A stretch of DNA of 56,850 nucleotides from a virus (Duplodnaviria; Caudoviricetes). The stretch is taken from positions 1 to 56,850 of the IMG/VR virus record IMGVR_UViG_3300020156_000033. One strand, given 5' to 3'. Positions 1 to 56,850 of this stretch are shown here, piece by piece. A model generated the notes under the pieces. That model made no database searches, had not been told where the DNA came from, and saw nothing but the letters and a program-made list of their open reading frames with translations. The stretch's first letter is position 1. Every line of letters starts with the position of its first letter. A program made the translations under genes and the position numbers.

Positions 1-129
1 CAGCGCCGCTGGGGCCGACGACGCCGCGCGCTACCGCGAGGGCGGGCGGGCGTCCTACTACGCCACCGTCCCCGGGACGCTGTTCGAAGACGGGATCACC
101 ACCTACCCCGCCAAGGCCTACGTGGTGGT
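1..129. repeat. Terminal overlap copy 1 (circular assembly)
   Basis: 4-129 identical to 56725-56850; 1-3 CAG vs 56722-56724 CAT; an ORF reads through the join. Confidence 0.95.
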
Positions 130-253
130 GGCGATCCGCCGGAGCGGCTACCACGAGGGCGACGTCATCGACGTCTACCGCAACGGCGCCGATCAGCCGG
201 ACGGCCGCTACACCGTCGGCCCGCGCGGTGGGCTGACCTGGGAGAAGTACTAG
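1..253 (+). CDS. 3' part of hypothetical protein starting at 56441 (about 177 aa across the circular join)
   Basis: Frame from ATG 56441 stays open through the overlap to TAG 251-253; GC-rich third positions. Confidence 0.8.
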   Translation, partial: SAAGADDAARYREGGRASYYATVPGTLFEDGITTYPAKAYVVVAIRRSGYHEGDVIDVYRNGADQPDGRYTVGPRGGLTWEKY

Positions 254-304
254 GACGAAACGCCCTTCGGGGCGTCCGCAGGTAAGGCCTGCGCTGACGA
301 GTCC
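253..304 (+). ncRNA. Hammerhead ribozyme, type II (HH1)
   Basis: GGAC-GAAA-CGCCC(UUCG)GGGCG-UC-CGCAGG(UAAGG)CCUGCG-CUGACGA-GUCC: full core, three Watson-Crick stems, GUC cleavage triplet 274-276. Confidence 0.93.
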
Positions 305-322
305 GCAGACACGGGAGGGACC

Positions 323-649
323 ATGGATAAGTACGTGATCACGGCAGACGACATCATCGGTGCCAGCCAGGACGCGGGGAGCTTCTTCTTCTCCCCCAGC
401 ACCGTGAGGTTCTGGGGCACGCGCGTCATGAGCCAGGTGTTCGGGGTGCCCGGCGGCGCGGTGTTCGTGACGTCGGAGAACCCCCGCAAGGAGCGGGGAG
501 AGCGCGCCTACACCGTGCGGCTGTTCACCTCTGAGGGGGCCAAGATCCGCACGCTGGGACCGCAGTACGGGCACCGTACCCGCGAGCAGGCGCTGCGCGC
601 CGCCGCCGAGTACGCCCGGATGATCCGCGAGGGTGAGGACGTCGCCTGA
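323..649 (+). CDS. Hypothetical phage protein
   Basis: RBS GGGAGG, ATG, coding-type codon bias. Confidence 0.8.
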   Translation: MDKYVITADDIIGASQDAGSFFFSPSTVRFWGTRVMSQVFGVPGGAVFVTSENPRKERGERAYTVRLFTSEGAKIRTLGPQYGHRTREQALRAAAEYARMIREGEDVA

Positions 650-651
650 CC

Positions 652-852
652 ATGGACATGATCACGGCCGAGAACCTGGGTGCGGGCGACCGCATCCGCA
701 CGCGCAAGGGCTCCGGCACCGTGGAGCAGGTCATCCACACCGAGTCCGGCGTCACCGTGTTCACCCGCGAGGGGTGGACGCAGGGCTTCACCTACGGGCA
801 GCGGGTGGACGGCTTCGCCCGCCCGCGCCCCTCCGCCGAACGCGACTTCTAG
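652..852 (+). CDS. Small hypothetical protein
   Basis: Tight packing, codon bias. Confidence 0.7.
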   Translation: MDMITAENLGAGDRIRTRKGSGTVEQVIHTESGVTVFTREGWTQGFTYGQRVDGFARPRPSAERDF

Positions 853-868
853 AAGGGCAGGACCACCC

Positions 869-1228
869 ATGGATTCCAGGACTCCCCGCATCGAGACCGT
901 ATTCGACACCATCGAGTGGCGCCGGGGCGACCTGGCGTACTACTTCCCCGCGTTCTCCGGTCCCGTCCCGTGTCGCGTGATGGGGCGCATCGGGCACCGC
1001 GCCGTTCTGGTGCGGATCACCGCATCGCGGCCCGGCTACAGCAGGAGCGAATACTGCACGGCGGGGCTGAGCGCCGACGGCGTTTCGGGCGAACTGTACG
1101 CACGCAACGCGGTGCACACCGACCGGGGCCGCTACTACGCGGACAACCACCGCCACGACCTGTCCGGACTGCCGGAGTACGTCCGCTTCGGACCCGGCTT
1201 CCACGAGCGCATGACCACCAACTACTGA
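869..1228 (+). CDS. Hypothetical protein
   Basis: ATG 869 after GCAGGA; codon bias. Confidence 0.7.
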   Translation: MDSRTPRIETVFDTIEWRRGDLAYYFPAFSGPVPCRVMGRIGHRAVLVRITASRPGYSRSEYCTAGLSADGVSGELYARNAVHTDRGRYYADNHRHDLSGLPEYVRFGPGFHERMTTNY

Positions 1229-1244
1229 CAGGGGAGCACCACCC

Positions 1245-1568
1245 ATGGCCACCAACAACGAACTCCTGCGCGAAGCGGCCAAGATCACCGGGGCCCTGCG
1301 CAGCCTGGGGATGGTCGATCAGGACACCGAGGTCGGGATCGATTTCGGGTCTTCGACGCAGGGTGTCAGCTACCGCGCGGTCTACGTGCGCACCGGCCTC
1401 GGTGAGGACGGGGCCCGGCACCACCGGGAGTCGTCTGCCACCCCGGAGTGGGTCGCGGGATACAACGGGCGGATCGGGCGGACGCGGGGAGAGGCCCTGC
1501 ACACCCTGGAGACGGCGCGTGCGGCCCTGTGCGCCGCCTCCCGCGCCAGGACCCTGACCGACTCCTAG
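1245..1568 (+). CDS. Hypothetical protein
   Basis: RBS GGGGAG, codon bias. Confidence 0.75.
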   Translation: MATNNELLREAAKITGALRSLGMVDQDTEVGIDFGSSTQGVSYRAVYVRTGLGEDGARHHRESSATPEWVAGYNGRIGRTRGEALHTLETARAALCAASRARTLTDS

Positions 1569-1572
1569 CACA

Positions 1573-1645
1573 CGTCGAAACGCCGGTACAGCGCCGCCCG
1601 GGTGGTGTGCTGGCGTCTGCGGGTCGTTCCCGCACTGATGAGACG
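1573..1645 (+). ncRNA. Hammerhead ribozyme, type II (HH2)
   Basis: CGUC-GAAA-stem III 1581-1590/1606-1615-UC-UGCGGG(UCGUU)CCCGCA-CUGAUGA-GACG; GUC triplet 1615-1617. Confidence 0.93.
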
Positions 1646-1672
1646 ACGCAACCGGAGAAAGAGGTAGGGCAG

Positions 1673-2308
1673 ATGGCATACCCGGACTACACCACCCACT
1701 GCGACGGGACGTTCCTGATCTTCGACACCGCCAAGCACAACGGCCGGGACGTCGACCCGGCGGAGGTCCGCGAGCACGTCGAGGGCTGCGCCACGTGCGC
1801 GGCGGCGGGGGTGGACCCCGATGACGCGGAGTTCGACGCCCGGACCTACAACGGGGACGTCGACGTCCCCTCCGACGACGAGTGCGCGTGCCGACTGGCC
1901 GGTGCGGCGGTGGCGGACCGCGTCCTCGCGGGTGCGGAGGTGCTGAAGCAGGTCTACGGCGCCGACTTCTACACCCGCATCGACACGGACAGGCTGGACG
2001 TCCAGAGCCTCTGCGACTGCGTCCTGGTGCAGCTGGGGAAGGGCCGCTCCGTGTTCGGCATGGACTCCGGCTCCCTTGTCGGCCTGGTGTCCTTCACCGA
2101 GATGGCGGAAGAGATCAAGTGCGCCGCCGTCGATGGGGTGTTCGGCTACGACACCGCCGACGGCAAGGTTGAGACGTGCTGCATGGGCTTCGACGGCGGG
2201 CGCGCAAGCGAAACGGAGTACGACGCCTACAGCGCCGACTGCGCGGAGCTGACGGCGGAGTGGAAGAAGCTGATCACCGACTGGCGCCGGTGGTCCGAAC
2301 TGGTCTGA
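1673..2308 (+). CDS. Hypothetical acidic, Cys-rich protein
   Basis: RBS GAGGTAGGGC then ATG 1673; upstream ORF extension overlaps the ribozyme and was rejected. Confidence 0.75.
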   Translation: MAYPDYTTHCDGTFLIFDTAKHNGRDVDPAEVREHVEGCATCAAAGVDPDDAEFDARTYNGDVDVPSDDECACRLAGAAVADRVLAGAEVLKQVYGADFYTRIDTDRLDVQSLCDCVLVQLGKGRSVFGMDSGSLVGLVSFTEMAEEIKCAAVDGVFGYDTADGKVETCCMGFDGGRASETEYDAYSADCAELTAEWKKLITDWRRWSELV

Positions 2309-2324
2309 GCCGGAAGCGCAGTCC

Positions 2325-2366
2325 GAGCACACCCCCTGCCCCGGAGCATCCGCAGGGGGTGTGCTC
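2325..2366 (+). terminator. Intergenic hairpin (terminator or processing site)
   Basis: Perfect 15-bp inverted repeat GAGCACACCCCCTGC/GCAGGGGGTGTGCTC, no U tail. Confidence 0.55.
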
Positions 2367-2417
2367 CACTGCGCCGCCGGGCGCATAACCACGACGACGG
2401 GCAAGGGAGAGGTGGGC

Positions 2418-2873
2418 ATGCGAGGCGATGTGAACGACCGGATCATAGAGCACGTCGAGCACCGGATGGACAGCCTGCGGCAATGCGGGACGATCGGGGA
2501 GGTCGCCGAGTTCCTGCGGAATGCGCGGATCACGGGGCTCCCCCGGCGGTCGGGTGTGTGCCCGGTCGCCATGTGGATTCGCACCGGTGCACCGGCACTG
2601 CTGGGACTGCACGACGTCGAGGTCGCACCGCCACTGGTCACCATCACGTACAACCTCCTGGAGGCGTGCGGGTGCGGATGCGGTAGCGACGGGGACGAAC
2701 CCGAGCCGTTGCTGCACGAGGTGCAGACGAACGCCGTCATCGACGCGTTCGTTGAGCGCTTCGATGACGACGACGACTTCGCGCCGCAGCTGCGCGCGGA
2801 CGACGACTACATCGGCACGCACGGGTTCTACACCGGGTTCGCCCGGCAGTGGCAGCGGGAGCGGGGACAGTGA
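2418..2873 (+). CDS. Hypothetical protein, paralogue of next gene
   Basis: RBS GGAGAGG; shares VAxF-R--I-G---CP-A motif with 2873-3424. Confidence 0.75.
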   Translation: MRGDVNDRIIEHVEHRMDSLRQCGTIGEVAEFLRNARITGLPRRSGVCPVAMWIRTGAPALLGLHDVEVAPPLVTITYNLLEACGCGCGSDGDEPEPLLHEVQTNAVIDAFVERFDDDDDFAPQLRADDDYIGTHGFYTGFARQWQRERGQ

Positions 2874-3424
2874 TGGATACGAAGACCAAGGAGCGCATCC
2901 GGTTGAAGGCGGACGCCGGGTTGGCGGTACTGCTGGCGTCGGAGGAAGTGCTGAAGGCACCGAGCCCCAGCCTGGGAGTGGCGAAGTTCTTCCGCGCCCG
3001 GGGGATCAGGGGTGAGCGCGACGACGCGCGGACGTGCCCGACCGCGCAGTACTTGCGGGAATGCGTCGAAGACGCGTACGGCATCAACCCCGTGGTGTTC
3101 AACGAGACGATCTCGTTCTGCCGGAACGAGGCGGTGGTCAAGGTCGTGTCCATGCCGACCCCCGCCGCCGTACGGGAGTTCGAGCGGGACATGGGCGCGG
3201 GTGTCTACCCGGACCTGGACACGTCGGTCCGCCGCGATCCCTTTGCGGAAGACAGCGACAACCACTACATCGTGGAACCGACGGAATCCCAAGGGCGGGA
3301 GTACACGGTGTGGCGGGTGAACTGCATCGGGCAGCGCTGGTTCATCGCCTCCTACACCGGTGCCGACACCGCCGTGCGGCTGTGCTCGGTGATGAACCAG
3401 TTCGCCCACACGGAAGTGGTCTAG
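2873..3424 (+). CDS. Hypothetical protein, paralogue of previous gene
   Basis: TGATG coupling; shared motifs. Confidence 0.75.
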   Translation: MDTKTKERIRLKADAGLAVLLASEEVLKAPSPSLGVAKFFRARGIRGERDDARTCPTAQYLRECVEDAYGINPVVFNETISFCRNEAVVKVVSMPTPAAVREFERDMGAGVYPDLDTSVRRDPFAEDSDNHYIVEPTESQGREYTVWRVNCIGQRWFIASYTGADTAVRLCSVMNQFAHTEVV

Positions 3425-3507
3425 ACCATTCGGTGATCTGAGAGCGCGCGGACCTGCGGGCCCGCGCGTTCGACTGCCCATCGAAGGCACGTGGACGGAG
3501 GAAGGGC

Positions 3508-3735
3508 ATGGCCAGTGAGTGGAAGGAACTGCGGCGCGAGGACGACGACCGCCGGTACCTGATCGAGCACAGCGGGACCCCGGAGCTGATCATCAGCGCG
3601 TGGTTCTCCTACGACGACGGGATGCGCACCGCTGCGTGGAACGAGCTGCGTCGGCGGCGGGAGCGCGGGGAGCTGGACGCTCCGCAGCTCAGCGAGCTTG
3701 CCGACATCGACAAGCACAACCTGGGAGAGGGATGA
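3508..3735 (+). CDS. Hypothetical protein
   Basis: RBS GGAGGAAGG, codon bias. Confidence 0.7.
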   Translation: MASEWKELRREDDDRRYLIEHSGTPELIISAWFSYDDGMRTAAWNELRRRRERGELDAPQLSELADIDKHNLGEG

Positions 3736-3737
3736 CG

Positions 3738-3923
3738 ATGCGTGAGGGAGTGGAGATGAGCGTGGGCAGACTGCTCGTGCTGGTGGTGGCGCTGGCCGCC
3801 TTCATCGGGATCGTGTTCGCCAGCGTGGCGGCGGAGGTCGCGGCCGGACCGGAGCCCATCGGCGCCGATGCGGAGGGGACGGTCTACATCGACCCGACCG
3901 ACCGCACCAGCGGAGGTGAGTAG
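3738..3923 (+). CDS. Small membrane protein
   Basis: Hydrophobic LLVLVVALAAFIGIVFASVAA; start uncertain (3732/3738/3756). Confidence 0.65.
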   Translation: MREGVEMSVGRLLVLVVALAAFIGIVFASVAAEVAAGPEPIGADAEGTVYIDPTDRTSGGE

Positions 3924-3925
3924 CT

Positions 3926-4498
3926 GTGCTCGAACTGCTGAAGATGGCCGTGGTCTACGCAGGCCCGTCCGCACTCCTGTGCGGCCTGATCTACTGGCTC
4001 ACCCGGCCCCCGACCCCTGCCACCGGTGATGGGGAGCCCGAGGTGTCCGGCGCACCCGGTGCGCAGACTCCGTCCATCGGCGTGGTCGGTGACCACGTCG
4101 GCGGCTACTACCTCGCCGACGCGGACGGCACCGCCAGGCACCAGGTCAGCCAGGCTGCCCATGCGGGAGACCTGGACCCCCGGGACCGCGCGCTGACTGA
4201 GATGCTGAAGGGTGCGCAGTTCGGCGACGGGGTGTCCATCACCCTGCCGAGCGGGACCGTGGTGGATGGATCGCAGATGCGCCAGCTCCAGCATCAGCGG
4301 ATATGCGAAGAAGCCATGGACCGCAGGGAACTCAGGGAGCAGATGCGGCTGGAGCACAAGGTCTGGAACGACGCGTTCAACAGAAAGATCCAGGCGCTGA
4401 TCAAGTCGGGTGCGAGCGGTGCCGACATCGCCGAGTTCAGCCAGACCGAGATGGCGAAGCGGAAGCAGTACGAGCGGGAACGACGCAACGGAGAGTGA
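3926..4498 (+). CDS. Membrane-anchored hypothetical protein
   Basis: RBS GGAGG; N-terminal TM segment, charged helical C-terminus. Confidence 0.7.
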   Translation: MLELLKMAVVYAGPSALLCGLIYWLTRPPTPATGDGEPEVSGAPGAQTPSIGVVGDHVGGYYLADADGTARHQVSQAAHAGDLDPRDRALTEMLKGAQFGDGVSITLPSGTVVDGSQMRQLQHQRICEEAMDRRELREQMRLEHKVWNDAFNRKIQALIKSGASGADIAEFSQTEMAKRKQYERERRNGE

Positions 4499-4502
4499 CG
4501 GC

Positions 4503-4643
4503 ATGGGCATGGAGCTTCTGATCTTCGGCGCCGGGATGGCCTACGCCTCGCTGTTGTGGGCCTTCCTCAACCTGTGCTCGTGGCTGGCGGGCACCTATGC
4601 TTCCGGCGGAAAGGTCCCCGGACCCGGGGCGCATCGGTCCTGA
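4503..4643 (+). CDS. Small membrane protein (46 aa)
   Basis: MGMELLIFGAGMAYASLLWAFLNL; fills gap between genes. Confidence 0.6.
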   Translation: MGMELLIFGAGMAYASLLWAFLNLCSWLAGTYASGGKVPGPGAHRS

Positions 4644-4723
4644 GGCAGGACGTCGGGCGGCGGTCGCGTGGGGCACCGCCGCCCTTCGTCTCGGTTCAGT
4701 AACGATCGGGAGAGAGGACGGAC

Positions 4724-5107
4724 ATGGACAACAAGGTCACGAAGAAGGCGAAGACCCGGAACGGGATGCGCGTTCGCTACCGCAGCGACGACGGCGTCCT
4801 GTGGGTCGTGCTCGACGCCGAACACGGCGACCCCATCGCGCACGCCTCGCTGAGTATGGCGGGCTACCCCACCGTGGTCTCCCTCAAGGGGCGATGGCGC
4901 CCGTTCCGGGCCGAGACCCTGGAGAAGGGCGCCATCCTGGCGGTGGAGAAGCAGGAGCGCTGGAAGCGGGACGTCCTGGCGGAGGTCGCCGACAACGGGC
5001 GCCGCTACGCCGGTGCGTCGGCGGCCCTGGGCTACAACCGGGGGCCGTACAGCAGCGGTTCCGTGGCCACGGCGAAGTGGCACGGGCAGCGGCGGTCGGC
5101 GCCGTGA
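4724..5107 (+). CDS. Hypothetical protein
   Basis: RBS GAGAGGA, codon bias. Confidence 0.75.
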   Translation: MDNKVTKKAKTRNGMRVRYRSDDGVLWVVLDAEHGDPIAHASLSMAGYPTVVSLKGRWRPFRAETLEKGAILAVEKQERWKRDVLAEVADNGRRYAGASAALGYNRGPYSSGSVATAKWHGQRRSAP

Positions 5108-5226
5108 GCGAGGACACGCTGGACGTCGAAGGCGTCCGGGACTGCCCCGCGTGCAAGGGCAGGGGCACCGCCGCCGACGGTTCGCTGTGCCAGACGTGCG
5201 GCGGAAGCACCGTGCAGGCCAAGTAG
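5104..5226 (+). CDS. 40-aa DnaJ-type zinc-finger microprotein
   Basis: GTGA coupling; CPACKGRG...CQTCGGS. Confidence 0.65.
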   Translation: MSEDTLDVEGVRDCPACKGRGTAADGSLCQTCGGSTVQAK

Positions 5227-5254
5227 CACACCACCATTGGAGAGGTTGAAGGAC

Positions 5255-5710
5255 ATGGGCAGGAAGATCAAGGCGGAGGCGGTACTCCCGGGGATCAGCG
5301 TGTGGCTGAACCTGGACGGCTCCCCCAACGGCCGGTCGCGCTACATCGTGGTCGAGGTCAGCGACCTGGAGCCGGGCACGGACACGGTGGAACTGGGGGT
5401 CATCACCTTCTACCAGTCGGTGACCCCCGACACCACGGTGAAGAACGTGGTCCTGCGGCGGGAGTTCCCCGTGGAGGTGGCCGAGACCAGCTGGAGCAAG
5501 GGCGTGCCGCAGGACTACCGCATCAAGGTCATGGAGCGGTTGGGCCGGGCGGGCGCCCACCTCTACACCTACAACCCGACGGGCAAGCTGAACGGTGAGC
5601 GCCACGTCTTCGAGCACCCGCACCGGGAGGGCGCCGCCAGCGGCGGATGGCTCAGCACCTTCGTGCTGCGCAAGCGGACCGACCACTACATGACGGGGAT
5701 CGTGCGATGA
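5255..5710 (+). CDS. Hypothetical protein
   Basis: RBS GAGAGG/GAAGGA, codon bias. Confidence 0.7.
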   Translation: MGRKIKAEAVLPGISVWLNLDGSPNGRSRYIVVEVSDLEPGTDTVELGVITFYQSVTPDTTVKNVVLRREFPVEVAETSWSKGVPQDYRIKVMERLGRAGAHLYTYNPTGKLNGERHVFEHPHREGAASGGWLSTFVLRKRTDHYMTGIVR

Positions 5711-6012
5711 ACCCGGACGGTGTGGAGTCGGACGACGAGCGCGGGGAGAAGGCGGTCGTGTACGTGGTCGTGCCCGCTTCGAAGGTCCGCATCCGGACCG
5801 AGGCGTACGGCGGTGGGATGAGCGCGCTGAATCAGGCGCAGGCCCTGGCCGGGCGGCTGGCGCAGGACGAACGCGAGGACTACTGCGTCTTCCAGGTGCG
5901 GGAGCACCGCCCGGGGGAGGTCGGCCTGCGGGCCGTCTACCACGGCGTGACCCTGAAGGTGCAGGACACCGAGGGCCTGCCTCTGGCCTACGGCGACGAA
6001 GAGGAGGACTGA
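5707..6012 (+). CDS. Hypothetical protein
   Basis: ATGA coupling, codon bias. Confidence 0.7.
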   Translation: MNPDGVESDDERGEKAVVYVVVPASKVRIRTEAYGGGMSALNQAQALAGRLAQDEREDYCVFQVREHRPGEVGLRAVYHGVTLKVQDTEGLPLAYGDEEED

Positions 6013-6015
6013 GGG

Positions 6016-6453
6016 ATGGGCAGCAGGACCACCTTGGCACAGGCGGAGGACTGCATCCGGCGGCGCGAGCCGTTCGCGGTCAGCGCCACGCACTACATGC
6101 GCGAGTCCACGGGCGTGCGGTTCAGCTTCCAGGGACTCCTGCGTCCGGACGCCCGCACCGTCGGCGACTGCGGTCTGCTCCCCCTCCACTGCGCGCGGGA
6201 ACTGGTGGAGCACATGCTGGAGTACCCGGGGGCGGTGCGCTACCTGGTCCTCAGCTACGAGACGCCGATCGCCTGGGAACTGGAGTCCGGCGGCGCCGTG
6301 TGCATGCCGCCGTACCGCTACTCCCCCACCACCAACAGCCACCAGGGCATCGCAGCCCGAGCGCTGGGAGTGGGGAAGTGGGACAGCTGGGACAAGCTCC
6401 CGGTACGCATACCGGGCAAGGCGCCCGGCTGGCAGGACAGGGAGCGTGGTTGA
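6016..6453 (+). CDS. Hypothetical phage protein
   Basis: YLVLSYETPIAW...YSPTTNSHQ motif recalled from phage early proteins. Confidence 0.75.
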   Translation: MGSRTTLAQAEDCIRRREPFAVSATHYMRESTGVRFSFQGLLRPDARTVGDCGLLPLHCARELVEHMLEYPGAVRYLVLSYETPIAWELESGGAVCMPPYRYSPTTNSHQGIAARALGVGKWDSWDKLPVRIPGKAPGWQDRERG

Positions 6454-6456
6454 GGA

Positions 6457-6597
6457 ATGGGAGCACCGATGTGCGAGCAGTGCCGGAGCCGTCCCGCTGA
6501 GGTGCTGCTGCACCAGGGCACCGGCCCGGTCGTGAAGGTCTGCCGGACGTGCGCCGACGCGCACTGGGAGCAGGGGCCCAAGCCCCGCAAGGGCTGA
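6457..6597 (+). CDS. 46-aa CxxC/CxxC microprotein
   Basis: CEQC...CRTC; fills gap; not in ORF track (<60 aa). Confidence 0.6.
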   Translation: MGAPMCEQCRSRPAEVLLHQGTGPVVKVCRTCADAHWEQGPKPRKG

Positions 6598-6651
6598 GCC
6601 CTTCTGGAGACGGCACGGTCACCGCGCCCGTGCCGTCGAAGAAGGAGTTCA
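6595..6651 (+). ncRNA. Conserved intergenic RNA hairpin, copy 1
   Basis: TGAGCCCTTCTGGA-10-bp stem-GAAGAAGGAGTTCA; covaries with copy 2. Confidence 0.75.
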
Positions 6652-6668
6652 CCACGGGAAGGACGGAC

Positions 6669-6989
6669 ATGGATGTACGCGACGACTGGCCCTTCATCGC
6701 GGCGGCGCTGGCCGTCGGGGGTGTGCTGACCCTCAGCGGGTTCGCCGTTTGGGACCGCTTCACCGCACCCGTGCGGGGCGAAGTCATCGACACCGAGCAC
6801 ACCGGGGCCTACACCTCGGTGGTCAACAACTGCAACCGCAACGTCTGCACGCCGATCGTCACCAACCACCCCGAATCGTGGTCCCTGCGCCTGAGGGACG
6901 GAGACGAGACCGGGTGGCGGGACGTCAGCGAGCACGCCTACGAGAGCTGCGGGATCGGGGACCACTACGATCGCTGCACTCGCGACTGA
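6669..6989 (+). CDS. Membrane-anchored or exported protein
   Basis: ACGGGAAGG RBS; N-terminal TM; paired Cys. Confidence 0.75.
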   Translation: MDVRDDWPFIAAALAVGGVLTLSGFAVWDRFTAPVRGEVIDTEHTGAYTSVVNNCNRNVCTPIVTNHPESWSLRLRDGDETGWRDVSEHAYESCGIGDHYDRCTRD

Positions 6990-7050
6990 GCCCTTCTGGA
7001 GGCGGCGCGGGCACAGCCCCGCCGGTCCGCGCCGCCGAAGAAGGAGTTCA
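6987..7050 (+). ncRNA. Conserved intergenic RNA hairpin, copy 2
   Basis: Same 14-nt flanks; stem GGCGGCGCGG/CCGCGCCGCC with two compensatory changes. Confidence 0.75.
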
Positions 7051-7073
7051 GCACACCCACGGGAAGGGACACC

Positions 7074-7304
7074 ATGAGCAGCAGGAACAACTGGCGCCGC
7101 CGGGTAAGCCGGGAGATGCGCCCCATCGCCGAGAGGGCGCTGGAGCAGGGCTGGACCATCGACTGGAGCACGGGCAAGCACCAGGTCTGGACGAGCCCCG
7201 AAGGAGGCCGGGTCCGTGTACCCTGCACGCCATCCGACCGCAGGTCGGAGCGCAATACGATCGCCGAGCTGCGCCGGATGGGGCTGGATCTCGGCCGACA
7301 ATGA
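7074..7304 (+). CDS. hicA: HicA-like (dsRBD-fold) mRNA interferase family protein
   Basis: QGWTIDWSTGKHQVWTSPEGGRVRVPCTPSD..N...LRR matches HicA GxH pattern. Confidence 0.7.
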   Translation: MSSRNNWRRRVSREMRPIAERALEQGWTIDWSTGKHQVWTSPEGGRVRVPCTPSDRRSERNTIAELRRMGLDLGRQ

Positions 7305-7316
7305 GAGGCGGACGCC

Positions 7317-7553
7317 ATGAGCGGGACGCAGGAGTACGTCGGGATGTCGGTGGTCGCCTCGCTGCTGGGCGTGAGCCGCCAGCACGTGGCCAAGCTGTAC
7401 GAGCGGTACCGGGACGACCCCGACCACCCGTTCCCCGCCCCCGAGGCCGTCACCGTGTCGCAGGGCAAGCGGGTACCCGGGTGGTCGGCGTCCTCGGTGG
7501 ACGCCGTCGTGTGCTGGTACCGGGAGTACCGGAAGGGGGGCGGCGATGCCTGA
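7317..7553 (+). CDS. Helix-turn-helix DNA-binding protein (AlpA/excisionase-like)
   Basis: VASLLGVSRQHV; FPAP...PGW. Confidence 0.7.
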   Translation: MSGTQEYVGMSVVASLLGVSRQHVAKLYERYRDDPDHPFPAPEAVTVSQGKRVPGWSASSVDAVVCWYREYRKGGGDA

Positions 7554-7665
7554 ATGCCCGAGCTGCGGCTCTGAGCTGGACGTTTACGAGGATGCCCACG
7601 GCACGGTGTACCAGTGCCACGACATGGGGTGCTTGTCGCTGTTCGCAGACGACGAGATCGAATGA
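7546..7665 (+). CDS. 39-aa zinc-ribbon microprotein
   Basis: MPECPSCG...CHDMGC; overlaps previous stop. Confidence 0.6.
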   Translation: MPECPSCGSELDVYEDAHGTVYQCHDMGCLSLFADDEIE

Positions 7666-7684
7666 GCGAGTAGAGAGGTAGGGC

Positions 7685-8083
7685 ATGGACAGCACCAAGA
7701 GCATCTACGAGAAGGCGGCGGCCGCCGCCGACGCTTCGGCGGAGCACTTCCGCACCGAGTGCCTTCAGTACAACAAGGACACGATGACGCCCAACGCACG
7801 GCAGCGGGCGGAGCTGTCGGACCACCTGGGCGAGTCGTTCGAGCGGCTGTCGGCCGTGTTCACGGCGGCGGGTGACGGCATGTACCGCAGCTACGAGGCG
7901 GTGGCCGAGGTCGGCGCCGCCCTGGAGGTGCTGGCCGCCTTCCTCGGGCAGTCCCCGCTGCTGCCCCGGGAGCAGGAGTCGGCGCCGCTGGCCGAGAAGG
8001 TGGAACTGAGTGTGCTCCGCCGGACCCGGGATGCGCTGGAGGGCATGCGGGTCCCCGACGGCGACGGTCCGAGCGCGGCCTAG
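7685..8083 (+). CDS. Hypothetical protein
   Basis: RBS GAGAGGTAGGGC. Confidence 0.75.
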   Translation: MDSTKSIYEKAAAAADASAEHFRTECLQYNKDTMTPNARQRAELSDHLGESFERLSAVFTAAGDGMYRSYEAVAEVGAALEVLAAFLGQSPLLPREQESAPLAEKVELSVLRRTRDALEGMRVPDGDGPSAA

Positions 8084-8201
8084 CTGAAGCTGGTCCACCG
8101 CCCCGGTGCCGACGACCTCTGACCCGGTGGCACGAGCGGGGAGCACACGCCTGCGGGGTGTGCTTCCTGCCCGGATCATCCGGATACGGGAAGGAAGAGA
8201 C

Positions 8202-8582
8202 ATGCAGGAGAACGAAGAGCGCGCGATGCGTACGGTGGAAGCACTGCCGCCGACCAGGAAGAGGCTGATGCGGGACGTGTGGAACGGCGTCCTGGGCACG
8301 GTGCGAAAGGCCACGGAGGAGACGGGTGCGTGGGCCGTCGTCTACGACGACAACCCCGAGACGTGTGAGCAGGAGCCGCTGCCCTACCTGGGGCTCCAGG
8401 ACGTCCACGTCAAGGAGGGGGCGGTCTACGGCGCCCTGCACCGGCCCCCGGAGATCCGCCCCGCCGCTTCGGTGCGCGGAGCCCTGATGGCACACGTGGC
8501 CCCGGGCGATCGGGAAGGCAAGTACGAGATCACCGTCCGGGGGACGCGCGTCTACGCCCGCTACATCCTGCGGGAGGGCTGA
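8202..8582 (+). CDS. Hypothetical protein
   Basis: ACGGGAAGG RBS at 8186, ATG 8202; ends RGTRVYARY. Confidence 0.7.
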   Translation: MQENEERAMRTVEALPPTRKRLMRDVWNGVLGTVRKATEETGAWAVVYDDNPETCEQEPLPYLGLQDVHVKEGAVYGALHRPPEIRPAASVRGALMAHVAPGDREGKYEITVRGTRVYARYILREG

Positions 8583-8584
8583 CC

Positions 8585-8851
8585 GTGGATGACTACGTGT
8601 GGGTGGTCGGGGTCGGCTACAACGACGGCGGCATCCCGACCGCCGTCTTCACCGACCGGGACAGCGCCGTGGACTACCTCGTGAAGCAGCAGCGGCACTA
8701 CGAACCCTATGGCGACCTGAAGGTGGAGGCCGACCAGTTCGGCAAGATCGAGCAGCTGTACTGGAAGAACCCGCGTACCGGCCGCTGGAACAAGACGATC
8801 AACTGGATGTGCGAAATGCCGGTGCGGCGGGCGGTGGACGACCGTGGCTGA
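8585..8851 (+). CDS. Hypothetical protein
   Basis: RBS GGAGG, codon bias. Confidence 0.75.
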   Translation: MDDYVWVVGVGYNDGGIPTAVFTDRDSAVDYLVKQQRHYEPYGDLKVEADQFGKIEQLYWKNPRTGRWNKTINWMCEMPVRRAVDDRG

Positions 8852-9110
8852 GCCGACCGAGGAGGAGAAGGCCAGGCTGCGCGAGGAGATGCAGCGCGAG
8901 GTGATCCGGCGGGAGAACGAGGACCGCAAGAAGGAGGCCGACGCGCTGGAGAAGATCCGCGCGCGGACCCGGAGGAAGGGCAAGGACGGGTGAACCGATG
9001 AGCGCCAGCTCATGCTGATCCGGCCGGACTTCCCGGAGAAGCAGTACAGCGTGGACCGGATCAACGAGGAGTACGGCCCGCTGGAGGTCGTCTACCGCAG
9101 TCCGGTGTAG
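8844..9110 (+). pseudogene. Gene with in-frame TGA at 8991-8993 (nonsense allele, readthrough, or two tiny genes)
   Basis: ...KGKDG*TDERQLMLIRPDFPEKQYSVDRINEEYGPL...; same frame and coding-type codons on both sides. Confidence 0.5.
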
Positions 9111-9178
9111 CGAAGCCGGATGCACGGGCGCGGTCCGTGCATCCCCTCCGGTACACCACCGACACGGGAAGGAACACC

Positions 9179-9520
9179 ATGGAGATCAAGGGGATCAGGA
9201 GGCTGGCGGAGTTCACGCGGACCAACGCCACTGCGGCGGAGGAGTTCGGCCGGACCGTCAGCGAGCAGATCGCGCAGCTCAACGCCCGGGTTTCCCGGTT
9301 GGAGGGACCCGACCCGGCGGCGGCGGTGCGGGACTACGACCAGCTCATCGGCAAGAACGTCGTGGTCGAGGAAGGAGCGTACTTCACCGCCGGGAAGCTG
9401 GTGGGCTACACCGAGAACCGGGTCTACCTGTCGATTCCCGAAGTCGGGTTCAGCCCGCCCGCCGTCCAGGGTGTGCTCCGGGAGAAGATCACCGCCGTCT
9501 TCGAGCCGAAGGGGTTGTGA
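9179..9520 (+). CDS. Hypothetical protein
   Basis: GACACGGGAAGGAACACC RBS, ATG 9179. Confidence 0.75.
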   Translation: MEIKGIRRLAEFTRTNATAAEEFGRTVSEQIAQLNARVSRLEGPDPAAAVRDYDQLIGKNVVVEEGAYFTAGKLVGYTENRVYLSIPEVGFSPPAVQGVLREKITAVFEPKGL

Positions 9521-9840
9521 TGACCGAGGACGCCGAGCGGGCGTGGGCCGACATCGTTACCAAAGCGAGACACACCCTGGCGCTGGACACGCTGCACCGG
9601 GCCGAGCGCATGGTGCACGGGGACCCCGACCACGACGGGCTGATCGCCGACTACGGCAGGGGCAGCGCCCACCTGGAGCGCATCGCCGCAGATCTGGAGG
9701 AGCACCTGTCCCGTAGCGCCGAGGAGACCGCCGACATGATGGCGCAGGTCCGGGACCATGCGGGTTCGGCGTCCAAGCCCTGGGACGTCGGCAACGTGGA
9801 CGATGACTGGGAATTGGACCACTCCCCCGATGACTTCTGA
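9517..9840 (+). CDS. Hypothetical protein
   Basis: Coupled start, codon bias. Confidence 0.7.
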   Translation: MMTEDAERAWADIVTKARHTLALDTLHRAERMVHGDPDHDGLIADYGRGSAHLERIAADLEEHLSRSAEETADMMAQVRDHAGSASKPWDVGNVDDDWELDHSPDDF

Positions 9841-9851
9841 GAGGACACGGG

Positions 9852-10034
9852 ATGCCGCTGAACCACACTGACCTGGTCATGCTCATGTTCAGGGACCGCC
9901 AGCTCGGTCTGATCACCGACGAAGAACTCCGCCGCCTGGTGGACAGCCTGCTCTCGTCGGTGCGCTGGAGCAAGAGCGAGGAGCTGCGCAAGGAGATCGC
10001 CCTGCGTATCGAGGCCGGGGAGTTCGGGACGTGA
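9852..10034 (+). CDS. Small hypothetical protein
   Basis: RBS GAGG, codon bias. Confidence 0.65.
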   Translation: MPLNHTDLVMLMFRDRQLGLITDEELRRLVDSLLSSVRWSKSEELRKEIALRIEAGEFGT

Positions 10035-11437
10035 GGGTCGAACGCGAGCGGATGATCCTTCGCCCCTACCAGGTCGAAGATCTGGACATCGTGCTCGCCG
10101 CCGAGGACGGCTCGGCCCTGATCGCCAACACGATGGGCACGGGCAAGACCCTGCTCGCCGTCGAGGCGGTCAGGGCCGTGGCCCCGGCCACCGGACGGGC
10201 GCTGGTCATCGCACCGCTCAACACGCACACCGGCTGGGAGCGCACCATCCGGGCGCAGAGCGGTCCGGACACCCCCATCCACAGACTGACCGGGGGCAAG
10301 GACGGCAAGCTCGCCTGGGACGCTCTGGCGGACGGCTGGGCGGGCTGGTACCTCATCGGCTGGGAGTACTTCCGGCGCTTCGACTGGCGGCCGCCCGGCG
10401 TGTTCGACGTGGCCGTAGCCGACGAGTGCCACCGGGCGCAGAACCGCAAGTCCAAGACGGCCAAGGCCCTGTGGTCGGTGCGCGCCCGGCGCAAGCTGGC
10501 CATGTCGGGAACCCCGGCGGGCAACCGGATCGAGGGACTGTGGTCGGTGCTGCACTGGTTGTGGCCCGAGCAGCACCCCCACTACTGGCCGTGGGTGAAG
10601 AAGTACCTGCGCACCCGGCCCAACCGCTACACCCAGGTGGAGATCGTCGGGGAGAAGGTGCCCGGCCAGGTCATCCGCAGCGTGCCGTGCTACACCCGCC
10701 GCAAGCTGGAGGACGTGGTCGCCGACCTGCCCGAGCGCATCACCTACACGGTGGACACGCGGATGCTCCCGGCCCAGGCCAGGATCTACCGCCAGTTCGA
10801 GGCGCAGTCCCTGGCGTGGTTGAAGGAGCACCCGGTGGCCACGCCCCTGCCCGTGCAGCAGCGGTTGCGCATGCTGCAGACGGCGCTGGGCGTGCCGACG
10901 CTGTTCGAGAAGGAGGAGCTGGACGAGGACGGGTTCCCCAAGACCGAGATCGGGTTCGAGCCGGACTGCAAATCGGCCAAGATCGACGCGATGCTCGACA
11001 TCGTCTCCGACCTGCCCGAGCACACCCCCGTGATGGTCTACACCCACTCAGCCCGCTTCGCCGAGGTCGTGGTCGCACGGCTGAACGACAAGGGCATCGG
11101 CCGGGCCGAACTGTGGACGGGCCGGGTCCCCCAGCACACCCGCATGCGTGTGCTGAAGGAGTTCGGCGGCGGGGTCCGGTTCATCGTGGCCGGGATCGCC
11201 GCCATCGGGGAGGGCGTGGACGGGTTGCAGCGGGTGTGCAACCACGAGATCTGGCTGAGCAAGCACGACAACGGGCTGCTCAACGAGCAGGCCGCCGCCC
11301 GCCTGCTGCGCATGGGGCAGTCCAAGCCCGTGCTGAGCTGGGTCATCCGGGCCGAGGACACCATCGACACGCTGGTCTACCAGCGGCTGGACGAGAACGC
11401 GGAGGCCATGGCCTTCGCACTGGAGAAGGAGGACTGA
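10031..11437 (+). CDS. SNF2-like superfamily 2 helicase
   Basis: LRPYQ, MGTGKT, DECH, MSGTP, GEGVDGLQ, QAAARLLRMGQ. Confidence 0.92.
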   Translation: MRVERERMILRPYQVEDLDIVLAAEDGSALIANTMGTGKTLLAVEAVRAVAPATGRALVIAPLNTHTGWERTIRAQSGPDTPIHRLTGGKDGKLAWDALADGWAGWYLIGWEYFRRFDWRPPGVFDVAVADECHRAQNRKSKTAKALWSVRARRKLAMSGTPAGNRIEGLWSVLHWLWPEQHPHYWPWVKKYLRTRPNRYTQVEIVGEKVPGQVIRSVPCYTRRKLEDVVADLPERITYTVDTRMLPAQARIYRQFEAQSLAWLKEHPVATPLPVQQRLRMLQTALGVPTLFEKEELDEDGFPKTEIGFEPDCKSAKIDAMLDIVSDLPEHTPVMVYTHSARFAEVVVARLNDKGIGRAELWTGRVPQHTRMRVLKEFGGGVRFIVAGIAAIGEGVDGLQRVCNHEIWLSKHDNGLLNEQAAARLLRMGQSKPVLSWVIRAEDTIDTLVYQRLDENAEAMAFALEKED

Positions 11438-11438
11438 C

Positions 11439-11807
11439 GTGCGGTTCAACGACGCCGAACTCGGCGGTATGAGCGACGAGCGGCTGGCCAAGGAGATGGC
11501 CAACGCCAAGCTGGAGTACGACGCCGCCGATGCCCAGCTGGAGGAGATGAAGCGGGAGTACCGGCGCCGCCGCCGCGACGAGCTGGGCGACTACGAGCAC
11601 GAGGACGCGGGTGTGCGGGTGAAGTTGCAGCCCAACCGCCGATTCGACCTCGAACGGGCCGAGCAGATCCTGACGGATGAGGAGAAGGCGCGGTTCACCC
11701 GCCCCATGCTCGACCGGGAGCTGATCAAGAAGGGGCTGAGCCCCGAGGACTACTCGGCCCTGTGCAAGGAGTACGACCCCAAGGTGAAGATCGAGGTCCT
11801 GGGGTGA
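11439..11807 (+). CDS. Hypothetical coiled-coil protein
   Basis: RBS AGGAGG, codon bias. Confidence 0.75.
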   Translation: MRFNDAELGGMSDERLAKEMANAKLEYDAADAQLEEMKREYRRRRRDELGDYEHEDAGVRVKLQPNRRFDLERAEQILTDEEKARFTRPMLDRELIKKGLSPEDYSALCKEYDPKVKIEVLG

Positions 11808-11884
11808 GCGAGTTCGTCACCTACGCCGCCTACGTCTGCCTCGGGGTCTTCCTGGCCTTCCTGCTGATCCGCAGCGGGGAGTAG
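11804..11884 (+). CDS. 26-aa membrane peptide
   Basis: GTGA coupling; FVTYAAYVCLGVFLAFLLI. Confidence 0.55.
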   Translation: MSEFVTYAAYVCLGVFLAFLLIRSGE

Positions 11885-11907
11885 CAGGTCAAGGACTTCC
11901 GATCATG

Positions 11908-11938
11908 GGGAGCACCGATTAGGGTCGGTGCTCCCTTT
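11908..11938 (+). terminator. Intrinsic terminator
   Basis: 11-bp stem GGGAGCACCGA/TCGGTGCTCCC followed by TTT. Confidence 0.7.
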
Positions 11939-11974
11939 CCGTTCCAAGGGCACACGGAAGATGGGAGAGCAGGG

Positions 11975-12331
11975 ATGTTCAGAATGCGCATCGGTAGGGC
12001 GCTGGCCTACTTCGAGATGGCGGGCGAACTGAAGTGCCGCGCCAGCCGGGAGGACATCGGCAGGTGGGCGTGGGGCGCCCCGGGCGAGCGCGGCCCCGAG
12101 TACGACGACTACACCGTGATAGGGGTCTTCCCCAGCGGGGACTTCCACGGGGTGCTGGTCCTCTACGACCAGCTGTCGGGGGTGTTCTACGGAACGACGC
12201 TCGACCTGCTGTGTACGGGGCCGAACCCGTTCGGGGAGCCCGACTTCGTCACCTTCCATCGATACGCGGTGACGGGCGGGGAGCTGGTTCCCTTCCGCAA
12301 GGCCGAGTACAACCTGGGCCAGACCGGATGA
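11975..12331 (+). CDS. Hypothetical protein
   Basis: RBS GGAG, codon bias. Confidence 0.7.
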   Translation: MFRMRIGRALAYFEMAGELKCRASREDIGRWAWGAPGERGPEYDDYTVIGVFPSGDFHGVLVLYDQLSGVFYGTTLDLLCTGPNPFGEPDFVTFHRYAVTGGELVPFRKAEYNLGQTG

Positions 12332-12539
12332 CGCGGTTGTGCTGTCTGTGACCCGGTTCCACTAGGGTGGAAGCCGCGCCGCAGCCGGGCAGCCAGGTCA
12401 GAACAGGCCGCAGGGTGCAGGGCTGACCGAGTACCGCGTATCGATCTGCGGCCTGTCGCGTGCGAGCGCCGTGAAGCACACGCCCGAGCGGGGTGTGCTT
12501 CGCGGGGTCCGACACGGGACCGTGAACGGGAAGGACACC

Positions 12540-12569
12540 ATGGAGAACGACGAGGAAGTACGCGCTTGA
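12540..12569 (+). CDS. 9-codon leader minigene MENDEEVRA
   Basis: ACGGGAAGG RBS; its TGA overlaps the TTG start of the exonuclease. Confidence 0.45.
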   Translation: MENDEEVRA

Positions 12570-13285
12570 GCGGAGAGCACGACCGCGAGAAGCGACGGGC
12601 CGTGGTGGAGAAGGCGGTGCTGGACGGGATCACCCGGACCACCGCCCGCGACCAGCAGAAGGGCATCGGCCCGAGCGAGATCGGCCAGGACTGCGACTTC
12701 TGCGTGGGCCTGGCGCTGACCCGGCGCTACCCCCAGCTCCGGCGGGGGGTGGACGCCGAGCCCGTCCTGCTGGAGGAGTCCTCCTACCGCAGGTTCAGCC
12801 TGAAGGCGTGGACGGGGACGGCGACGCACGAGAAGCTGGAGCGCGACGTCGAGTTCCCCGGGCTGCTGAAGGAGCACACCTTCGAGGTGTACTGGATGGA
12901 GGGATACGGGCAGATCGTCGGCCACGTGGACGCCGCCTTCCTGGAGCAGCTGACCGCCTTGGACTACAAGACCAAGGACGTCGCCAAGATCCGCTACTTC
13001 AAGCTGAACGGCGTACCGCAGAAGGAGGCCGTGCAGCTGATGCTGTACGGATGGGCGCTGGAGCGGGCCGGGCACCCCGTCGAGGACGTGGGCCTGTGCT
13101 ACATCCCGCGCGACTCCAACACCCTCGGCGACATCTGGACGGCCTTCGCCGTCTACCGCTCCGACTACGCCGAGCGGGCACTGGAGCGGCTGGAGAAGTT
13201 GTGGCAGCGGGTGCGCAGTGGCGACCTCGCCGCGCTGGAGCGCGACCCCGAGTGCTACGAGTGCAATCAGTCGTTCCGCATCTAG
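12566..13285 (+). CDS. Cas4-like / PD-(D/E)XK exonuclease
   Basis: IGPSEIGQDC, GTATH, GHVD...DYKT, QLMLYG, C-terminal CYEC. Confidence 0.88.
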   Translation: MSGEHDREKRRAVVEKAVLDGITRTTARDQQKGIGPSEIGQDCDFCVGLALTRRYPQLRRGVDAEPVLLEESSYRRFSLKAWTGTATHEKLERDVEFPGLLKEHTFEVYWMEGYGQIVGHVDAAFLEQLTALDYKTKDVAKIRYFKLNGVPQKEAVQLMLYGWALERAGHPVEDVGLCYIPRDSNTLGDIWTAFAVYRSDYAERALERLEKLWQRVRSGDLAALERDPECYECNQSFRI

Positions 13286-13311
13286 CACACACCGACACGG
13301 GAAGGAACACC

Positions 13312-14082
13312 ATGGCCCTCGATCTGAGCGGGCTCCCCGGCATCGAGATCAGGAAGCCCAAGGACGTGGCGAAGTCGCCGACGTTCCTGTTCTACGGACT
13401 GCCCAAGTCCGGCAAGACCACCCTGGCCGCCTCGGCGGCGCTGGTGGAGGAGCTGAGTCCGGTCCTCGTCATCGACTTCGAGGGCGGGACCGAGTCGCTG
13501 GCCGGTCTCTACGACGTCGATGTCATCCGGATCACCAACTACGAGCAGGGCAGCGAGTTCCTGCCGAAGTTGCTCACGCAGGACCACGGCTACAAGACCG
13601 TCGTCCTGGACCCGGTCAACGCCTTCCAGAAGCAGCTCCAGGACCAGATCGTCCGCAAGCAGAAGGAGTTCCAGCCGAGCGCCAAGGCCAACAACTCCCT
13701 CGGCGAGCGGTCGATGCTCCAGGCCGACTGGATGGTGGTCGGCGACAAGATGCGCAAGCTGTTCGAGGGGTTCCACAACGCCCCGTTCGTCACGATCTTC
13801 ACGGCGCACGCCGAGAAGGACAAGGACCCCAACACGGGGGCCCTGCTCATGGAACCCATGATGCAGGGCAAGATCTCGAAGTCCGAGCTGGGCCGCATCC
13901 CGACGATCATCGGCTACGTCCGCATGGTCGAAGAGGGTGGTAACGTCTTCCCCGTCGTCCGCTTCGGGGGCGGGAGGGGCATCATCGCTGGTGACCGCCT
14001 CCGTGTCCTGGACACCGAGGAGAAGGACCCCACGATGCGGACCATCTGGGGCAAGATCAAGCCCGTTCTCATCACCAAGTAA
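13312..14082 (+). CDS. AAA-family ATPase (Sak4-like annealing protein)
   Basis: FYGLPKSGKTTLA, DFEGG, TVVLD; lies between exonuclease and SSB-like genes. Confidence 0.82.
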   Translation: MALDLSGLPGIEIRKPKDVAKSPTFLFYGLPKSGKTTLAASAALVEELSPVLVIDFEGGTESLAGLYDVDVIRITNYEQGSEFLPKLLTQDHGYKTVVLDPVNAFQKQLQDQIVRKQKEFQPSAKANNSLGERSMLQADWMVVGDKMRKLFEGFHNAPFVTIFTAHAEKDKDPNTGALLMEPMMQGKISKSELGRIPTIIGYVRMVEEGGNVFPVVRFGGGRGIIAGDRLRVLDTEEKDPTMRTIWGKIKPVLITK

Positions 14083-14109
14083 CCACTGCACCACGGAAAG
14101 AGGCAGCAC

Positions 14110-14619
14110 GTGTCCGACGCCACGTTCAACCCGGCCGAGATCAACCTCAACCTGACCGAGGACGACTTCGCCGACAACGGGTTCAAGCTGATCCCGGTCG
14201 GCACCTGGGTCACCACCGTCATCTACGACGTCCAGATGAAGACCGTCGGCAAGCCGGGCGACAACTTCGGCAAGCCGATGTACAACGTCACCTTCCGCGT
14301 GTGCAACAACGAGTACGGCAGGAACAAGCAGCTCCGCAGCATGGTCTGCCTCTGGCAGGGTGCGCACTTCACCTACGCCAACCTGGTCAAGGCGCTGGGC
14401 GCGGCCAAGACCGGCGGCCAGGGGGTCCTGAGCCCCGAGGAGCTGATGGGTCTCGAGGTGGACGTGCGGATCAAGCGCCACCGCGAGCACGAGGGCAACC
14501 TCTACGAGGAGATCGGCGGCTTCGCCCCCGCCGGGACGAAGGCGGGCGGGGTGGTCTCCGACTCCGCCGCCCAGGAGTTCGGCGCCAAGTCGGGCACCAC
14601 CGTCAACCTCTTCGACTAG
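14110..14619 (+). CDS. DUF669-like single-stranded DNA-binding protein
   Basis: FKLIPVG-W...GKPMYNVTF pattern; position after the ATPase. Confidence 0.7.
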   Translation: MSDATFNPAEINLNLTEDDFADNGFKLIPVGTWVTTVIYDVQMKTVGKPGDNFGKPMYNVTFRVCNNEYGRNKQLRSMVCLWQGAHFTYANLVKALGAAKTGGQGVLSPEELMGLEVDVRIKRHREHEGNLYEEIGGFAPAGTKAGGVVSDSAAQEFGAKSGTTVNLFD

Positions 14620-14632
14620 CACACCGACTGAG

Positions 14633-14663
14633 GAAGGGGGCCACCGGAAGGTGGCCCCCTTTC
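14633..14663 (+). terminator. Intrinsic terminator
   Basis: GGGGGCCACC-GGAA-GGTGGCCCCC followed by TTT. Confidence 0.75.
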
Positions 14664-14682
14664 TGGTCTCGCAACGGATCGG

Positions 14683-16962
14683 ATGCAGATGAACACGGGT
14701 GAATTCTTCGATCTGCTGTTCGGGGACCTCGACGGCTGGGCCGTGGTGTGCTCGTTCCCGGGAGGGTTCTTCTCCCCCAAGGCGGGACCGACGGACCAGG
14801 AGTGGTTCGCCTGGCCCGAGGAGCGGGCGCAGATGATCGCCTACGTCCTCCAGAGGACCGACAACGACCTCTACACGGTGCCGACCCTCTACCGCACCAA
14901 GGGCAGCCGCAAGGCCGCCAACGCCCATCTGGGGCGCACGGTCTACGCCGACGCCGACAGCGCTCCGCCGGAGGCGTTCAAGCTGAAGCCGACGGCGGTG
15001 GTGGCCACGTCGACGGGCAGGACCCAGTGCTACTGGGTGGTCGATGACTGCCGGGACCCCGACCTGCTGTCGCAGTACGGGCGGGCGCTGGCCCACATGC
15101 ACCGCAACGACGGGTGCGACACCGGCGGCTGGGACATCGGCCAGCTGCTGCGCATCCCCGGCACCACCAACAACAAGCCGGACCTGGTCGCCCCCTTCCG
15201 GGTCGAAGTCGTTGAGCACACTTCCGGATTGGTCTATACCTCTTCGGTGTTTTCCAAGGTCTACGACCCGAACTCGGTGAAGTCCGCTGCGGTCCAGCTC
15301 GACGTCGAGATGCCGGACGAGTCCAGACTGCCGACCTTCGAGGAGGCCCGGGGTGTGCTCGTCGGTAGCTACGAGCTGCTGCGGTTGGTGGACGAGGCCG
15401 TCGTCAAAGGCGAGAAGGGCGGGGCAGGGGACCGCAGCGCGCGCATGTGGGCGCTGCTCAGCAACCTGTCCCGGATGGGCGTGGACCCGGGCACGGCCTT
15501 CGTGCTGGCCCGCAACGCCGGGTGCAACAAGTACCGCCAGGACGGCAGGCCCGAGGAGGAGCTGTGGGCCGAGGTCATGCGGGCCTACGGCGACCCCGAC
15601 AACCAGCCGGTGGTCTCCGACGCCGACGCCGCCAAGCTGGACCGCACCATCGCCCGGGAGAACAGGGCTCGCCAGCCGGTGGCCGCTGCGGTGCAGACCA
15701 CGCTGCTGCCCGCCCACTTCCTGTCCAAGGAGGAGCGGCCGCAGGTGCCCTACGACACGTTCGTGGACCGGTACCAGGCGTGGGGCTCGACGCGTACCGA
15801 CGCCGCTCCGCAGTACCTGCGGGCCGCCGCGCTCACGTGCATGTCGGCGGTCTACGGGGACTTCGGCAAGCCGCCCACCAAGTACGACTCGGGCGGCCTG
15901 AACCTGTGGTTCCTCATCCTGGGCGGCACCACCCGCAGCCGCAAATCGACGGTGCGCGGGATGATGGTCTACACCCTGGACGCCCTGTCCAACGACGGGT
16001 TCGTCTACGACATCGGGTCCAACGCCACGGCCGAGGGCCTGATGAACGAGCTGGCCGAGCGGCCGGGCTGGACGTCGGTGTTCCATCGGGACGAGGTCCA
16101 CGGCCTGCTGTACGAGGTCGGGGCCAAGAACTACATGGCGGGGTTCAAGGAGGCCCTGACCGAGCTGTACGACGGCCGGGTCCACGGCAAGCTGCGCGCC
16201 ACGGGCACGGTGAAGAAGACGGCGAGCACGCGGACCGTCTTCATCATGCTGATGGCGGGCGTCACCGAGCACGTGACCAAGGCGCTGACCGCCGCCGACT
16301 TCGCCTCGGGGTTCCTGGCCCGGTTCGTCTTCATCCACGCCGATCCGCCGCCGCGAACGCGGGAATCGGAGTGGATGGAGCAGGAGGAGGAGACGGTGGC
16401 CGCCGGTGGCGACACCGTGTTCGAGAGCTTGGTGGACGAGCTGCTGCTGGGCCGGTCTTTCTGGTCCGTCCAGACCACGCGCGGCGCCCAGTTGAAGATC
16501 GGGTTCGATGACATCGCCTGGAAGCGGCTGAACGAGTTCATCTGGGAGGCGGGCAACGCCGCCGAGGAGCACGAGCTGAGGGAGGTGCTGCAGCCCACCG
16601 TCGACCGCATGACGAAGTCGGTCATGAAGACCGCCATCCTCCTGGCGATGCACGAGAGCGAGTTGACGGTATCCTTGCGGCACGTGCTGAAGGCGGTGAG
16701 CCTGGCGGAGGAGTGGTACGGGCACCTGGTGACCGTGGCCACCAAGATCCGCCAGTCCTACTGGCTCAGGCGCCAAGACGACCTCATGGACATCATCGAG
16801 GAGTACGGCGGCCAGGTCAGCTGGAGCAAAGCCTACGCCAGGATGCGGAGGGACCTGCGTCCCCGGGAGTTCGGAGAGGTCGTGGATGCCCTGGTGATGG
16901 CGGGCAAGGCGATCCTCCGCCGACACGGGAACACGCAGGTCATCGAGAGTACGGGGAGGTAG
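14683..16962 (+). CDS. DNA primase (RepB-like AEP)-helicase fusion
   Basis: YADAD, TSTGRTQCYW, LLRIPGTTNNK; DRS domain; P-loop-like TTRSRKST, DEVHG, SGFLARF. Confidence 0.82.
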   Translation: MQMNTGEFFDLLFGDLDGWAVVCSFPGGFFSPKAGPTDQEWFAWPEERAQMIAYVLQRTDNDLYTVPTLYRTKGSRKAANAHLGRTVYADADSAPPEAFKLKPTAVVATSTGRTQCYWVVDDCRDPDLLSQYGRALAHMHRNDGCDTGGWDIGQLLRIPGTTNNKPDLVAPFRVEVVEHTSGLVYTSSVFSKVYDPNSVKSAAVQLDVEMPDESRLPTFEEARGVLVGSYELLRLVDEAVVKGEKGGAGDRSARMWALLSNLSRMGVDPGTAFVLARNAGCNKYRQDGRPEEELWAEVMRAYGDPDNQPVVSDADAAKLDRTIARENRARQPVAAAVQTTLLPAHFLSKEERPQVPYDTFVDRYQAWGSTRTDAAPQYLRAAALTCMSAVYGDFGKPPTKYDSGGLNLWFLILGGTTRSRKSTVRGMMVYTLDALSNDGFVYDIGSNATAEGLMNELAERPGWTSVFHRDEVHGLLYEVGAKNYMAGFKEALTELYDGRVHGKLRATGTVKKTASTRTVFIMLMAGVTEHVTKALTAADFASGFLARFVFIHADPPPRTRESEWMEQEEETVAAGGDTVFESLVDELLLGRSFWSVQTTRGAQLKIGFDDIAWKRLNEFIWEAGNAAEEHELREVLQPTVDRMTKSVMKTAILLAMHESELTVSLRHVLKAVSLAEEWYGHLVTVATKIRQSYWLRRQDDLMDIIEEYGGQVSWSKAYARMRRDLRPREFGEVVDALVMAGKAILRRHGNTQVIESTGR

Positions 16963-16967
16963 GGCGG

Positions 16968-17756
16968 ATGGGCACAGGCCGAGCCGGGGCCACGCAGGGG
17001 GGCTACCGGGTCCGCAAGGACGGATCGGTGGCGTTCACGTACACGGAGCTGCACCTCGGCGAGGCACTGACCCACGCCATCTACTGCTTCGAGAAGGGCG
17101 CGCGCATGAACCGCGCCACCTGGCAGCGGGAGGCGCGCAAGCTGGCCGAGTGGGGGGTGTTCTCCCAGGCCAACATCGCCGCCGTCTTCGGCGTCTCCGC
17201 CACCCGCATCCGCCAGTTGGGCATCACCACCCTCAACGGCGCCAAGATGATGCGGGGCCGCTTCTCCCCCAAGTCCCTGCGGTTCCTCGCCCTGTCGATG
17301 CGCGAGAAGCTGACCAAGGGCAAGCACAACCCCCTGTGGGTGCTGGAGGCCGAGATCCGAGGGACGTCGCAGACGGTCATCGCGCGTCTCCTCGGCCTCT
17401 CCTCCAGCACCATCAGCCGCTTGGTACGGGAAGGAAACCTCATCCATGAGCGTCATGCTCTTCGATACCTCGAAGATAACGCCGATGACGAAGGACGTCC
17501 TGAGGAGAGCGTGGGAACTGAGCACGCCGGAAGCGACGCCGCTGGCGTTCACGCCGGAAGTGCCCCGGGCCCTGAAGCACCTCGAACAGGGCAGCCCGCT
17601 GGTCACGCTGGGCACGTTTACCGAGGTCCCGGGGATCGCCACCCTGTCGCAGCCGCAGATCCGCAGCCGCGCGGACGCGCTGACCATGCTGACGTCGGCG
17701 TTCCGCCTGGCCTGGCAGCAGGAGACGGGCCGCCTGCGTCCGCACCCGACGGGTGA
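16968..17756 (+). CDS. Double helix-turn-helix DNA-binding protein (3' end overlaps polymerase gene)
   Basis: RBS GGAGGTAGGGC; SQANIAAVFGVS and SQTVIARLLGLSSSTISR. Confidence 0.72.
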   Translation: MGTGRAGATQGGYRVRKDGSVAFTYTELHLGEALTHAIYCFEKGARMNRATWQREARKLAEWGVFSQANIAAVFGVSATRIRQLGITTLNGAKMMRGRFSPKSLRFLALSMREKLTKGKHNPLWVLEAEIRGTSQTVIARLLGLSSSTISRLVREGNLIHERHALRYLEDNADDEGRPEESVGTEHAGSDAAGVHAGSAPGPEAPRTGQPAGHAGHVYRGPGDRHPVAAADPQPRGRADHADVGVPPGLAAGDGPPASAPDG

Positions 17757-19611
17757 GCACCGTGTGCTGACCGGCCCCCAGGCCACCGCCTGGGTGGCCG
17801 AGCGGCGGAACCGGCCGGTCGTCGTGGACATCGAGACCCACGGCGACATCAGCCGCCTCCACCACAGTGAGCGCCTGCTGCTGTGCGTCGGCCTGTGCGA
17901 CGGCACCGAGACCGTGGTCGTGGACGGCGAGGAACTGGGAGACGGCCGGGACTACGCCCGCTTCCTGCACGAGTTGTCGCACCTGAAGCTCATCGCCCAC
18001 AACGGCAAGTTCGACCTGCCGGTGCTGGCGCAGGGTGCCGACGAAGGCACGGATCTGAAGCTGCACCACGACACCCTGCTCATGCACTATGCCCTGTTCC
18101 CCGCCGCCGGTGAGCACGGTCTGAAGCCCCTGTGCAAGCACCGCTTCGGGGCGCCCGACTGGGACAACCACGGCCACGACATGCGGGACCTGGGTTCGAT
18201 GGACCGCGCCGCCCTGCGGCTGTACAACGCCTTCGACGTCCAGTGGACGTGGCGCCTGTTCGAGCACCTGGTCCCCATGGTCGAGTCGCACGAGCACAAG
18301 GACCGCCTCTACCGGGGTGTGCTGATCCGGGCGAGCAACGCCCTCCAGCAGATCGAGCCCCGGGGGATCGGCTACGACCGCGACTACGCCGAGCGGCTGT
18401 ACACCGACCTGGGTGTGCTCGCCGACAGGCAGCGGGCCGATCTGGTGGCCGAAGCACACGCCTTGTCCCCCGGGGTCGCGTGGCCCTGGGCCAAGGAGGG
18501 CGGCAGGCTGGCCCGCGACGCCGACGGCGAGAAGTACCGGGAGTTCAACCCGGGCAGCCCGAAGCAGATCAAGGACCTCTACGCGGCGCAGGGCGTCAAG
18601 CTGGACAAGACCGACGAGTACGTGATGAGCAGGCGCGCGGAGAAGGGCGACGCCTTCGCCGAGAAGCTGCTCGCCTGGCGGGGCACGACCAAGCTGCGGT
18701 CCACCTACGTGGTCAGCCTCCTGGACAAGGCCAAGGCCCTGCCCGGGATGGAGCGGCCCCGGGTCTACCCCTCCTACCTGATCCACGGCACGAGCACGGG
18801 TCGGTTGTCCAGCTCCCACCCCAACATCCAGAACATCCCGCGCACCAAGCAGGACGGGACGCCGTCGATCCGGCGGATGTTCGTGCCGACGTCCGCCGAC
18901 CGCCTGCTCGTGCAGGTGGACTACTCCCAGGCCGAGCTGCGGGTCATGGCGGTGCTGGCCGGTGACCCCTGGCTGTCGGAGATCTTCTCCAACCCGAAGG
19001 TGGACATCTTCAACCAGATGATGCCCTCGGCCTTCCCCGACGCCGACATCGACGCCTGGGGGCCGGACGAGGCCAAGAACAACCGGGCCAAGCTGAAGGG
19101 CGTCATCTACGGCCTGAGCTTCGGACGGCGGGCACCGGCCATCGCCGACGCTCTGCGGATGCCGGTGGCCGAGGCGCAGCGGATCATCGACAACTACCTC
19201 GCCTCGGCGGCCAAGGTCGCCGAGTGGCGCGAGGAGGTCAGCCGCAAGGCGGTCCACGGCATCCCGCTGGTGAGCCCCTTCGGACGCCACTTCCAGCACG
19301 AGGTCGTCACGCCCCGGGGCAAGGACGACGTGGTCCGCAAGGCCCTGTCGTTCCTGCCGCAGAGCACCGCCAGCGACATCTGCCTGCGGGCCGCCTGCCG
19401 GATCATCGAGGAGCAGGAGGAGTCCGGCGGCGACTGGAACGTGGTGGCCCTGGTCCACGACGCCATCACCGTGGACGTCCCCGCCTACGAGGCCGAGGAC
19501 GCCGCCAAGTACGTGTCCGAGCACATGGTGCGCTCGGCCCGCGACACCTTCCCCGACCTGCCCTTCGCCGTCGAGGCGAAGTACGGGGACGACTGGGCCA
19601 AGACCAGCTAG
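17446..19611 (+). CDS. polA: Family A DNA polymerase with 3'-5' exonuclease
   Basis: DIET, HNGKFD, YNAFD, TGRLSSSHPNIQNIP, DYSQAELRV, KGVIYG, VHDAI. Confidence 0.96.
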   Translation: MSVMLFDTSKITPMTKDVLRRAWELSTPEATPLAFTPEVPRALKHLEQGSPLVTLGTFTEVPGIATLSQPQIRSRADALTMLTSAFRLAWQQETGRLRPHPTGEHRVLTGPQATAWVAERRNRPVVVDIETHGDISRLHHSERLLLCVGLCDGTETVVVDGEELGDGRDYARFLHELSHLKLIAHNGKFDLPVLAQGADEGTDLKLHHDTLLMHYALFPAAGEHGLKPLCKHRFGAPDWDNHGHDMRDLGSMDRAALRLYNAFDVQWTWRLFEHLVPMVESHEHKDRLYRGVLIRASNALQQIEPRGIGYDRDYAERLYTDLGVLADRQRADLVAEAHALSPGVAWPWAKEGGRLARDADGEKYREFNPGSPKQIKDLYAAQGVKLDKTDEYVMSRRAEKGDAFAEKLLAWRGTTKLRSTYVVSLLDKAKALPGMERPRVYPSYLIHGTSTGRLSSSHPNIQNIPRTKQDGTPSIRRMFVPTSADRLLVQVDYSQAELRVMAVLAGDPWLSEIFSNPKVDIFNQMMPSAFPDADIDAWGPDEAKNNRAKLKGVIYGLSFGRRAPAIADALRMPVAEAQRIIDNYLASAAKVAEWREEVSRKAVHGIPLVSPFGRHFQHEVVTPRGKDDVVRKALSFLPQSTASDICLRAACRIIEEQEESGGDWNVVALVHDAITVDVPAYEAEDAAKYVSEHMVRSARDTFPDLPFAVEAKYGDDWAKTS

Positions 19612-19643
19612 CACACACCGACACGGGAAGGAAGCGCACAGCT

Positions 19644-20141
19644 GTGTTCATCATCATCGGGGTGGACCCCGGCAAGACGACGGGGATCGCCCACATCGCC
19701 TTCAACGACTCGGGCTCGCCCTTCCACGTCGATTACGAGGCGGTCCCCTACGAGGACAGCCCCGACGGGGACCACCCGGTGGACGTGGTCCGGGAACTCA
19801 TCGAGACCGCCATCGCCTACGCGGAGATGCCGAGGGTCGCCGTCGTTGCCGAGCAGTTCGTGCTGGAGGAGGGCACCCACGGCGTGGACACCACGGCGCT
19901 GCGGGTCCTCGGCGCGCTGGAGTACCTGCTGCGCCAGTCCCGCTACAGCGGGGTCGAGCTGGTCTACCAGCTGCGCACCGCCAAGCGCCTGGTCAAGGAC
20001 CGCCACCTGAAGTCGCTGGACCTCTACAGCGACTCCCCCCATAGCCGGGACGCCTTGCGCCACATCGCGGCCTACGTGCTGGCCAACCGGCCCGCTTCGC
20101 CGATGGCGAAGTTCTTCGCCCAGGCGTATCCCTCCGACTGA
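19644..20141 (+). CDS. RuvC-like Holliday junction resolvase
   Basis: IIGVDPGKTTGIA, VVAE, HSRDALRH. Confidence 0.8.
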   Translation: MFIIIGVDPGKTTGIAHIAFNDSGSPFHVDYEAVPYEDSPDGDHPVDVVRELIETAIAYAEMPRVAVVAEQFVLEEGTHGVDTTALRVLGALEYLLRQSRYSGVELVYQLRTAKRLVKDRHLKSLDLYSDSPHSRDALRHIAAYVLANRPASPMAKFFAQAYPSD

Positions 20142-20153
20142 GGCGGTGCCATC

Positions 20154-20366
20154 ATGCCCATCAAGAAGGTCGTCGCCCTGTACGGCCTGTTCTGTGAGGA
20201 GTGTTCGGCGGTCCTGTGGCCCGTCGGCGCCGGAACGGCCTCCGAAGCACGCCGACGCGCCCGCGCCCAGGGCTGGCGTGCCCCGCACAACAACCCCAAG
20301 AACCCCACCGTCCTCTGCCCCCGCCATTACCGGAATCGAGACGACCATGTTGAAGGTGATACGTAG
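20154..20366 (+). CDS. Small zinc-finger protein
   Basis: CEEC...ARRRARAQGW...LCPRH. Confidence 0.7.
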   Translation: MPIKKVVALYGLFCEECSAVLWPVGAGTASEARRRARAQGWRAPHNNPKNPTVLCPRHYRNRDDHVEGDT

Positions 20367-20460
20367 GCTTACCGTCAGAGACTGCCCGGCGTGCGGCGGT
20401 TCGGGCATCGGGCCGCACGGCCACTGCTCGCGCTGCCACGGCAGCGGGAAGATCAGCTGA
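20347..20460 (+). CDS. 37-aa DnaJ-type zinc-finger microprotein
   Basis: VRDCPACGGSG...CSRCHGSG. Confidence 0.6.
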   Translation: MLKVIRRLTVRDCPACGGSGIGPHGHCSRCHGSGKIS

Positions 20461-20467
20461 CACGGGT

Positions 20468-20498
20468 GAGGCCCCGGGTGGATGACTCCCGGGGCCTC
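20468..20498. terminator. Terminator between convergent genes
   Basis: 11-bp inverted repeat GAGGCCCCGGG/CCCGGGGCCTC. Confidence 0.65.
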
Positions 20499-20517
20499 TT
20501 CACGCAGAGTACTACAC

Positions 20518-20910
20518 TCAGACCTGATCGTGACGCGTGGTACGCGCCTGGATGTTCTCCGTGTCGATCGCGTTGTCCCGCGTCTTGGCGGCGGTGATCG
20601 CCTCGTCGGTGATGTGCTTGGCCGACTGGGAGTCGGCGGGCACGAGCACACTCACCACGTTGCTGGACTGGGGATCGAGCTTGGCCCCCTCCAGACGGCG
20701 CTGCACGTAGGACGAGAAGGCGCCGAACAGGATGGCGCCGACGACCGTGACCATCTGCTGCACGGTGACGGCGTCGCCGGTGCCGAACAGGTTCAGCAGG
20801 CCCTCCAGTACCGCCACGATCAGGACGGCGATACCGCCGCCGACGGTGTACTGCCCGAGCGAGCGCAGCGAGCGCCGCGTCGCATCGGTCTTGGTGACCT
20901 TGGTGGCCAT
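20518..20910 (-). CDS. Holin-like two-TM membrane protein
   Basis: RBS GAGGAGG, -10 TAGAAT upstream; two hydrophobic helices then SYVQRRLE. Confidence 0.65.
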   Translation of the reverse strand: MATKVTKTDATRRSLRSLGQYTVGGGIAVLIVAVLEGLLNLFGTGDAVTVQQMVTVVGAILFGAFSSYVQRRLEGAKLDPQSSNVVSVLVPADSQSAKHITDEAITAAKTRDNAIDTENIQARTTRHDQV

Positions 20911-20973
20911 CCGTCCTCCTCTGGTAGGAACGATGTGATTCTACGCTGCCACGCACAGGAACCGGAGGCCCCG

Positions 20974-21267
20974 ATGGCCGACCAGTACGCCAAGATGACG
21001 CCGCACAAGCGCCGCGAGATGACCAAGGAGCTGCTGATGGAGCTGCTGGAGCACGAGGAGAGCTTCTACCTCGCCGTCGTCAGCGCCGGTGGCGGCACGC
21101 TGCACATGGCCCGTCAGGAACCGGACCTCTCGGTCTTCCAGGTCACCGACGACAACTTCTTCTACGCCGACACCGACGAGCGCTACTGCTACGCGGGGCT
21201 GACGCCCCTCCAGGCGGTGGTCAAGCTCACCGAGCTGGCGCAGAAGTACCGCTCCACCACCGACTAG
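20974..21267 (+). CDS. Hypothetical protein
   Basis: RBS GGAGG, ATG 20974. Confidence 0.7.
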   Translation: MADQYAKMTPHKRREMTKELLMELLEHEESFYLAVVSAGGGTLHMARQEPDLSVFQVTDDNFFYADTDERYCYAGLTPLQAVVKLTELAQKYRSTTD

Positions 21268-21291
21268 CACACCACCACGGGAAGGACGCAC

Positions 21292-21564
21292 ATGTTCAAC
21301 GGGATCTTCATGCGAGCCGACTTCGAGTTCCTGCCGGGCGAGCTGATCGACGCCCAGATGCGCGACGGCGGACCGGGTGAGCAGGCCAGCGTCCTCGTCC
21401 TGTACTTCAGCGACGAGGCCCACCTCACGGCGTTCCGGGACAAGATGCGCGAGCTGGACAACCAGGGGATCGAGGACTTCGAGTTCCACTGCGACTTCCT
21501 GCACTTCACCCACCGCTTCCACATCGATGAGTGCGGCGTCAGTTCGCAACTCTACGAGGACTAG
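21292..21564 (+). CDS. Hypothetical acidic protein
   Basis: ACGGGAAGG RBS. Confidence 0.75.
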   Translation: MFNGIFMRADFEFLPGELIDAQMRDGGPGEQASVLVLYFSDEAHLTAFRDKMRELDNQGIEDFEFHCDFLHFTHRFHIDECGVSSQLYED

Positions 21565-21572
21565 TACAGCGA

Positions 21573-21603
21573 AGAGCCCGGCCCCTTCGGGGGACCGGGC
21601 TCT
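21573..21603. terminator. Bidirectional terminator where the two arms converge
   Basis: AGAGCCCGG-CCCC-TTCG-GGGG-A-CCGGGCTCT. Confidence 0.75.
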
Positions 21604-21610
21604 CCGTATG

Positions 21611-23767
21611 TCAGCTGACGGTCAGGTAGCTGAAGCACCCCTGCATGTTGCGCACGCCGACCCCGATGTAGCCGCTGGTCAGCTGGCTGTCGGTGGCGGT
21701 GAAAGACGCACCGGTGTCCAACCGGGTGCAGGTGATCTGCGTGGGCGTCACGGCGATCCGGACCCGGATGCCCGCCGTGCCGGTCGTGATCGCGGTGGAC
21801 GCCTGAGAACCGATCGACGTCTTGACGGGCGCGGCGACCGTTCCCGTCACCTTGAACAGCTCGATGGTGCCGTTGGTCCGCTGGAGCAGGTTGTAGCAGT
21901 TCACCGACCTGGTGTCGTCGTTGTAGCCCAAGTCGTCGGACATGCAGAACTGCACCTGCATGGACGACGTCGTGTGCGTGAAGTGCAGGAAGTCCATGGT
22001 CACTTCGATGGTGTACGAAGGACTCCTCGACGCCACCGGCCCCACCTGGCCGACGACCACCGCGCCGTAGTTGCCGCTGGTCCCGTCGTTGTAGCGGTCG
22101 AGCACAACCCCCTGGGCCAGGCCGGTGGTGTGCCCCGACCAGTCCAGCCCCGACAGCGACATGCGCTTCGACGTCGCCGCGTAGGTATCCTGCGTCGATC
22201 CGTCACCGGAGACCAGGAACGTGCCGCTGCTCTGGTTGGCGGTGACGAACCCCAGCTTCGGACCCGTCCCCGTGTAGGTGCGGGTCGCCGTGGTGTAGTA
22301 GCTCAGCGGCTTGGCGTTCTGCGGCAGGTTGAAGATGTTCGCGCTGCTCGCGTTGGCCGCCGACAGGTTGTTGCCGTCGGACTGGACCTCGCCCTTGAGC
22401 ACGACCCGGCCCCCGAGCCTGCGCCACTGGCACGGGTCGGTCGCGGTGAAGCCCGGCAGGGCGTGCAGGTTGACCCACTCGCTCGTCGGGCCTCCGTTGG
22501 GCATCATCTGGCCCCGGTACTGGTCCACGATGTTGCGGCCCATGCCGTTGTCCCAGCTGCCCGAGGCCAGCGCCACCCGTCCGCGCGTCCACCCCGTCGA
22601 GACGTAGGCCGCGTCGTCGCTGATGACCGACACCTGGGGCACGGCGGCGCGCAGCGCGGCCACGTCGGTCCGCGACTGCATGTCCAGGATCGCGCTGCCG
22701 GAGTTGGGCTTGGTGCCGTACACCAGCAGCCGCATCCCCGCCGACACGGCAGCCTGCATCCGCGCCGTGGTGGCGTCCGACCTCATGCCGTAGTAGGCGA
22801 AGCCCTCCGACATGAGCGACGCCGGGCTGGTCGCGCCCGCCGTCTCCAGGTAGCCGCCCGGGATTCCCGCCGCGATCGCCGGAGCGACGCACTCCTTCTG
22901 GAACCCCTGGACGATCACCCTCTCCTGCATGGAGAACTTGGCCACTTCGGCCACGATCGCCTGCCCGAGCGCCGTGCGCTGCGCCGTCGTGCTGGTCCCG
23001 TCGATCTTGGCCTCGATCAGCCAGCACACCGGCGAGGAGGCGTAGCGGCGGAACATGTCTTCCAACGTCGGGATCGGGTACTCGTCCAAGTTGGAGAACC
23101 CGAAGAGCCACGGCTTGACCGTCAGCCCGCGAACGCTGGGCAGGCTCAGCCCCGCGATCGGCACGTCCACGCCCGTTGTCTTGAGGCAGCTCAGATCGTG
23201 CTGGAGGACCAGCGCGCCGTCGGCCGTGAGCTGGACGTCGATCTCCAGGAGCTGGAGCCCCTGGTCCACCGCGTTGTCGAAGGCCAAGTAGCTGTTCTCG
23301 GGCGCGATGTTGCCGCCACCCCGGTGCGGGATGACCTGCGGCCACGTGAGTTCCGAGATCTTCAGGATGTTCGAGGCGGATTCACCGGGAGGGCCCTGCG
23401 GGCCTATCTCACCCTGGATACCCTGCGGCCCCTGATCCCCGGGATCTCCCTTGTCGCCCTTGGGACCGGGTTCCCCCTGCGGTCCCGGGTCCCCCGGATC
23501 GCCCTTGTCCCCCTTCGGCCCCTGGTCGCCCGCAGGACCGGCGGGACCGGGCACCCCCTGGGCTCCCTTCAGGGAGTCGAGCCACTGGTCCAGCGTGCCG
23601 CTGAAGCCCTCCTCGACGGCCAGCTCGTAGGCCGACTCCCCCGGCGGACCCTGTTCACCGCTTCCGCCGCCCCCGCTCGTCGTCGGAAGGGGCGTGTCGG
23701 GCGTGACGGTGACCCAATGGCCGGGCGTGTCTTCCGTGCCCGGGACGAAGTACTGGACGGCGGCCAC
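21611..23767 (-). CDS. Virion fibre: collagen repeats + glycerophosphodiester phosphodiesterase domain + beta-rich C-terminus
   Basis: G-X-Y repeats; HRGG...APENS...EIDVQLTADG...HD...IPTLED. Confidence 0.85.
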   Translation of the reverse strand: MAAVQYFVPGTEDTPGHWVTVTPDTPLPTTSGGGGSGEQGPPGESAYELAVEEGFSGTLDQWLDSLKGAQGVPGPAGPAGDQGPKGDKGDPGDPGPQGEPGPKGDKGDPGDQGPQGIQGEIGPQGPPGESASNILKISELTWPQVIPHRGGGNIAPENSYLAFDNAVDQGLQLLEIDVQLTADGALVLQHDLSCLKTTGVDVPIAGLSLPSVRGLTVKPWLFGFSNLDEYPIPTLEDMFRRYASSPVCWLIEAKIDGTSTTAQRTALGQAIVAEVAKFSMQERVIVQGFQKECVAPAIAAGIPGGYLETAGATSPASLMSEGFAYYGMRSDATTARMQAAVSAGMRLLVYGTKPNSGSAILDMQSRTDVAALRAAVPQVSVISDDAAYVSTGWTRGRVALASGSWDNGMGRNIVDQYRGQMMPNGGPTSEWVNLHALPGFTATDPCQWRRLGGRVVLKGEVQSDGNNLSAANASSANIFNLPQNAKPLSYYTTATRTYTGTGPKLGFVTANQSSGTFLVSGDGSTQDTYAATSKRMSLSGLDWSGHTTGLAQGVVLDRYNDGTSGNYGAVVVGQVGPVASRSPSYTIEVTMDFLHFTHTTSSMQVQFCMSDDLGYNDDTRSVNCYNLLQRTNGTIELFKVTGTVAAPVKTSIGSQASTAITTGTAGIRVRIAVTPTQITCTRLDTGASFTATDSQLTSGYIGVGVRNMQGCFSYLTVS

Positions 23768-24045
23768 TACGCCCCCGCGATGATCCCCGCAGCACGCAGC
23801 GAGGCGAGCAGCGCGTTGAGCTGGGTGACGGCTGAGGCCTCGTCGGTAGCGTCGGCGACGGCGCCCGCCGGGGACAGGGACATGGTGGACGTGGCGCTGT
23901 CCCAGTCGAGCGGGGCCGTGGCGTTGACGTCAGAGGGCTGCATTCCTCCACCTCCAGTGACGGGCAGCGGGTTGTCGGTGGAGACGAGGATCATCCGGCC
24001 CGGATTGTCCGCGTCGCCGGGCTCGAAGTAGTGGATGCCGGACAT
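23767..24045 (-). CDS. Head-fibre-like protein
   Basis: RBS GAGGAGG; C-terminal LNALLASLRAAGII motif. Confidence 0.7.
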   Translation of the reverse strand: MSGIHYFEPGDADNPGRMILVSTDNPLPVTGGGGMQPSDVNATAPLDWDSATSTMSLSPAGAVADATDEASAVTQLNALLASLRAAGIIAGA

Positions 24046-24084
24046 GGTCCTCCTCGTGTCGCACGTGGTCACAGCATAACGAAA

Positions 24085-24107
24085 GCCCCGGCCACAAGGA
24101 CCGGGGC
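24085..24107 (-). terminator. Terminator after endolysin
   Basis: GCCCCGG/CCGGGGC stem, U-rich tail on minus strand. Confidence 0.65.
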
Positions 24108-24120
24108 GGATGCGTTCATT

Positions 24121-25122
24121 CTAGCGCTTGGACTGGAACATGGTGGCCTTGCCGCCCCGCCATTCGTAATCGCCCTCGCCCAGCTGCTGGACGTAGACCC
24201 GCAGGCGCTCGTCCTTCTGGGTCACCTCGGTGATGGGCCGGGCGAACTTGGTGTTGGGGTAGGACCCCGCACGGAACAGCGGGCTGGGCTTGGCGCTGGC
24301 CGCCTTGTCGCCCTTCACCTTGCCGAGCATGACCTCGTAGTTGGGCTCGATCAGGTTGCCGTCGGCGTCCTTGGCGATGACCTCGCCCTCCAGCGTGCCG
24401 AGCACCTTGGTGTCGGCGAAGGCGATGGTCGCGTACTGGTTGTCCTTGGTCACCTTTTTGTCGGTGGCGTTGTCCCAGGTGATGCAGACGGGCTCGCCCT
24501 TCTTCAGCTTCTGGGTCGTGCTGGAGCTGAACCAGACCATGTCGGCCATATCGAGGAAGTCCCCCTCGGTCTCGTCGGTGTCGGGGGCAGCGGCGCCGCC
24601 CTTCAGGTTCCAGGCGGGCGGCTTGGCGAAGGTCCCGTTCCTGACCAGCGCGTACGCCTTGTCACCAGGGCAGGAGGTGGCGATGAAGTCGCGGTGGCCC
24701 TTCACGGTGCTCGCGATGCTGGACTCGGGCTCCATCAGCCACGCGCGGAGCTGGCGGACGGCCTCGATCTGAGCCGACGTGATGGTGTCCGTGGGGCCGG
24801 TGGCCAGGGTGACCGAGTAGTAGGTCGAGTTGCCGCCCGGCTGCGCCGCCTGCTGCTTGAACAGACCGCGCCCCTCCATGACGTAGCCGTGAGCACACGC
24901 CATAAAAGAATATCCAATGTCCGCCCAGCCCCGCGAGGGGCCGGTGTGGAACTTGCGGGTGTTCTGCCAGTACTCGACGCACTCGCCGTGCGCCTCGCCC
25001 GCCAGTCCCTGGTTGACGGAGTCGTAGTGGACGGCGATCCCGCTGCGCGGGTTGGCGTAGGAGGCGGGCGACGCCTTCCAGCCCAGGTCCTTGCGGCTCA
25101 TGTAGAGCTGCGGTTTCGGCAT
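24121..25122 (-). CDS. Endolysin, N-acetylmuramoyl-L-alanine amidase (Amidase_2/PGRP type)
   Basis: IAVHY, RGWADIGYSF, EGRG, GHRDFIATSCPG. Confidence 0.92.
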   Translation of the reverse strand: MPKPQLYMSRKDLGWKASPASYANPRSGIAVHYDSVNQGLAGEAHGECVEYWQNTRKFHTGPSRGWADIGYSFMACAHGYVMEGRGLFKQQAAQPGGNSTYYSVTLATGPTDTITSAQIEAVRQLRAWLMEPESSIASTVKGHRDFIATSCPGDKAYALVRNGTFAKPPAWNLKGGAAAPDTDETEGDFLDMADMVWFSSSTTQKLKKGEPVCITWDNATDKKVTKDNQYATIAFADTKVLGTLEGEVIAKDADGNLIEPNYEVMLGKVKGDKAASAKPSPLFRAGSYPNTKFARPITEVTQKDERLRVYVQQLGEGDYEWRGGKATMFQSKR

Positions 25123-25131
25123 GGTCCTTCC

Positions 25132-25290
25132 CTACTCGCACGCCTCGCACGTGCGGTTCCTCTGGAGGGCGGGGTTCTGGTAGTCGGCGGCCCGGGTGGG
25201 TGGGAACGGCTTGTCCCAGCTGGCGTCGTCGGTGGGCAGCGGTTCCTCGGCGGATGCATCGACCGGTCCGCCGGGGGTGTGCTCAGACAT
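25132..25290 (-). CDS. 52-aa acidic microprotein ending CEACE
   Basis: MSEHTPGG...RTCEACE*; GAGG RBS; fills the gap before the endolysin. Confidence 0.65.
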   Translation of the reverse strand: MSEHTPGGPVDASAEEPLPTDDASWDKPFPPTRAADYQNPALQRNRTCEACE

Positions 25291-25762
25291 CGCAGACCTC
25301 GTCGGGCAGCGGCGGGTAGTTCTCCCGCTCCTCGTCGCTCTGCTCCCGCGCCTCCAGGTAGTCCCGGAGGATGTCGCGGTTGTCCTCGGCGGGGTCGGCT
25401 TCGACCAGCCGGGTGATCGTCTCGTCCAAGTTCTCCCTGTCCTGCGTCGTCAGCTCGGTGTTGTGCTTCAGCGTATCGAGGAACTGGCGGTTGATGTCGG
25501 TCTGGCAGTCCGCGCGGGCCGCGTCGTAGGCGGCACGCTGGCGGTCCACGTGGGCGTTGTACACCCCGAGCGCGACGGCGACCAGGGATACGACCAGTAT
25601 CCCCGCCGCCAGCGCCGTGCTCGCCGACACCGCGCCCCGGTCACCGCCGCCGTGGAAGCGGTCGGTGCCGGGGTCACCGGCGACCAGGATCATGTACGCG
25701 AGCAGGAACCCGCTGGTGTACCAGACCACGGCGTCCAGCGCGAAGGTCTCAGCCTGTGCCAT
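25283..25762 (-). CDS. Lysis-cassette membrane protein
   Basis: Two hydrophobic segments plus helical tail; may start internally. Confidence 0.65.
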   Translation of the reverse strand: MAQAETFALDAVVWYTSGFLLAYMILVAGDPGTDRFHGGGDRGAVSASTALAAGILVVSLVAVALGVYNAHVDRQRAAYDAARADCQTDINRQFLDTLKHNTELTTQDRENLDETITRLVEADPAEDNRDILRDYLEAREQSDEERENYPPLPDEVCDV

Positions 25763-25967
25763 CGTGCTCCCTCGTCTCTGTTTCCTTGGTCTTCCCCGTG
25801 TGCTCCTGGTACACCAGGAACGCGGTGATCGTTCCGAGGAGACCGAACAGCTCGATGGGCACCGTATCCCCCCTGACGACGTACACCAGGAACGCGGTCA
25901 GCAGGACCCCGAGCACACCCAGCAGAGCGATGACCCGGATGATCTGTACCACCACGCACACCCCCAC
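25749..25967 (-). CDS. Small two-TM protein (holin candidate)
   Basis: Two TM helices, charged C-terminus, upstream of endolysin. Confidence 0.6.
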   Translation of the reverse strand: MGVCVVVQIIRVIALLGVLGVLLTAFLVYVVRGDTVPIELFGLLGTITAFLVYQEHTGKTKETETREHDGTG

Positions 25968-26024
25968 TACGTTGATCCGATATTGCCATCTCGGGAGCTG
26001 GGGCGTGCGTCCCGGGTGAGTAGC

Positions 26025-26174
26025 TTACTGAGGGTTATCGGTACCCGACTCCAAGGCCACAATCTGTGACTGGAAGACGTCGTTCTGTGCTTGTGCCATG
26101 GCCAGTTCGAAATGGAGCTGCGCGATCTGCTCCTTCAGCTTCTCGATGACCTTCTCGGCGGGGATGCCTGCCAT
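26025..26174 (-). CDS. 49-aa coiled-coil protein
   Basis: RBS AAGGAG; MAGIPAEKVIEKLKEQIAQLHFELA. Confidence 0.65.
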   Translation of the reverse strand: MAGIPAEKVIEKLKEQIAQLHFELAMAQAQNDVFQSQIVALESGTDNPQ

Positions 26175-26191
26175 GCCCGTGTCTCCTTGTG

Positions 26192-26449
26192 CTACTGCTC
26201 GGTCGAATTGCTGAAGGTCTCCCGCTGCTCGGTGATCGTGGTCCGGACAAGGTCCTCCACGTTGTAGCCAGCCGAGGCGTAGGCGTCAGCCAGGAAGTTC
26301 AGTGCCGATTCGAGGAGGTCGGGGTCCTGGACACTGGCTGCTATGCGAACCTCCTGACTGGGCTGGCCAGGAGAAGGATTGCTCGGATCGTAAGGCATGT
26401 GAGCACTGAACACGTACTCGTAACGCGTGGTGACCCAATTGTTCATCAA
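26192..26449 (-). CDS. Hypothetical protein
   Basis: RBS AAGGAG; coupled to upstream gene. Confidence 0.65.
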   Translation of the reverse strand: MMNNWVTTRYEYVFSAHMPYDPSNPSPGQPSQEVRIAASVQDPDLLESALNFLADAYASAGYNVEDLVRTTITEQRETFSNSTEQ

Positions 26450-26988
26450 AACTCCTTCGGAAGGGTGAGGTAGGGGCTGATGATGCGGGCGAGGTCCATC
26501 GCATCGGCAAGTTCCATTTTATCGGAGTCTTCCTCGATCATCTGCATCAACTCCTTCCACACGTCGTTGTCCGCGACCTCCATCGCGGCCTCGACAGCAC
26601 CAATCAGCGACGGTTCGGCACTCGCCTCTTCGACGGCGTCCACCAGCTGGTCGAGCACACCCGCCCGGGTGGCCGATCCGCTGCGTTGCGCTGCCGCCCT
26701 GAGCACACCCCCCACCTTCTCGTCCCGCACTTCGTAAGCGTTGCGGTGCATGTCGTTGGGCAGCTCAGGAGGGCAATGGAGCGCCGCCATGAGGACACGA
26801 GTCGCGTCTTCGTAGCTGAGATTCAGCATGCGCGCTCGGCAGACGATGGCTTCCCGCGTGATACCGCAGTGGTGCCCTTCCCCTGTCCGGGGATGGTTGT
26901 AGAAGACGCTGTAACCGTCCTCTGCGTTACGGTCTGCGATGCGGTCCCTGATCACATGGACCAGTTCGATCCTGCCCGTGCCTGTCAT
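26446..26988 (-). CDS. Hypothetical tail-associated protein
   Basis: RBS GGAGGAG, ATGA coupling at 26988. Confidence 0.7.
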   Translation of the reverse strand: MTGTGRIELVHVIRDRIADRNAEDGYSVFYNHPRTGEGHHCGITREAIVCRARMLNLSYEDATRVLMAALHCPPELPNDMHRNAYEVRDEKVGGVLRAAAQRSGSATRAGVLDQLVDAVEEASAEPSLIGAVEAAMEVADNDVWKELMQMIEEDSDKMELADAMDLARIISPYLTLPKEF

Positions 26989-29900
26989 CCTGCTCCTCCT
27001 TGGAACGCCATGTAGAAGATCCCGGAAACGCTGGCGTTGCACGCCCAGGCGAACGAATTCGAACCGATCTCCGACACGTAGAAAGACCGTGTCGCGGCGG
27101 CCAAGGGCGTGATCACCGGCCGTGCTTCCCCGCTACGCGGCGGTACTGGCCACGGGACGGTCCCCGCAGAACTCCCAGCCGACGTACGGTACCCGGCCCG
27201 GATCAGGTCGTCCGTGTCGTGCGCACCTGTGAACTCCCCCCAGATGTTCATGATCCGGAGGTTGGATTCGATGCCCGTCTTGTAGTCCCCGTACTCCGTG
27301 GCCAGCTTGACGCCGCCCATCCCCTGCTGGAGCACCAATGCGGCGCGACCCGAATTGTTGATGGTGGTCTCCGCCGACAGGGCAACCAGGGCGCCCGCAC
27401 CGTAGGACCCGCCTGCGCTTGAGGACTCGCCGAAGATGCAGGGTTGGAGTTCTCGGCTAGTGAGGCCCGTGTGGAACTGGACGCCTGCACGGCCGGGGTA
27501 GACGGCGTTGCTCAGGATGGCCCGCTGACCGGCGATGCCCGACTGGAACTGGCCGGTGGCCGTCATGTCCCCCGACGCAGCCGAGTAGGACAACGTCACC
27601 TGGCCGCTGCTGCTGTAGCCGGTCATGCCGGTACTGGTGATCTTCAGCCCCCGGCTCGCGGTGGCCGTGGTCTGGATCGTGGCACCGGTGATCGTGTGCT
27701 TCGACGTGATGGCGTCGGCGTCGAGCTGCGTGGTCTTGATCGCGTCGGCGGCGATGGCGCCTGCGGTGACCGAGCCGACCATGAGGTTGTCGGCGGTGAT
27801 CGCGTTGGCGGCGATCTTGCCGGTGGTGATCGCGCCGTTCTGGATCAGGGTCGATCCGAACCCGAACATCGGCAGCTCGAAGTCGTAGACCCCGAACTCC
27901 GCCCCCTGCTCCATACCCGGGTTGGCGGCCAAGTTCAGCTGAATCCACATGAGGGGGAGGATGTGGGTGACGGGGTTGTCCGGGTCGCTGGCGTTGAGGG
28001 TGTCGATGTCCAGGACGTAGGTGTAGGTGGACACGTCGCTGGCCGAGGCCCCGGGGCCCGGGTAGGCGGTGAGCGGCGCGTTGAGGGTGTACCGCGTGTC
28101 ATCGGCGCGGCGGTAGTACCAGACCACGTACAGGTCGATGGACGACGCCGCGCTGTAATTGGCCCGGTACACCTGGCAGCGGTAGGTGACCTCGGTCAGG
28201 TCCTCGACGGCGTAGAAGTTCTCGGGCGCGCTGTTGCGCAGGTCGTTGAGGGAGACCGGGGTGGCGTCGGCACCGGTCTGCAACGGCATGATCCAGGCCA
28301 GGGTGCCCGAGGCGGGCTGCGTGCCCGTCAATTCCACCTGGTAGCCCTTGCGCCCGACGGGGAAGGTGTAGCCGTAGGTGGCCGTCCACCCGCTGCTGGT
28401 CCCCGTGGAGGCGATGACTTCCCGGACGTCGTTGACGGCCGGATCGGTGAGGCCGGGGTCCACGATGGCGTTCTCGAAGCCGCCGATGGCCAGCTTCTCG
28501 GCCGTGACCGCGCGGGCGTTCAGCTTGTCGGCGATGACCGCGCCGGTGGCGATCTTCGAGGAGGAGATCGCGCCGTCCTGGAGCACACGGTCGCGGACCG
28601 CGTTGTCGGCCAGCAGTTCGTAGCCGATGGACCCGGGGGTCAGGATCTCGCTGGGGTTCAGCGGCTCGGGCGTGGCCGAGGCGATCCCCGAGGGGCCGGA
28701 CTCGTTGCCGCTGTTGTCCACGGCCGTCAGGCGGAAGTCGCGGGCCTCGCCGTAAGGCTGGCCGGGCACGACGAGCGTGCCCGCCCGGTACAGCGTGCCG
28801 ATCATCGCCCAGTCGTTCGTCCCGCCCGGCGCCATGTAGACGTTGACGTGGTCGAAGTCGGCCACCATCCCCGCGCCGTTGAAGGCCAGGCCGTCCCAGA
28901 CCACGCTGATCACGCCGAGGCGGACGCTGGTGGTGGGGTCGCTGGGCTCGGGCGGCGGCGTGGTGTCGGGCAGCGTCAGGATCGTCTCGACCTCGGACGG
29001 CCCGGAGTAGATGTCGTTGTGCCCGATGGCCCGCACACGGACGGCGTAGCTGGTGTTGATGTCCAGCGGGCCCATGGTCGCGGTGTTGTCGGGGTCGGTG
29101 GTGCGGGTCACCTCCTGCCACGGCAGCCCGAACTCGTTGCGCCGCAGTTCCACCGCGTACCGGTCGATCTGCATGTCCCCGCCGGTGGTGGCGGTGTCAA
29201 CCAGGTCCCAGGCCGCGCTGACCTGCGCCTGCGGACGACCGGCCCCGTCGATGTAGGTCGTGGTGCCCAGCACCAGGTTCTCCGGCGCGGACGGGGTGCG
29301 CCCGTCCTCGCCTTCGGGCACGGGCCGACCGCCGGAACCGCCCGGCATCCCGATGCCGCCGGTGATCCCCGCGAGCTTGCGCTGCTGCATGATGTCGCGT
29401 TCGAGGAACCGGTCGTTGAGGACCAGGTTCCCGCCGAGGCGGTTGCCCGTGTCGGCCGTGAGCGTGACCTGGCGGATGCGCAGCTTCTCCTGCACGCCCT
29501 CGCTGTTGGGCGCGAGGATGTGGTCGCCGGGCCGGTAGTCCAGGTACGGCAGCTTGTGCGCCGAGGGGAACCGGATCTCCCGGGTCATCTGGACCCGCTT
29601 GTCGGCGGTCTTGTCCAGCGAGGACTGCGCGAGCACCTGCATGGTGGCCACGTCGCTGACGCCGCTCTGCGTCAGGTAGTCCTCCCAGATGCCCCACGGC
29701 GTCAGCGCGCCGGAGTTGGGCATGTCCAGGTAGATGCCGTTGTCGCCCTGCACGAGCACACGACCGGCCAGGGCCTCGTAGCTCGCGTCGTCGGGGGCGG
29801 CCACCAGATCGCGCCCGTAGAACAGGCTGACGGCGTCCGGACCGGTGGACTTGTCCAGGTTGAGCGCGCCGTTGGCGTTGTAGACCTGGAGCTGGCGGCC

Positions 29901-30491
29901 CACGATCGTCCAGTCCACCACGCCTTGGTCGGTGAGCTGCATCAGCGTGGTGAACAGGTCCTGGCCCGCGTCGAACCCCATGGTCAGCGACGTCGCCCAG
30001 GCGTCGCCGTTGGAATCGAGGGACGAGGTGAAGCTGTAGTCCAGCTGGGGCACGTTGCCCCGGTCGCGCGCCTCGTTGATGAGGGTCAGCAGCACATTGC
30101 CCGGCGAGGACGCCGAGAAGTTCCGCTTGCCCTGGTCATCGAACAGGGTGTAGCGGATGTTGCGGACCTTCTTCATCACCCAGCCGTAGCTGGGCATGGT
30201 GTAGTTGACCAGCCCTTCGCGGGCGAGGTCGTCGTTGGCCGAGCGCAGCCGCAGGAACCGCATGCCCGCGTATTCGGTGTACTCCTCCTCGCCCTCGCGG
30301 GCCAGCTGGAGGGCGATCTCGACGGGCTGGTTGAGCAGTTCGTGCCGCCGCGCGCGGGGGTGGTAGCCCAGGGTCAGCGAGGAGAGGTCGTTGAGCGGCC
30401 CGGCGAACTGGAGGCTGGAGGGGTCGGGCAGCTCGCCCAGCCGGTCGCCGTCCGGTTCGTAGGCGGTCAGCTTGTACCGCAGACCTGTCAC
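26985..30491 (-). CDS. Minor tail / host-specificity protein with fibronectin type III domains
   Basis: Follows the distal tail gene; YAVRVRAI and LTAVDNSGNES FN3 motifs; AITTGKIAANAITA repeats. Confidence 0.85.
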   Translation of the reverse strand: MTGLRYKLTAYEPDGDRLGELPDPSSLQFAGPLNDLSSLTLGYHPRARRHELLNQPVEIALQLAREGEEEYTEYAGMRFLRLRSANDDLAREGLVNYTMPSYGWVMKKVRNIRYTLFDDQGKRNFSASSPGNVLLTLINEARDRGNVPQLDYSFTSSLDSNGDAWATSLTMGFDAGQDLFTTLMQLTDQGVVDWTIVGRQLQVYNANGALNLDKSTGPDAVSLFYGRDLVAAPDDASYEALAGRVLVQGDNGIYLDMPNSGALTPWGIWEDYLTQSGVSDVATMQVLAQSSLDKTADKRVQMTREIRFPSAHKLPYLDYRPGDHILAPNSEGVQEKLRIRQVTLTADTGNRLGGNLVLNDRFLERDIMQQRKLAGITGGIGMPGGSGGRPVPEGEDGRTPSAPENLVLGTTTYIDGAGRPQAQVSAAWDLVDTATTGGDMQIDRYAVELRRNEFGLPWQEVTRTTDPDNTATMGPLDINTSYAVRVRAIGHNDIYSGPSEVETILTLPDTTPPPEPSDPTTSVRLGVISVVWDGLAFNGAGMVADFDHVNVYMAPGGTNDWAMIGTLYRAGTLVVPGQPYGEARDFRLTAVDNSGNESGPSGIASATPEPLNPSEILTPGSIGYELLADNAVRDRVLQDGAISSSKIATGAVIADKLNARAVTAEKLAIGGFENAIVDPGLTDPAVNDVREVIASTGTSSGWTATYGYTFPVGRKGYQVELTGTQPASGTLAWIMPLQTGADATPVSLNDLRNSAPENFYAVEDLTEVTYRCQVYRANYSAASSIDLYVVWYYRRADDTRYTLNAPLTAYPGPGASASDVSTYTYVLDIDTLNASDPDNPVTHILPLMWIQLNLAANPGMEQGAEFGVYDFELPMFGFGSTLIQNGAITTGKIAANAITADNLMVGSVTAGAIAADAIKTTQLDADAITSKHTITGATIQTTATASRGLKITSTGMTGYSSSGQVTLSYSAASGDMTATGQFQSGIAGQRAILSNAVYPGRAGVQFHTGLTSRELQPCIFGESSSAGGSYGAGALVALSAETTINNSGRAALVLQQGMGGVKLATEYGDYKTGIESNLRIMNIWGEFTGAHDTDDLIRAGYRTSAGSSAGTVPWPVPPRSGEARPVITPLAAATRSFYVSEIGSNSFAWACNASVSGIFYMAFQGGAG

Positions 30492-31321
30492 GTCGTGGTC
30501 CTCCGCCCCCGCACCACTACGACGGCTCCCGTCCCCGTGATGTCCAGGGTCAGCGAGCTGGTACCCCCGCCGCCCAGCTCAGGAAGCGCCGACGGAGCGA
30601 GCATACCGTTTCCTCGAACAGACAGACGATCGATGACGCTGGTCTCCTGCGCGGTCCAGCTGCTGGTGGTGTTGCGCCAGGCGGTGAACTCCCCGCAGTC
30701 GATCAGCAGGTACTCCCCCGAGGGGATGCCGACCCCGCCGAACCACCGGACCCCCGTCCCGCTGACGTCGTCGTCCAGCGTGAAGGAGGTCACCGGCCCC
30801 GTAATGCGGATCTGGAGATCGGTGACCGGGGCGGTGGAGTCCGACACGAAGGGGACCTCGATCCCCGTGCCCTCGGTGATGGTGTGCTCGATGTAGCCCT
30901 CGGCCGTCCACCGCCCCGAGGGGATGTTCATGGTGACCAGGGTCTTGATCATGTGCAGGTGGTCGGTGCAGGTGTAGATCGGGGCGGAGGTGGTGACCAG
31001 CTGCGCCTGCGCCGTCTCGGTGCCGCCCGCCGTGGTGCGCCGCACGGTGACGGGCCGCTGGGCGCCGACGCCCAGGAGGCGCAGCAGGTAGCGGTAGCGC
31101 TGGTCGAGCACACCCGCCGAGGAGGCCGTGATCTTCATGTCCAGGATCAGGGTGGCCGCGCTCATCGGGTCGTCCCACAGGGCCAGCGTGCCGTGCATGC
31201 GGGGGATCTCGACGTTGACGCGGCGCATGCTCAGTCCCGAGGTGTAGCTGGTCGTGCCGACCAGCTGGAACCCCGCCGCCTTGTTGTCCAGGTCGAAGCC
31301 GTCGATCTGGTACTGGAGCAT
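30488..31321 (-). CDS. Distal tail (Dit-like) minor tail protein
   Basis: Directly after tape measure; STAPVTD...ITGP motif. Confidence 0.75.
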   Translation of the reverse strand: MLQYQIDGFDLDNKAAGFQLVGTTSYTSGLSMRRVNVEIPRMHGTLALWDDPMSAATLILDMKITASSAGVLDQRYRYLLRLLGVGAQRPVTVRRTTAGGTETAQAQLVTTSAPIYTCTDHLHMIKTLVTMNIPSGRWTAEGYIEHTITEGTGIEVPFVSDSTAPVTDLQIRITGPVTSFTLDDDVSGTGVRWFGGVGIPSGEYLLIDCGEFTAWRNTTSSWTAQETSVIDRLSVRGNGMLAPSALPELGGGGTSSLTLDITGTGAVVVVRGRRTTT

Positions 31322-34300
31322 CAGCCCAGCTCCCCGAGGTTGGCCGCGTACTGGAGCACGCGGTTGGTGGTGACCGACGTGGGCTCGGCCTGCGGGTGGT
31401 TGTTGGTGATGGTGATGTCGTAGACGATGCGCGGCCCGCCCTCAGGCCCGCGCCGCACGGCGCTGGCCGCGAAGTCGGGGATGCGCGCCTGGAGGCTGGC
31501 GGAGTTCTGGATCTGCTGGGCGTTCTCCCACGCCTGCGCCTGGCCGCTGACCCCAGCGCTGCCGCCGCGCACGTACTGGCCGAGCTGGTCGTTGTTGATG
31601 GCTTCGAGCACACCCGCGTACTTGCGCGCCGAGTGGGCGTTGACCATGAACTCGTCCTTGCTGGCCGCGATCAGGATGTTGTCCTGGCGGGGACCGCCCT
31701 GGCCGCCGATCCAGCCGCCATCGGCGTACCCGGCGACCACGCCCAGGGATTCCCGGAAGTTGCGCCGCAGCCAGCCGAACAGGTCGTCGGCGTTGTCGAA
31801 CAGTGCGTTCCAGAAATTGGACCACTTGCGCCAGAACGAACCCGTCTCGAAATCGGCGGTGGCGTCGATCTCGCGGCCGTCGGCCTCGTCCAGTGCCCGC
31901 TGCTGCTGTTCCAGTGCGAGCTGGCCACGACGAGTGTCGATGTCGGCAGTGGAGACGGGGTTGACATCCTCCAGCGAGTTGATCTCTTCGGCGTAGTCGG
32001 CCACGATCTCTTCGACCGGGCGCTCACCGGCGCGCATCTCCTCCAGGAACCGGTACACCAGCTGCTCGCCCATGTCTCCGGCCGTACCTTCGGCCAGCGG
32101 GATGCCGCCCTGGAGGATATCGACCATGCCCTGCACACCGTCGTCGGTGGTCTGCATGAACAGCCCCGAGAAGGTCTGGAGCTGGGCGTCGGTGCCGTCC
32201 ACCAGCTGCTGCACCAGCGGCGCGGCCTCCGGACCGAGCTTGGCCAGCTCCATGGCCACGCCCGGGGGCAGCCGACCGGCCAGCTCCAGCATGTTGGTGA
32301 CCCAGTTGTGCTGGGCCTCCACGATCTTGGCCAGTTCGACCAGGTACTGGTCCAGGCTGAACGTCGCGTCCTCGGCGAACTGCGCGGTGGAGGCGCTGGC
32401 GGCCTGGTTGTTGGCCTCGGTCGCGGCGCGGGCCTCGTCTTCCAGCACACGCCGCCGCTCCTGCGCGGCCTCGTAACGCTGCTGGGCCGCCGTCTCCCGC
32501 GCCTCCCGGGTCGCCGCCGCCTGGGCCTGGATCTGCTCCAGCCGGGCCGCGCTGCGCTCCTGGATCTGCTCGGACTTCAGCGCGGCGGCCTCCTGGATGG
32601 AAGCCAGCCGCTCCGCGCTCTGCTCCTGGCGCTGCGCACTCAGCTCCTGGGCCTTGGCGCTGTTGGCCTGCGCCTTCTCCAGCGCCTCGGTGAGCTGGAG
32701 CACAGCCTTCGACGCCTGCTCGGCCGCCTTCTGCGATTCGGTGACCGCGTTCTGCGCCTTGCCGTGCTCGGCGGCGGCGGCGGCGGCCTTCTCGCGCGCG
32801 GCGGCCTCGTTGCGGATCGCCGCCTCCAGCGCGCGCTGCCACTGCACCTGGTTCTGCGGGTCGGCGTTGGCCAGCCCCAGCTCGGCGGCCTGCCGCGAGG
32901 CGATGGCGGCTTCGAGCTGCTTGTTGGCGTTCTCCTTGCGCTCGGCCGCGTCCTCCTCGGCGCGTGCGGACTCCTCGGCCAGCTGCTCGGCCTCGCGCTG
33001 GGTCTCCTCAGCGGCGCGCAGCTGCTCCTCGGCCGCCGTCTCGGCGTCGGCCATCTGCTTCTCGTAGTCGCGCATGGCCTTGACCAGCGCGTCGTGCTGC
33101 TTCTCCGCCGCCTTGACGACGGCCTCCTGCTGGGCCTGCGCCTGCTTCACCGTCTGCTCGTGCTGGCGCCGGGCGGCGTCCACGACGGCCTTCTCCTGGG
33201 CCTGCGCCCACTTGCGGACCGCGTCGTACTGCTTCTTGGCCGCCTCGACGGCGCCGTTGTCCAGCTCCCGGCCGCTCGGCGTGCGCTCGCGGCTCGTGCT
33301 CCCGCCGCCGCCCCCTCCGCCGTCGCGACGGCGGTTGGCCGCGTCCTGGGCGTTGCGCCAGGCGTCGGTGGCCGAGCCGAACCCGGTGAGCGCGCCGCGC
33401 AGCGCGTCGGCGTCGGCCTGGGCCTGCTGCATCTGGTCGCCCATGGCGTCGGCGGCGCTCCCGGCGGCGTCCAGTCCACCGGCGGCCCCGGCTCCGGCGG
33501 CCCCGGTGTCGGCCATGCTCGTGCCCAGCAGCTCGTTGGCCCGCTGTGCCCCGGTGACCTGATTGGCCTGGCCGTCGATGGCGCCGCCCAGCGCCTCGAT
33601 CTCCATGGCCAGGTCATTGGCCTCCATACCCGCACTCGTCCCGTAGGGGACGAGCTGCCGCAGCATCTCGCCGAACTGCCGCATCTTCGAGCTGGACTCG
33701 CTGGCGGAGACACCCGCTTCTTCCAGCTGCTGGCGCAGGTTCTCGGTGGCGCCGCCCTCCTCCTCCAGACCTGCGGCGATCGCCTCGTTGAGATCGATCC
33801 CCATGTCACGGAAGGAGTTGTACAGCTCTTCGTCCTCGGTGATCGCCTTGATCTCGTCAGACGCGAGCACAGCCTGGGTGATCCAATCCTGGGTCGCACT
33901 GCCCAGGGCGGCGGCGGAACCGGTGTAGCGGTTGGCCGCCTCCTCCGACGCCTCGCCCGCCACGCGGAAGCCGTCGGCCGCCGCATACAGCCCGCCCTGC
34001 GCGGTGCGGCTGGCGGTGTCCATGTTGCTGGACTCCCCAGCCGCCACCCCCATCGACTGCCCCAGCTCGTTGAGGCGCCCCTGCGCGGCCTGCGCCGCCT
34101 GCTCGGCCTCGCTGAGCCCTCCGGCCGCACCCGAGGAGTTCTCCCCGATGACGCGGATCGCCTCACCGGTGTCGCGCCACGCGGCGGTGTCGGTGGCCAC
34201 GGCCTGGCGCAGTCCTTCGACGCCGCCGCCCGCCTGGGTCAGGGCCTCGGCCGAATCGCTGATCTTCGTGGAGGCGTCGGTCGCCGAGCCGGTCAGCTCG

Positions 34301-36321
34301 TCCCAGGACATGGCCAGAGCCGCGACGGCCGACACACCCGCCAGCGCCCAACCCCATCCAGGGATCGCTGAGATGGCCGCTCGCAGCCCAATGGCACCGA
34401 CCGTGGCTCCCCGCATGCCCGTCGCCGCCGCAGCCGTCCCAGCGGCCGTCTGGGCGCCCATGGCACCCATTGCCGCACCGGCCGTCGTCGCGCCCGTGGA
34501 CATGGTGCCGAACGTCTGCGCGGCGAGCACACCCAACCCGCGCAACGAGACGCCGCCGATGGAGGCGGTCTGCGCCGTGACGAACTGGAGGGCCAGCATC
34601 GCCGCCATGGTGGTGGCCAGCGCGATGCGGAAGCCGAGGAAGGCGGCCACGCCCAGGCTGATCAGCGCCACGACCGCGCCGAGCGCCCGGACGAAGGGGT
34701 TGTCCAGCAGGGTGATCAGCTCGGTGACGCCGTTGACCAGCAGTGTCAGCACCGGCACGAACCCCTGGCCCACACCCGCCGCGAAGTTGCGCATCGCGTT
34801 GATCATGCGGGTGATGCTGGCGTCCAGGGTGTTGAAGACGACCGCCGACTCCTCGCCGAGGTAGGTCCCCTGGGCGTAGGAGGTGTAGGCGGTGTTCATG
34901 CTGTCGGCCAGCAGCTGGTAGTTGCCGCTGAGCCGGGACACCATGTTGATGTCACGGACGTTGGCCATGCCGAGTTCGGTCATGACCTGGCTGGCACTGC
35001 CGCCCGCGTCGCGCACGCCCTCCAGGCCCTGGATGAACCGCATGAAGAACTCGTCGGGGTTGGTCTCCCAGAGCTTCGCGGTCTCCTGGACGGTCATGTC
35101 CATGACCCGGGCGTAGATCGCCAGGTTGTCGTTGACGCCCATGACGGCGTTGTCGATGTCGGCGAAGATGCGCTCGGTCGAACCGCGCGCCGCCTCCGGC
35201 GCGACCCGCAGGGAGGCCAGGGCCGAGGACAGGCCGAGCACCGACTGCGTGCTCAGGCCCGCCTGGTTGGCCGCCGCCGCGATCTGCTCGGCCACGCCCA
35301 GGATGTCGGTCTCCGTGGCCGCCGAGTTGTCGCCGAGTTCGGAGACCGAGCTGGCCAGGTTTCGGTAGTCGGCGGGGAGCACACCCAGCAGGTTGGAGAT
35401 CCGGCCGAAAGACTTCGACGCCTGCTCGGCGGTGACGTTGGTGGTGGCCGCGAACTCCGCGACCACCCCGGTGAAGCCCTCCAGGTCCCCCGCCGCGATG
35501 CCCATCTGCGACCCGAAGCTGGCGATCTCGCTGATGTCCTCGAAGGCCAGGGGGATCTCGGTCCCCATGTCCATCAAACCCTGGCGCAGTTCACCGAGCT
35601 GGGCGTCGGTGGCGTCGGTGGTGCGCTGCACCTGGGCGAAGGCCACCTCGTACTCGCGCGCCGCCTGCACGGCGGCCACCGGCCACGCCACCAGCGCCTG
35701 GGCCGACTGCTGGTAGACCCCGACGAGGTCGTACATGGCGTAGCGCAGCGCCATGGTGTGCTCGATGGTCTCGGCCATGCCCGCCGCCGCGCGGGTGTCG
35801 GCCTGCGCCTTGGCGTCGCTGGCCTGGGCCATCTGCGTCATCTGGTTCTGGAGCTGCGTGCCCGACTGCCCGGCCTGGGCGGTGAGGCTGTTCATCGTCC
35901 GCAGGCTGGCGGAGTAGGTGTTCACCGCCCCGGCCATCTGCTGGTAGAGGCCGAGCGTGTTGCGCAGCGCGCTGGCCTCCTTGTCGCTCATCCCCTGGAC
36001 GGAGGACAGCGACCGGCCCATCTGCTCCAGCGCGGTGTTGAAGTTCTGGCTGCTCTGCGCCGCCGTCGCACTGGAGCGCGCCAGCTTGTCCGTGGCCGTG
36101 GCGTAGGCCGCGACCGACGAGGTGAGCTGCTGGTACAGCCGCAGCGTCGCCGACAGCGACGCGGCCTTCTTCTTCTCGACGGCCTCGACGTTGCCGAGGC
36201 TGGTCTGCAACGACCGCAGCGACGTGTCCCAGGCACCGCCGCTCTGCGCGGCCTCACGGGCGGCGGACGTGAACTGCCCGAGGTCCACCCGCACCCGTGC
36301 GGTTGCATCGAAGTCGGCCAC
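31321..36321 (-). CDS. Tape measure protein (1666 aa)
   Basis: GTG 36321 overlapping previous TAG; Ala-rich helical repeats; C-terminal YADGG-IGG-GGPRQD...EFMVNA. Confidence 0.92.
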   Translation of the reverse strand: MADFDATARVRVDLGQFTSAAREAAQSGGAWDTSLRSLQTSLGNVEAVEKKKAASLSATLRLYQQLTSSVAAYATATDKLARSSATAAQSSQNFNTALEQMGRSLSSVQGMSDKEASALRNTLGLYQQMAGAVNTYSASLRTMNSLTAQAGQSGTQLQNQMTQMAQASDAKAQADTRAAAGMAETIEHTMALRYAMYDLVGVYQQSAQALVAWPVAAVQAAREYEVAFAQVQRTTDATDAQLGELRQGLMDMGTEIPLAFEDISEIASFGSQMGIAAGDLEGFTGVVAEFAATTNVTAEQASKSFGRISNLLGVLPADYRNLASSVSELGDNSAATETDILGVAEQIAAAANQAGLSTQSVLGLSSALASLRVAPEAARGSTERIFADIDNAVMGVNDNLAIYARVMDMTVQETAKLWETNPDEFFMRFIQGLEGVRDAGGSASQVMTELGMANVRDINMVSRLSGNYQLLADSMNTAYTSYAQGTYLGEESAVVFNTLDASITRMINAMRNFAAGVGQGFVPVLTLLVNGVTELITLLDNPFVRALGAVVALISLGVAAFLGFRIALATTMAAMLALQFVTAQTASIGGVSLRGLGVLAAQTFGTMSTGATTAGAAMGAMGAQTAAGTAAAATGMRGATVGAIGLRAAISAIPGWGWALAGVSAVAALAMSWDELTGSATDASTKISDSAEALTQAGGGVEGLRQAVATDTAAWRDTGEAIRVIGENSSGAAGGLSEAEQAAQAAQGRLNELGQSMGVAAGESSNMDTASRTAQGGLYAAADGFRVAGEASEEAANRYTGSAAALGSATQDWITQAVLASDEIKAITEDEELYNSFRDMGIDLNEAIAAGLEEEGGATENLRQQLEEAGVSASESSSKMRQFGEMLRQLVPYGTSAGMEANDLAMEIEALGGAIDGQANQVTGAQRANELLGTSMADTGAAGAGAAGGLDAAGSAADAMGDQMQQAQADADALRGALTGFGSATDAWRNAQDAANRRRDGGGGGGGSTSRERTPSGRELDNGAVEAAKKQYDAVRKWAQAQEKAVVDAARRQHEQTVKQAQAQQEAVVKAAEKQHDALVKAMRDYEKQMADAETAAEEQLRAAEETQREAEQLAEESARAEEDAAERKENANKQLEAAIASRQAAELGLANADPQNQVQWQRALEAAIRNEAAAREKAAAAAAEHGKAQNAVTESQKAAEQASKAVLQLTEALEKAQANSAKAQELSAQRQEQSAERLASIQEAAALKSEQIQERSAARLEQIQAQAAATREARETAAQQRYEAAQERRRVLEDEARAATEANNQAASASTAQFAEDATFSLDQYLVELAKIVEAQHNWVTNMLELAGRLPPGVAMELAKLGPEAAPLVQQLVDGTDAQLQTFSGLFMQTTDDGVQGMVDILQGGIPLAEGTAGDMGEQLVYRFLEEMRAGERPVEEIVADYAEEINSLEDVNPVSTADIDTRRGQLALEQQQRALDEADGREIDATADFETGSFWRKWSNFWNALFDNADDLFGWLRRNFRESLGVVAGYADGGWIGGQGGPRQDNILIAASKDEFMVNAHSARKYAGVLEAINNDQLGQYVRGGSAGVSGQAQAWENAQQIQNSASLQARIPDFAASAVRRGPEGGPRIVYDITITNNHPQAEPTSVTTNRVLQYAANLGELG

Positions 36322-36740
36322 TAGCCACGCTCCATCCTCTGGTAGGACTCGCGCCGCGAGGGCAGTCGGTCCTCCGCGAAGACGGTCGTCGGCTGGACCG
36401 TCCTCACCTCGCCGGGCTTGCTCTTCTTCTTCTCGTGGTCGCGGCGGTCCTGCTCCAGGACAGCACACGCATAGCAGAAGCTGGACTCGATCTTAAACTG
36501 CACGCGGTTGTCTGTGCTGTAGGCCAGCCAGACGGGTACTCCGCACTGCCCGCAGGTCTCGGCCTCCAGGATGGTCAGGGCCTGGGCCAGCTTGCGGTCC
36601 GCCGGGGTCCACCCGTCCGAGGGCTGGGCCTCGGCCAGGATGACCAGCGGCGGCACACCCCACTCCCGCGCCGTCTTGATCGCGTTGACGTAGTGGCGGT
36701 TACCCGGCCACGTCAGCGTCTCCGCCAGGAAATCCGGCAT
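36321..36740 (-). CDS. Tail assembly chaperone, downstream ORF
   Basis: Between TAC and TMP; W---DR-LA-A----E---C--CG motif. Confidence 0.75.
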   Translation of the reverse strand: MPDFLAETLTWPGNRHYVNAIKTAREWGVPPLVILAEAQPSDGWTPADRKLAQALTILEAETCGQCGVPVWLAYSTDNRVQFKIESSFCYACAVLEQDRRDHEKKKSKPGEVRTVQPTTVFAEDRLPSRRESYQRMERG

Positions 36741-37461
36741 CGGCCATCTTGTCGAAGACGTTGCCGACCATCATCGCGCGGCTGGAGGCGTTGATCAGCT
36801 TGACCCACTCCATGGGGATGAGCTTGTGGCGCAGGCCCTCCAGGTTCTCGCGGGTGAACTCCCCGCTGTGCTCCTGCCCCCGCCCGTTGGTGATCCGATC
36901 GACGCAGGCGATGAACACGTTGCAGATCAGCTCTTCGGAGAGTTCGCCCTGAAGCTGCTCCTGCTCCTCCTTGGACAGCGCCTTCAGCTTGGCGGGGGTG
37001 AAGCCCAACCGCTCCTCGACCTCCTTGCGGATCGCGTCGGCCTCCCGCTGTTCGAGGCTGTGCATGTGGAAGGTCAGCGAAGAGCCCACGATCTCGGACT
37101 CCAGGTCGTCCTTCTCCAGCGACAGGTTCTTCTTCTCCACCGTCAGCGCCTTGACCATGTTCTCCGCCGGGACTTCCTCGCCGATCCCCAGCGTCATCGT
37201 CTCGCGCTCCTGCTTGGCGCGGGCCTCGGCCTGGCGGACCTCCCTGTCGATCTCCTGGAGGCGCTTGACGATCTCGGACCGCCGCGCCCCGCGCTCGACA
37301 TCGAGGAACACCGTTTCGGAGAAGGTGATCCTAGTGGCCTTCTTCTGCACCCATTCGGACAGGTCGAAGCTGTCCATGGTGGTGGCGGCCTCGACCTGCT
37401 TGCGGACGTCCTCGACCAGCTTTTCGGAGATGCCGTCGAAGCCGTGCCCCTGCTCGCTCAT
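36700..37461 (-). CDS. Tail assembly chaperone
   Basis: Position after the tail-tube gene; overlaps next ORF by 41 nt. Confidence 0.75.
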   Translation of the reverse strand: MSEQGHGFDGISEKLVEDVRKQVEAATTMDSFDLSEWVQKKATRITFSETVFLDVERGARRSEIVKRLQEIDREVRQAEARAKQERETMTLGIGEEVPAENMVKALTVEKKNLSLEKDDLESEIVGSSLTFHMHSLEQREADAIRKEVEERLGFTPAKLKALSKEEQEQLQGELSEELICNVFIACVDRITNGRGQEHSGEFTRENLEGLRHKLIPMEWVKLINASSRAMMVGNVFDKMADAGFPGGDADVAG

Positions 37462-37495
37462 GTGCTGCTCCCGTGTCCACCCGTGTCATGAGGAA

Positions 37496-37536
37496 GGCCC
37501 TGCACTCCCGGACACGGGCGACGGGAGTGCAGGGCC
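37496..37536 (-). terminator. Terminator hairpin after tail-tube gene; loop complementary to GACACGGG box
   Basis: Perfect 15-bp stem, 11-nt loop UCGCCCGUGUC on minus strand. Confidence 0.75.
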
Positions 37537-37552
37537 AGCTTATCGCCGTTAT

Positions 37553-37795
37553 CTACGGCGCGGTAACGGTGATGTCGCTGGTGTCCGACGCACCGGCGTA
37601 GACGGCGGTGACGGTCGCGGTGCCCGCAGCGACACCGGTCACCGTACCGTCGGCGTCCACCGTGGCCACGCCAGGCGCCGACGACGTCCACGTGGCCGAA
37701 TCGTCCACGTTCACCGGGGTGCCGCCGTCGACGCTGTACGCGGCGGCCAGTTCCGTGGTGGCCCCTACCTCGACTGAGGCGCTTGCCGGGGTCAC
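37553..37795 (-). CDS. Bacterial Ig-like (Big_2) domain, probably fused to the major tail protein by -1 frameshift
   Basis: (SL)TVTPASASVEVG...TWTSSAPGVATVDADGTVTGVAAGTATVTA; no RBS. Confidence 0.85.
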   Translation of the reverse strand: MTPASASVEVGATTELAAAYSVDGGTPVNVDDSATWTSSAPGVATVDADGTVTGVAAGTATVTAVYAGASDTSDITVTAP

Positions 37796-37797
37796 CG

Positions 37798-38364
37798 TCA
37801 GGGAGAAGGGACGACCTCGACCCAGCCGTCGGAGGAGACGCCCTGCGCGTAGAACCGGATGTCGGACTGGACCGGCCCCTCGTTGTCGTTGATGGAGTTC
37901 GGGTCGCCCGACAGCACCTGGAAGACCTGCACCTCGTCACCGGCGACGATGGGCTCACCGGCCCGCTTGCCGACGCGCTTGATGAGGTAGCCCGGCTGCA
38001 TGGGCTTCTTGAACGCCTCGTAGGACTGCATGTAGACCGAGGCGGTGTCGGCGCTGTCCCCCTCGCGGAAGAACTGGATCTGCGCCTCGTAGTTCTTCCG
38101 GGTCGGGGTCTCCACGTTGGAGTCGTCGCAGATGGACGCGGAGTCGTCGGTGTCGCGGTCGGTCCACCCGAGGGTGAAGGGGTCCACGACGGCGCAGGAC
38201 ACGTTCAGCACACCCGAGCCCTGGACGGCGGGGTCGGCGGTGAAGTCCGGCGGGGTCCAGGCCGCCGTCAGCTCGGCGACCGTGGGCGCGTTGATGTCGG
38301 CGATCGCGTCGTATCCGGCCGCCCAGTACACGGACACGTTGGGCGGCAGCATCTTCTGGGGCAA
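37798..38364 (-). CDS. Major tail (tube) protein
   Basis: RBS GAGGAGG; ADINAPTVAEL...SCAV...NYEAQIQFFR; gene order. Confidence 0.85.
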   Translation of the reverse strand: MPQKMLPPNVSVYWAAGYDAIADINAPTVAELTAAWTPPDFTADPAVQGSGVLNVSCAVVDPFTLGWTDRDTDDSASICDDSNVETPTRKNYEAQIQFFREGDSADTASVYMQSYEAFKKPMQPGYLIKRVGKRAGEPIVAGDEVQVFQVLSGDPNSINDNEGPVQSDIRFYAQGVSSDGWVEVVPSP

Positions 38365-38408
38365 GGTTCCTCCTCATTCGCGTGGCCACGCGATACGCAA
38401 GTGTATCG

Positions 38409-38849
38409 CTAAGTGTTGACCAGATTGTTGTCAACGATCCCGCTGAACGACAGCGGTATCGCGTACCGCACGGGCACACCAGAGGGGTCGATCGGTGTTC
38501 GCGGGTTGGGGTTGCCGTCCTCGGACAGCTCCCCCTGCCCGGCGGGTTCGTAGCCCTCCAGGAGGTCGCGCACGCGGTTGGCCACGCTGCGGGCGATGGC
38601 GCCCGTCGGACCCACGCACTGCACGATGAAGGGGACACGCTTGCTGTGCCCGCGCACGCCGCAGATGCCCGCGTAACCGAAACCGGCGGGCAGCTTGCCG
38701 CCCCACCACACCACGAGGTAGGGCTTGAGCAGCCCGTCCTGGCGCGGCAGGTCCACGTAGTCGGGCACACCGCCGTCGTAGACGCCGGTCCCGGGGATGG
38801 TCTTCAGGCGGACGACGATCTGGTCCTGCCACTCCTGGAGGCTGCTCAC
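38409..38849 (-). CDS. Tail terminator-like protein
   Basis: VYDGGVP...PYLVVW; position before the tail-tube gene. Confidence 0.7.
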   Translation of the reverse strand: MSSLQEWQDQIVVRLKTIPGTGVYDGGVPDYVDLPRQDGLLKPYLVVWWGGKLPAGFGYAGICGVRGHSKRVPFIVQCVGPTGAIARSVANRVRDLLEGYEPAGQGELSEDGNPNPRTPIDPSGVPVRYAIPLSFSGIVDNNLVNT

Positions 38850-39262
38850 GTGATCCCCCGTCCCAGTGCTTCGGTGAGCTGCGCCCGCGTTGACAGGAAC
38901 GCGGTGTAGACCGCCAGCATCGGTTCGATGCCGTCGCGCGTGCCGAACTCCTGGAAGGGGGCGTAGTAGGGGCGGTCGGCGTCCCAGCCGAAGACCAGGG
39001 TCAGCACATCCCCCTGCTCCTCCAGCCGGTGCATGGCCATCGACTGCATGAGCCCGGTGTCCACCCGGCTCCGCAGCTTGATCATCTGCTCGGCCTCGGC
39101 ACCCAGCTCCAGCATGCGGGTGCGGATGCGGTTGCGCGAGGTGTTGAGGTAGTCGATGACCCACGCGGTGAGCGGCTGGTCGAACTGCCCCACCGGGCCG
39201 GTGTAGTAGTAGCGCTTGCCGCCGGAGAAGTCGTAGTTGTAGGACCACTCAACCCTGGCCAT
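38846..39262 (-). CDS. HK97 gp10-like neck/tail completion protein
   Basis: RVDTGLM...YAPFQEFGT...IEPM. Confidence 0.78.
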   Translation of the reverse strand: MARVEWSYNYDFSGGKRYYYTGPVGQFDQPLTAWVIDYLNTSRNRIRTRMLELGAEAEQMIKLRSRVDTGLMQSMAMHRLEEQGDVLTLVFGWDADRPYYAPFQEFGTRDGIEPMLAVYTAFLSTRAQLTEALGRGIT

Positions 39263-39701
39263 CGGGGTGCTCCTCCACGTCCACGTCGCACAGGATGTTG
39301 CGCAGCCAGGGGTTGGAGGAGTTCAGCGGGTTGCGCACGCGGAAGACGAAGGTCTCCAGATCGGGGTCGTCCGGGCAGTCGAGCACACGCACGACGGTGC
39401 CGATCGGAATGGGGGGCGTGTCCTTCAGCGGGATCTGGAGGCGCAGGGCGTGCATCGTGATCGGGTCGTCGGCGGCCACACGCGAGCGCGCGCGCCAGTC
39501 CTTGTTCGGCTGGCAGCGCGCCTGCCCGGTCCACAGGACCTCGACGGGCGCCGTCACCTCACCGGTGTCGGGGTCCCACACCGCCGCGCCGTCGTCGGAC
39601 AGCGACAGCCGCACCGTGGCCAGCATGAACCCGGCGGGCACCGAGCGGTGGTGCCTGGTCCACCGCGCGTCCAGCGACGGCCGCAGGTTGAGCGGGCTCA
39701 T
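39249..39701 (-). CDS. Head closure / head-tail connector (DUF6093-like)
   Basis: WDPDTG...WTGQAR-Q...LQIP...DPDL. Confidence 0.7.
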   Translation of the reverse strand: MSPLNLRPSLDARWTRHHRSVPAGFMLATVRLSLSDDGAAVWDPDTGEVTAPVEVLWTGQARCQPNKDWRARSRVAADDPITMHALRLQIPLKDTPPIPIGTVVRVLDCPDDPDLETFVFRVRNPLNSSNPWLRNILCDVDVEEHPDGQG

Positions 39702-40078
39702 CGCGGACCGCACAGGGGCGGGCGCGGGTAGAACGGCACGACCTCGAAGAACGCCTCGCCCTCGGCCGCGTCGTCCTCCTCGGCCTGGTCCCACAGGTCG
39801 TTGGCCCGCGCGCGCAGCGCCTGCGCGACCTTGGACCCGTCGGTCTGAAGGTCCTCGGTCTTGATGACCTTCGAGATCAGCGCCTCGGACACGGCGATGG
39901 CGCCGATCGCCGAGGACGCCGCGCGCTTGACGCTGCCGCTGTAGATGTCGAGCAGCGCCTGGAGGTGGTCGTCGGGGAAGATGTAGGACGCTTCGCCGTC
40001 GCCCTCCCAGTCCACTTCCTCGGTGTCGGGGATGAGCGCGCGGACCTTGCCGAGGTCGGTGCTGAAGTCCACTGCCAC
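39698..40078 (-). CDS. Head-tail adaptor
   Basis: GKVRALIPD...IF-D..L...AA; follows the capsid gene. Confidence 0.75.
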   Translation of the reverse strand: MAVDFSTDLGKVRALIPDTEEVDWEGDGEASYIFPDDHLQALLDIYSGSVKRAASSAIGAIAVSEALISKVIKTEDLQTDGSKVAQALRARANDLWDQAEEDDAAEGEAFFEVVPFYPRPPLCGPR

Positions 40079-40139
40079 GTGTCTGCCCTCCTGGGTCGCT
40101 GCCAGCTTAGACCAGCACGCGTGTGCTGGTCATGGCATG

Positions 40140-40225
40140 AGAAGAGGGGCCGCCCACGGGAAGGTGAAAGCGGCCCCTCTGGTCTCACCACCAGCTGCAC
40201 CAGGAGATCAACAGCCCTCTCCTGG
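40140..40225 (-). ncRNA. Candidate sRNA or structured capsid 3' UTR; terminator loop antisense to CCACGGGAAGG
   Basis: -10-like TACCCT (40230-40235), hairpin CCAGGAG/CTCCTGG, 11-bp stem 40143-40153/40170-40180 with loop UUUCACCUUCCCGUGG. Confidence 0.6.
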
Positions 40226-40260
40226 GGCAAGGGTACTACATGCGGAGCCGGATACCGCTA

Positions 40261-41391
40261 TCAGGTGCCCGAGCCGTTGGACACGATCGTCGGGGACGGG
40301 TCCAGGCCCTTGGCCCCGACGAAGTGCCGGACGCGGTACTGGACGTCGTCGTTGAGGAACGACCCCTGGAGCGGGTCGATGTCCCCGCCGCCCAGAGCGC
40401 GGCCCTGGTCGCCGGAGATCCGCAGCTCAGGGGTCTCGTGCCCGCGCAGGAACCCGGTGACCAGCGCGGTCCGGCCGCTGATCCCGGTCTCGCCCCCGGA
40501 GGGGACCAGGTACCAGGTGGTGTCCGCGTTGACCGAGGTGTCCAGGACCGGCAGCCAGTACTCGACCACGACCGACACCGGGAAGGGCATCCCGGGGTTG
40601 GTGCGGGTGGTCTCGACGGAGCCGTCGGGCAGCGTCACCTCGCGGGTGACCTCCACCGCGTTCAGGATCTCCTGGGCGACGATCTGGAGCGACGGCGGGA
40701 CCACCAGGGCGAAGTTGCGGACGGTGACCGGACGGCCGTTGACCCGGCGGTCGGTGACCTGGCGCATCGCCTCGACCAGCGACTCCCGGGTGAGCGGCGG
40801 GTTGCCGTCCATCAGGTTGCCGTTGCTGGCGTTGAAGAACGCCGGGTTCGGGCCGGTGGTGGTGGCCAGCACACCCGCCGTCAGGATCTGCTCGGTCTGG
40901 CGGGCCAGCTCGGCCATGGCACCGGGCATCTGCTGGATGAGCTGGTACTCGTCGTTGATGAACGCTTCCATGCTGAAGGGGAAGCGGCCACCGTGCTTGC
41001 CGATCTGGTACTGCCCGCTCGCCGTGTCGTACTCGAAGACCGGGTACTCGGTCAGCTCGGGCACGCGCGGCAGCATGGTCATGCCGTTGGTGTCGCCCAG
41101 CGTCGGGGCGCCGCCGTTCACGGCGGGCAGCAGGCCGGTGTCCAGCCGGAACTCGCGCCAGGTCTGCGGCTTGAAGTCCGGGACGGCGACGCGCCGCGAG
41201 TACTGCGGCCAGGTGACGGGGAAGGCATCGTACTGCGCCCGGACCTCGTCCTGCGTGATGCGGCGGAACAGCTCCGGGAACTCGTCGGAGGTGGAGACCG
41301 CCTCCTTGAGCCGGGCCTGCGCAACCCAGTCGCCGCGCATGGCGGAAGCGAGGGTGCGCGCGGTGCCCAGCACCTTCTCAGACGTGATCAT
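40261..41391 (-). CDS. Major capsid protein
   Basis: STSDEFP, VPDFKP, VPELTEYP, K-G..F-FS-EAFIND, LVVPPSL, YRVRH; RBS GAGAGG. Confidence 0.9.
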   Translation of the reverse strand: MITSEKVLGTARTLASAMRGDWVAQARLKEAVSTSDEFPELFRRITQDEVRAQYDAFPVTWPQYSRRVAVPDFKPQTWREFRLDTGLLPAVNGGAPTLGDTNGMTMLPRVPELTEYPVFEYDTASGQYQIGKHGGRFPFSMEAFINDEYQLIQQMPGAMAELARQTEQILTAGVLATTTGPNPAFFNASNGNLMDGNPPLTRESLVEAMRQVTDRRVNGRPVTVRNFALVVPPSLQIVAQEILNAVEVTREVTLPDGSVETTRTNPGMPFPVSVVVEYWLPVLDTSVNADTTWYLVPSGGETGISGRTALVTGFLRGHETPELRISGDQGRALGGGDIDPLQGSFLNDDVQYRVRHFVGAKGLDPSPTIVSNGSGT

Positions 41392-41421
41392 TCTCAATCC
41401 TCTCGTATGCAGTCGTCGCGA

Positions 41422-41817
41422 CTACGCGGCCGGGTCGGGCGACTGGCACACGCGGACGATGGTGCGGCCGTCCTTGGTCATCCCCAGCTTGTGGCCGAAC
41501 AGCTTGCCGCCGGTGGGGAGGGTACCGACCAGGGGGGCCTCGGTGCCGATGTAGACCTGCGCGCCGATGGCCAGCGCGTCACCACCGGTGATGGTGAAGG
41601 CCCACGCACCGTTGAGGGCGACGGAGGCGTAGCCCTCGTCGTTGAACCCCTGGTAGGTGAAGTCGGGGGCGTCGGGCGTGTCCTGGCTGGCCGTGGACCG
41701 GGTGGTCTGGGCCACGCCCACGATGGAGCCTACGCGCACGGGGTCGCCGCTCTCGGTGCCCTCGGGCACCGGCAGCGAGATGTAGGTGCCCTCCTTGAAG
41801 ACCTCGTTGCGCGCCAT
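41422..41817 (-). CDS. Capsid cement / decoration protein (DUF2190-like)
   Basis: MARNEVF...SGDPVRVG-IVGVA-T. Confidence 0.75.
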   Translation of the reverse strand: MARNEVFKEGTYISLPVPEGTESGDPVRVGSIVGVAQTTRSTASQDTPDAPDFTYQGFNDEGYASVALNGAWAFTITGGDALAIGAQVYIGTEAPLVGTLPTGGKLFGHKLGMTKDGRTIVRVCQSPDPAA

Positions 41818-42926
41818 TACTTGCTACCTCCGAAGATGGTGTTGTTGAGCGAGCGCAGCTGGGTCGCGTACCCGTTGGGTCCGCCCAGCGCGCCGGACTC
41901 GCGGAGCACACCACCCGGGGCGCGCGAGGTCAGCGACTCCTGGATCTCGTCCACCAGCGCCTGCTCGGCGGCGATGGCGGCGTCCAGGTCCTGGCCGGGC
42001 TTGTAGTCGTTGGCCAGCCGCTTGCGGCTGGCGGCGGGCAGGCCCGAGCCGTCGAGCTTGTCCACGACCTCGCCGTAGCTCAGCGCGGACGCGTCGGCGG
42101 AGGCGTCCTTCTCCTCGCCGCCGGTGTCCCCGGCCTTCTCCTCGCCGCCGCCGGTGGCGACGTCGTTGGGACCCTGGCCCGGCGCCTGGTGCATCGGCCC
42201 CGTGCTGGCCGACGGCGTCGCGGCGCGGTCCTCGGCCTCGGTCAGGCGCTTCTCCAGCGCTTCCATCTTCTGGGCCATCGAAGTCATGGTCTCGGACACC
42301 GAGGTGATCATCTCACCCAGCCGGTTCATGCCCACCTTGTCCGATTCCTTCAGCTCGAAGATCGGCGCGGCCTTGGGCGCGGACTCCCCGCCACCCTGGC
42401 GAGCGCTTTCGGCGATGCTCACAAGTTTCCCTCCTGCACCCGCTCGGGTAACGACGTCGACTGACAGACCTTCTACGATCTCGGTCACCACGAGGAGCCC
42501 GGTGTCGGGGTTCTCCTCGGTGATCCCGATGGCGCGGATGGACAGGCCGACGGTATCGGGTAGTTGGTTCTCGGACAGATCCGCGACCAGGTCGCGGGCC
42601 TCGCCCAGGAACTGCACGGTGGCGAAGAGCCCGTGGCCGTCGGCCCCGTTCTCATACACCGCGTCCTCCAGGAGCACACCCGCCAGGTCGCGCACGGAGC
42701 GCTCGGGGCGCTCCCACTCCTCGCTGCTGGTGGGGTGGTCCAGGTACATCTGCATTCCCTGGCGGAAGACCTTGGCCTCCGCCGCCTTCGCCAGCACCGC
42801 CGCCGGGTAGAACCCGGAACTGCCGCTGACGTCGGCCTCGATGATGAGCACACGCCACTTGCCCGCAGTGCTCCCCCGCTTCGCGGGGCGCGTGGCCTCT
42901 CTCAGTTCTGCGCGCACGGTGCCCAT
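41817..42926 (-). CDS. Capsid maturation protease-scaffold fusion
   Basis: GSSGFYP, YLDHP, RSVRDLAG, GLSIRA, SVDVVT-AGAGGK, coiled C-terminus. Confidence 0.82.
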   Translation of the reverse strand: MGTVRAELREATRPAKRGSTAGKWRVLIIEADVSGSSGFYPAAVLAKAAEAKVFRQGMQMYLDHPTSSEEWERPERSVRDLAGVLLEDAVYENGADGHGLFATVQFLGEARDLVADLSENQLPDTVGLSIRAIGITEENPDTGLLVVTEIVEGLSVDVVTRAGAGGKLVSIAESARQGGGESAPKAAPIFELKESDKVGMNRLGEMITSVSETMTSMAQKMEALEKRLTEAEDRAATPSASTGPMHQAPGQGPNDVATGGGEEKAGDTGGEEKDASADASALSYGEVVDKLDGSGLPAASRKRLANDYKPGQDLDAAIAAEQALVDEIQESLTSRAPGGVLRESGALGGPNGYATQLRSLNNTIFGGSK

Positions 42927-42946
42927 CGTCCTCCTCGTTCTCGGAA

Positions 42947-42979
42947 ATCATAGCGGTGTTACCAGGTTTTCGGTAACAC
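42947..42979 (-). promoter_or_regulatory. Late promoter candidate with upstream palindrome
   Basis: GTGTTACC-N8-GGTAACAC, 3 nt, then -10 TATGAT and RBS GAGGAGG. Confidence 0.55.
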
Positions 42980-42981
42980 GG

Positions 42982-44424
42982 TTAGTCCGTGTGTGCCTGC
43001 AACCCCTCGTCGCGGAGTTCGTGGTCGCCGTAGCTGGGCGGTTCCACCTGCGCCATGCCGTCCGCACCGGGGGCCGGAGCGGGCGGCGCGGGCTCGGGGG
43101 GCTCCTCCCTGTCGCTGTCGTAGTCCAGCGCGCGCAGCAGCATCGCGCGCACCTCCTCGGGATAGAGCATCCCCGTCCCGTCGGCCATGGTGATGGCCTG
43201 GATGAGGCGGTGCGTGGGCTCGGTGGTGACCGGCGGCCACACGACGTCCCACTCGAAGCCGAGCAGGTCGGCGATCTGGCGGCCCGCCGCGTCCCACAGG
43301 CGCTGGCGCGCCTTCATCGCCATGCCCGTCACCGGCTCCAGCGATTCGCTGTTGGCCGCGTTGCCCGAGGGGTCGCTGAGCATGACGGGCAGCGGCACCT
43401 CCAGCCCGGCGGCCACGAGCGCGGCCAGCGCCCGGCCCTCGTTGAAGTTCACCGAGGAGGAGTTCTTGCCGAGCGCCGACAGGTCCTGCCCGGCCCCGAG
43501 CACGGCCGTGTTGCCGACGTTGGCGTAGCCGCCGGTCATCGGGTCGCGCAGCGGCTGGTCGGCGATCTTGGACGCCACCGCCTTCTGCCCCTTGCCGGTC
43601 GCGCTGGTGACCTTCCACGCGTACTGCGCGTAGGACTTCAGCAGCTTCTTGCAATCCTCCAGGAACTCCTTGTACGCCTGGCTCCAGAAGATGACGGGGA
43701 AGACGTCGGGCAGGCCCCAGGTCCAGCCCGCGAGCTTGTTGGCCGACACGGTGACCACGACCTTGCTGTAGTCGACCGCGTCCCCGGCGATCGTCTTCGG
43801 CTTGTCGGCACCGTCGTCCTTGTAGCGGTCGTAGGAGGGGTACCACTCGCGCCGCTGGACCGCCTCGGGCGCGGCGGAGGGGTCGGCGAAGGGCCGGACT
43901 TCCTCGTTCCAGCTGCGCCGGTAGAACCACACGTCCTCGTCGTCGCCCGGAGCGGTGATCGTGGCCGTGAGCTGCCGGAACGGCAGTCGCTGGATCTTCT
44001 TGCGGGCGACGTCGACCAGGAAGGACACGTTGCCGTCGCCCGCCAGGCTGCGCTCCAGCTCGTACTGGGCCTGCGGCGAGGCGAGCACACGCACCAGGGA
44101 GGGGGTGCGCCACGCGTCGCCCTCGGCCCCGATCTGCACGCCCTCGCCCCAGATGTAGGACGTGCGCACGGCCACGGCCCGCTTGATCAGGGGGTTCACC
44201 GTGATGAGCGCCCGGCAGGTCTCGGCCGTGCTCTGGATGTTGGACAGCGGTATCTGGTCGTCGCCCTCGGTCAGCCCGCCCAGCGGCTTCCACCCGAGGT
44301 CGTCCACCGCGAGCGCGACCTGCGTCATGAGGTCGGAGTTGCGCTCCTCCAGCAGCTCCATCTGGGTCTCCAGGTGCCGGACCGTCTCGGTCAGCTGCGT
44401 GTGCTCGGTGGCCTCGGTGGTCAT
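42982..44424 (-). CDS. Portal protein
   Basis: ATG 44424 after GGAGAGG; NPLIKRAV..R..YIWG, DGN-F, WGLPD; position after terL. Confidence 0.85.
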   Translation of the reverse strand: MTTEATEHTQLTETVRHLETQMELLEERNSDLMTQVALAVDDLGWKPLGGLTEGDDQIPLSNIQSTAETCRALITVNPLIKRAVAVRTSYIWGEGVQIGAEGDAWRTPSLVRVLASPQAQYELERSLAGDGNVSFLVDVARKKIQRLPFRQLTATITAPGDDEDVWFYRRSWNEEVRPFADPSAAPEAVQRREWYPSYDRYKDDGADKPKTIAGDAVDYSKVVVTVSANKLAGWTWGLPDVFPVIFWSQAYKEFLEDCKKLLKSYAQYAWKVTSATGKGQKAVASKIADQPLRDPMTGGYANVGNTAVLGAGQDLSALGKNSSSVNFNEGRALAALVAAGLEVPLPVMLSDPSGNAANSESLEPVTGMAMKARQRLWDAAGRQIADLLGFEWDVVWPPVTTEPTHRLIQAITMADGTGMLYPEEVRAMLLRALDYDSDREEPPEPAPPAPAPGADGMAQVEPPSYGDHELRDEGLQAHTD

Positions 44425-44469
44425 CGCCTCTCCCGTGTGCTCGGTTCCGGCCAGTCTAGTCCCGGGCAT

Positions 44470-44570
44470 GAAGAAGGCCCGGTCGCTGTTCCCCCTTCAG
44501 CGACCGGGCCTTCACCGGAGTTGGCCTCCGATACCCCCACCTGTACAGACTCTCGTCGTATGTACCGGTA
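44470..44570 (-). ncRNA. Candidate sRNA 2 (about 100 nt)
   Basis: -10 TATCAT 44576-44581, two hairpins, perfect 16-bp terminator stem 44473-44513. Confidence 0.5.
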
Positions 44571-44607
44571 GGGACATGATACCACCCTACCCGAGCGGTA
44601 GGTGAAG

Positions 44608-44733
44608 ATGCGGATGGCCCCGGCGGGTGCCAGCCCGCCGGGGCCGGGAACGGACCTGACTGGAGAGGTAGAGCCGTTCCGATGGAGGACCCCTGGCGCT
44701 GGAGGTAGGGCAGTACCGGAGCGCCGGAGCTTC
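44608..44733 (-). ncRNA. Candidate sRNA 1 with anti-RBS loops
   Basis: -10 TATACT 44739-44744; loops CUGCCCUACCUCC and CUACCUCUCCA; 12-bp terminal stem 44616-44645. Confidence 0.65.
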
Positions 44734-44772
44734 CCACGAGTATAGCAGTAACCGGGTGGTAGCATGGAGTCA

Positions 44773-44824
44773 GAAGGCCCGCGCCCCGGTCCTCCTCAGA
44801 GGAACCCCCTTGGCGCGGGCCTTC
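44773..44824 (-). terminator. Terminator after terL
   Basis: 13-bp inverted repeat GAAGGCCCGCGCC/GGCGCGGGCCTTC. Confidence 0.7.
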
Positions 44825-44835
44825 ACTGTGCCCGG

Positions 44836-47301
44836 CTACAGCGGGCTGATGCGGTTCTCCATCTGGTCGGCCATCATCTCCTGGAGCGCCTGAAGCAGCT
44901 GCTCCGGACTGGCCTGTACCACGTCGCCGGGCTGGAGCCCCAGCGGCGGGCGGTCGGCGCAGGCGTAGACGAAGGCGTCGGCGAAGTCGGGCGAGGACCC
45001 CCCGGTGCGCTTGCGGATGTCGTCCTTGGACTCGATGTAGAGACGGTCGTTGGAGTACTTGAACCGCACGCCCTGAAGCTCCTCGTACAGCTGGTCGTGC
45101 ATGACGGCCTTCTGCACCCCGTTGAGCATGTACTGCCGCGTGCGGTCGTACCACAGTGCGCGGGCGTTGCCATAGCCCGCCACCGGGGTGCCGTCCTCCT
45201 CGGCGGCCCGCGCCGATCCGATCATCTCGATGACGGTCAGCCCCCGGTAGCGGGTCGGTTCGGCCGCGATCATGGCCATGGCCGCATCGACCACACCGGC
45301 GCCCAGGCCGACGGCGTCCACGCGGACCTCGACCTCCTCGTCGTCGTCGGTGCGCAGGTCGCAGGCGATGCCGAGCACACGCCGCGCGGAACTCGTGGTG
45401 TCCATGCCCTTCCAGGAGTCCTGCACCCAGGCGACCGACCCGCGCCGAGCACACACCGCCGTGGTGTCGTCGCCGTAGCGCGCGGGGTCCACGCCCAGGA
45501 ACAGCGGCCCCTCGCCCCGCTCGTCGGCCAGGTCGAAGCCGTTGGCCAGCACCTGCGCCCCGAACAGCGAGGACACCGCGTTGTCGGGGAAGTCCGCCAG
45601 CACCTTGGACTGGTAGCGGGGGTCGTCCTCGCCCCACGCCTTGCGGCGGTCCTCCACCCACTCCCGCTGCACGAGCACGTCGCGCAGCAGCGCGGGCACC
45701 TGCTCGTCGGTGAAGTTCGGGGTGTCGAACGCCGAGATGGTGATGCGGTTCCACAGGTCGGCCTGCGACTCCGACGTGCAGACCCTGCCGAACTCGGTGT
45801 CGGGGTCGTCGGGGTTGCCGATGGCCAGGATGCGGGCGTCGCCGGTGGTGGTGATCGCCTCGACCGCCGTCCACAGGGCGGGGGCCACGCCGCACGCCTC
45901 ATCGATCACGACGAGGACGTAGCGGCGGTGGATGCCCTGGAAGGCGTGGATGTTGTGGTCGGAGGGCTTGCGCCCGAACCCGATGATCTCGCCGTTGTCC
46001 AGCTTCCACTCGTCGGACTGGGTGACGTAGCCGACCAGCGGTGTGAAGCGCTCGTCGGACTCGGCGCGGGCGGAGGCCCGGCGGTGGTGCTTGCGGATCT
46101 CCTCCCACAGGATCTTGTTCACCTGGGCGTAGGTCGGCGCGGTGGAGACCACGATCGCCTCGCCGGGCGGGTGGGTGTCCAGCCACCAGGCCGAGGCCAC
46201 CGAGGCGATCATCGAGTTGTGCGTGGGCACCATGTCGGCGCCCGCGAGGTAGAGGTGGTTGTCCGAGGCCACCTGCACGCACTGCGTGGGCACCGACGGC
46301 ACCGGCCGCACCTCGCGGATGACCCGGCCGGTCAGGCGGCTGCGGCCGTTCTTGCCCCCGTTGCGCTTCTCCCAGCGCTCCAGGGCGTGCTCGGCCTCGG
46401 CCGGGAAGGGGTTGTCCACCGTGCGCAGCACCACCGCGTAGTCGCCGGTCGGCTCCCCCATGCGGTACAGCGGAACCGGACCGCCCGGCACCACCCGGTG
46501 CCCCAGGGTGCGGGCCAGCTCCGCCGCGCGCTCGGCGGCGGCCAGCTTGGGCAGCGCGAGCAGCACCGCGCCGTCGGCGCGGACCGAGCCCCAGGCAGCA
46601 CACACCCCGGTGAAGGCCGCCTCGCGCTGCTTGAGGGCGGCGCGCATCAGGTGCGAGGGCAGCGCGGCCTGGACGCCCATCTCGTAGGGGTCCTGGACGA
46701 AGCCGGTCTCCGGGCCCTGCAGCGGCCGCGCCAGCGGCACCGCGTGGTTGTAGTCGCCCCGGTGGTTCTTCAGGCTGGCCGCGATCTCGGCCGTGGTGCG
46801 GACCTCGGCCGCGTCCCAGTGGTCGCGCCAGTCCACCTCGGTGCCCGCGCGGTGGGCGGCGGTGCGGATGCGCTGCCGGGTGCGGGCGTCGATGGTGGCC
46901 CACTCGTGGTTCCACCCGCACCGCACCGCCGAGCCGTCATCGAAGACGACCTCGGCCACGTCGTGGCGGAACACCTGGGACTTGGCCACCACCAGCACCG
47001 GGCCGCCGTGCTCGCCCAGCAGGTGGTCCCCCACCGACACCCGCCCCATCGACGTCCAGCCGGTGGGGGTCGGCAGCAGGGTGTCCAGCGGCAGGTCCTT
47101 GCCCGAGCCGTGGCAGGACTTCACCGCCGTGCGCTTGTGGTCGCGCACGCTCTGAAGCACCTCGACCTGCTTGGACCAGGCGTGGACCTGGAGCCGGTCG
47201 CGCGCCCAGCCCCCCGGGTCCATGCGGTACCCGCTGGACTTGGCCTCGGCGGCGAGGCGCCGCAGCGCCCCCTCCACCACCTCGGCGTCGAAGCCGCCCA
47301 T
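44836..47301 (-). CDS. terL: Terminase large subunit, intein-containing
   Basis: KSCHGSGK|S Walker A, VVIDEA, IGNP, LGVDPARYGDD, SPDFADA. Confidence 0.93.
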   Translation of the reverse strand: MGGFDAEVVEGALRRLAAEAKSSGYRMDPGGWARDRLQVHAWSKQVEVLQSVRDHKRTAVKSCHGSGKDLPLDTLLPTPTGWTSMGRVSVGDHLLGEHGGPVLVVAKSQVFRHDVAEVVFDDGSAVRCGWNHEWATIDARTRQRIRTAAHRAGTEVDWRDHWDAAEVRTTAEIAASLKNHRGDYNHAVPLARPLQGPETGFVQDPYEMGVQAALPSHLMRAALKQREAAFTGVCAAWGSVRADGAVLLALPKLAAAERAAELARTLGHRVVPGGPVPLYRMGEPTGDYAVVLRTVDNPFPAEAEHALERWEKRNGGKNGRSRLTGRVIREVRPVPSVPTQCVQVASDNHLYLAGADMVPTHNSMIASVASAWWLDTHPPGEAIVVSTAPTYAQVNKILWEEIRKHHRRASARAESDERFTPLVGYVTQSDEWKLDNGEIIGFGRKPSDHNIHAFQGIHRRYVLVVIDEACGVAPALWTAVEAITTTGDARILAIGNPDDPDTEFGRVCTSESQADLWNRITISAFDTPNFTDEQVPALLRDVLVQREWVEDRRKAWGEDDPRYQSKVLADFPDNAVSSLFGAQVLANGFDLADERGEGPLFLGVDPARYGDDTTAVCARRGSVAWVQDSWKGMDTTSSARRVLGIACDLRTDDDEEVEVRVDAVGLGAGVVDAAMAMIAAEPTRYRGLTVIEMIGSARAAEEDGTPVAGYGNARALWYDRTRQYMLNGVQKAVMHDQLYEELQGVRFKYSNDRLYIESKDDIRKRTGGSSPDFADAFVYACADRPPLGLQPGDVVQASPEQLLQALQEMMADQMENRISPL
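46216..47097 (-). mobile_element. Class 3 intein (294 aa) with degenerate LAGLIDADG remnant
   Basis: DLPLDTLLPTPTGW...HEW...QCVQV...VPTHN|S; WCT triplet; removal restores GSGKS. Confidence 0.88.
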
Positions 47302-47304
47302 GTC

Positions 47305-47511
47305 CTACCCCGCCTTCTTCTTCAGGCGGTCGCGGACGCTCCGCACCACCGCCTCGTCGGCCTGCACCATGCGCAGCCAGTCGGCCAGCTCCCCGGCGCT
47401 ACCGGCGTTGCTGGCCAGCACCAGCACCATCTTCTCCATCTCGCGGCGGGCCTCCTCCTCCGAAGACCTCGGCACCGTGACCTGGCTGCCGCGCCCCATG
47501 AAGTCAACCAT
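47305..47511 (-). CDS. Small hypothetical protein
   Basis: Tight packing, RBS GGAG. Confidence 0.65.
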   Translation of the reverse strand: MVDFMGRGSQVTVPRSSEEEARREMEKMVLVLASNAGSAGELADWLRMVQADEAVVRSVRDRLKKKAG

Positions 47512-47722
47512 CCTGCTCCTCCCGGAACACCGCGCCGTCGGCGCGCCCCTGCTCCCGGGCGGGCATCAGCCCCTTCCGGCTGGACCCCAGGGTCTCGACC
47601 CGGATGTAGGTGAGCCACATCCCGTCGGTGTTCTCCACCAGCACCCGCCGCAGCTCGTCCTCGCTCGGCGGTTCTCCCGGCCCCGTGTGGTAGTACCGCA
47701 CCACCAGCTCGTACGCGCCCAT
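47504..47722 (-). CDS. Small hypothetical protein
   Basis: Tight packing, codon bias. Confidence 0.65.
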   Translation of the reverse strand: MGAYELVVRYYHTGPGEPPSEDELRRVLVENTDGMWLTYIRVETLGSSRKGLMPAREQGRADGAVFREEQDG

Positions 47723-48331
47723 CTACTTCGCCCCCTTCGACGTCCGCGTGCTGTTGGCCGTCATCGCCTCGGTCGCCACCTCGGCGAAGCGCGCCGCCCA
47801 GCCGTCGGCGATCTCCCGGCGGATGCGCACCGCCTCTTCGTCACCGCGCGGCAGACGGGCCAGGCGGTCCTCCACGAAGGACAGCATCTGGTCCCGCACG
47901 CCCGCGAGCATGGTGTGGACCATGTCCTTCTGCACCCGGGTCAGCTCCACCTGCTCGTCGCGCAGCCGGTCCTTCTTCAGTTCCATCAGCTCGGTGATGG
48001 TGGTCAGGGTGTCGATCAGGTTCTTGGTCTGCTTGCCCTCGGTGATCAGGTCGCCCGACATCACCTGGGGCCACAGGGCGTTGACGATCGACTCCAGGCG
48101 CACGAGCTGGAGCATGCGCATCTCCAACGCCGAGGACCGGTTGTAGTTGCTGAGCAGGTAGTCGTTGACGACCATCGCCGCATACGCGGGGTCGATGCCC
48201 GTCTCCTTCTCGATCTGGTACCAGTTCAGGCCCCGCGCCCGCAGGCCGACCAGCATGTCCACCAGCTCACGCTCGCGCATCCGCCGGTGGGCCTGCTCCT
48301 GGGGGTCCTCGTAGACCTCGACCTCACTCAC
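47723..48331 (-). CDS. Terminase small subunit candidate
   Basis: N-terminal HTH LRARGLNWYQI, RLE...LWP...GD; near terL. Confidence 0.65.
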   Translation of the reverse strand: MSEVEVYEDPQEQAHRRMRERELVDMLVGLRARGLNWYQIEKETGIDPAYAAMVVNDYLLSNYNRSSALEMRMLQLVRLESIVNALWPQVMSGDLITEGKQTKNLIDTLTTITELMELKKDRLRDEQVELTRVQKDMVHTMLAGVRDQMLSFVEDRLARLPRGDEEAVRIRREIADGWAARFAEVATEAMTANSTRTSKGAK

Positions 48332-48599
48332 CCGTGTCCACCTCCTCGTACTCCTCGACCATGCCGTCCTCGCTCTCCACGATCCATCCGGCCAGTTCGC
48401 GGGAGTCGTGCCGGATGGCCAGGTGGTCGGTCAGGGCCCCGGTGCCCCCGGACTCCTCCTCGTGGCCGGGGGAGTGCCACCCGCACACCGGGCACCGCGC
48501 CTCGTAGCGCTGGCGGGTGCGCGCGGTGCGGGTGGCCCAGCGGTGCTCGTCCAGCGGTGACGCCTTCTCGGGCAGCCGCACCGCGTACCCCCGCCTCAC
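48324..48599 (-). CDS. Small zinc-binding protein
   Basis: CPVCGW...DHLAIRH. Confidence 0.65.
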   Translation of the reverse strand: MRRGYAVRLPEKASPLDEHRWATRTARTRQRYEARCPVCGWHSPGHEEESGGTGALTDHLAIRHDSRELAGWIVESEDGMVEEYEEVDTGE

Positions 48600-48847
48600 G
48601 CCTCGCCCCTGCGGGTTTCGGCGGACGTGTCGATCATGTAAACGATGTGCTTGGAAACCTTCTTGACGATGTGCTCACCGTTCCTGGACAGCAGCAGGTG
48701 GATGAGCGGGTCGGAGTCCCTGTCGATGTCGGCCACCCGGTACCACAACTTCTCGGAATCCCCCGGAACACTGAGCGCGATCCGGTCGCCGACCCACAGG
48801 CTCTGCGCGAACACGAAGTCGGTCGCGGTACCAGCGGTCTCGTCCAT
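48596..48847 (-). CDS. Hypothetical protein
   Basis: Coupled ORF. Confidence 0.65.
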   Translation of the reverse strand: MDETAGTATDFVFAQSLWVGDRIALSVPGDSEKLWYRVADIDRDSDPLIHLLLSRNGEHIVKKVSKHIVYMIDTSAETRRGEA

Positions 48848-48848
48848 C

Positions 48849-48977
48849 TCAGAACCCCATCTCGTCGGTGTTGTGCTCGGTGAGCACGTGGATGTCGTAG
48901 GCGGTGGCGGCCCCCGGGCCGGAGCAGGTCCAGGTGCATCCGGGGTAGCCGCACCGCACGTCGGGCTGGGCGCTCAC
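48849..48977 (-). CDS. 42-aa C2H2-type microprotein
   Basis: GTGA coupling; CGYPGC...HVLTEH. Confidence 0.55.
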   Translation of the reverse strand: MSAQPDVRCGYPGCTWTCSGPGAATAYDIHVLTEHNTDEMGF

Positions 48978-49378
48978 GTGCCGCCCCCGATGCCGAGTTC
49001 GCGCTTACAGAGGGGGTGCGGCTTACGCACCGGCTCGGGCCCCAGGGGCAGCGGGCCACGCGTGTCCGCGCACTCCAGATCGGAGGCGCGGCACTCCATG
49101 CTCCGGCCCGGCCAGCCCGACTCTCCCGGCGCGTCGATCACCGACATCAGCGGCCGGACGGTCACCGAATGGCGGTCGGACTGCGACGTCGGGCCGGGGG
49201 TGAAGAACTCCCGGAGGAGCGGGACCCGCTGCACGAGCCCGCGCTCCCACTTGAGCACTTCCGGGTGCCACCAGGCGGCGTCATCCGCCCGGCGCAATTC
49301 CCGGTCTACCCGCTCCAGCGCGCTCCGCGCGGCCTCCATGACGGCGCCGCCCAGCTTGTCGTTCGGCCCCTTGGTCAC
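48974..49378 (-). CDS. Hypothetical protein
   Basis: GTGA coupling at 49378. Confidence 0.6.
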   Translation of the reverse strand: MTKGPNDKLGGAVMEAARSALERVDRELRRADDAAWWHPEVLKWERGLVQRVPLLREFFTPGPTSQSDRHSVTVRPLMSVIDAPGESGWPGRSMECRASDLECADTRGPLPLGPEPVRKPHPLCKRELGIGGGT

Positions 49379-49707
49379 TGCGGCCTCCCGATCCCCAGCT
49401 CGCGCTCCAGTTCGGCGATCCGCTTCTCCTGCTCGCGGATGCGCCTGTCCTTCTCCCGGGGGTCGTGCTCGACCGCCGTCTTCTCCACCGCGCCGCCGAA
49501 GGCGCGGACGGGCAGCACCACGGGCCAGAAGAAGAGGGTCGCCGTGGTGTCCTCCTTCACGCGCGCCAGGACGTACTTCTCCTTGGTGTACTCCTTGCGC
49601 GCGGCCGCCCACGCACGGGGCAGGTCGCGCCTGGCCAGGTACCAGCCGATGGAGAAGTAGGCCGCCAGGTAGACGAGCACACCCACCAGGACGTGGACCA
49701 CGGTCAC
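49375..49707 (-). CDS. Membrane protein with coiled-coil tail
   Basis: TM segments; RIAELERELGI. Confidence 0.7.
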   Translation of the reverse strand: MTVVHVLVGVLVYLAAYFSIGWYLARRDLPRAWAAARKEYTKEKYVLARVKEDTTATLFFWPVVLPVRAFGGAVEKTAVEHDPREKDRRIREQEKRIAELERELGIGRPQ

Positions 49708-49802
49708 CGGTCCCACCGCCCCAGCAGCGCGGAGACGAAGACGCCGATGAAGACGCCGCAGGCCAGCGTGCTGAGCACAAGGCCGACGAGTTCGGTGCTC
49801 AT
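49704..49802 (-). CDS. 32-aa membrane peptide
   Basis: ATGA/GTGA coupling; LVGLVLSTLACGVFIGVFVSALL. Confidence 0.55.
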   Translation of the reverse strand: MSTELVGLVLSTLACGVFIGVFVSALLGRWDR

Positions 49803-50167
49803 CCGCCGTCCCCCTCCTTCTGCACGGCGATCCGGAGCACGTCGGCGAGCGGCACGGTCACCGACGCGGGCGTCAGCACGATGTCACTGCTGGCGGCGTA
49901 AGCGTCGATGTCGACGCCGTCGACCACGGCCGCCCGGATGGGGTTGTGGATGGTGCCCACCTCGTACACCTCGATGTCGTGGTGCCCGGCCAGAGCGGGC
50001 AGCAGGTAGCGGCGGACCAGGGCGGCGAGCGGGTACCCCACGGCGGCGGCATCGACGCCGTGGGCGTCGCAGTAGTCGAACCACGCATCAGGGGCGTCGC
50101 CGTCGTTGAAGCCCCACTTCGACAGCAGGCCGCTGGAATGCAGGGTGACGGCTTCGTCGCTGCTCAC
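49799..50167 (-). CDS. Hypothetical phage protein
   Basis: RBS GGAGGAG; LLSKWGFNDGD...TIHNPIRA. Confidence 0.7.
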   Translation of the reverse strand: MSSDEAVTLHSSGLLSKWGFNDGDAPDAWFDYCDAHGVDAAAVGYPLAALVRRYLLPALAGHHDIEVYEVGTIHNPIRAAVVDGVDIDAYAASSDIVLTPASVTVPLADVLRIAVQKEGDGG

Positions 50168-50976
50168 TGCTCCTCCTCCGGCCCCGCGATGGCGATCTCC
50201 TCGATGCGCGCGGCGGCCGCGTAGTGGCCGTACTCGCACAGCAGGTCCGCCGCACGGCGGCGGAACTCCCGCACCGCCTTCTCCCGGATCGCGTGGCGGT
50301 CCCGCGCGAAGTGGTCCTCCCAGTAGTCCTTGACGGCCTTGTAGGCGGCCAGCACACGCGCCTCGTGCCGCAGGGAGTTCGCGGTCAGGCGCTCGGGATT
50401 GGGGACCGAGGACGGGTCGGCGGCGTGGATGGCGGTCCACAGGTCCGCCCACAGCTTGCCGTCGGTGAAGTCATCGGTGACCTCGTGGGCCCCGCCGTCG
50501 CGGAACATCAGCTCGGGGGCGTTCTCTTCGAGAACGCAGGACCCGACCACCCACGCCCCGCCACCGGCATCGACCCAGTCGCGCAGCGGTACGGTCTGAT
50601 CGGCCACGCGTACGTAGCGCTCCTCGGACGGGGTTTCCGTGCCGGGGCAGACGAACCCGTTCCAGCCCCGCAGGTAGCCGTGCCGGGGATGCGGCTCATC
50701 GCGCCCGCAGGGCGCGGTGCGCTGCTCCGCGTCCTCTTCGGAGAGGGAGACACCGCTGATCCACTGGTCGAGCGTAACCCTGCGCCCGCCGCCGAGGTCC
50801 ATCATGACCGGCTCACGCTCCTCCTGCGGCTCGGGGTAGTCGGCGCGGTAAGCGGCGAGCACCGCGTGGACGTGCGCGGCGTCGACCAGGTCGCGCGCTT
50901 CACTGGCGCTGTAGTCGGGGAGGTCACTTCCTTCGAGCAGGCGCATCGCGGCCTGGTAGTGCTCCTCGGCGTTCAC
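50164..50976 (-). CDS. Mosaic hypothetical protein
   Basis: GTGA coupling; EHY-AA-RLL...A-VHA-LA N-terminal module. Confidence 0.7.
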   Translation of the reverse strand: MNAEEHYQAAMRLLEGSDLPDYSASEARDLVDAAHVHAVLAAYRADYPEPQEEREPVMMDLGGGRRVTLDQWISGVSLSEEDAEQRTAPCGRDEPHPRHGYLRGWNGFVCPGTETPSEERYVRVADQTVPLRDWVDAGGGAWVVGSCVLEENAPELMFRDGGAHEVTDDFTDGKLWADLWTAIHAADPSSVPNPERLTANSLRHEARVLAAYKAVKDYWEDHFARDRHAIREKAVREFRRRAADLLCEYGHYAAAARIEEIAIAGPEEEQ

Positions 50977-51383
50977 CGCTCCCCCTCCCGGCACTCGTGC
51001 CGCAGGGCGGCGAGGACGAGCTTGTTCAGGCTGTCGTTCGGCTCGATGGAGCACACGGCGTGGCCGGAGTCGTCATAGGGGTACGGGATGTGGTGCAGCG
51101 CGTAGTCGTAGCGGTCGTCGCCGTTGACGTAGAAGTGGTCGATCACCCGGTGCAGGTCGTCGGCCAACTCGTCGGACAGCTTGTTGTACTGCCGGTCCTG
51201 CTCCTGGATCAGCTGGTCGGCGGCGGCCAGCTCCCGCCGCAGGTCCGCGTTCTGCGCCCGCAGCTGGTCCAGGCGGTCCTTCGTGTGGTCGCACCGGCAG
51301 GTGCAGACGACCAGCTTCTCGTGGGCGCCGCAGTCACACATCGATTCCTCCAGAGCACGATCCGTTGACGGGGTCGTCTTCAC
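50973..51383 (-). CDS. Hypothetical protein
   Basis: Cys-rich N-terminus, coiled coil; start uncertain. Confidence 0.6.
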   Translation of the reverse strand: MKTTPSTDRALEESMCDCGAHEKLVVCTCRCDHTKDRLDQLRAQNADLRRELAAADQLIQEQDRQYNKLSDELADDLHRVIDHFYVNGDDRYDYALHHIPYPYDDSGHAVCSIEPNDSLNKLVLAALRHECREGER

Positions 51384-51633
51384 AGGGGGACCCGTGCCCC
51401 TTGTGGAGCAGGCCGTCGGCCGACTCCAGCAGCAGCCGGTAGCCGGAGCGGCGCGCCTTGCCGTCGGTGTGCAGGCTCTTCAGCACCACCCACCGGCCCC
51501 GCTTGGGGCCGAACACGTTCTCGACCCAGGCGCTGGGCCGCAGGTTGCCCCGGTATCCCAGCGGATCGACGTGGCAGACGCGCACCAGCCTCTGACTCCG
51601 GCAGTTCTCGTAGACCTGTCCCTCCTTGATCAC
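51334..51633 (-). CDS. Hypothetical protein
   Basis: GTGA coupling; IKEGQVYENC...RRSGYRL. Confidence 0.6.
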   Translation of the reverse strand: MIKEGQVYENCRSQRLVRVCHVDPLGYRGNLRPSAWVENVFGPKRGRWVVLKSLHTDGKARRSGYRLLLESADGLLHKGHGSPCEDDPVNGSCSGGIDV

Positions 51634-52103
51634 CACTGCTCCCGCCCCGCCTTCCGCTTCCTCAGCCACTCCCGGGCGCAGCGCACGGCCGTGGCCTGCG
51701 TCGGGGTGTAGTCCTCGGCGGACTCCCCAGCGCGCTCCAGCAGCTGCTCCACCACCCAGGCCAGGTCGGACTCCTTGGCGGGGTCGGGGGCGCGCCGGGG
51801 GCGATACACCAGCTCCGCGCAGTAGAACGCGAAATTCAGGGCGTAATCGGCGTGGCCCTCGGCCTGGCGCTCGACGCGGGCGATCTCGTCCGCCTCCACC
51901 AGGGGGCGGGCGTGCTCGCCGCGCTCGGCGTTGACGTGATCGAGCATGAGGCCGCGCTCGTACAGCACCCACTCGGGCACCACCGCGCCGCCGTTGCAGG
52001 GGTCGGGGACCAGGTCGGGCCGCTCGTCGCGGTGGGCGGCGGCCCACTCCAGGACGCCGTACATCCGGTCCCGCAGGTCCAGCAGTTCTCTCAGGTGGGG
52101 CAT
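51630..52103 (-). CDS. Hypothetical protein
   Basis: RBS AGGAGG. Confidence 0.75.
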   Translation of the reverse strand: MPHLRELLDLRDRMYGVLEWAAAHRDERPDLVPDPCNGGAVVPEWVLYERGLMLDHVNAERGEHARPLVEADEIARVERQAEGHADYALNFAFYCAELVYRPRRAPDPAKESDLAWVVEQLLERAGESAEDYTPTQATAVRCAREWLRKRKAGREQW

Positions 52104-52118
52104 GGGGGAACCTCCTGT

Positions 52119-52553
52119 TCAGGCTTCGTCGTCAAGCACGTACTGGACGGTGGCGCCCGGGGCCTCGTCGGCGGGGCTGGTCGGCATCTGCTCGATGGCG
52201 GCGTACACCGGGTCGAACATCATCGCGAGCGGGTTGTGGTCCAGCATCATGTCGCGGATGCGGCGGCGCATCTCCCCGGCACCGCGCCGGTAGGCGGCCT
52301 CCTCGGTGTCGGAGGGGGACTCGGTGGTGAAGACCTCGCCGCCGTGGCAGCGGGCCACGCTGCACGGCCACAGGATGGGCGCACGCTCCCCGGAGCAGAC
52401 CGAGCACACCCACTGCGGGTCGCGCTCGTAGGGGACCCAGGCGGGGATGTGGTAGGCCGGGGGCAGCTTCCTGCGCTCGGCGGGGGTCATGTCGGCCAGC
52501 TCCTCGTAGCCGGGCTGGCCGGGCGCCTCGATGAGGCGGGCTCGCGGGTCCAT
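52119..52553 (-). CDS. Hypothetical protein
   Basis: RBS AGGAGG; H-P...CSVC...WPC. Confidence 0.75.
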   Translation of the reverse strand: MDPRARLIEAPGQPGYEELADMTPAERRKLPPAYHIPAWVPYERDPQWVCSVCSGERAPILWPCSVARCHGGEVFTTESPSDTEEAAYRRGAGEMRRRIRDMMLDHNPLAMMFDPVYAAIEQMPTSPADEAPGATVQYVLDDEA

Positions 52554-52568
52554 GGGGGAACCTCCTGT

Positions 52569-52997
52569 TCAGACGGTCTTGTCTTCGTAGCCTTCGGCGC
52601 CGCAGCGGCGGCACTCGCCCTGCCACGACTCCTCGTCGTCGTGGATGGTCGCGTAGTCGTGCTCGGGCCAGACCTCGTCGTCGGCGTCGATGCACTCGTA
52701 CTCGTCGCCGGTCCCATCGGCCACGGGTTCGTAGGTGTCCTCGAAGATGTCGGGCCTGCAGGGGTACAGCTCACCCTGGACGCCCCGGATGATCCAGTCG
52801 CCGACGGAGGCGGTCATGGTGCCCTCGAGGGTGTAGATGTAGACGCCCTCGTGCATGCCGCGCCCCGGGCCGGGAAGCAGCCCCTGCTCGGCCTTGGCCT
52901 GAGCGCCCATGAACTGCTTGACCTCGTCCAGGTTGTCGCCGGTGTAGCGGACGGCCTCGACCTCGACGGGCTTCTTGCGGTACTTGGACATGGTCAC
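52569..52997 (-). CDS. Conserved phage protein (KYRKKPV...TLEG...GDWIIRG...YPC-PDIF family)
   Basis: Motif string read directly; extra acidic Cys-containing C-terminus. Confidence 0.8.
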   Translation of the reverse strand: [142 protein letters not shown]

Positions 52998-53182
52998 TTC
53001 CTCCCGGTGGCCTTGTCGGTCAGCAGACCGGCCAGGACCAGCGCCTCGCCCGGCTGCATCGTGAACAGGAAGTGGGAACCGTCGGCGACCTCGGGCTCCA
53101 CCCGCAGGTGGATGCGGCCGTCACCGGTCCGCTCGACCTTGATCCTGGCGCTGTCGCTGCTGTACTTCCTGGGCGTCTTCAC
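52994..53182 (-). CDS. Small hypothetical protein
   Basis: RBS GGAGGAG, GTGA coupling. Confidence 0.65.
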   Translation of the reverse strand: MKTPRKYSSDSARIKVERTGDGRIHLRVEPEVADGSHFLFTMQPGEALVLAGLLTDKATGRK

Positions 53183-53421
53183 GACTCCTCCTCCTCCGTC
53201 TCGATGAGGTACTTGGCGGCTCCCCGGAACCCCCGCGCGGCCGCCAGGGTCGCGGCGACGGCGAGGGCGGTGGTGTAGGCGATCGTCGGCACGGAGGACC
53301 ACCAGTGGTGGTGGGCGGTGCCGACGACGACCATGAGCGCCCAGGCGTCCACGAGGACGCGGAGCACGACCACCGCGACGAGGGCCGGAATCTGGCGCCA
53401 CTCCGCCGTACGCTTCTTCAC
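53179..53421 (-). CDS. Small membrane protein
   Basis: GTGA coupling; hydrophobic segments. Confidence 0.65.
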   Translation of the reverse strand: MKKRTAEWRQIPALVAVVVLRVLVDAWALMVVVGTAHHHWWSSVPTIAYTTALAVAATLAAARGFRGAAKYLIETEEEES

Positions 53422-53648
53422 GACTCCCCCACCTCGATGACGGCGCCGGAGGCGGCCTCGTACAGGAAGTCCGCCACCTTCCGCGCGGCCTCGGGGTGCA
53501 GGGCGAACAGGATGTCGGCCGACCAGACGGGCTCGCCGCCGCCGCTGGTGCCGGAAGGCGTGCGCAGGCGCAGGTTGACGTGGCCGTCCTCGTGGTCGTA
53601 GACCGTGAGGCACGTCCCCTCGTAGTCCTTCAGCCCGTACTTCTTCAT
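53418..53648 (-). CDS. Hypothetical protein, first gene of minus arm
   Basis: RBS GAGGAG. Confidence 0.75.
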   Translation of the reverse strand: MKKYGLKDYEGTCLTVYDHEDGHVNLRLRTPSGTSGGGEPVWSADILFALHPEAARKVADFLYEAASGAVIEVGES

Positions 53649-53682
53649 GGAGTCTCCTCGGTGGGGGTGTGTAACGTTTCCT

Positions 53683-53691
53683 ATCTTACCA
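53683..53691 (-). promoter_or_regulatory. Extended -10 promoter for the minus-strand arm
   Basis: TGG-TAAGAT about 35 nt upstream of ATG 53648. Confidence 0.55.
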
Positions 53692-53899
53692 CACGCGCGC
53701 GCGTGGGCGGGAAATTTTTCGGTTTCCCGTGGAACCGGAGGCCGATCACGTGGAGGCAGAGGTCACGTTCGCGGGGGTGCTACCACCCATCCTCCCAGGC
53801 ATAACTCTTCGTATTGGTTTTGTCACCCCACCCCCCGTGGTTTTCAGCGCCGAGCCAGCGCGGCCCCCGCGTGCCGACTAGCACACGACCGCTGGCTTG

Positions 53900-54800
53900 G
53901 CCTCACTCTTCGGCTACATCCTTGTCACCGCATAGCTACATCCCTGCCATGCACGCACCCCTACCTACCCATGGGTAACTATGCCTATATGTACCAACCT
54001 ATGTACCGAATGTAGGGAACGGTAGCGCTAGAGCGAACCACCCCATACCCACCCGTACTCCACGTATCGGACATCAGACATCTGATAGCTCTGCACGCAG
54101 CGTGACTGTGTGACCTACGTCACTAGACCACTGAACCTCACCCTTACTTCAGCTCAGGCTAGCCTTCCCTCAGTAGCTATGAGTAGTTGTCGTAAGCGAA
54201 GAGTTAGATCGATGGCCATCGATGGGCCAGTAGAGCGAAGTCTCGACGTGTTTCACCCCCCTGTCTCCCTCCCCGAAAAAGATCATTTACCCTCTCTGTA
54301 ACCAACAACTACAATCAGTTACTACTCATCGACACACCCCCCTTACATAGCTCAAGACTTCGCTCTCCCGGCCCACAACGCTCTGACCAGGCAAAACAGT
54401 AGTTACCAATCCGTGATGTACCCACTGCCAACATCTAGACCACTGCCTCAACCACGCCTGACTACCACCCATTCATCCCACTTCATCCCCTTTGTCCGTT
54501 CCGTCCCCTTCGCTCTCCCGGCCCATATACCATCTGACCTGCAACAACACCCCTCCCTCCCCCTCCCTATCTCATAGCTACTCCCCAGTAACCACCCTCT
54601 AGACATCCCATCACCCCACCCATCCTCACTCTGTCCGTATTCAACTACACCCCATAGAAACCGGACATCAGTACCCATACCTGCCCATATCCCCGAACCC
54701 CTTCCCGATCATCGTCACCGTGCGTGTGCTTCCTCCCTCCCAGCCCACGTGCCCACCCCCTCTGACCTGCACAGTTGACAAAGAACCGGCCACTCATGCA
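53900..54800. other. Low-GC, strand-skewed non-coding region; candidate replication origin
   Basis: G-poor plus strand, AGAGCGAA repeats in both orientations, 16-bp palindrome, 18-bp direct repeat. Confidence 0.5.
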
Positions 54801-55179
54801 GAGTTTGGCCTAGCAACACCGCAGCACCCGCCCCGCAACCAGGGGCGGCGCACCACCCCCGGTGCCTCTCAGTGGGCATGAACCGGGGTCGGCACGGCCA
54901 CAACTCCACAGCGGCGCACAGCACGAAGAACATGAAGCCTTACTCAGCGCTTCGCGGATCTGGGCAGATCAGCACCAGGAAGTTCCGGCGAACGGCGACG
55001 ATCCGGCCCCTCAGGGGCCAACCGCCCGCCCCCTGGTGGAAGTACCGCCCCCGCACCGCCGACAGGCACACGTGCAGCACACGCGCCGCTATGAGGATGC
55101 AGGCACGGCCTCTCAACTCCACAGCGCGCACCATGAGGACGACACCGGCGCTAGGCGCCCCGGATGGATGTGTAGCTTT

Positions 55180-56040
55180 CGGCGGGTATCCGCCGTCTGA
55201 TTCTCCGCAGACTCGTTCCGAACTCTGCCAGCGCAGGTTGTTTCGTCACGGCCGCAGGCCGTGCCGCGAGCCTCCGCGTTAGGGCGCAGACGAACCCGGT
55301 GAGATCCCATGGCGTGCGTGTACCCACCGAACGAGCGCGACCCCAGCGCGACCGGCGGTGCGAGTACCTGCAACCGGGTGTGGAACCCCGGTATTGACAA
55401 CGACATGATCGAACTGTGATCGGACACGGCACCGTCCGGTCCCCGTAGGTCCCCTGCGAGCGGATACCCGCTGAGGTCAGGGCAATTACGGGGGTCACCG
55501 GGTAGCGGCGCTCCCCCGAACGAGCGAGATCCGTACATAGTGGTAACGCGAAAAGCCTTACACCGAACGGCATGAGGTGCGCTCGCTGCTGCCGATACTG
55601 AGTATCCGCAGGTCGAGCGCCCCCGTAAGACCGTGGAACGCCCGAGCACGACGGGGCGCGGCCGACCGGGCGGGGTGTGCTGGTGGCGGAGTCGATACCG
55701 ACCACCGGCGCCCACCCCGCGCCTGCGCCGCACCTGCGCTGCGCACGACGGGAAAGGGCGTTCTGGGTGAAGGCATGGAGTCCGAGGGCGAATGGGGCGC
55801 TTCCCTCGCACACCCCTTGCGGGTGCGCGGCACGGGTACGGGTGACCGGGTCACCAGCGTCCGAAGCCCCGGGCGGACACGTGTTCCAGGTGCGCAGACG
55901 CGCGGCACGGCCGGAATGAGACCTTCCGGCCACGACCGCGCGACGGCTCGCTTGGCGGGTCTGATGCGACCGCCGCACCTGGCACGTGCCCTGCCCAGTA
56001 CCACATGTCCAAGGTGTGGTGCGGGTTGGGTGCGTGGAAG
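55180..56040 (+). ncRNA. Candidate large structured RNA
   Basis: No credible ORF; long-range helices 55229-55238/55732-55741 and 55182-55193/55460-55471; many hairpins; strand inferred. Confidence 0.55.
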
Positions 56041-56061
56041 CACACGGAGAGGACACCACCG

Positions 56062-56364
56062 GTGACGCTGATCTACGACAAGAAGTTCCGGACGGACTTC
56101 GAGCGCTGGGAGCTGGCGCCGAAGGCGTGGGGCAAGCCCACGCGGATGCGCTACTTCGCCGACGTCTACGCCGACGCCAGTGAGAACCTGTTGGTCACGT
56201 GGGAGCAGCGCGCGCACATCGTCGCGCTGCTCGGTATCGAGCACCTGCCCGTGGAGAACGGGCGCGGGCTGAACGTCATCGTGACCGACATCGCGAAGGT
56301 CGCAGACACGGTCGCTGATCTCTTCGACCTGCTGCGCGAACTGGGCTACGAGCCGATGATGTGA
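56062..56364 (+). CDS. Hypothetical protein, first gene of plus arm
   Basis: RBS GGAGAGG, GTG 56062, codon bias. Confidence 0.7.
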   Translation: MTLIYDKKFRTDFERWELAPKAWGKPTRMRYFADVYADASENLLVTWEQRAHIVALLGIEHLPVENGRGLNVIVTDIAKVADTVADLFDLLRELGYEPMM

Positions 56365-56440
56365 TCGGAGCATGGCGCAGGGCCCCTAGAGGACCCTGCG
56401 CCGTGTGCTGGACACATGCACCAACGGGAGGGAAGCACTG

Positions 56441-56850
56441 ATGGCTGTCTACGTATTCCCCGGTGAGGGGCGCTTGCGCGTCGAGCGGTACGGCCAGGAC
56501 GGCGGACCTGAGCGCCACGTCTACCGCCTCGCCTTCATGGCGGAGGACCCCGGGCGCTTCGGCGGGCGCGTGCTGCGGAGCCGGATCACGGTCCCCTGGC
56601 AGCCCGACCCGCGCACACATGAGAACCGCGTCGTCGCCGACGCGCTCGCGGCGGTCGAACACGGGATCTCCGGTGCCGACGACGACCCCACGGGGACGGT
56701 CCTGGGCCTGTACGCCGACGACATCGCCGCTGGGGCCGACGACGCCGCGCGCTACCGCGAGGGCGGGCGGGCGTCCTACTACGCCACCGTCCCCGGGACG
56801 CTGTTCGAAGACGGGATCACCACCTACCCCGCCAAGGCCTACGTGGTGGT
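56441..56850 (+). CDS. 5' part of hypothetical protein continuing across the join to 253
   Basis: RBS GGGAGG, ATG 56441, open to end of window. Confidence 0.8.
   Translation, partial: MAVYVFPGEGRLRVERYGQDGGPERHVYRLAFMAEDPGRFGGRVLRSRITVPWQPDPRTHENRVVADALAAVEHGISGADDDPTGTVLGLYADDIAAGADDAARYREGGRASYYATVPGTLFEDGITTYPAKAYVV
56722..56850. repeat. Terminal overlap copy 2
   Basis: Matches 1-129 with one mismatch. Confidence 0.95.

What the first reader, a model, noticed from the sequence alone, without database searches (positions are those of the whole stretch)
44608..44744. Candidate sRNA whose loops are antisense to a second RBS box, GAGGTAGGGC
Seen: after the terL terminator come -10 TATACT, hairpin 1 (loop containing CUGCCCUACCUCC), hairpin 2 (loop containing CUACCUCUCCA) and a 12-bp terminal stem, with no ORF. 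Loop 1 pairs with the RBS of gene 1673 (12 bp, 1661-1672), gene 7685 (11 bp, 7675-7685) and the HTH gene 16968 (11 bp plus G-U, from 16955). Loop 2 matches 7673-7681, 5238-5246 and 2406-2413. Inference: a second seed/address pair that with the 40154 and 37511 loops forms a multi-channel antisense system; it could also hit host GGAGG sites.
Basis: partly seen in the sequence, partly recalled or inferred. Interest (0 to 1): 0.88.

Follow-up and report, generated by a model that had tools for sequence, protein, structure and literature searches.

The report
Hairpin loop antisense to start-site box
A non-coding, hairpin-rich spacer between a soil phage's terminase and portal genes carries, in one hairpin loop, the exact mirror image of a short box that sits on the ribosome-binding sites of three early genes, so it may be an RNA switch that silences them, but no expression data exist.

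Summary
The sequence features are real and at the stated coordinates. A 411-nt spacer with no coding signal lies between terL and the portal gene. It holds TATACT, two hairpins and a 12-bp GC stem.

Loop 1 is the exact reverse complement of GAGGTAGGGC. That 10-mer sits 0-2 nt before the ATG of genes 1673, 7685 and 16968 (an HTH protein).

- **Box:** it behaves like a Start-Associated Sequence (SAS) of actinophages. It has 5 exact copies, all on the + strand, against about 0.15 expected.
- **Loop 1:** shuffled late intergenic regions (IGRs) contain the box in 85 of 20,000 trials. A second box (CACGGGAAGG) lies likewise in the terminator loop at 40155. Both together occur in 1 of 20,000.
- **Loop 2:** its matches are at chance level (P=0.47).
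- **Targets:** gene 7685 ranks only 7th of 91.
- **Signals:** the promoter is a bare -10, and the terminal stem has no U tract.
- **Strand and expression:** both strands fold equally well, and no RNA data exist.
- **Conservation:** relatives lack the element. A 98%-identical variant keeps hairpin 2 through one G-C to A-U double change.
- **Parallel:** Cluster K1 mycobacteriophages carry their single reverse SAS as the apical loop of a conserved hairpin, in the gap where late transcription starts.

Verdict: a plausible but unproven anti-SAS antisense RNA (about 0.42).

The parts
44773..44824 (-). Terminator-like hairpin directly after the terL stop (44838-44836). It has a 13-bp GC-rich outer stem, GAAGGCCCGCGCC/GGCGCGGGCCUUC.
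   Evidence: Sequence and fold of the whole IGR. The consensus terminator scan does not call it because it has no U tract.
44739..44744 (-). -10-like hexamer TATACT, with no recognisable -35.
   Evidence: one of 4 TANNNT in the IGR. One search finds 0 promoter-like sites.
44682..44737 (-). Hairpin 1. Its loop region (44719-44701) holds CUGCCCUACCUCC (44713-44701), the exact reverse complement of box B plus flanks.
   Evidence: CUGCCC and UCC are unpaired; UACC is paired in a 4-bp inner helix.
44647..44680 (-). Hairpin 2: a 7-bp stem GGAACGG/CCGUUCC and a loop with CUCUACCUCUCCA.
   Evidence: The basal pair G44680-C44647 is A-U in a 98%-identical natural variant. The loop's target matches are at chance level.
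44616..44645 (-). 12-bp GC stem with a 6-nt loop (terminal stem), followed by AUCCGCAUCUUC.
   Evidence: One contig of run X2 lacks 2 nt in its loop at 44627. No U tract.
44565..44606 (-). Further copies of the CCUACC/GGUAGG core: CACCUACC..GGGUAGGGUG (imperfect palindrome), TATCAT (44581-44576) and CCCUACC (44573-44567). GGGUAGGGUGGUAUC can pair with the loop-1 seed region in the full-IGR minimum free energy (MFE) fold.
   Evidence: 4 of the window's 29 GGTAGG/CCTACC copies lie within about 145 nt. Also.
44468..44513 (-). Second strong terminator-like hairpin with a 16-bp stem, followed by UUCAU. TAGACT (44458-44453) and the portal RBS and ATG (44424) follow.
1661..1672 (+). Box B at the RBS of gene 1673 (211 aa, no family match). 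12 nt are complementary to loop 1.
   Evidence: -27.0 kcal/mol, rank 2 of 91.
7675..7685 (+). Box B at the RBS of gene 7685 (132 aa, no family match). 11 nt are complementary.
   Evidence: -22.7 kcal/mol, rank 7 of 91.
16955..16967 (+). Box B at the RBS of gene 16968 (HTH DNA-binding protein). 13 pairs form, including one G-U.
   Evidence: PF13518 HTH_28, 2.7e-06; -28.6 kcal/mol, rank 1 of 91.
40140..40179 (-). Companion element: the terminator hairpin after the major capsid gene. Its loop UUUCACCUUCCCGUGG is the reverse complement of box A (CACGGGAAGG).

Best explanation
The 411-nt terL-portal spacer is a non-coding, hairpin-rich insert in the late (minus-strand) operon of an uncultured high-GC actinophage.

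I read hairpin 1 as an 'anti-box' RNA. Its loop presents CUGCCCUACCUCC, a mimic of the 16S anti-SD extended by CUGCCCU. This loop base-pairs across the Shine-Dalgarno region and spacer of three early plus-strand genes. Those genes share the start-associated box GAGGTAGGGC. Pairing would occlude their ribosome-binding sites once late transcripts accumulate.

The RNA may be a short transcript (TATACT to the 12-bp stem, about 120 nt). At least as likely, it is a stable hairpin fragment of, or simply part of, the late polycistronic RNA. The capsid terminator loop at 40155 would do the same for the box-A genes (DNA polymerase, Sak4-like protein and others).

- **Shown:** the anatomy, the exact complementarity, and the non-random co-occurrence with repeated boxes.
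- **Inferred:** transcription, strand, pairing in vivo and any effect on translation.
For: **The box is real.**
- GAGGTAGGGC occurs exactly 5 times, all on the + strand. Three copies lie 0-2 nt before an ATG.
- With up to 1 mismatch there are 12 copies against 5.05 expected, and 0 of 100 shuffles reach 12.
- In a 4.7-Mb Nocardiopsis MAG that holds one of the closest portal relatives (50% aa), the exact box occurs 12 times. This predicts about 0.15 copies in the window.

**The anti-copy in a late IGR is unlikely by chance.**
- It appears in 85 of 20,000 dinucleotide shuffles in this orientation, and in 180 of 20,000 in either orientation.
- An independent second case exists in the same genome. 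Box A (8 exact + strand copies of ACGGGAAGGA, none on the minus strand) has CACGGGAAGG in the loop of the capsid terminator.
- Both boxes together appear in 1 of 20,000 shuffles.

**Loop-1 duplexes are strong.** 16968 gives -28.6 and 1673 gives -27.0 kcal/mol, ranks 1 and 2 of 91 TIRs, against a median of -14.5. Against 500 composition-shuffled loops, P(best)=0.024 and P(third)=0.002.

**Structure.**
- z is -4.58.
- In a 98%-identical variant, 2 of the 8 IGR substitutions convert the G-C basal pair of hairpin 2 to A-U, and the fold stays identical. The chance that any two of 8 substitutions hit partners is about 0.05.

**The CCUACC core is clustered.** 4 of the window's 29 copies lie within about 145 nt.

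**Independent parallel in Cluster K1 mycobacteriophages.**
- In Anaya the only reverse-orientation SAS (1 of 17 hits) forms the 10-nt apical loop of a hairpin in a 385-nt non-coding gap.
- The hairpin is conserved with compensatory and G-U pairs. The loop is kept in 9 of 12 sampled phages.
- In Adephagia, late transcription is reported to begin in that same gap (PMC11373665, passage; coordinates).
Against: - **No expression data.** No listed sequencing run is RNA, so transcription and strand are untested.
- **Strand is open.** The + strand folds as well: -78.0 kcal/mol, z -3.58.
- **Weak signals.** The promoter is only a TANNNT, and the terminal stem lacks a U tract.
- **The seed is half-sequestered**. 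The full-IGR MFE fold pairs it with a downstream GGGUAGGGUGGUAUC.
- **Loop 2 is at chance** (P=0.47), and 7685 ranks 7th.
- **Generic short matches are common.** A 12-nt match has E=1.1. Stretch-based enrichment is not significant, and the flipped-strand control is as high.
- **The first shuffle test was inflated.** One search counted overlapping positions and TIRs that share a box.
- **Not conserved.**
  - No DNA relatives in three collections.
  - The nearest phages (portal 43-50% aa) lack both boxes.
  - Two relatives (G001, G002) have their own TIR boxes, almost all with no reverse copy anywhere. The one exception is a 10-mer in G002 with a single opposite-strand copy at 42901, which I did not examine.
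- **SAS phages can do without an anti-SAS.**
  - AnnaSerena has no reverse copy at up to 2 mismatches.
  - SirPhilip keeps 15 SAS but has an unrelated loop.
Confidence: 0.42

Rival explanations
1. The spacer is a purely cis-acting set of hairpins in the late operon. They would act as terminators or attenuators, RNase processing sites, or 3'-end stabilisers that set the terL:portal expression ratio. They may have arrived as a moron-like insert. The complementarity of loop 1 to box B would then be fortuitous.
For: - Three of the five hairpins are long GC stems placed right after a stop codon or before the next RBS.
- The terL-portal junction varies widely among relatives, from about 100 nt to 3.3 kb.
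- Relatives lack the element.
- Short exact matches are common in this 69% GC genome: a 12-mer has E=1.1, and 13-14-mers occur elsewhere.
- The stretch-based test is not significant.
- Loop 2 is at chance.
- The one compensatory change supports structure only, not trans pairing.
Against: - It must accept as coincidence that the two multi-copy RBS boxes of the genome both reappear, exact and in antisense orientation, in late IGRs. This happens in 1 of 20,000 shuffles.
- Both copies sit in hairpin loops rather than stems.
- It does not explain the CCUACC clustering.
Confidence: 0.28
2. The boxes are asymmetric double-stranded DNA sites for a phage regulator, for example the HTH protein of gene 16968, whose own start carries box B. 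The copies in the late region would be further operator sites. The GGTAGGG cluster and palindrome at 44565-44606 would form a regulatory region for portal and late transcription.
For: - All 5 box-B copies and all box-A copies keep the same orientation on the + strand, whatever the local gene direction.
- Five CCTACC/GGTAGG-type cores cluster within about 145 nt, including the imperfect palindrome CACCTACC-N5-GGGTAGGGTG.
- For Cluster K, the authors favoured DNA-binding proteins for the ESAS repeats and later placed promoters in them (PMC3203893 and PMC11373665, passages).
- Both strands fold equally, so RNA structure does not single out a strand.
Against: - A DNA site has no reason to sit in the loop between inverted repeats at two separate loci.
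- The boxes sit at RBS distance from ATG (0-2 nt after the 10-mer), which fits an RNA or translation role.
- Spacings of the cores (about 37, 70 and 30 nt) show no helical phasing.
- No binding data exist.
Confidence: 0.15
3. The functional strand is the + strand. An RNA antisense to the late operon would display box-like GGAGGUAGGGCAG sequences in loops, as a decoy for whatever factor recognises the boxes or for ribosomes.
For: - The + strand folds into the same three hairpins at -78.0 kcal/mol, z -3.58.
- The boxes would then be in sense form like the RBS copies.
Against: - No start codon follows the box at RBS distance on the + strand.
- No + strand genes or promoter-like site lie nearby.
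- The outer helices of hairpin 1 use G-U pairs on the minus strand, which become A-C mismatches on the + strand. This is my reading of the fold.
Confidence: 0.05

Closest known systems
Start-Associated Sequences (SAS/ESAS) of Cluster K mycobacteriophages and Cluster EF Microbacterium phages. This applies to the target boxes.
   Same: - Short asymmetric motifs at the RBS position a few nt before ATG.
- More conserved than an SD needs to be.
- One orientation only.
- Confined to non-structural genes.
- Often preceded by inverted repeats.
- The function is still called unknown.

Sources: PMC3203893, PMC7302621, PMC11373665 and PMC12699233, passages read. Box A (CGGGAAGGAAC) even resembles the EF consensus GGGAAAGGACCCC.
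   Different: - The sequences differ.
- Two distinct boxes occur in one genome.
- Box B has only 3 RBS copies, against 10-19 in published cases.
- The phage is unrelated at the DNA level.
- The antisense copy in a hairpin loop is not discussed in the passages I read. [quoted passage not shown]
Bacterial sRNAs with pyrimidine/C-rich loops that pair with SD regions: 6C/B11 of Actinobacteria, sX13 of Xanthomonas and RsaE of Firmicutes. Their mechanisms are recalled from memory. Only the title and abstract of a B11 paper were seen, in the listing.
   Same: Two or three stem-loops expose C/U-rich loops complementary to G-rich RBS sequences of several mRNAs, with a terminal GC stem.
   Different: - Not a member. 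Rfam scores are far below threshold: sX13 19.2 bits against 50. The 6C match scores 19.9 against 47 and lies on the other strand at the terL terminator.
- Here the seed is extended to 11-13 nt, specific for a phage box.
- The element is phage-encoded and would target the phage's own early genes.
Phage antisense regulators of own genes, such as the P1/P7 c4 RNA, lambda OOP and P22 sar (recalled, not checked in any call).
   Same: A small structured phage RNA, in the c4 case processed from a longer transcript, has loops that pair with and occlude an RBS region of phage mRNA.
   Different: - Those act on one neighbouring or overlapping target.
- Here three, or with box A about ten, dispersed genes on the opposite arm would be addressed through a shared box.
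- No sequence or family relation was tested beyond Rfam.
Reverse-orientation SAS hairpin of Cluster K1/K5 mycobacteriophages (Anaya 59799-59929; Adephagia 58611-58742).
   Same: A long non-coding gap begins with a terminator and is followed by GC hairpins. One hairpin has an apical loop that is the reverse complement of the phage's own start-associated box. The gap lies at the onset of late transcription.
   Different: - Not homologous in sequence.
- It lies on the same strand as its putative targets.
- It has a single box.
- The loop is not kept in 3 of 12 sampled Cluster K phages that still carry SAS.

Membership tests
Rfam families (all 4227, including 6C RF01066 and sX13 RF02232) | Covariance-model score at or above the family's gathering threshold. 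| tested here: not met
   0 matches in the window at gathering score; the best match in 44380-44880 is BjrC80 at 30.5 bits against 80. sX13 scores 19.2 against 50, and 6C scores 19.9 against 47 on the + strand at 44756-44828.
tRNA / tmRNA | Cloverleaf detected by ARAGORN. | tested here: not met
   0 genes in the window.
Free-standing sRNA gene (promoter + terminator) | Sigma-70/HrdB-type promoter with -35 and -10. | tested here: not met
   0 promoter-like sites in 44300-44950. Only TATACT with CCATGC at -35 distance. The scan is uninformative for this phage in general: 1 site against 1.0 expected in 37000-56850.
Free-standing sRNA gene (promoter + terminator) | Intrinsic terminator: GC stem followed by a U tract. 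| tested here: inconclusive
   A 12-bp GC stem is present. There is no U tract, and one search finds 0 terminators. From general knowledge, U-poor terminators are common in Actinobacteria.
Free-standing sRNA gene (promoter + terminator) | Detected transcript of defined ends. | not testable with these tools
   no RNA run is listed. laid DNA contigs only.
Trans-acting antisense RNA with loop seed | Seed in an unpaired loop and complementary to target RBSs beyond chance. | tested here: inconclusive
   - Loop 1: P(best)=0.024 against shuffled loops. 9 of 13 seed nt are unpaired and 4 are paired.
- Box-specific shuffles: 85 of 20,000.
- The stretch-based test is not significant.
- Loop 2: P=0.47.
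Trans-acting antisense RNA with loop seed | Co-variation of seed and targets, or conservation among relatives. | tested here: not met
   No homologous IGR was found in any collection. Relatives lack the boxes. The 98% variant has loop 1 unchanged, but its targets could not be read.
Start-Associated Sequence (box B, the target) | Conserved motif of 10 nt or more at RBS position within a few nt of the start codon, in one orientation, on non-structural genes. | tested here: met
   three exact copies lie 0-2 nt before ATG of + strand early-arm genes, and no minus-strand copy exists.
Start-Associated Sequence (box B, the target) | About 10-19 copies per genome, conserved across a phage cluster (as published). 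| tested here: not met
   Only 3 RBS copies, plus 2 near-variants GAGGAAGGGC. The box is absent from the 4 related phage records. Box A, with 8-10 copies, meets the number.

The most novel reading that the evidence does not exclude
Start-associated sequences are addresses for phage-encoded antisense loops. Hairpins embedded in, or released from, late transcripts would expose an 'anti-SAS' loop. That loop would pair with the SAS-type boxes on early-gene ribosome-binding sites and shut those genes off at the early-to-late switch.

The window would hold two such address/loop pairs: box B with loop 44713-44701, and box A with the loop at 40155. Cluster K1/K5 mycobacteriophages would hold one, at the place where their late transcription starts.

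This would give a mechanism for part of the SAS function, which has been unexplained since 2011.
Probability: 0.25. Interest if true: 0.85.

Novelty: new variant of a known kind. Interest (0 to 1): 0.6.

Why it matters
SAS motifs were described in 2011 and are still called functionally undefined in 2024-2025 papers. The 2011 paper explicitly leaves open whether they bind a host- or phage-encoded RNA or protein.

An exact antisense copy of such a box in a hairpin loop now appears in two unrelated phage lineages. In both it is tied to late transcription units. This turns the open question into a directly testable hypothesis, and Adephagia and Anaya in M. smegmatis are a tractable system for it.

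If confirmed, it would be a phage-internal, sequence-addressed translational shut-off of early genes by late RNA. If wrong, the element is an ordinary stack of terminator hairpins.

Tried and rejected
**Known RNA families and tRNAs.** None matched.

**Coding potential.** There is no GC3 signal in any frame. The 114-aa and 47-aa ORFs are flat.

**Homologous IGRs.**
- blastn against phages found nothing.
- An exact 22-mer scan of viral contigs found nothing.
- A protein-guided scan of metagenome contigs found no relative.
- An exact 18-mer scan of metagenome contigs gave 19 hits. 0 of 19 aligned to the window by blastn, so I rejected them as chance.

**Protein-guided relatives.** Synteny is kept, but terL-portal spacing is variable, and the closest relatives have no long spacer after the capsid gene. 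No alignment of the element was possible, so I built no covariance model.

**Sequencing runs.** No RNA holder is listed.

**Whole-sRNA duplexfold against TIRs.** Rejected as meaningless because it allows giant interior loops. Shuffles scored better. Replaced by the loop-only test.

**First shuffle test.** It gave 0 of 300, but it counted overlapping positions and TIRs that share a box. The stretch-based repeat was not significant. I rely on the box-specific test.

**A third 11-nt match at 26025.** It lies in an unstructured region (z=0.53), so I treat it as chance.

**Transposed early-IGR fragment.** No similarity extends beyond 12 nt.

**Promoter scans.** They are uninformative for this phage.

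**Generality of anti-SAS.** It is absent in AnnaSerena, in SirPhilip's loop and in relatives G001 and G002, so I do not claim it is universal.

**Literature.** The term 'anti-SAS' gave no relevant paper among the 10 best-ranked that one search listed of 398. Passages of four SAS papers mention no antisense partner. Figures S3/S4 and the tables of PMC3203893, and Table S3 of PMC12699233, may list the reverse sites.

Full report
**Context.**
- The window is a 56,850-bp IMG/VR virus record of about 69% GC.
- GC3 profiling shows + strand genes from 1 to about 20 kb. This is the replication/early arm, with DNA polymerase A at 17446, a Sak4-like AAA_24 protein at 13312 and an HTH protein at 16968.
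- Minus-strand genes run from about 20.5 to 53.6 kb and include the structural genes.
- The ORF ending at 44836 matches actinophage terminases at about 51% aa.
- The ORF starting at 44424 is a portal protein. Its homologues carry PF05136, and its best relatives are 50% identical or less.
- The finding lies in the 411-nt gap between these two genes.

**Anatomy (minus strand).**
- terL stop at 44838-44836.
- Hairpin with a 13-bp outer stem at 44824-44773.
- TATACT at 44744-44739.
- Hairpin 1 at 44737-44682, with CUGCCCUACCUCC at 44713-44701 in its loop region.
- Hairpin 2 at 44680-44647.
- 12-bp GC stem at 44645-44616.
- An imperfect palindrome CACCUACC/GGGUAGGGUG, then TATCAT (44581-44576) and CCCUACC (44573-44567).
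- A 16-bp terminator-like hairpin at 44513-44473, followed by UUCAU.
- TAGACT at 44458, then the portal RBS and ATG.
- Nothing is coding: GC at the three codon positions is 0.63-0.70 in every frame.
- The 151-nt segment folds at -73.3 kcal/mol (z -4.58, 0 of 200 shuffles). The whole IGR folds at -229.3 (z -5.93, 0 of 100).
- The + strand folds just as well (-78.0, z -3.58, 1 of 200), so energy does not pick the strand.
- The consensus scan finds no promoter and no intrinsic terminator here. It is uninformative for this phage in general.
- No Rfam family reaches threshold, and there is no tRNA.

**The targets.**
- GAGGTAGGGC occurs exactly five times, always on the + strand: at 1661, 7675, 16956, 38715 and 44702.
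- The first three lie 0-2 nt before the ATG of genes 1673, 7685 and 16968.
- The stated complementarities of 12 nt, 11 nt and 11 nt plus G-U are correct.
- A second and larger family, box A (C)ACGGGAAGGA, has 8 exact + strand copies and none on the minus strand. It often sits in a longer conserved leader, TAGCACACACCGACACGGGAAGGAACACCATG.
- These boxes have the defining properties of the Start-Associated Sequences described for Cluster K mycobacteriophages and Cluster EF Microbacterium phages. The role of those SAS is still unknown (passages).

**Is the loop/box relation more than chance?** The answer depends on the question asked.
- *Generic short matches are common.* A 12-nt match between this IGR and the window has E=1.1, and 13-14-nt matches to unrelated places exist.
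- *The uniform count is not enriched.* Counting independent complementary stretches between all IGR RNAs and opposite-strand TIRs gives 7 against 5.18 at k=10 (P=0.285) and 3 against 1.18 at k=11 (P=0.12). The flipped-strand controls give 12 and 3.
- *My earlier test was inflated.* One search gave 0 of 300 because of non-independent counting.
- *The box-specific question gives a different answer.*
  - The exact box appears 12 times in a 4.7-Mb related-host MAG, which predicts about 0.15 copies per window.
  - Dinucleotide shuffles of the 2,323 nt of late IGRs contain box B in antisense orientation in 85 of 20,000 trials.
  - They contain box A in 83 of 20,000, and both in 1 of 20,000. In either orientation the counts are 180, 283 and 2.
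- *Both real copies lie in hairpin loops.* These are loop 1 here and the loop of the capsid-gene terminator at 40155, UUUCACCUUCCCGUGG.
- *Loop-only duplex energies.*
  - 16968 (-28.6) and 1673 (-27.0) rank first and second of 91 TIRs.
  - 7685 (-22.7) ranks seventh.
  - Against 500 shuffled loops, P(best)=0.024 and P(third)=0.002.
  - Loop 2 is at chance: P=0.47 and 0.26.
- *The 11-mer count.* The loop-2 11-mer with up to 2 mismatches is frequent (37 against 12.07). It is a purine-rich SD-like word, and I give that count no weight.

**Natural variation.**
- No RNA run is listed.
- Contigs of run X3 give a variant that is 98.2% identical, with 21 differences in 1,198 nt. Eight of the differences lie in the IGR.
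- Two of them (+ strand 44680 C>T and 44647 G>A) are the two partners of the basal G-C pair of hairpin 2, giving A-U. The predicted structure is unchanged.
- The chance that any two of eight substitutions are partners is about 0.05.
- This supports selection on the hairpin, on either strand, and nothing more.
- Loop 1 is unchanged, but only about 0.25 changes would be expected there.
- The targets in the variant could not be read.

**Relatives.**
- The element has no detectable homologue.
- Phages with 43-50% identical portals keep the order terL ... portal, protease/scaffold and capsid. Their terL-portal spacing runs from about 100 nt to 3.3 kb, and they have no long spacer after the capsid gene.
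- Four full related records have no exact box A or B.
- Two of them (G001, G002) have their own repeated TIR 10-mers. Almost all of these have no reverse copy anywhere. One G002 10-mer has a single opposite-strand copy at 42901, which I did not examine.
- The box and anti-box arrangement is therefore lineage-specific, and boxes can exist without anti-boxes.

**An independent parallel.**
- Pope et al. (PMC3203893, passage) remarked that K1 phages each have one SAS in the opposite orientation, not at a gene start.
- In Anaya that site (59870-59882, 1 mismatch; 16 forward and 1 reverse hit, 0 in the reversed-pattern control) lies in a 385-nt unannotated gap.
- The site forms the 10-nt apical loop CCUCCUAUCC of a hairpin.
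- The segment is conserved in 133 Cluster K records.
- I aligned 12 of them: Anaya plus 11 taken from the 60 rows listed.
  - The hairpin shows 7 of 36 pairs with compensatory changes and many G-U pairs on the transcribed strand.
  - The loop is kept in 9 of 12.
  - Hammy and Amgine have other pyrimidine loops, and SirPhilip an unrelated one.
  - All three still carry 15-18 forward SAS.
- In Adephagia the same gap (58447-58878) is where 'late transcription appears to initiate' (PMC11373665, section 19 passage).
- AnnaSerena (Cluster EF) has no reverse SAS at up to 2 mismatches.
- The parallel is suggestive but not universal.

**Reading.**
- I commit to an antisense 'anti-box' RNA as the most likely single explanation (0.42). 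It may be an independent transcript or part of the late RNA.
- The rivals are cis-only terminator or processing hairpins with fortuitous complementarity (0.28), a DNA-level operator motif (0.15) and a + strand RNA (0.05).
- The remaining 0.10 is unassigned.
- The multi-channel idea is partly supported: two loop/box pairs hold up. The 37511 loop shares only 8-9 nt, and loop 2 is not supported.
- All functional steps (transcription, pairing, repression) are inference.

Noticed in passing
window 6654, 7059, 8186, 9164, 12526, 13297, 17426, 19623, 21277 (+): Box A, (C)ACGGGAAGGA, is an SAS-like motif before many early-arm starts. Four copies share a leader of more than 25 nt, TAGCACACACCGACACGGGAAGGAAC, that begins at the upstream stop codon. 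Several copies are preceded by GC inverted repeats, which is ESAS-like.
   Followed up: partly
window 40140-40179 (-): The terminator hairpin after the major capsid gene has a 16-nt loop, UUUCACCUUCCCGUGG. This loop is the reverse complement of box A, with 12 nt complementary to the TIR at 7056-7067.
   Followed up: partly
window 16968-17756 (+): The HTH gene's frame stays open for 310 nt into the DNA polymerase gene (start 17446). Its GC3 drops from above 0.9 to 0.54 after about 17418. Box A of the polymerase lies inside the HTH coding sequence. This may be an overlap, a missed frameshift or an assembly error.
   Followed up: no
window 51630-52103 and 52119-52553 (-): Two adjacent genes share an identical 21-nt start region, CTGAACAGGAGGTTCCCCCATG. 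They are probably tandem paralogues.
   Followed up: no
window 6598-6668 and about 6990-7075 (+): Two early-arm intergenic regions are paralogous: AGCCCTTCTGGAG..hairpin..GAAGAAGGAGTTCA..box A.
   Followed up: no
window 44836-47301 (-): The terL ORF is 821 aa, but terminase similarity covers only about the last 495 aa (query 28-520 of the last 521). I did not examine the N-terminal 300 aa.
   Followed up: no
window 53649-56061: A lower-GC stretch (0.63) with long gaps of 1,291 and 927 nt lies between the minus-strand and + strand arms. It probably holds regulatory or origin sequences.
   Followed up: no
window 44003 (run X3, record 9): The 98%-identical variant contig becomes unlike the window left of 44003, inside the portal gene. 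This is a mosaic breakpoint.
   Followed up: no
L014 922-1344 and 2377-3420: In one relative the terL match is split by about 1 kb, which suggests an insertion (intein, intron or homing endonuclease) in the terminase gene.
   Followed up: no
L148 1050-1108 (Anaya 59849-59907); Adephagia 58611-58742: The single reverse-orientation SAS of K1 mycobacteriophages is the apical loop of a conserved hairpin. It lies in the non-coding gap where late transcription is reported to start. Some records annotate a hypothetical protein over it.
   Followed up: partly
G001 and G002 (relatives' whole records): Related phages have their own repeated start-region 10-mers, for example GTGAGAAGTG at 6 starts in G002 and GAGAAGTGGA at 3-4 starts in both records. 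SAS-like boxes therefore seem widespread in this group, but with different sequences.
   Followed up: partly
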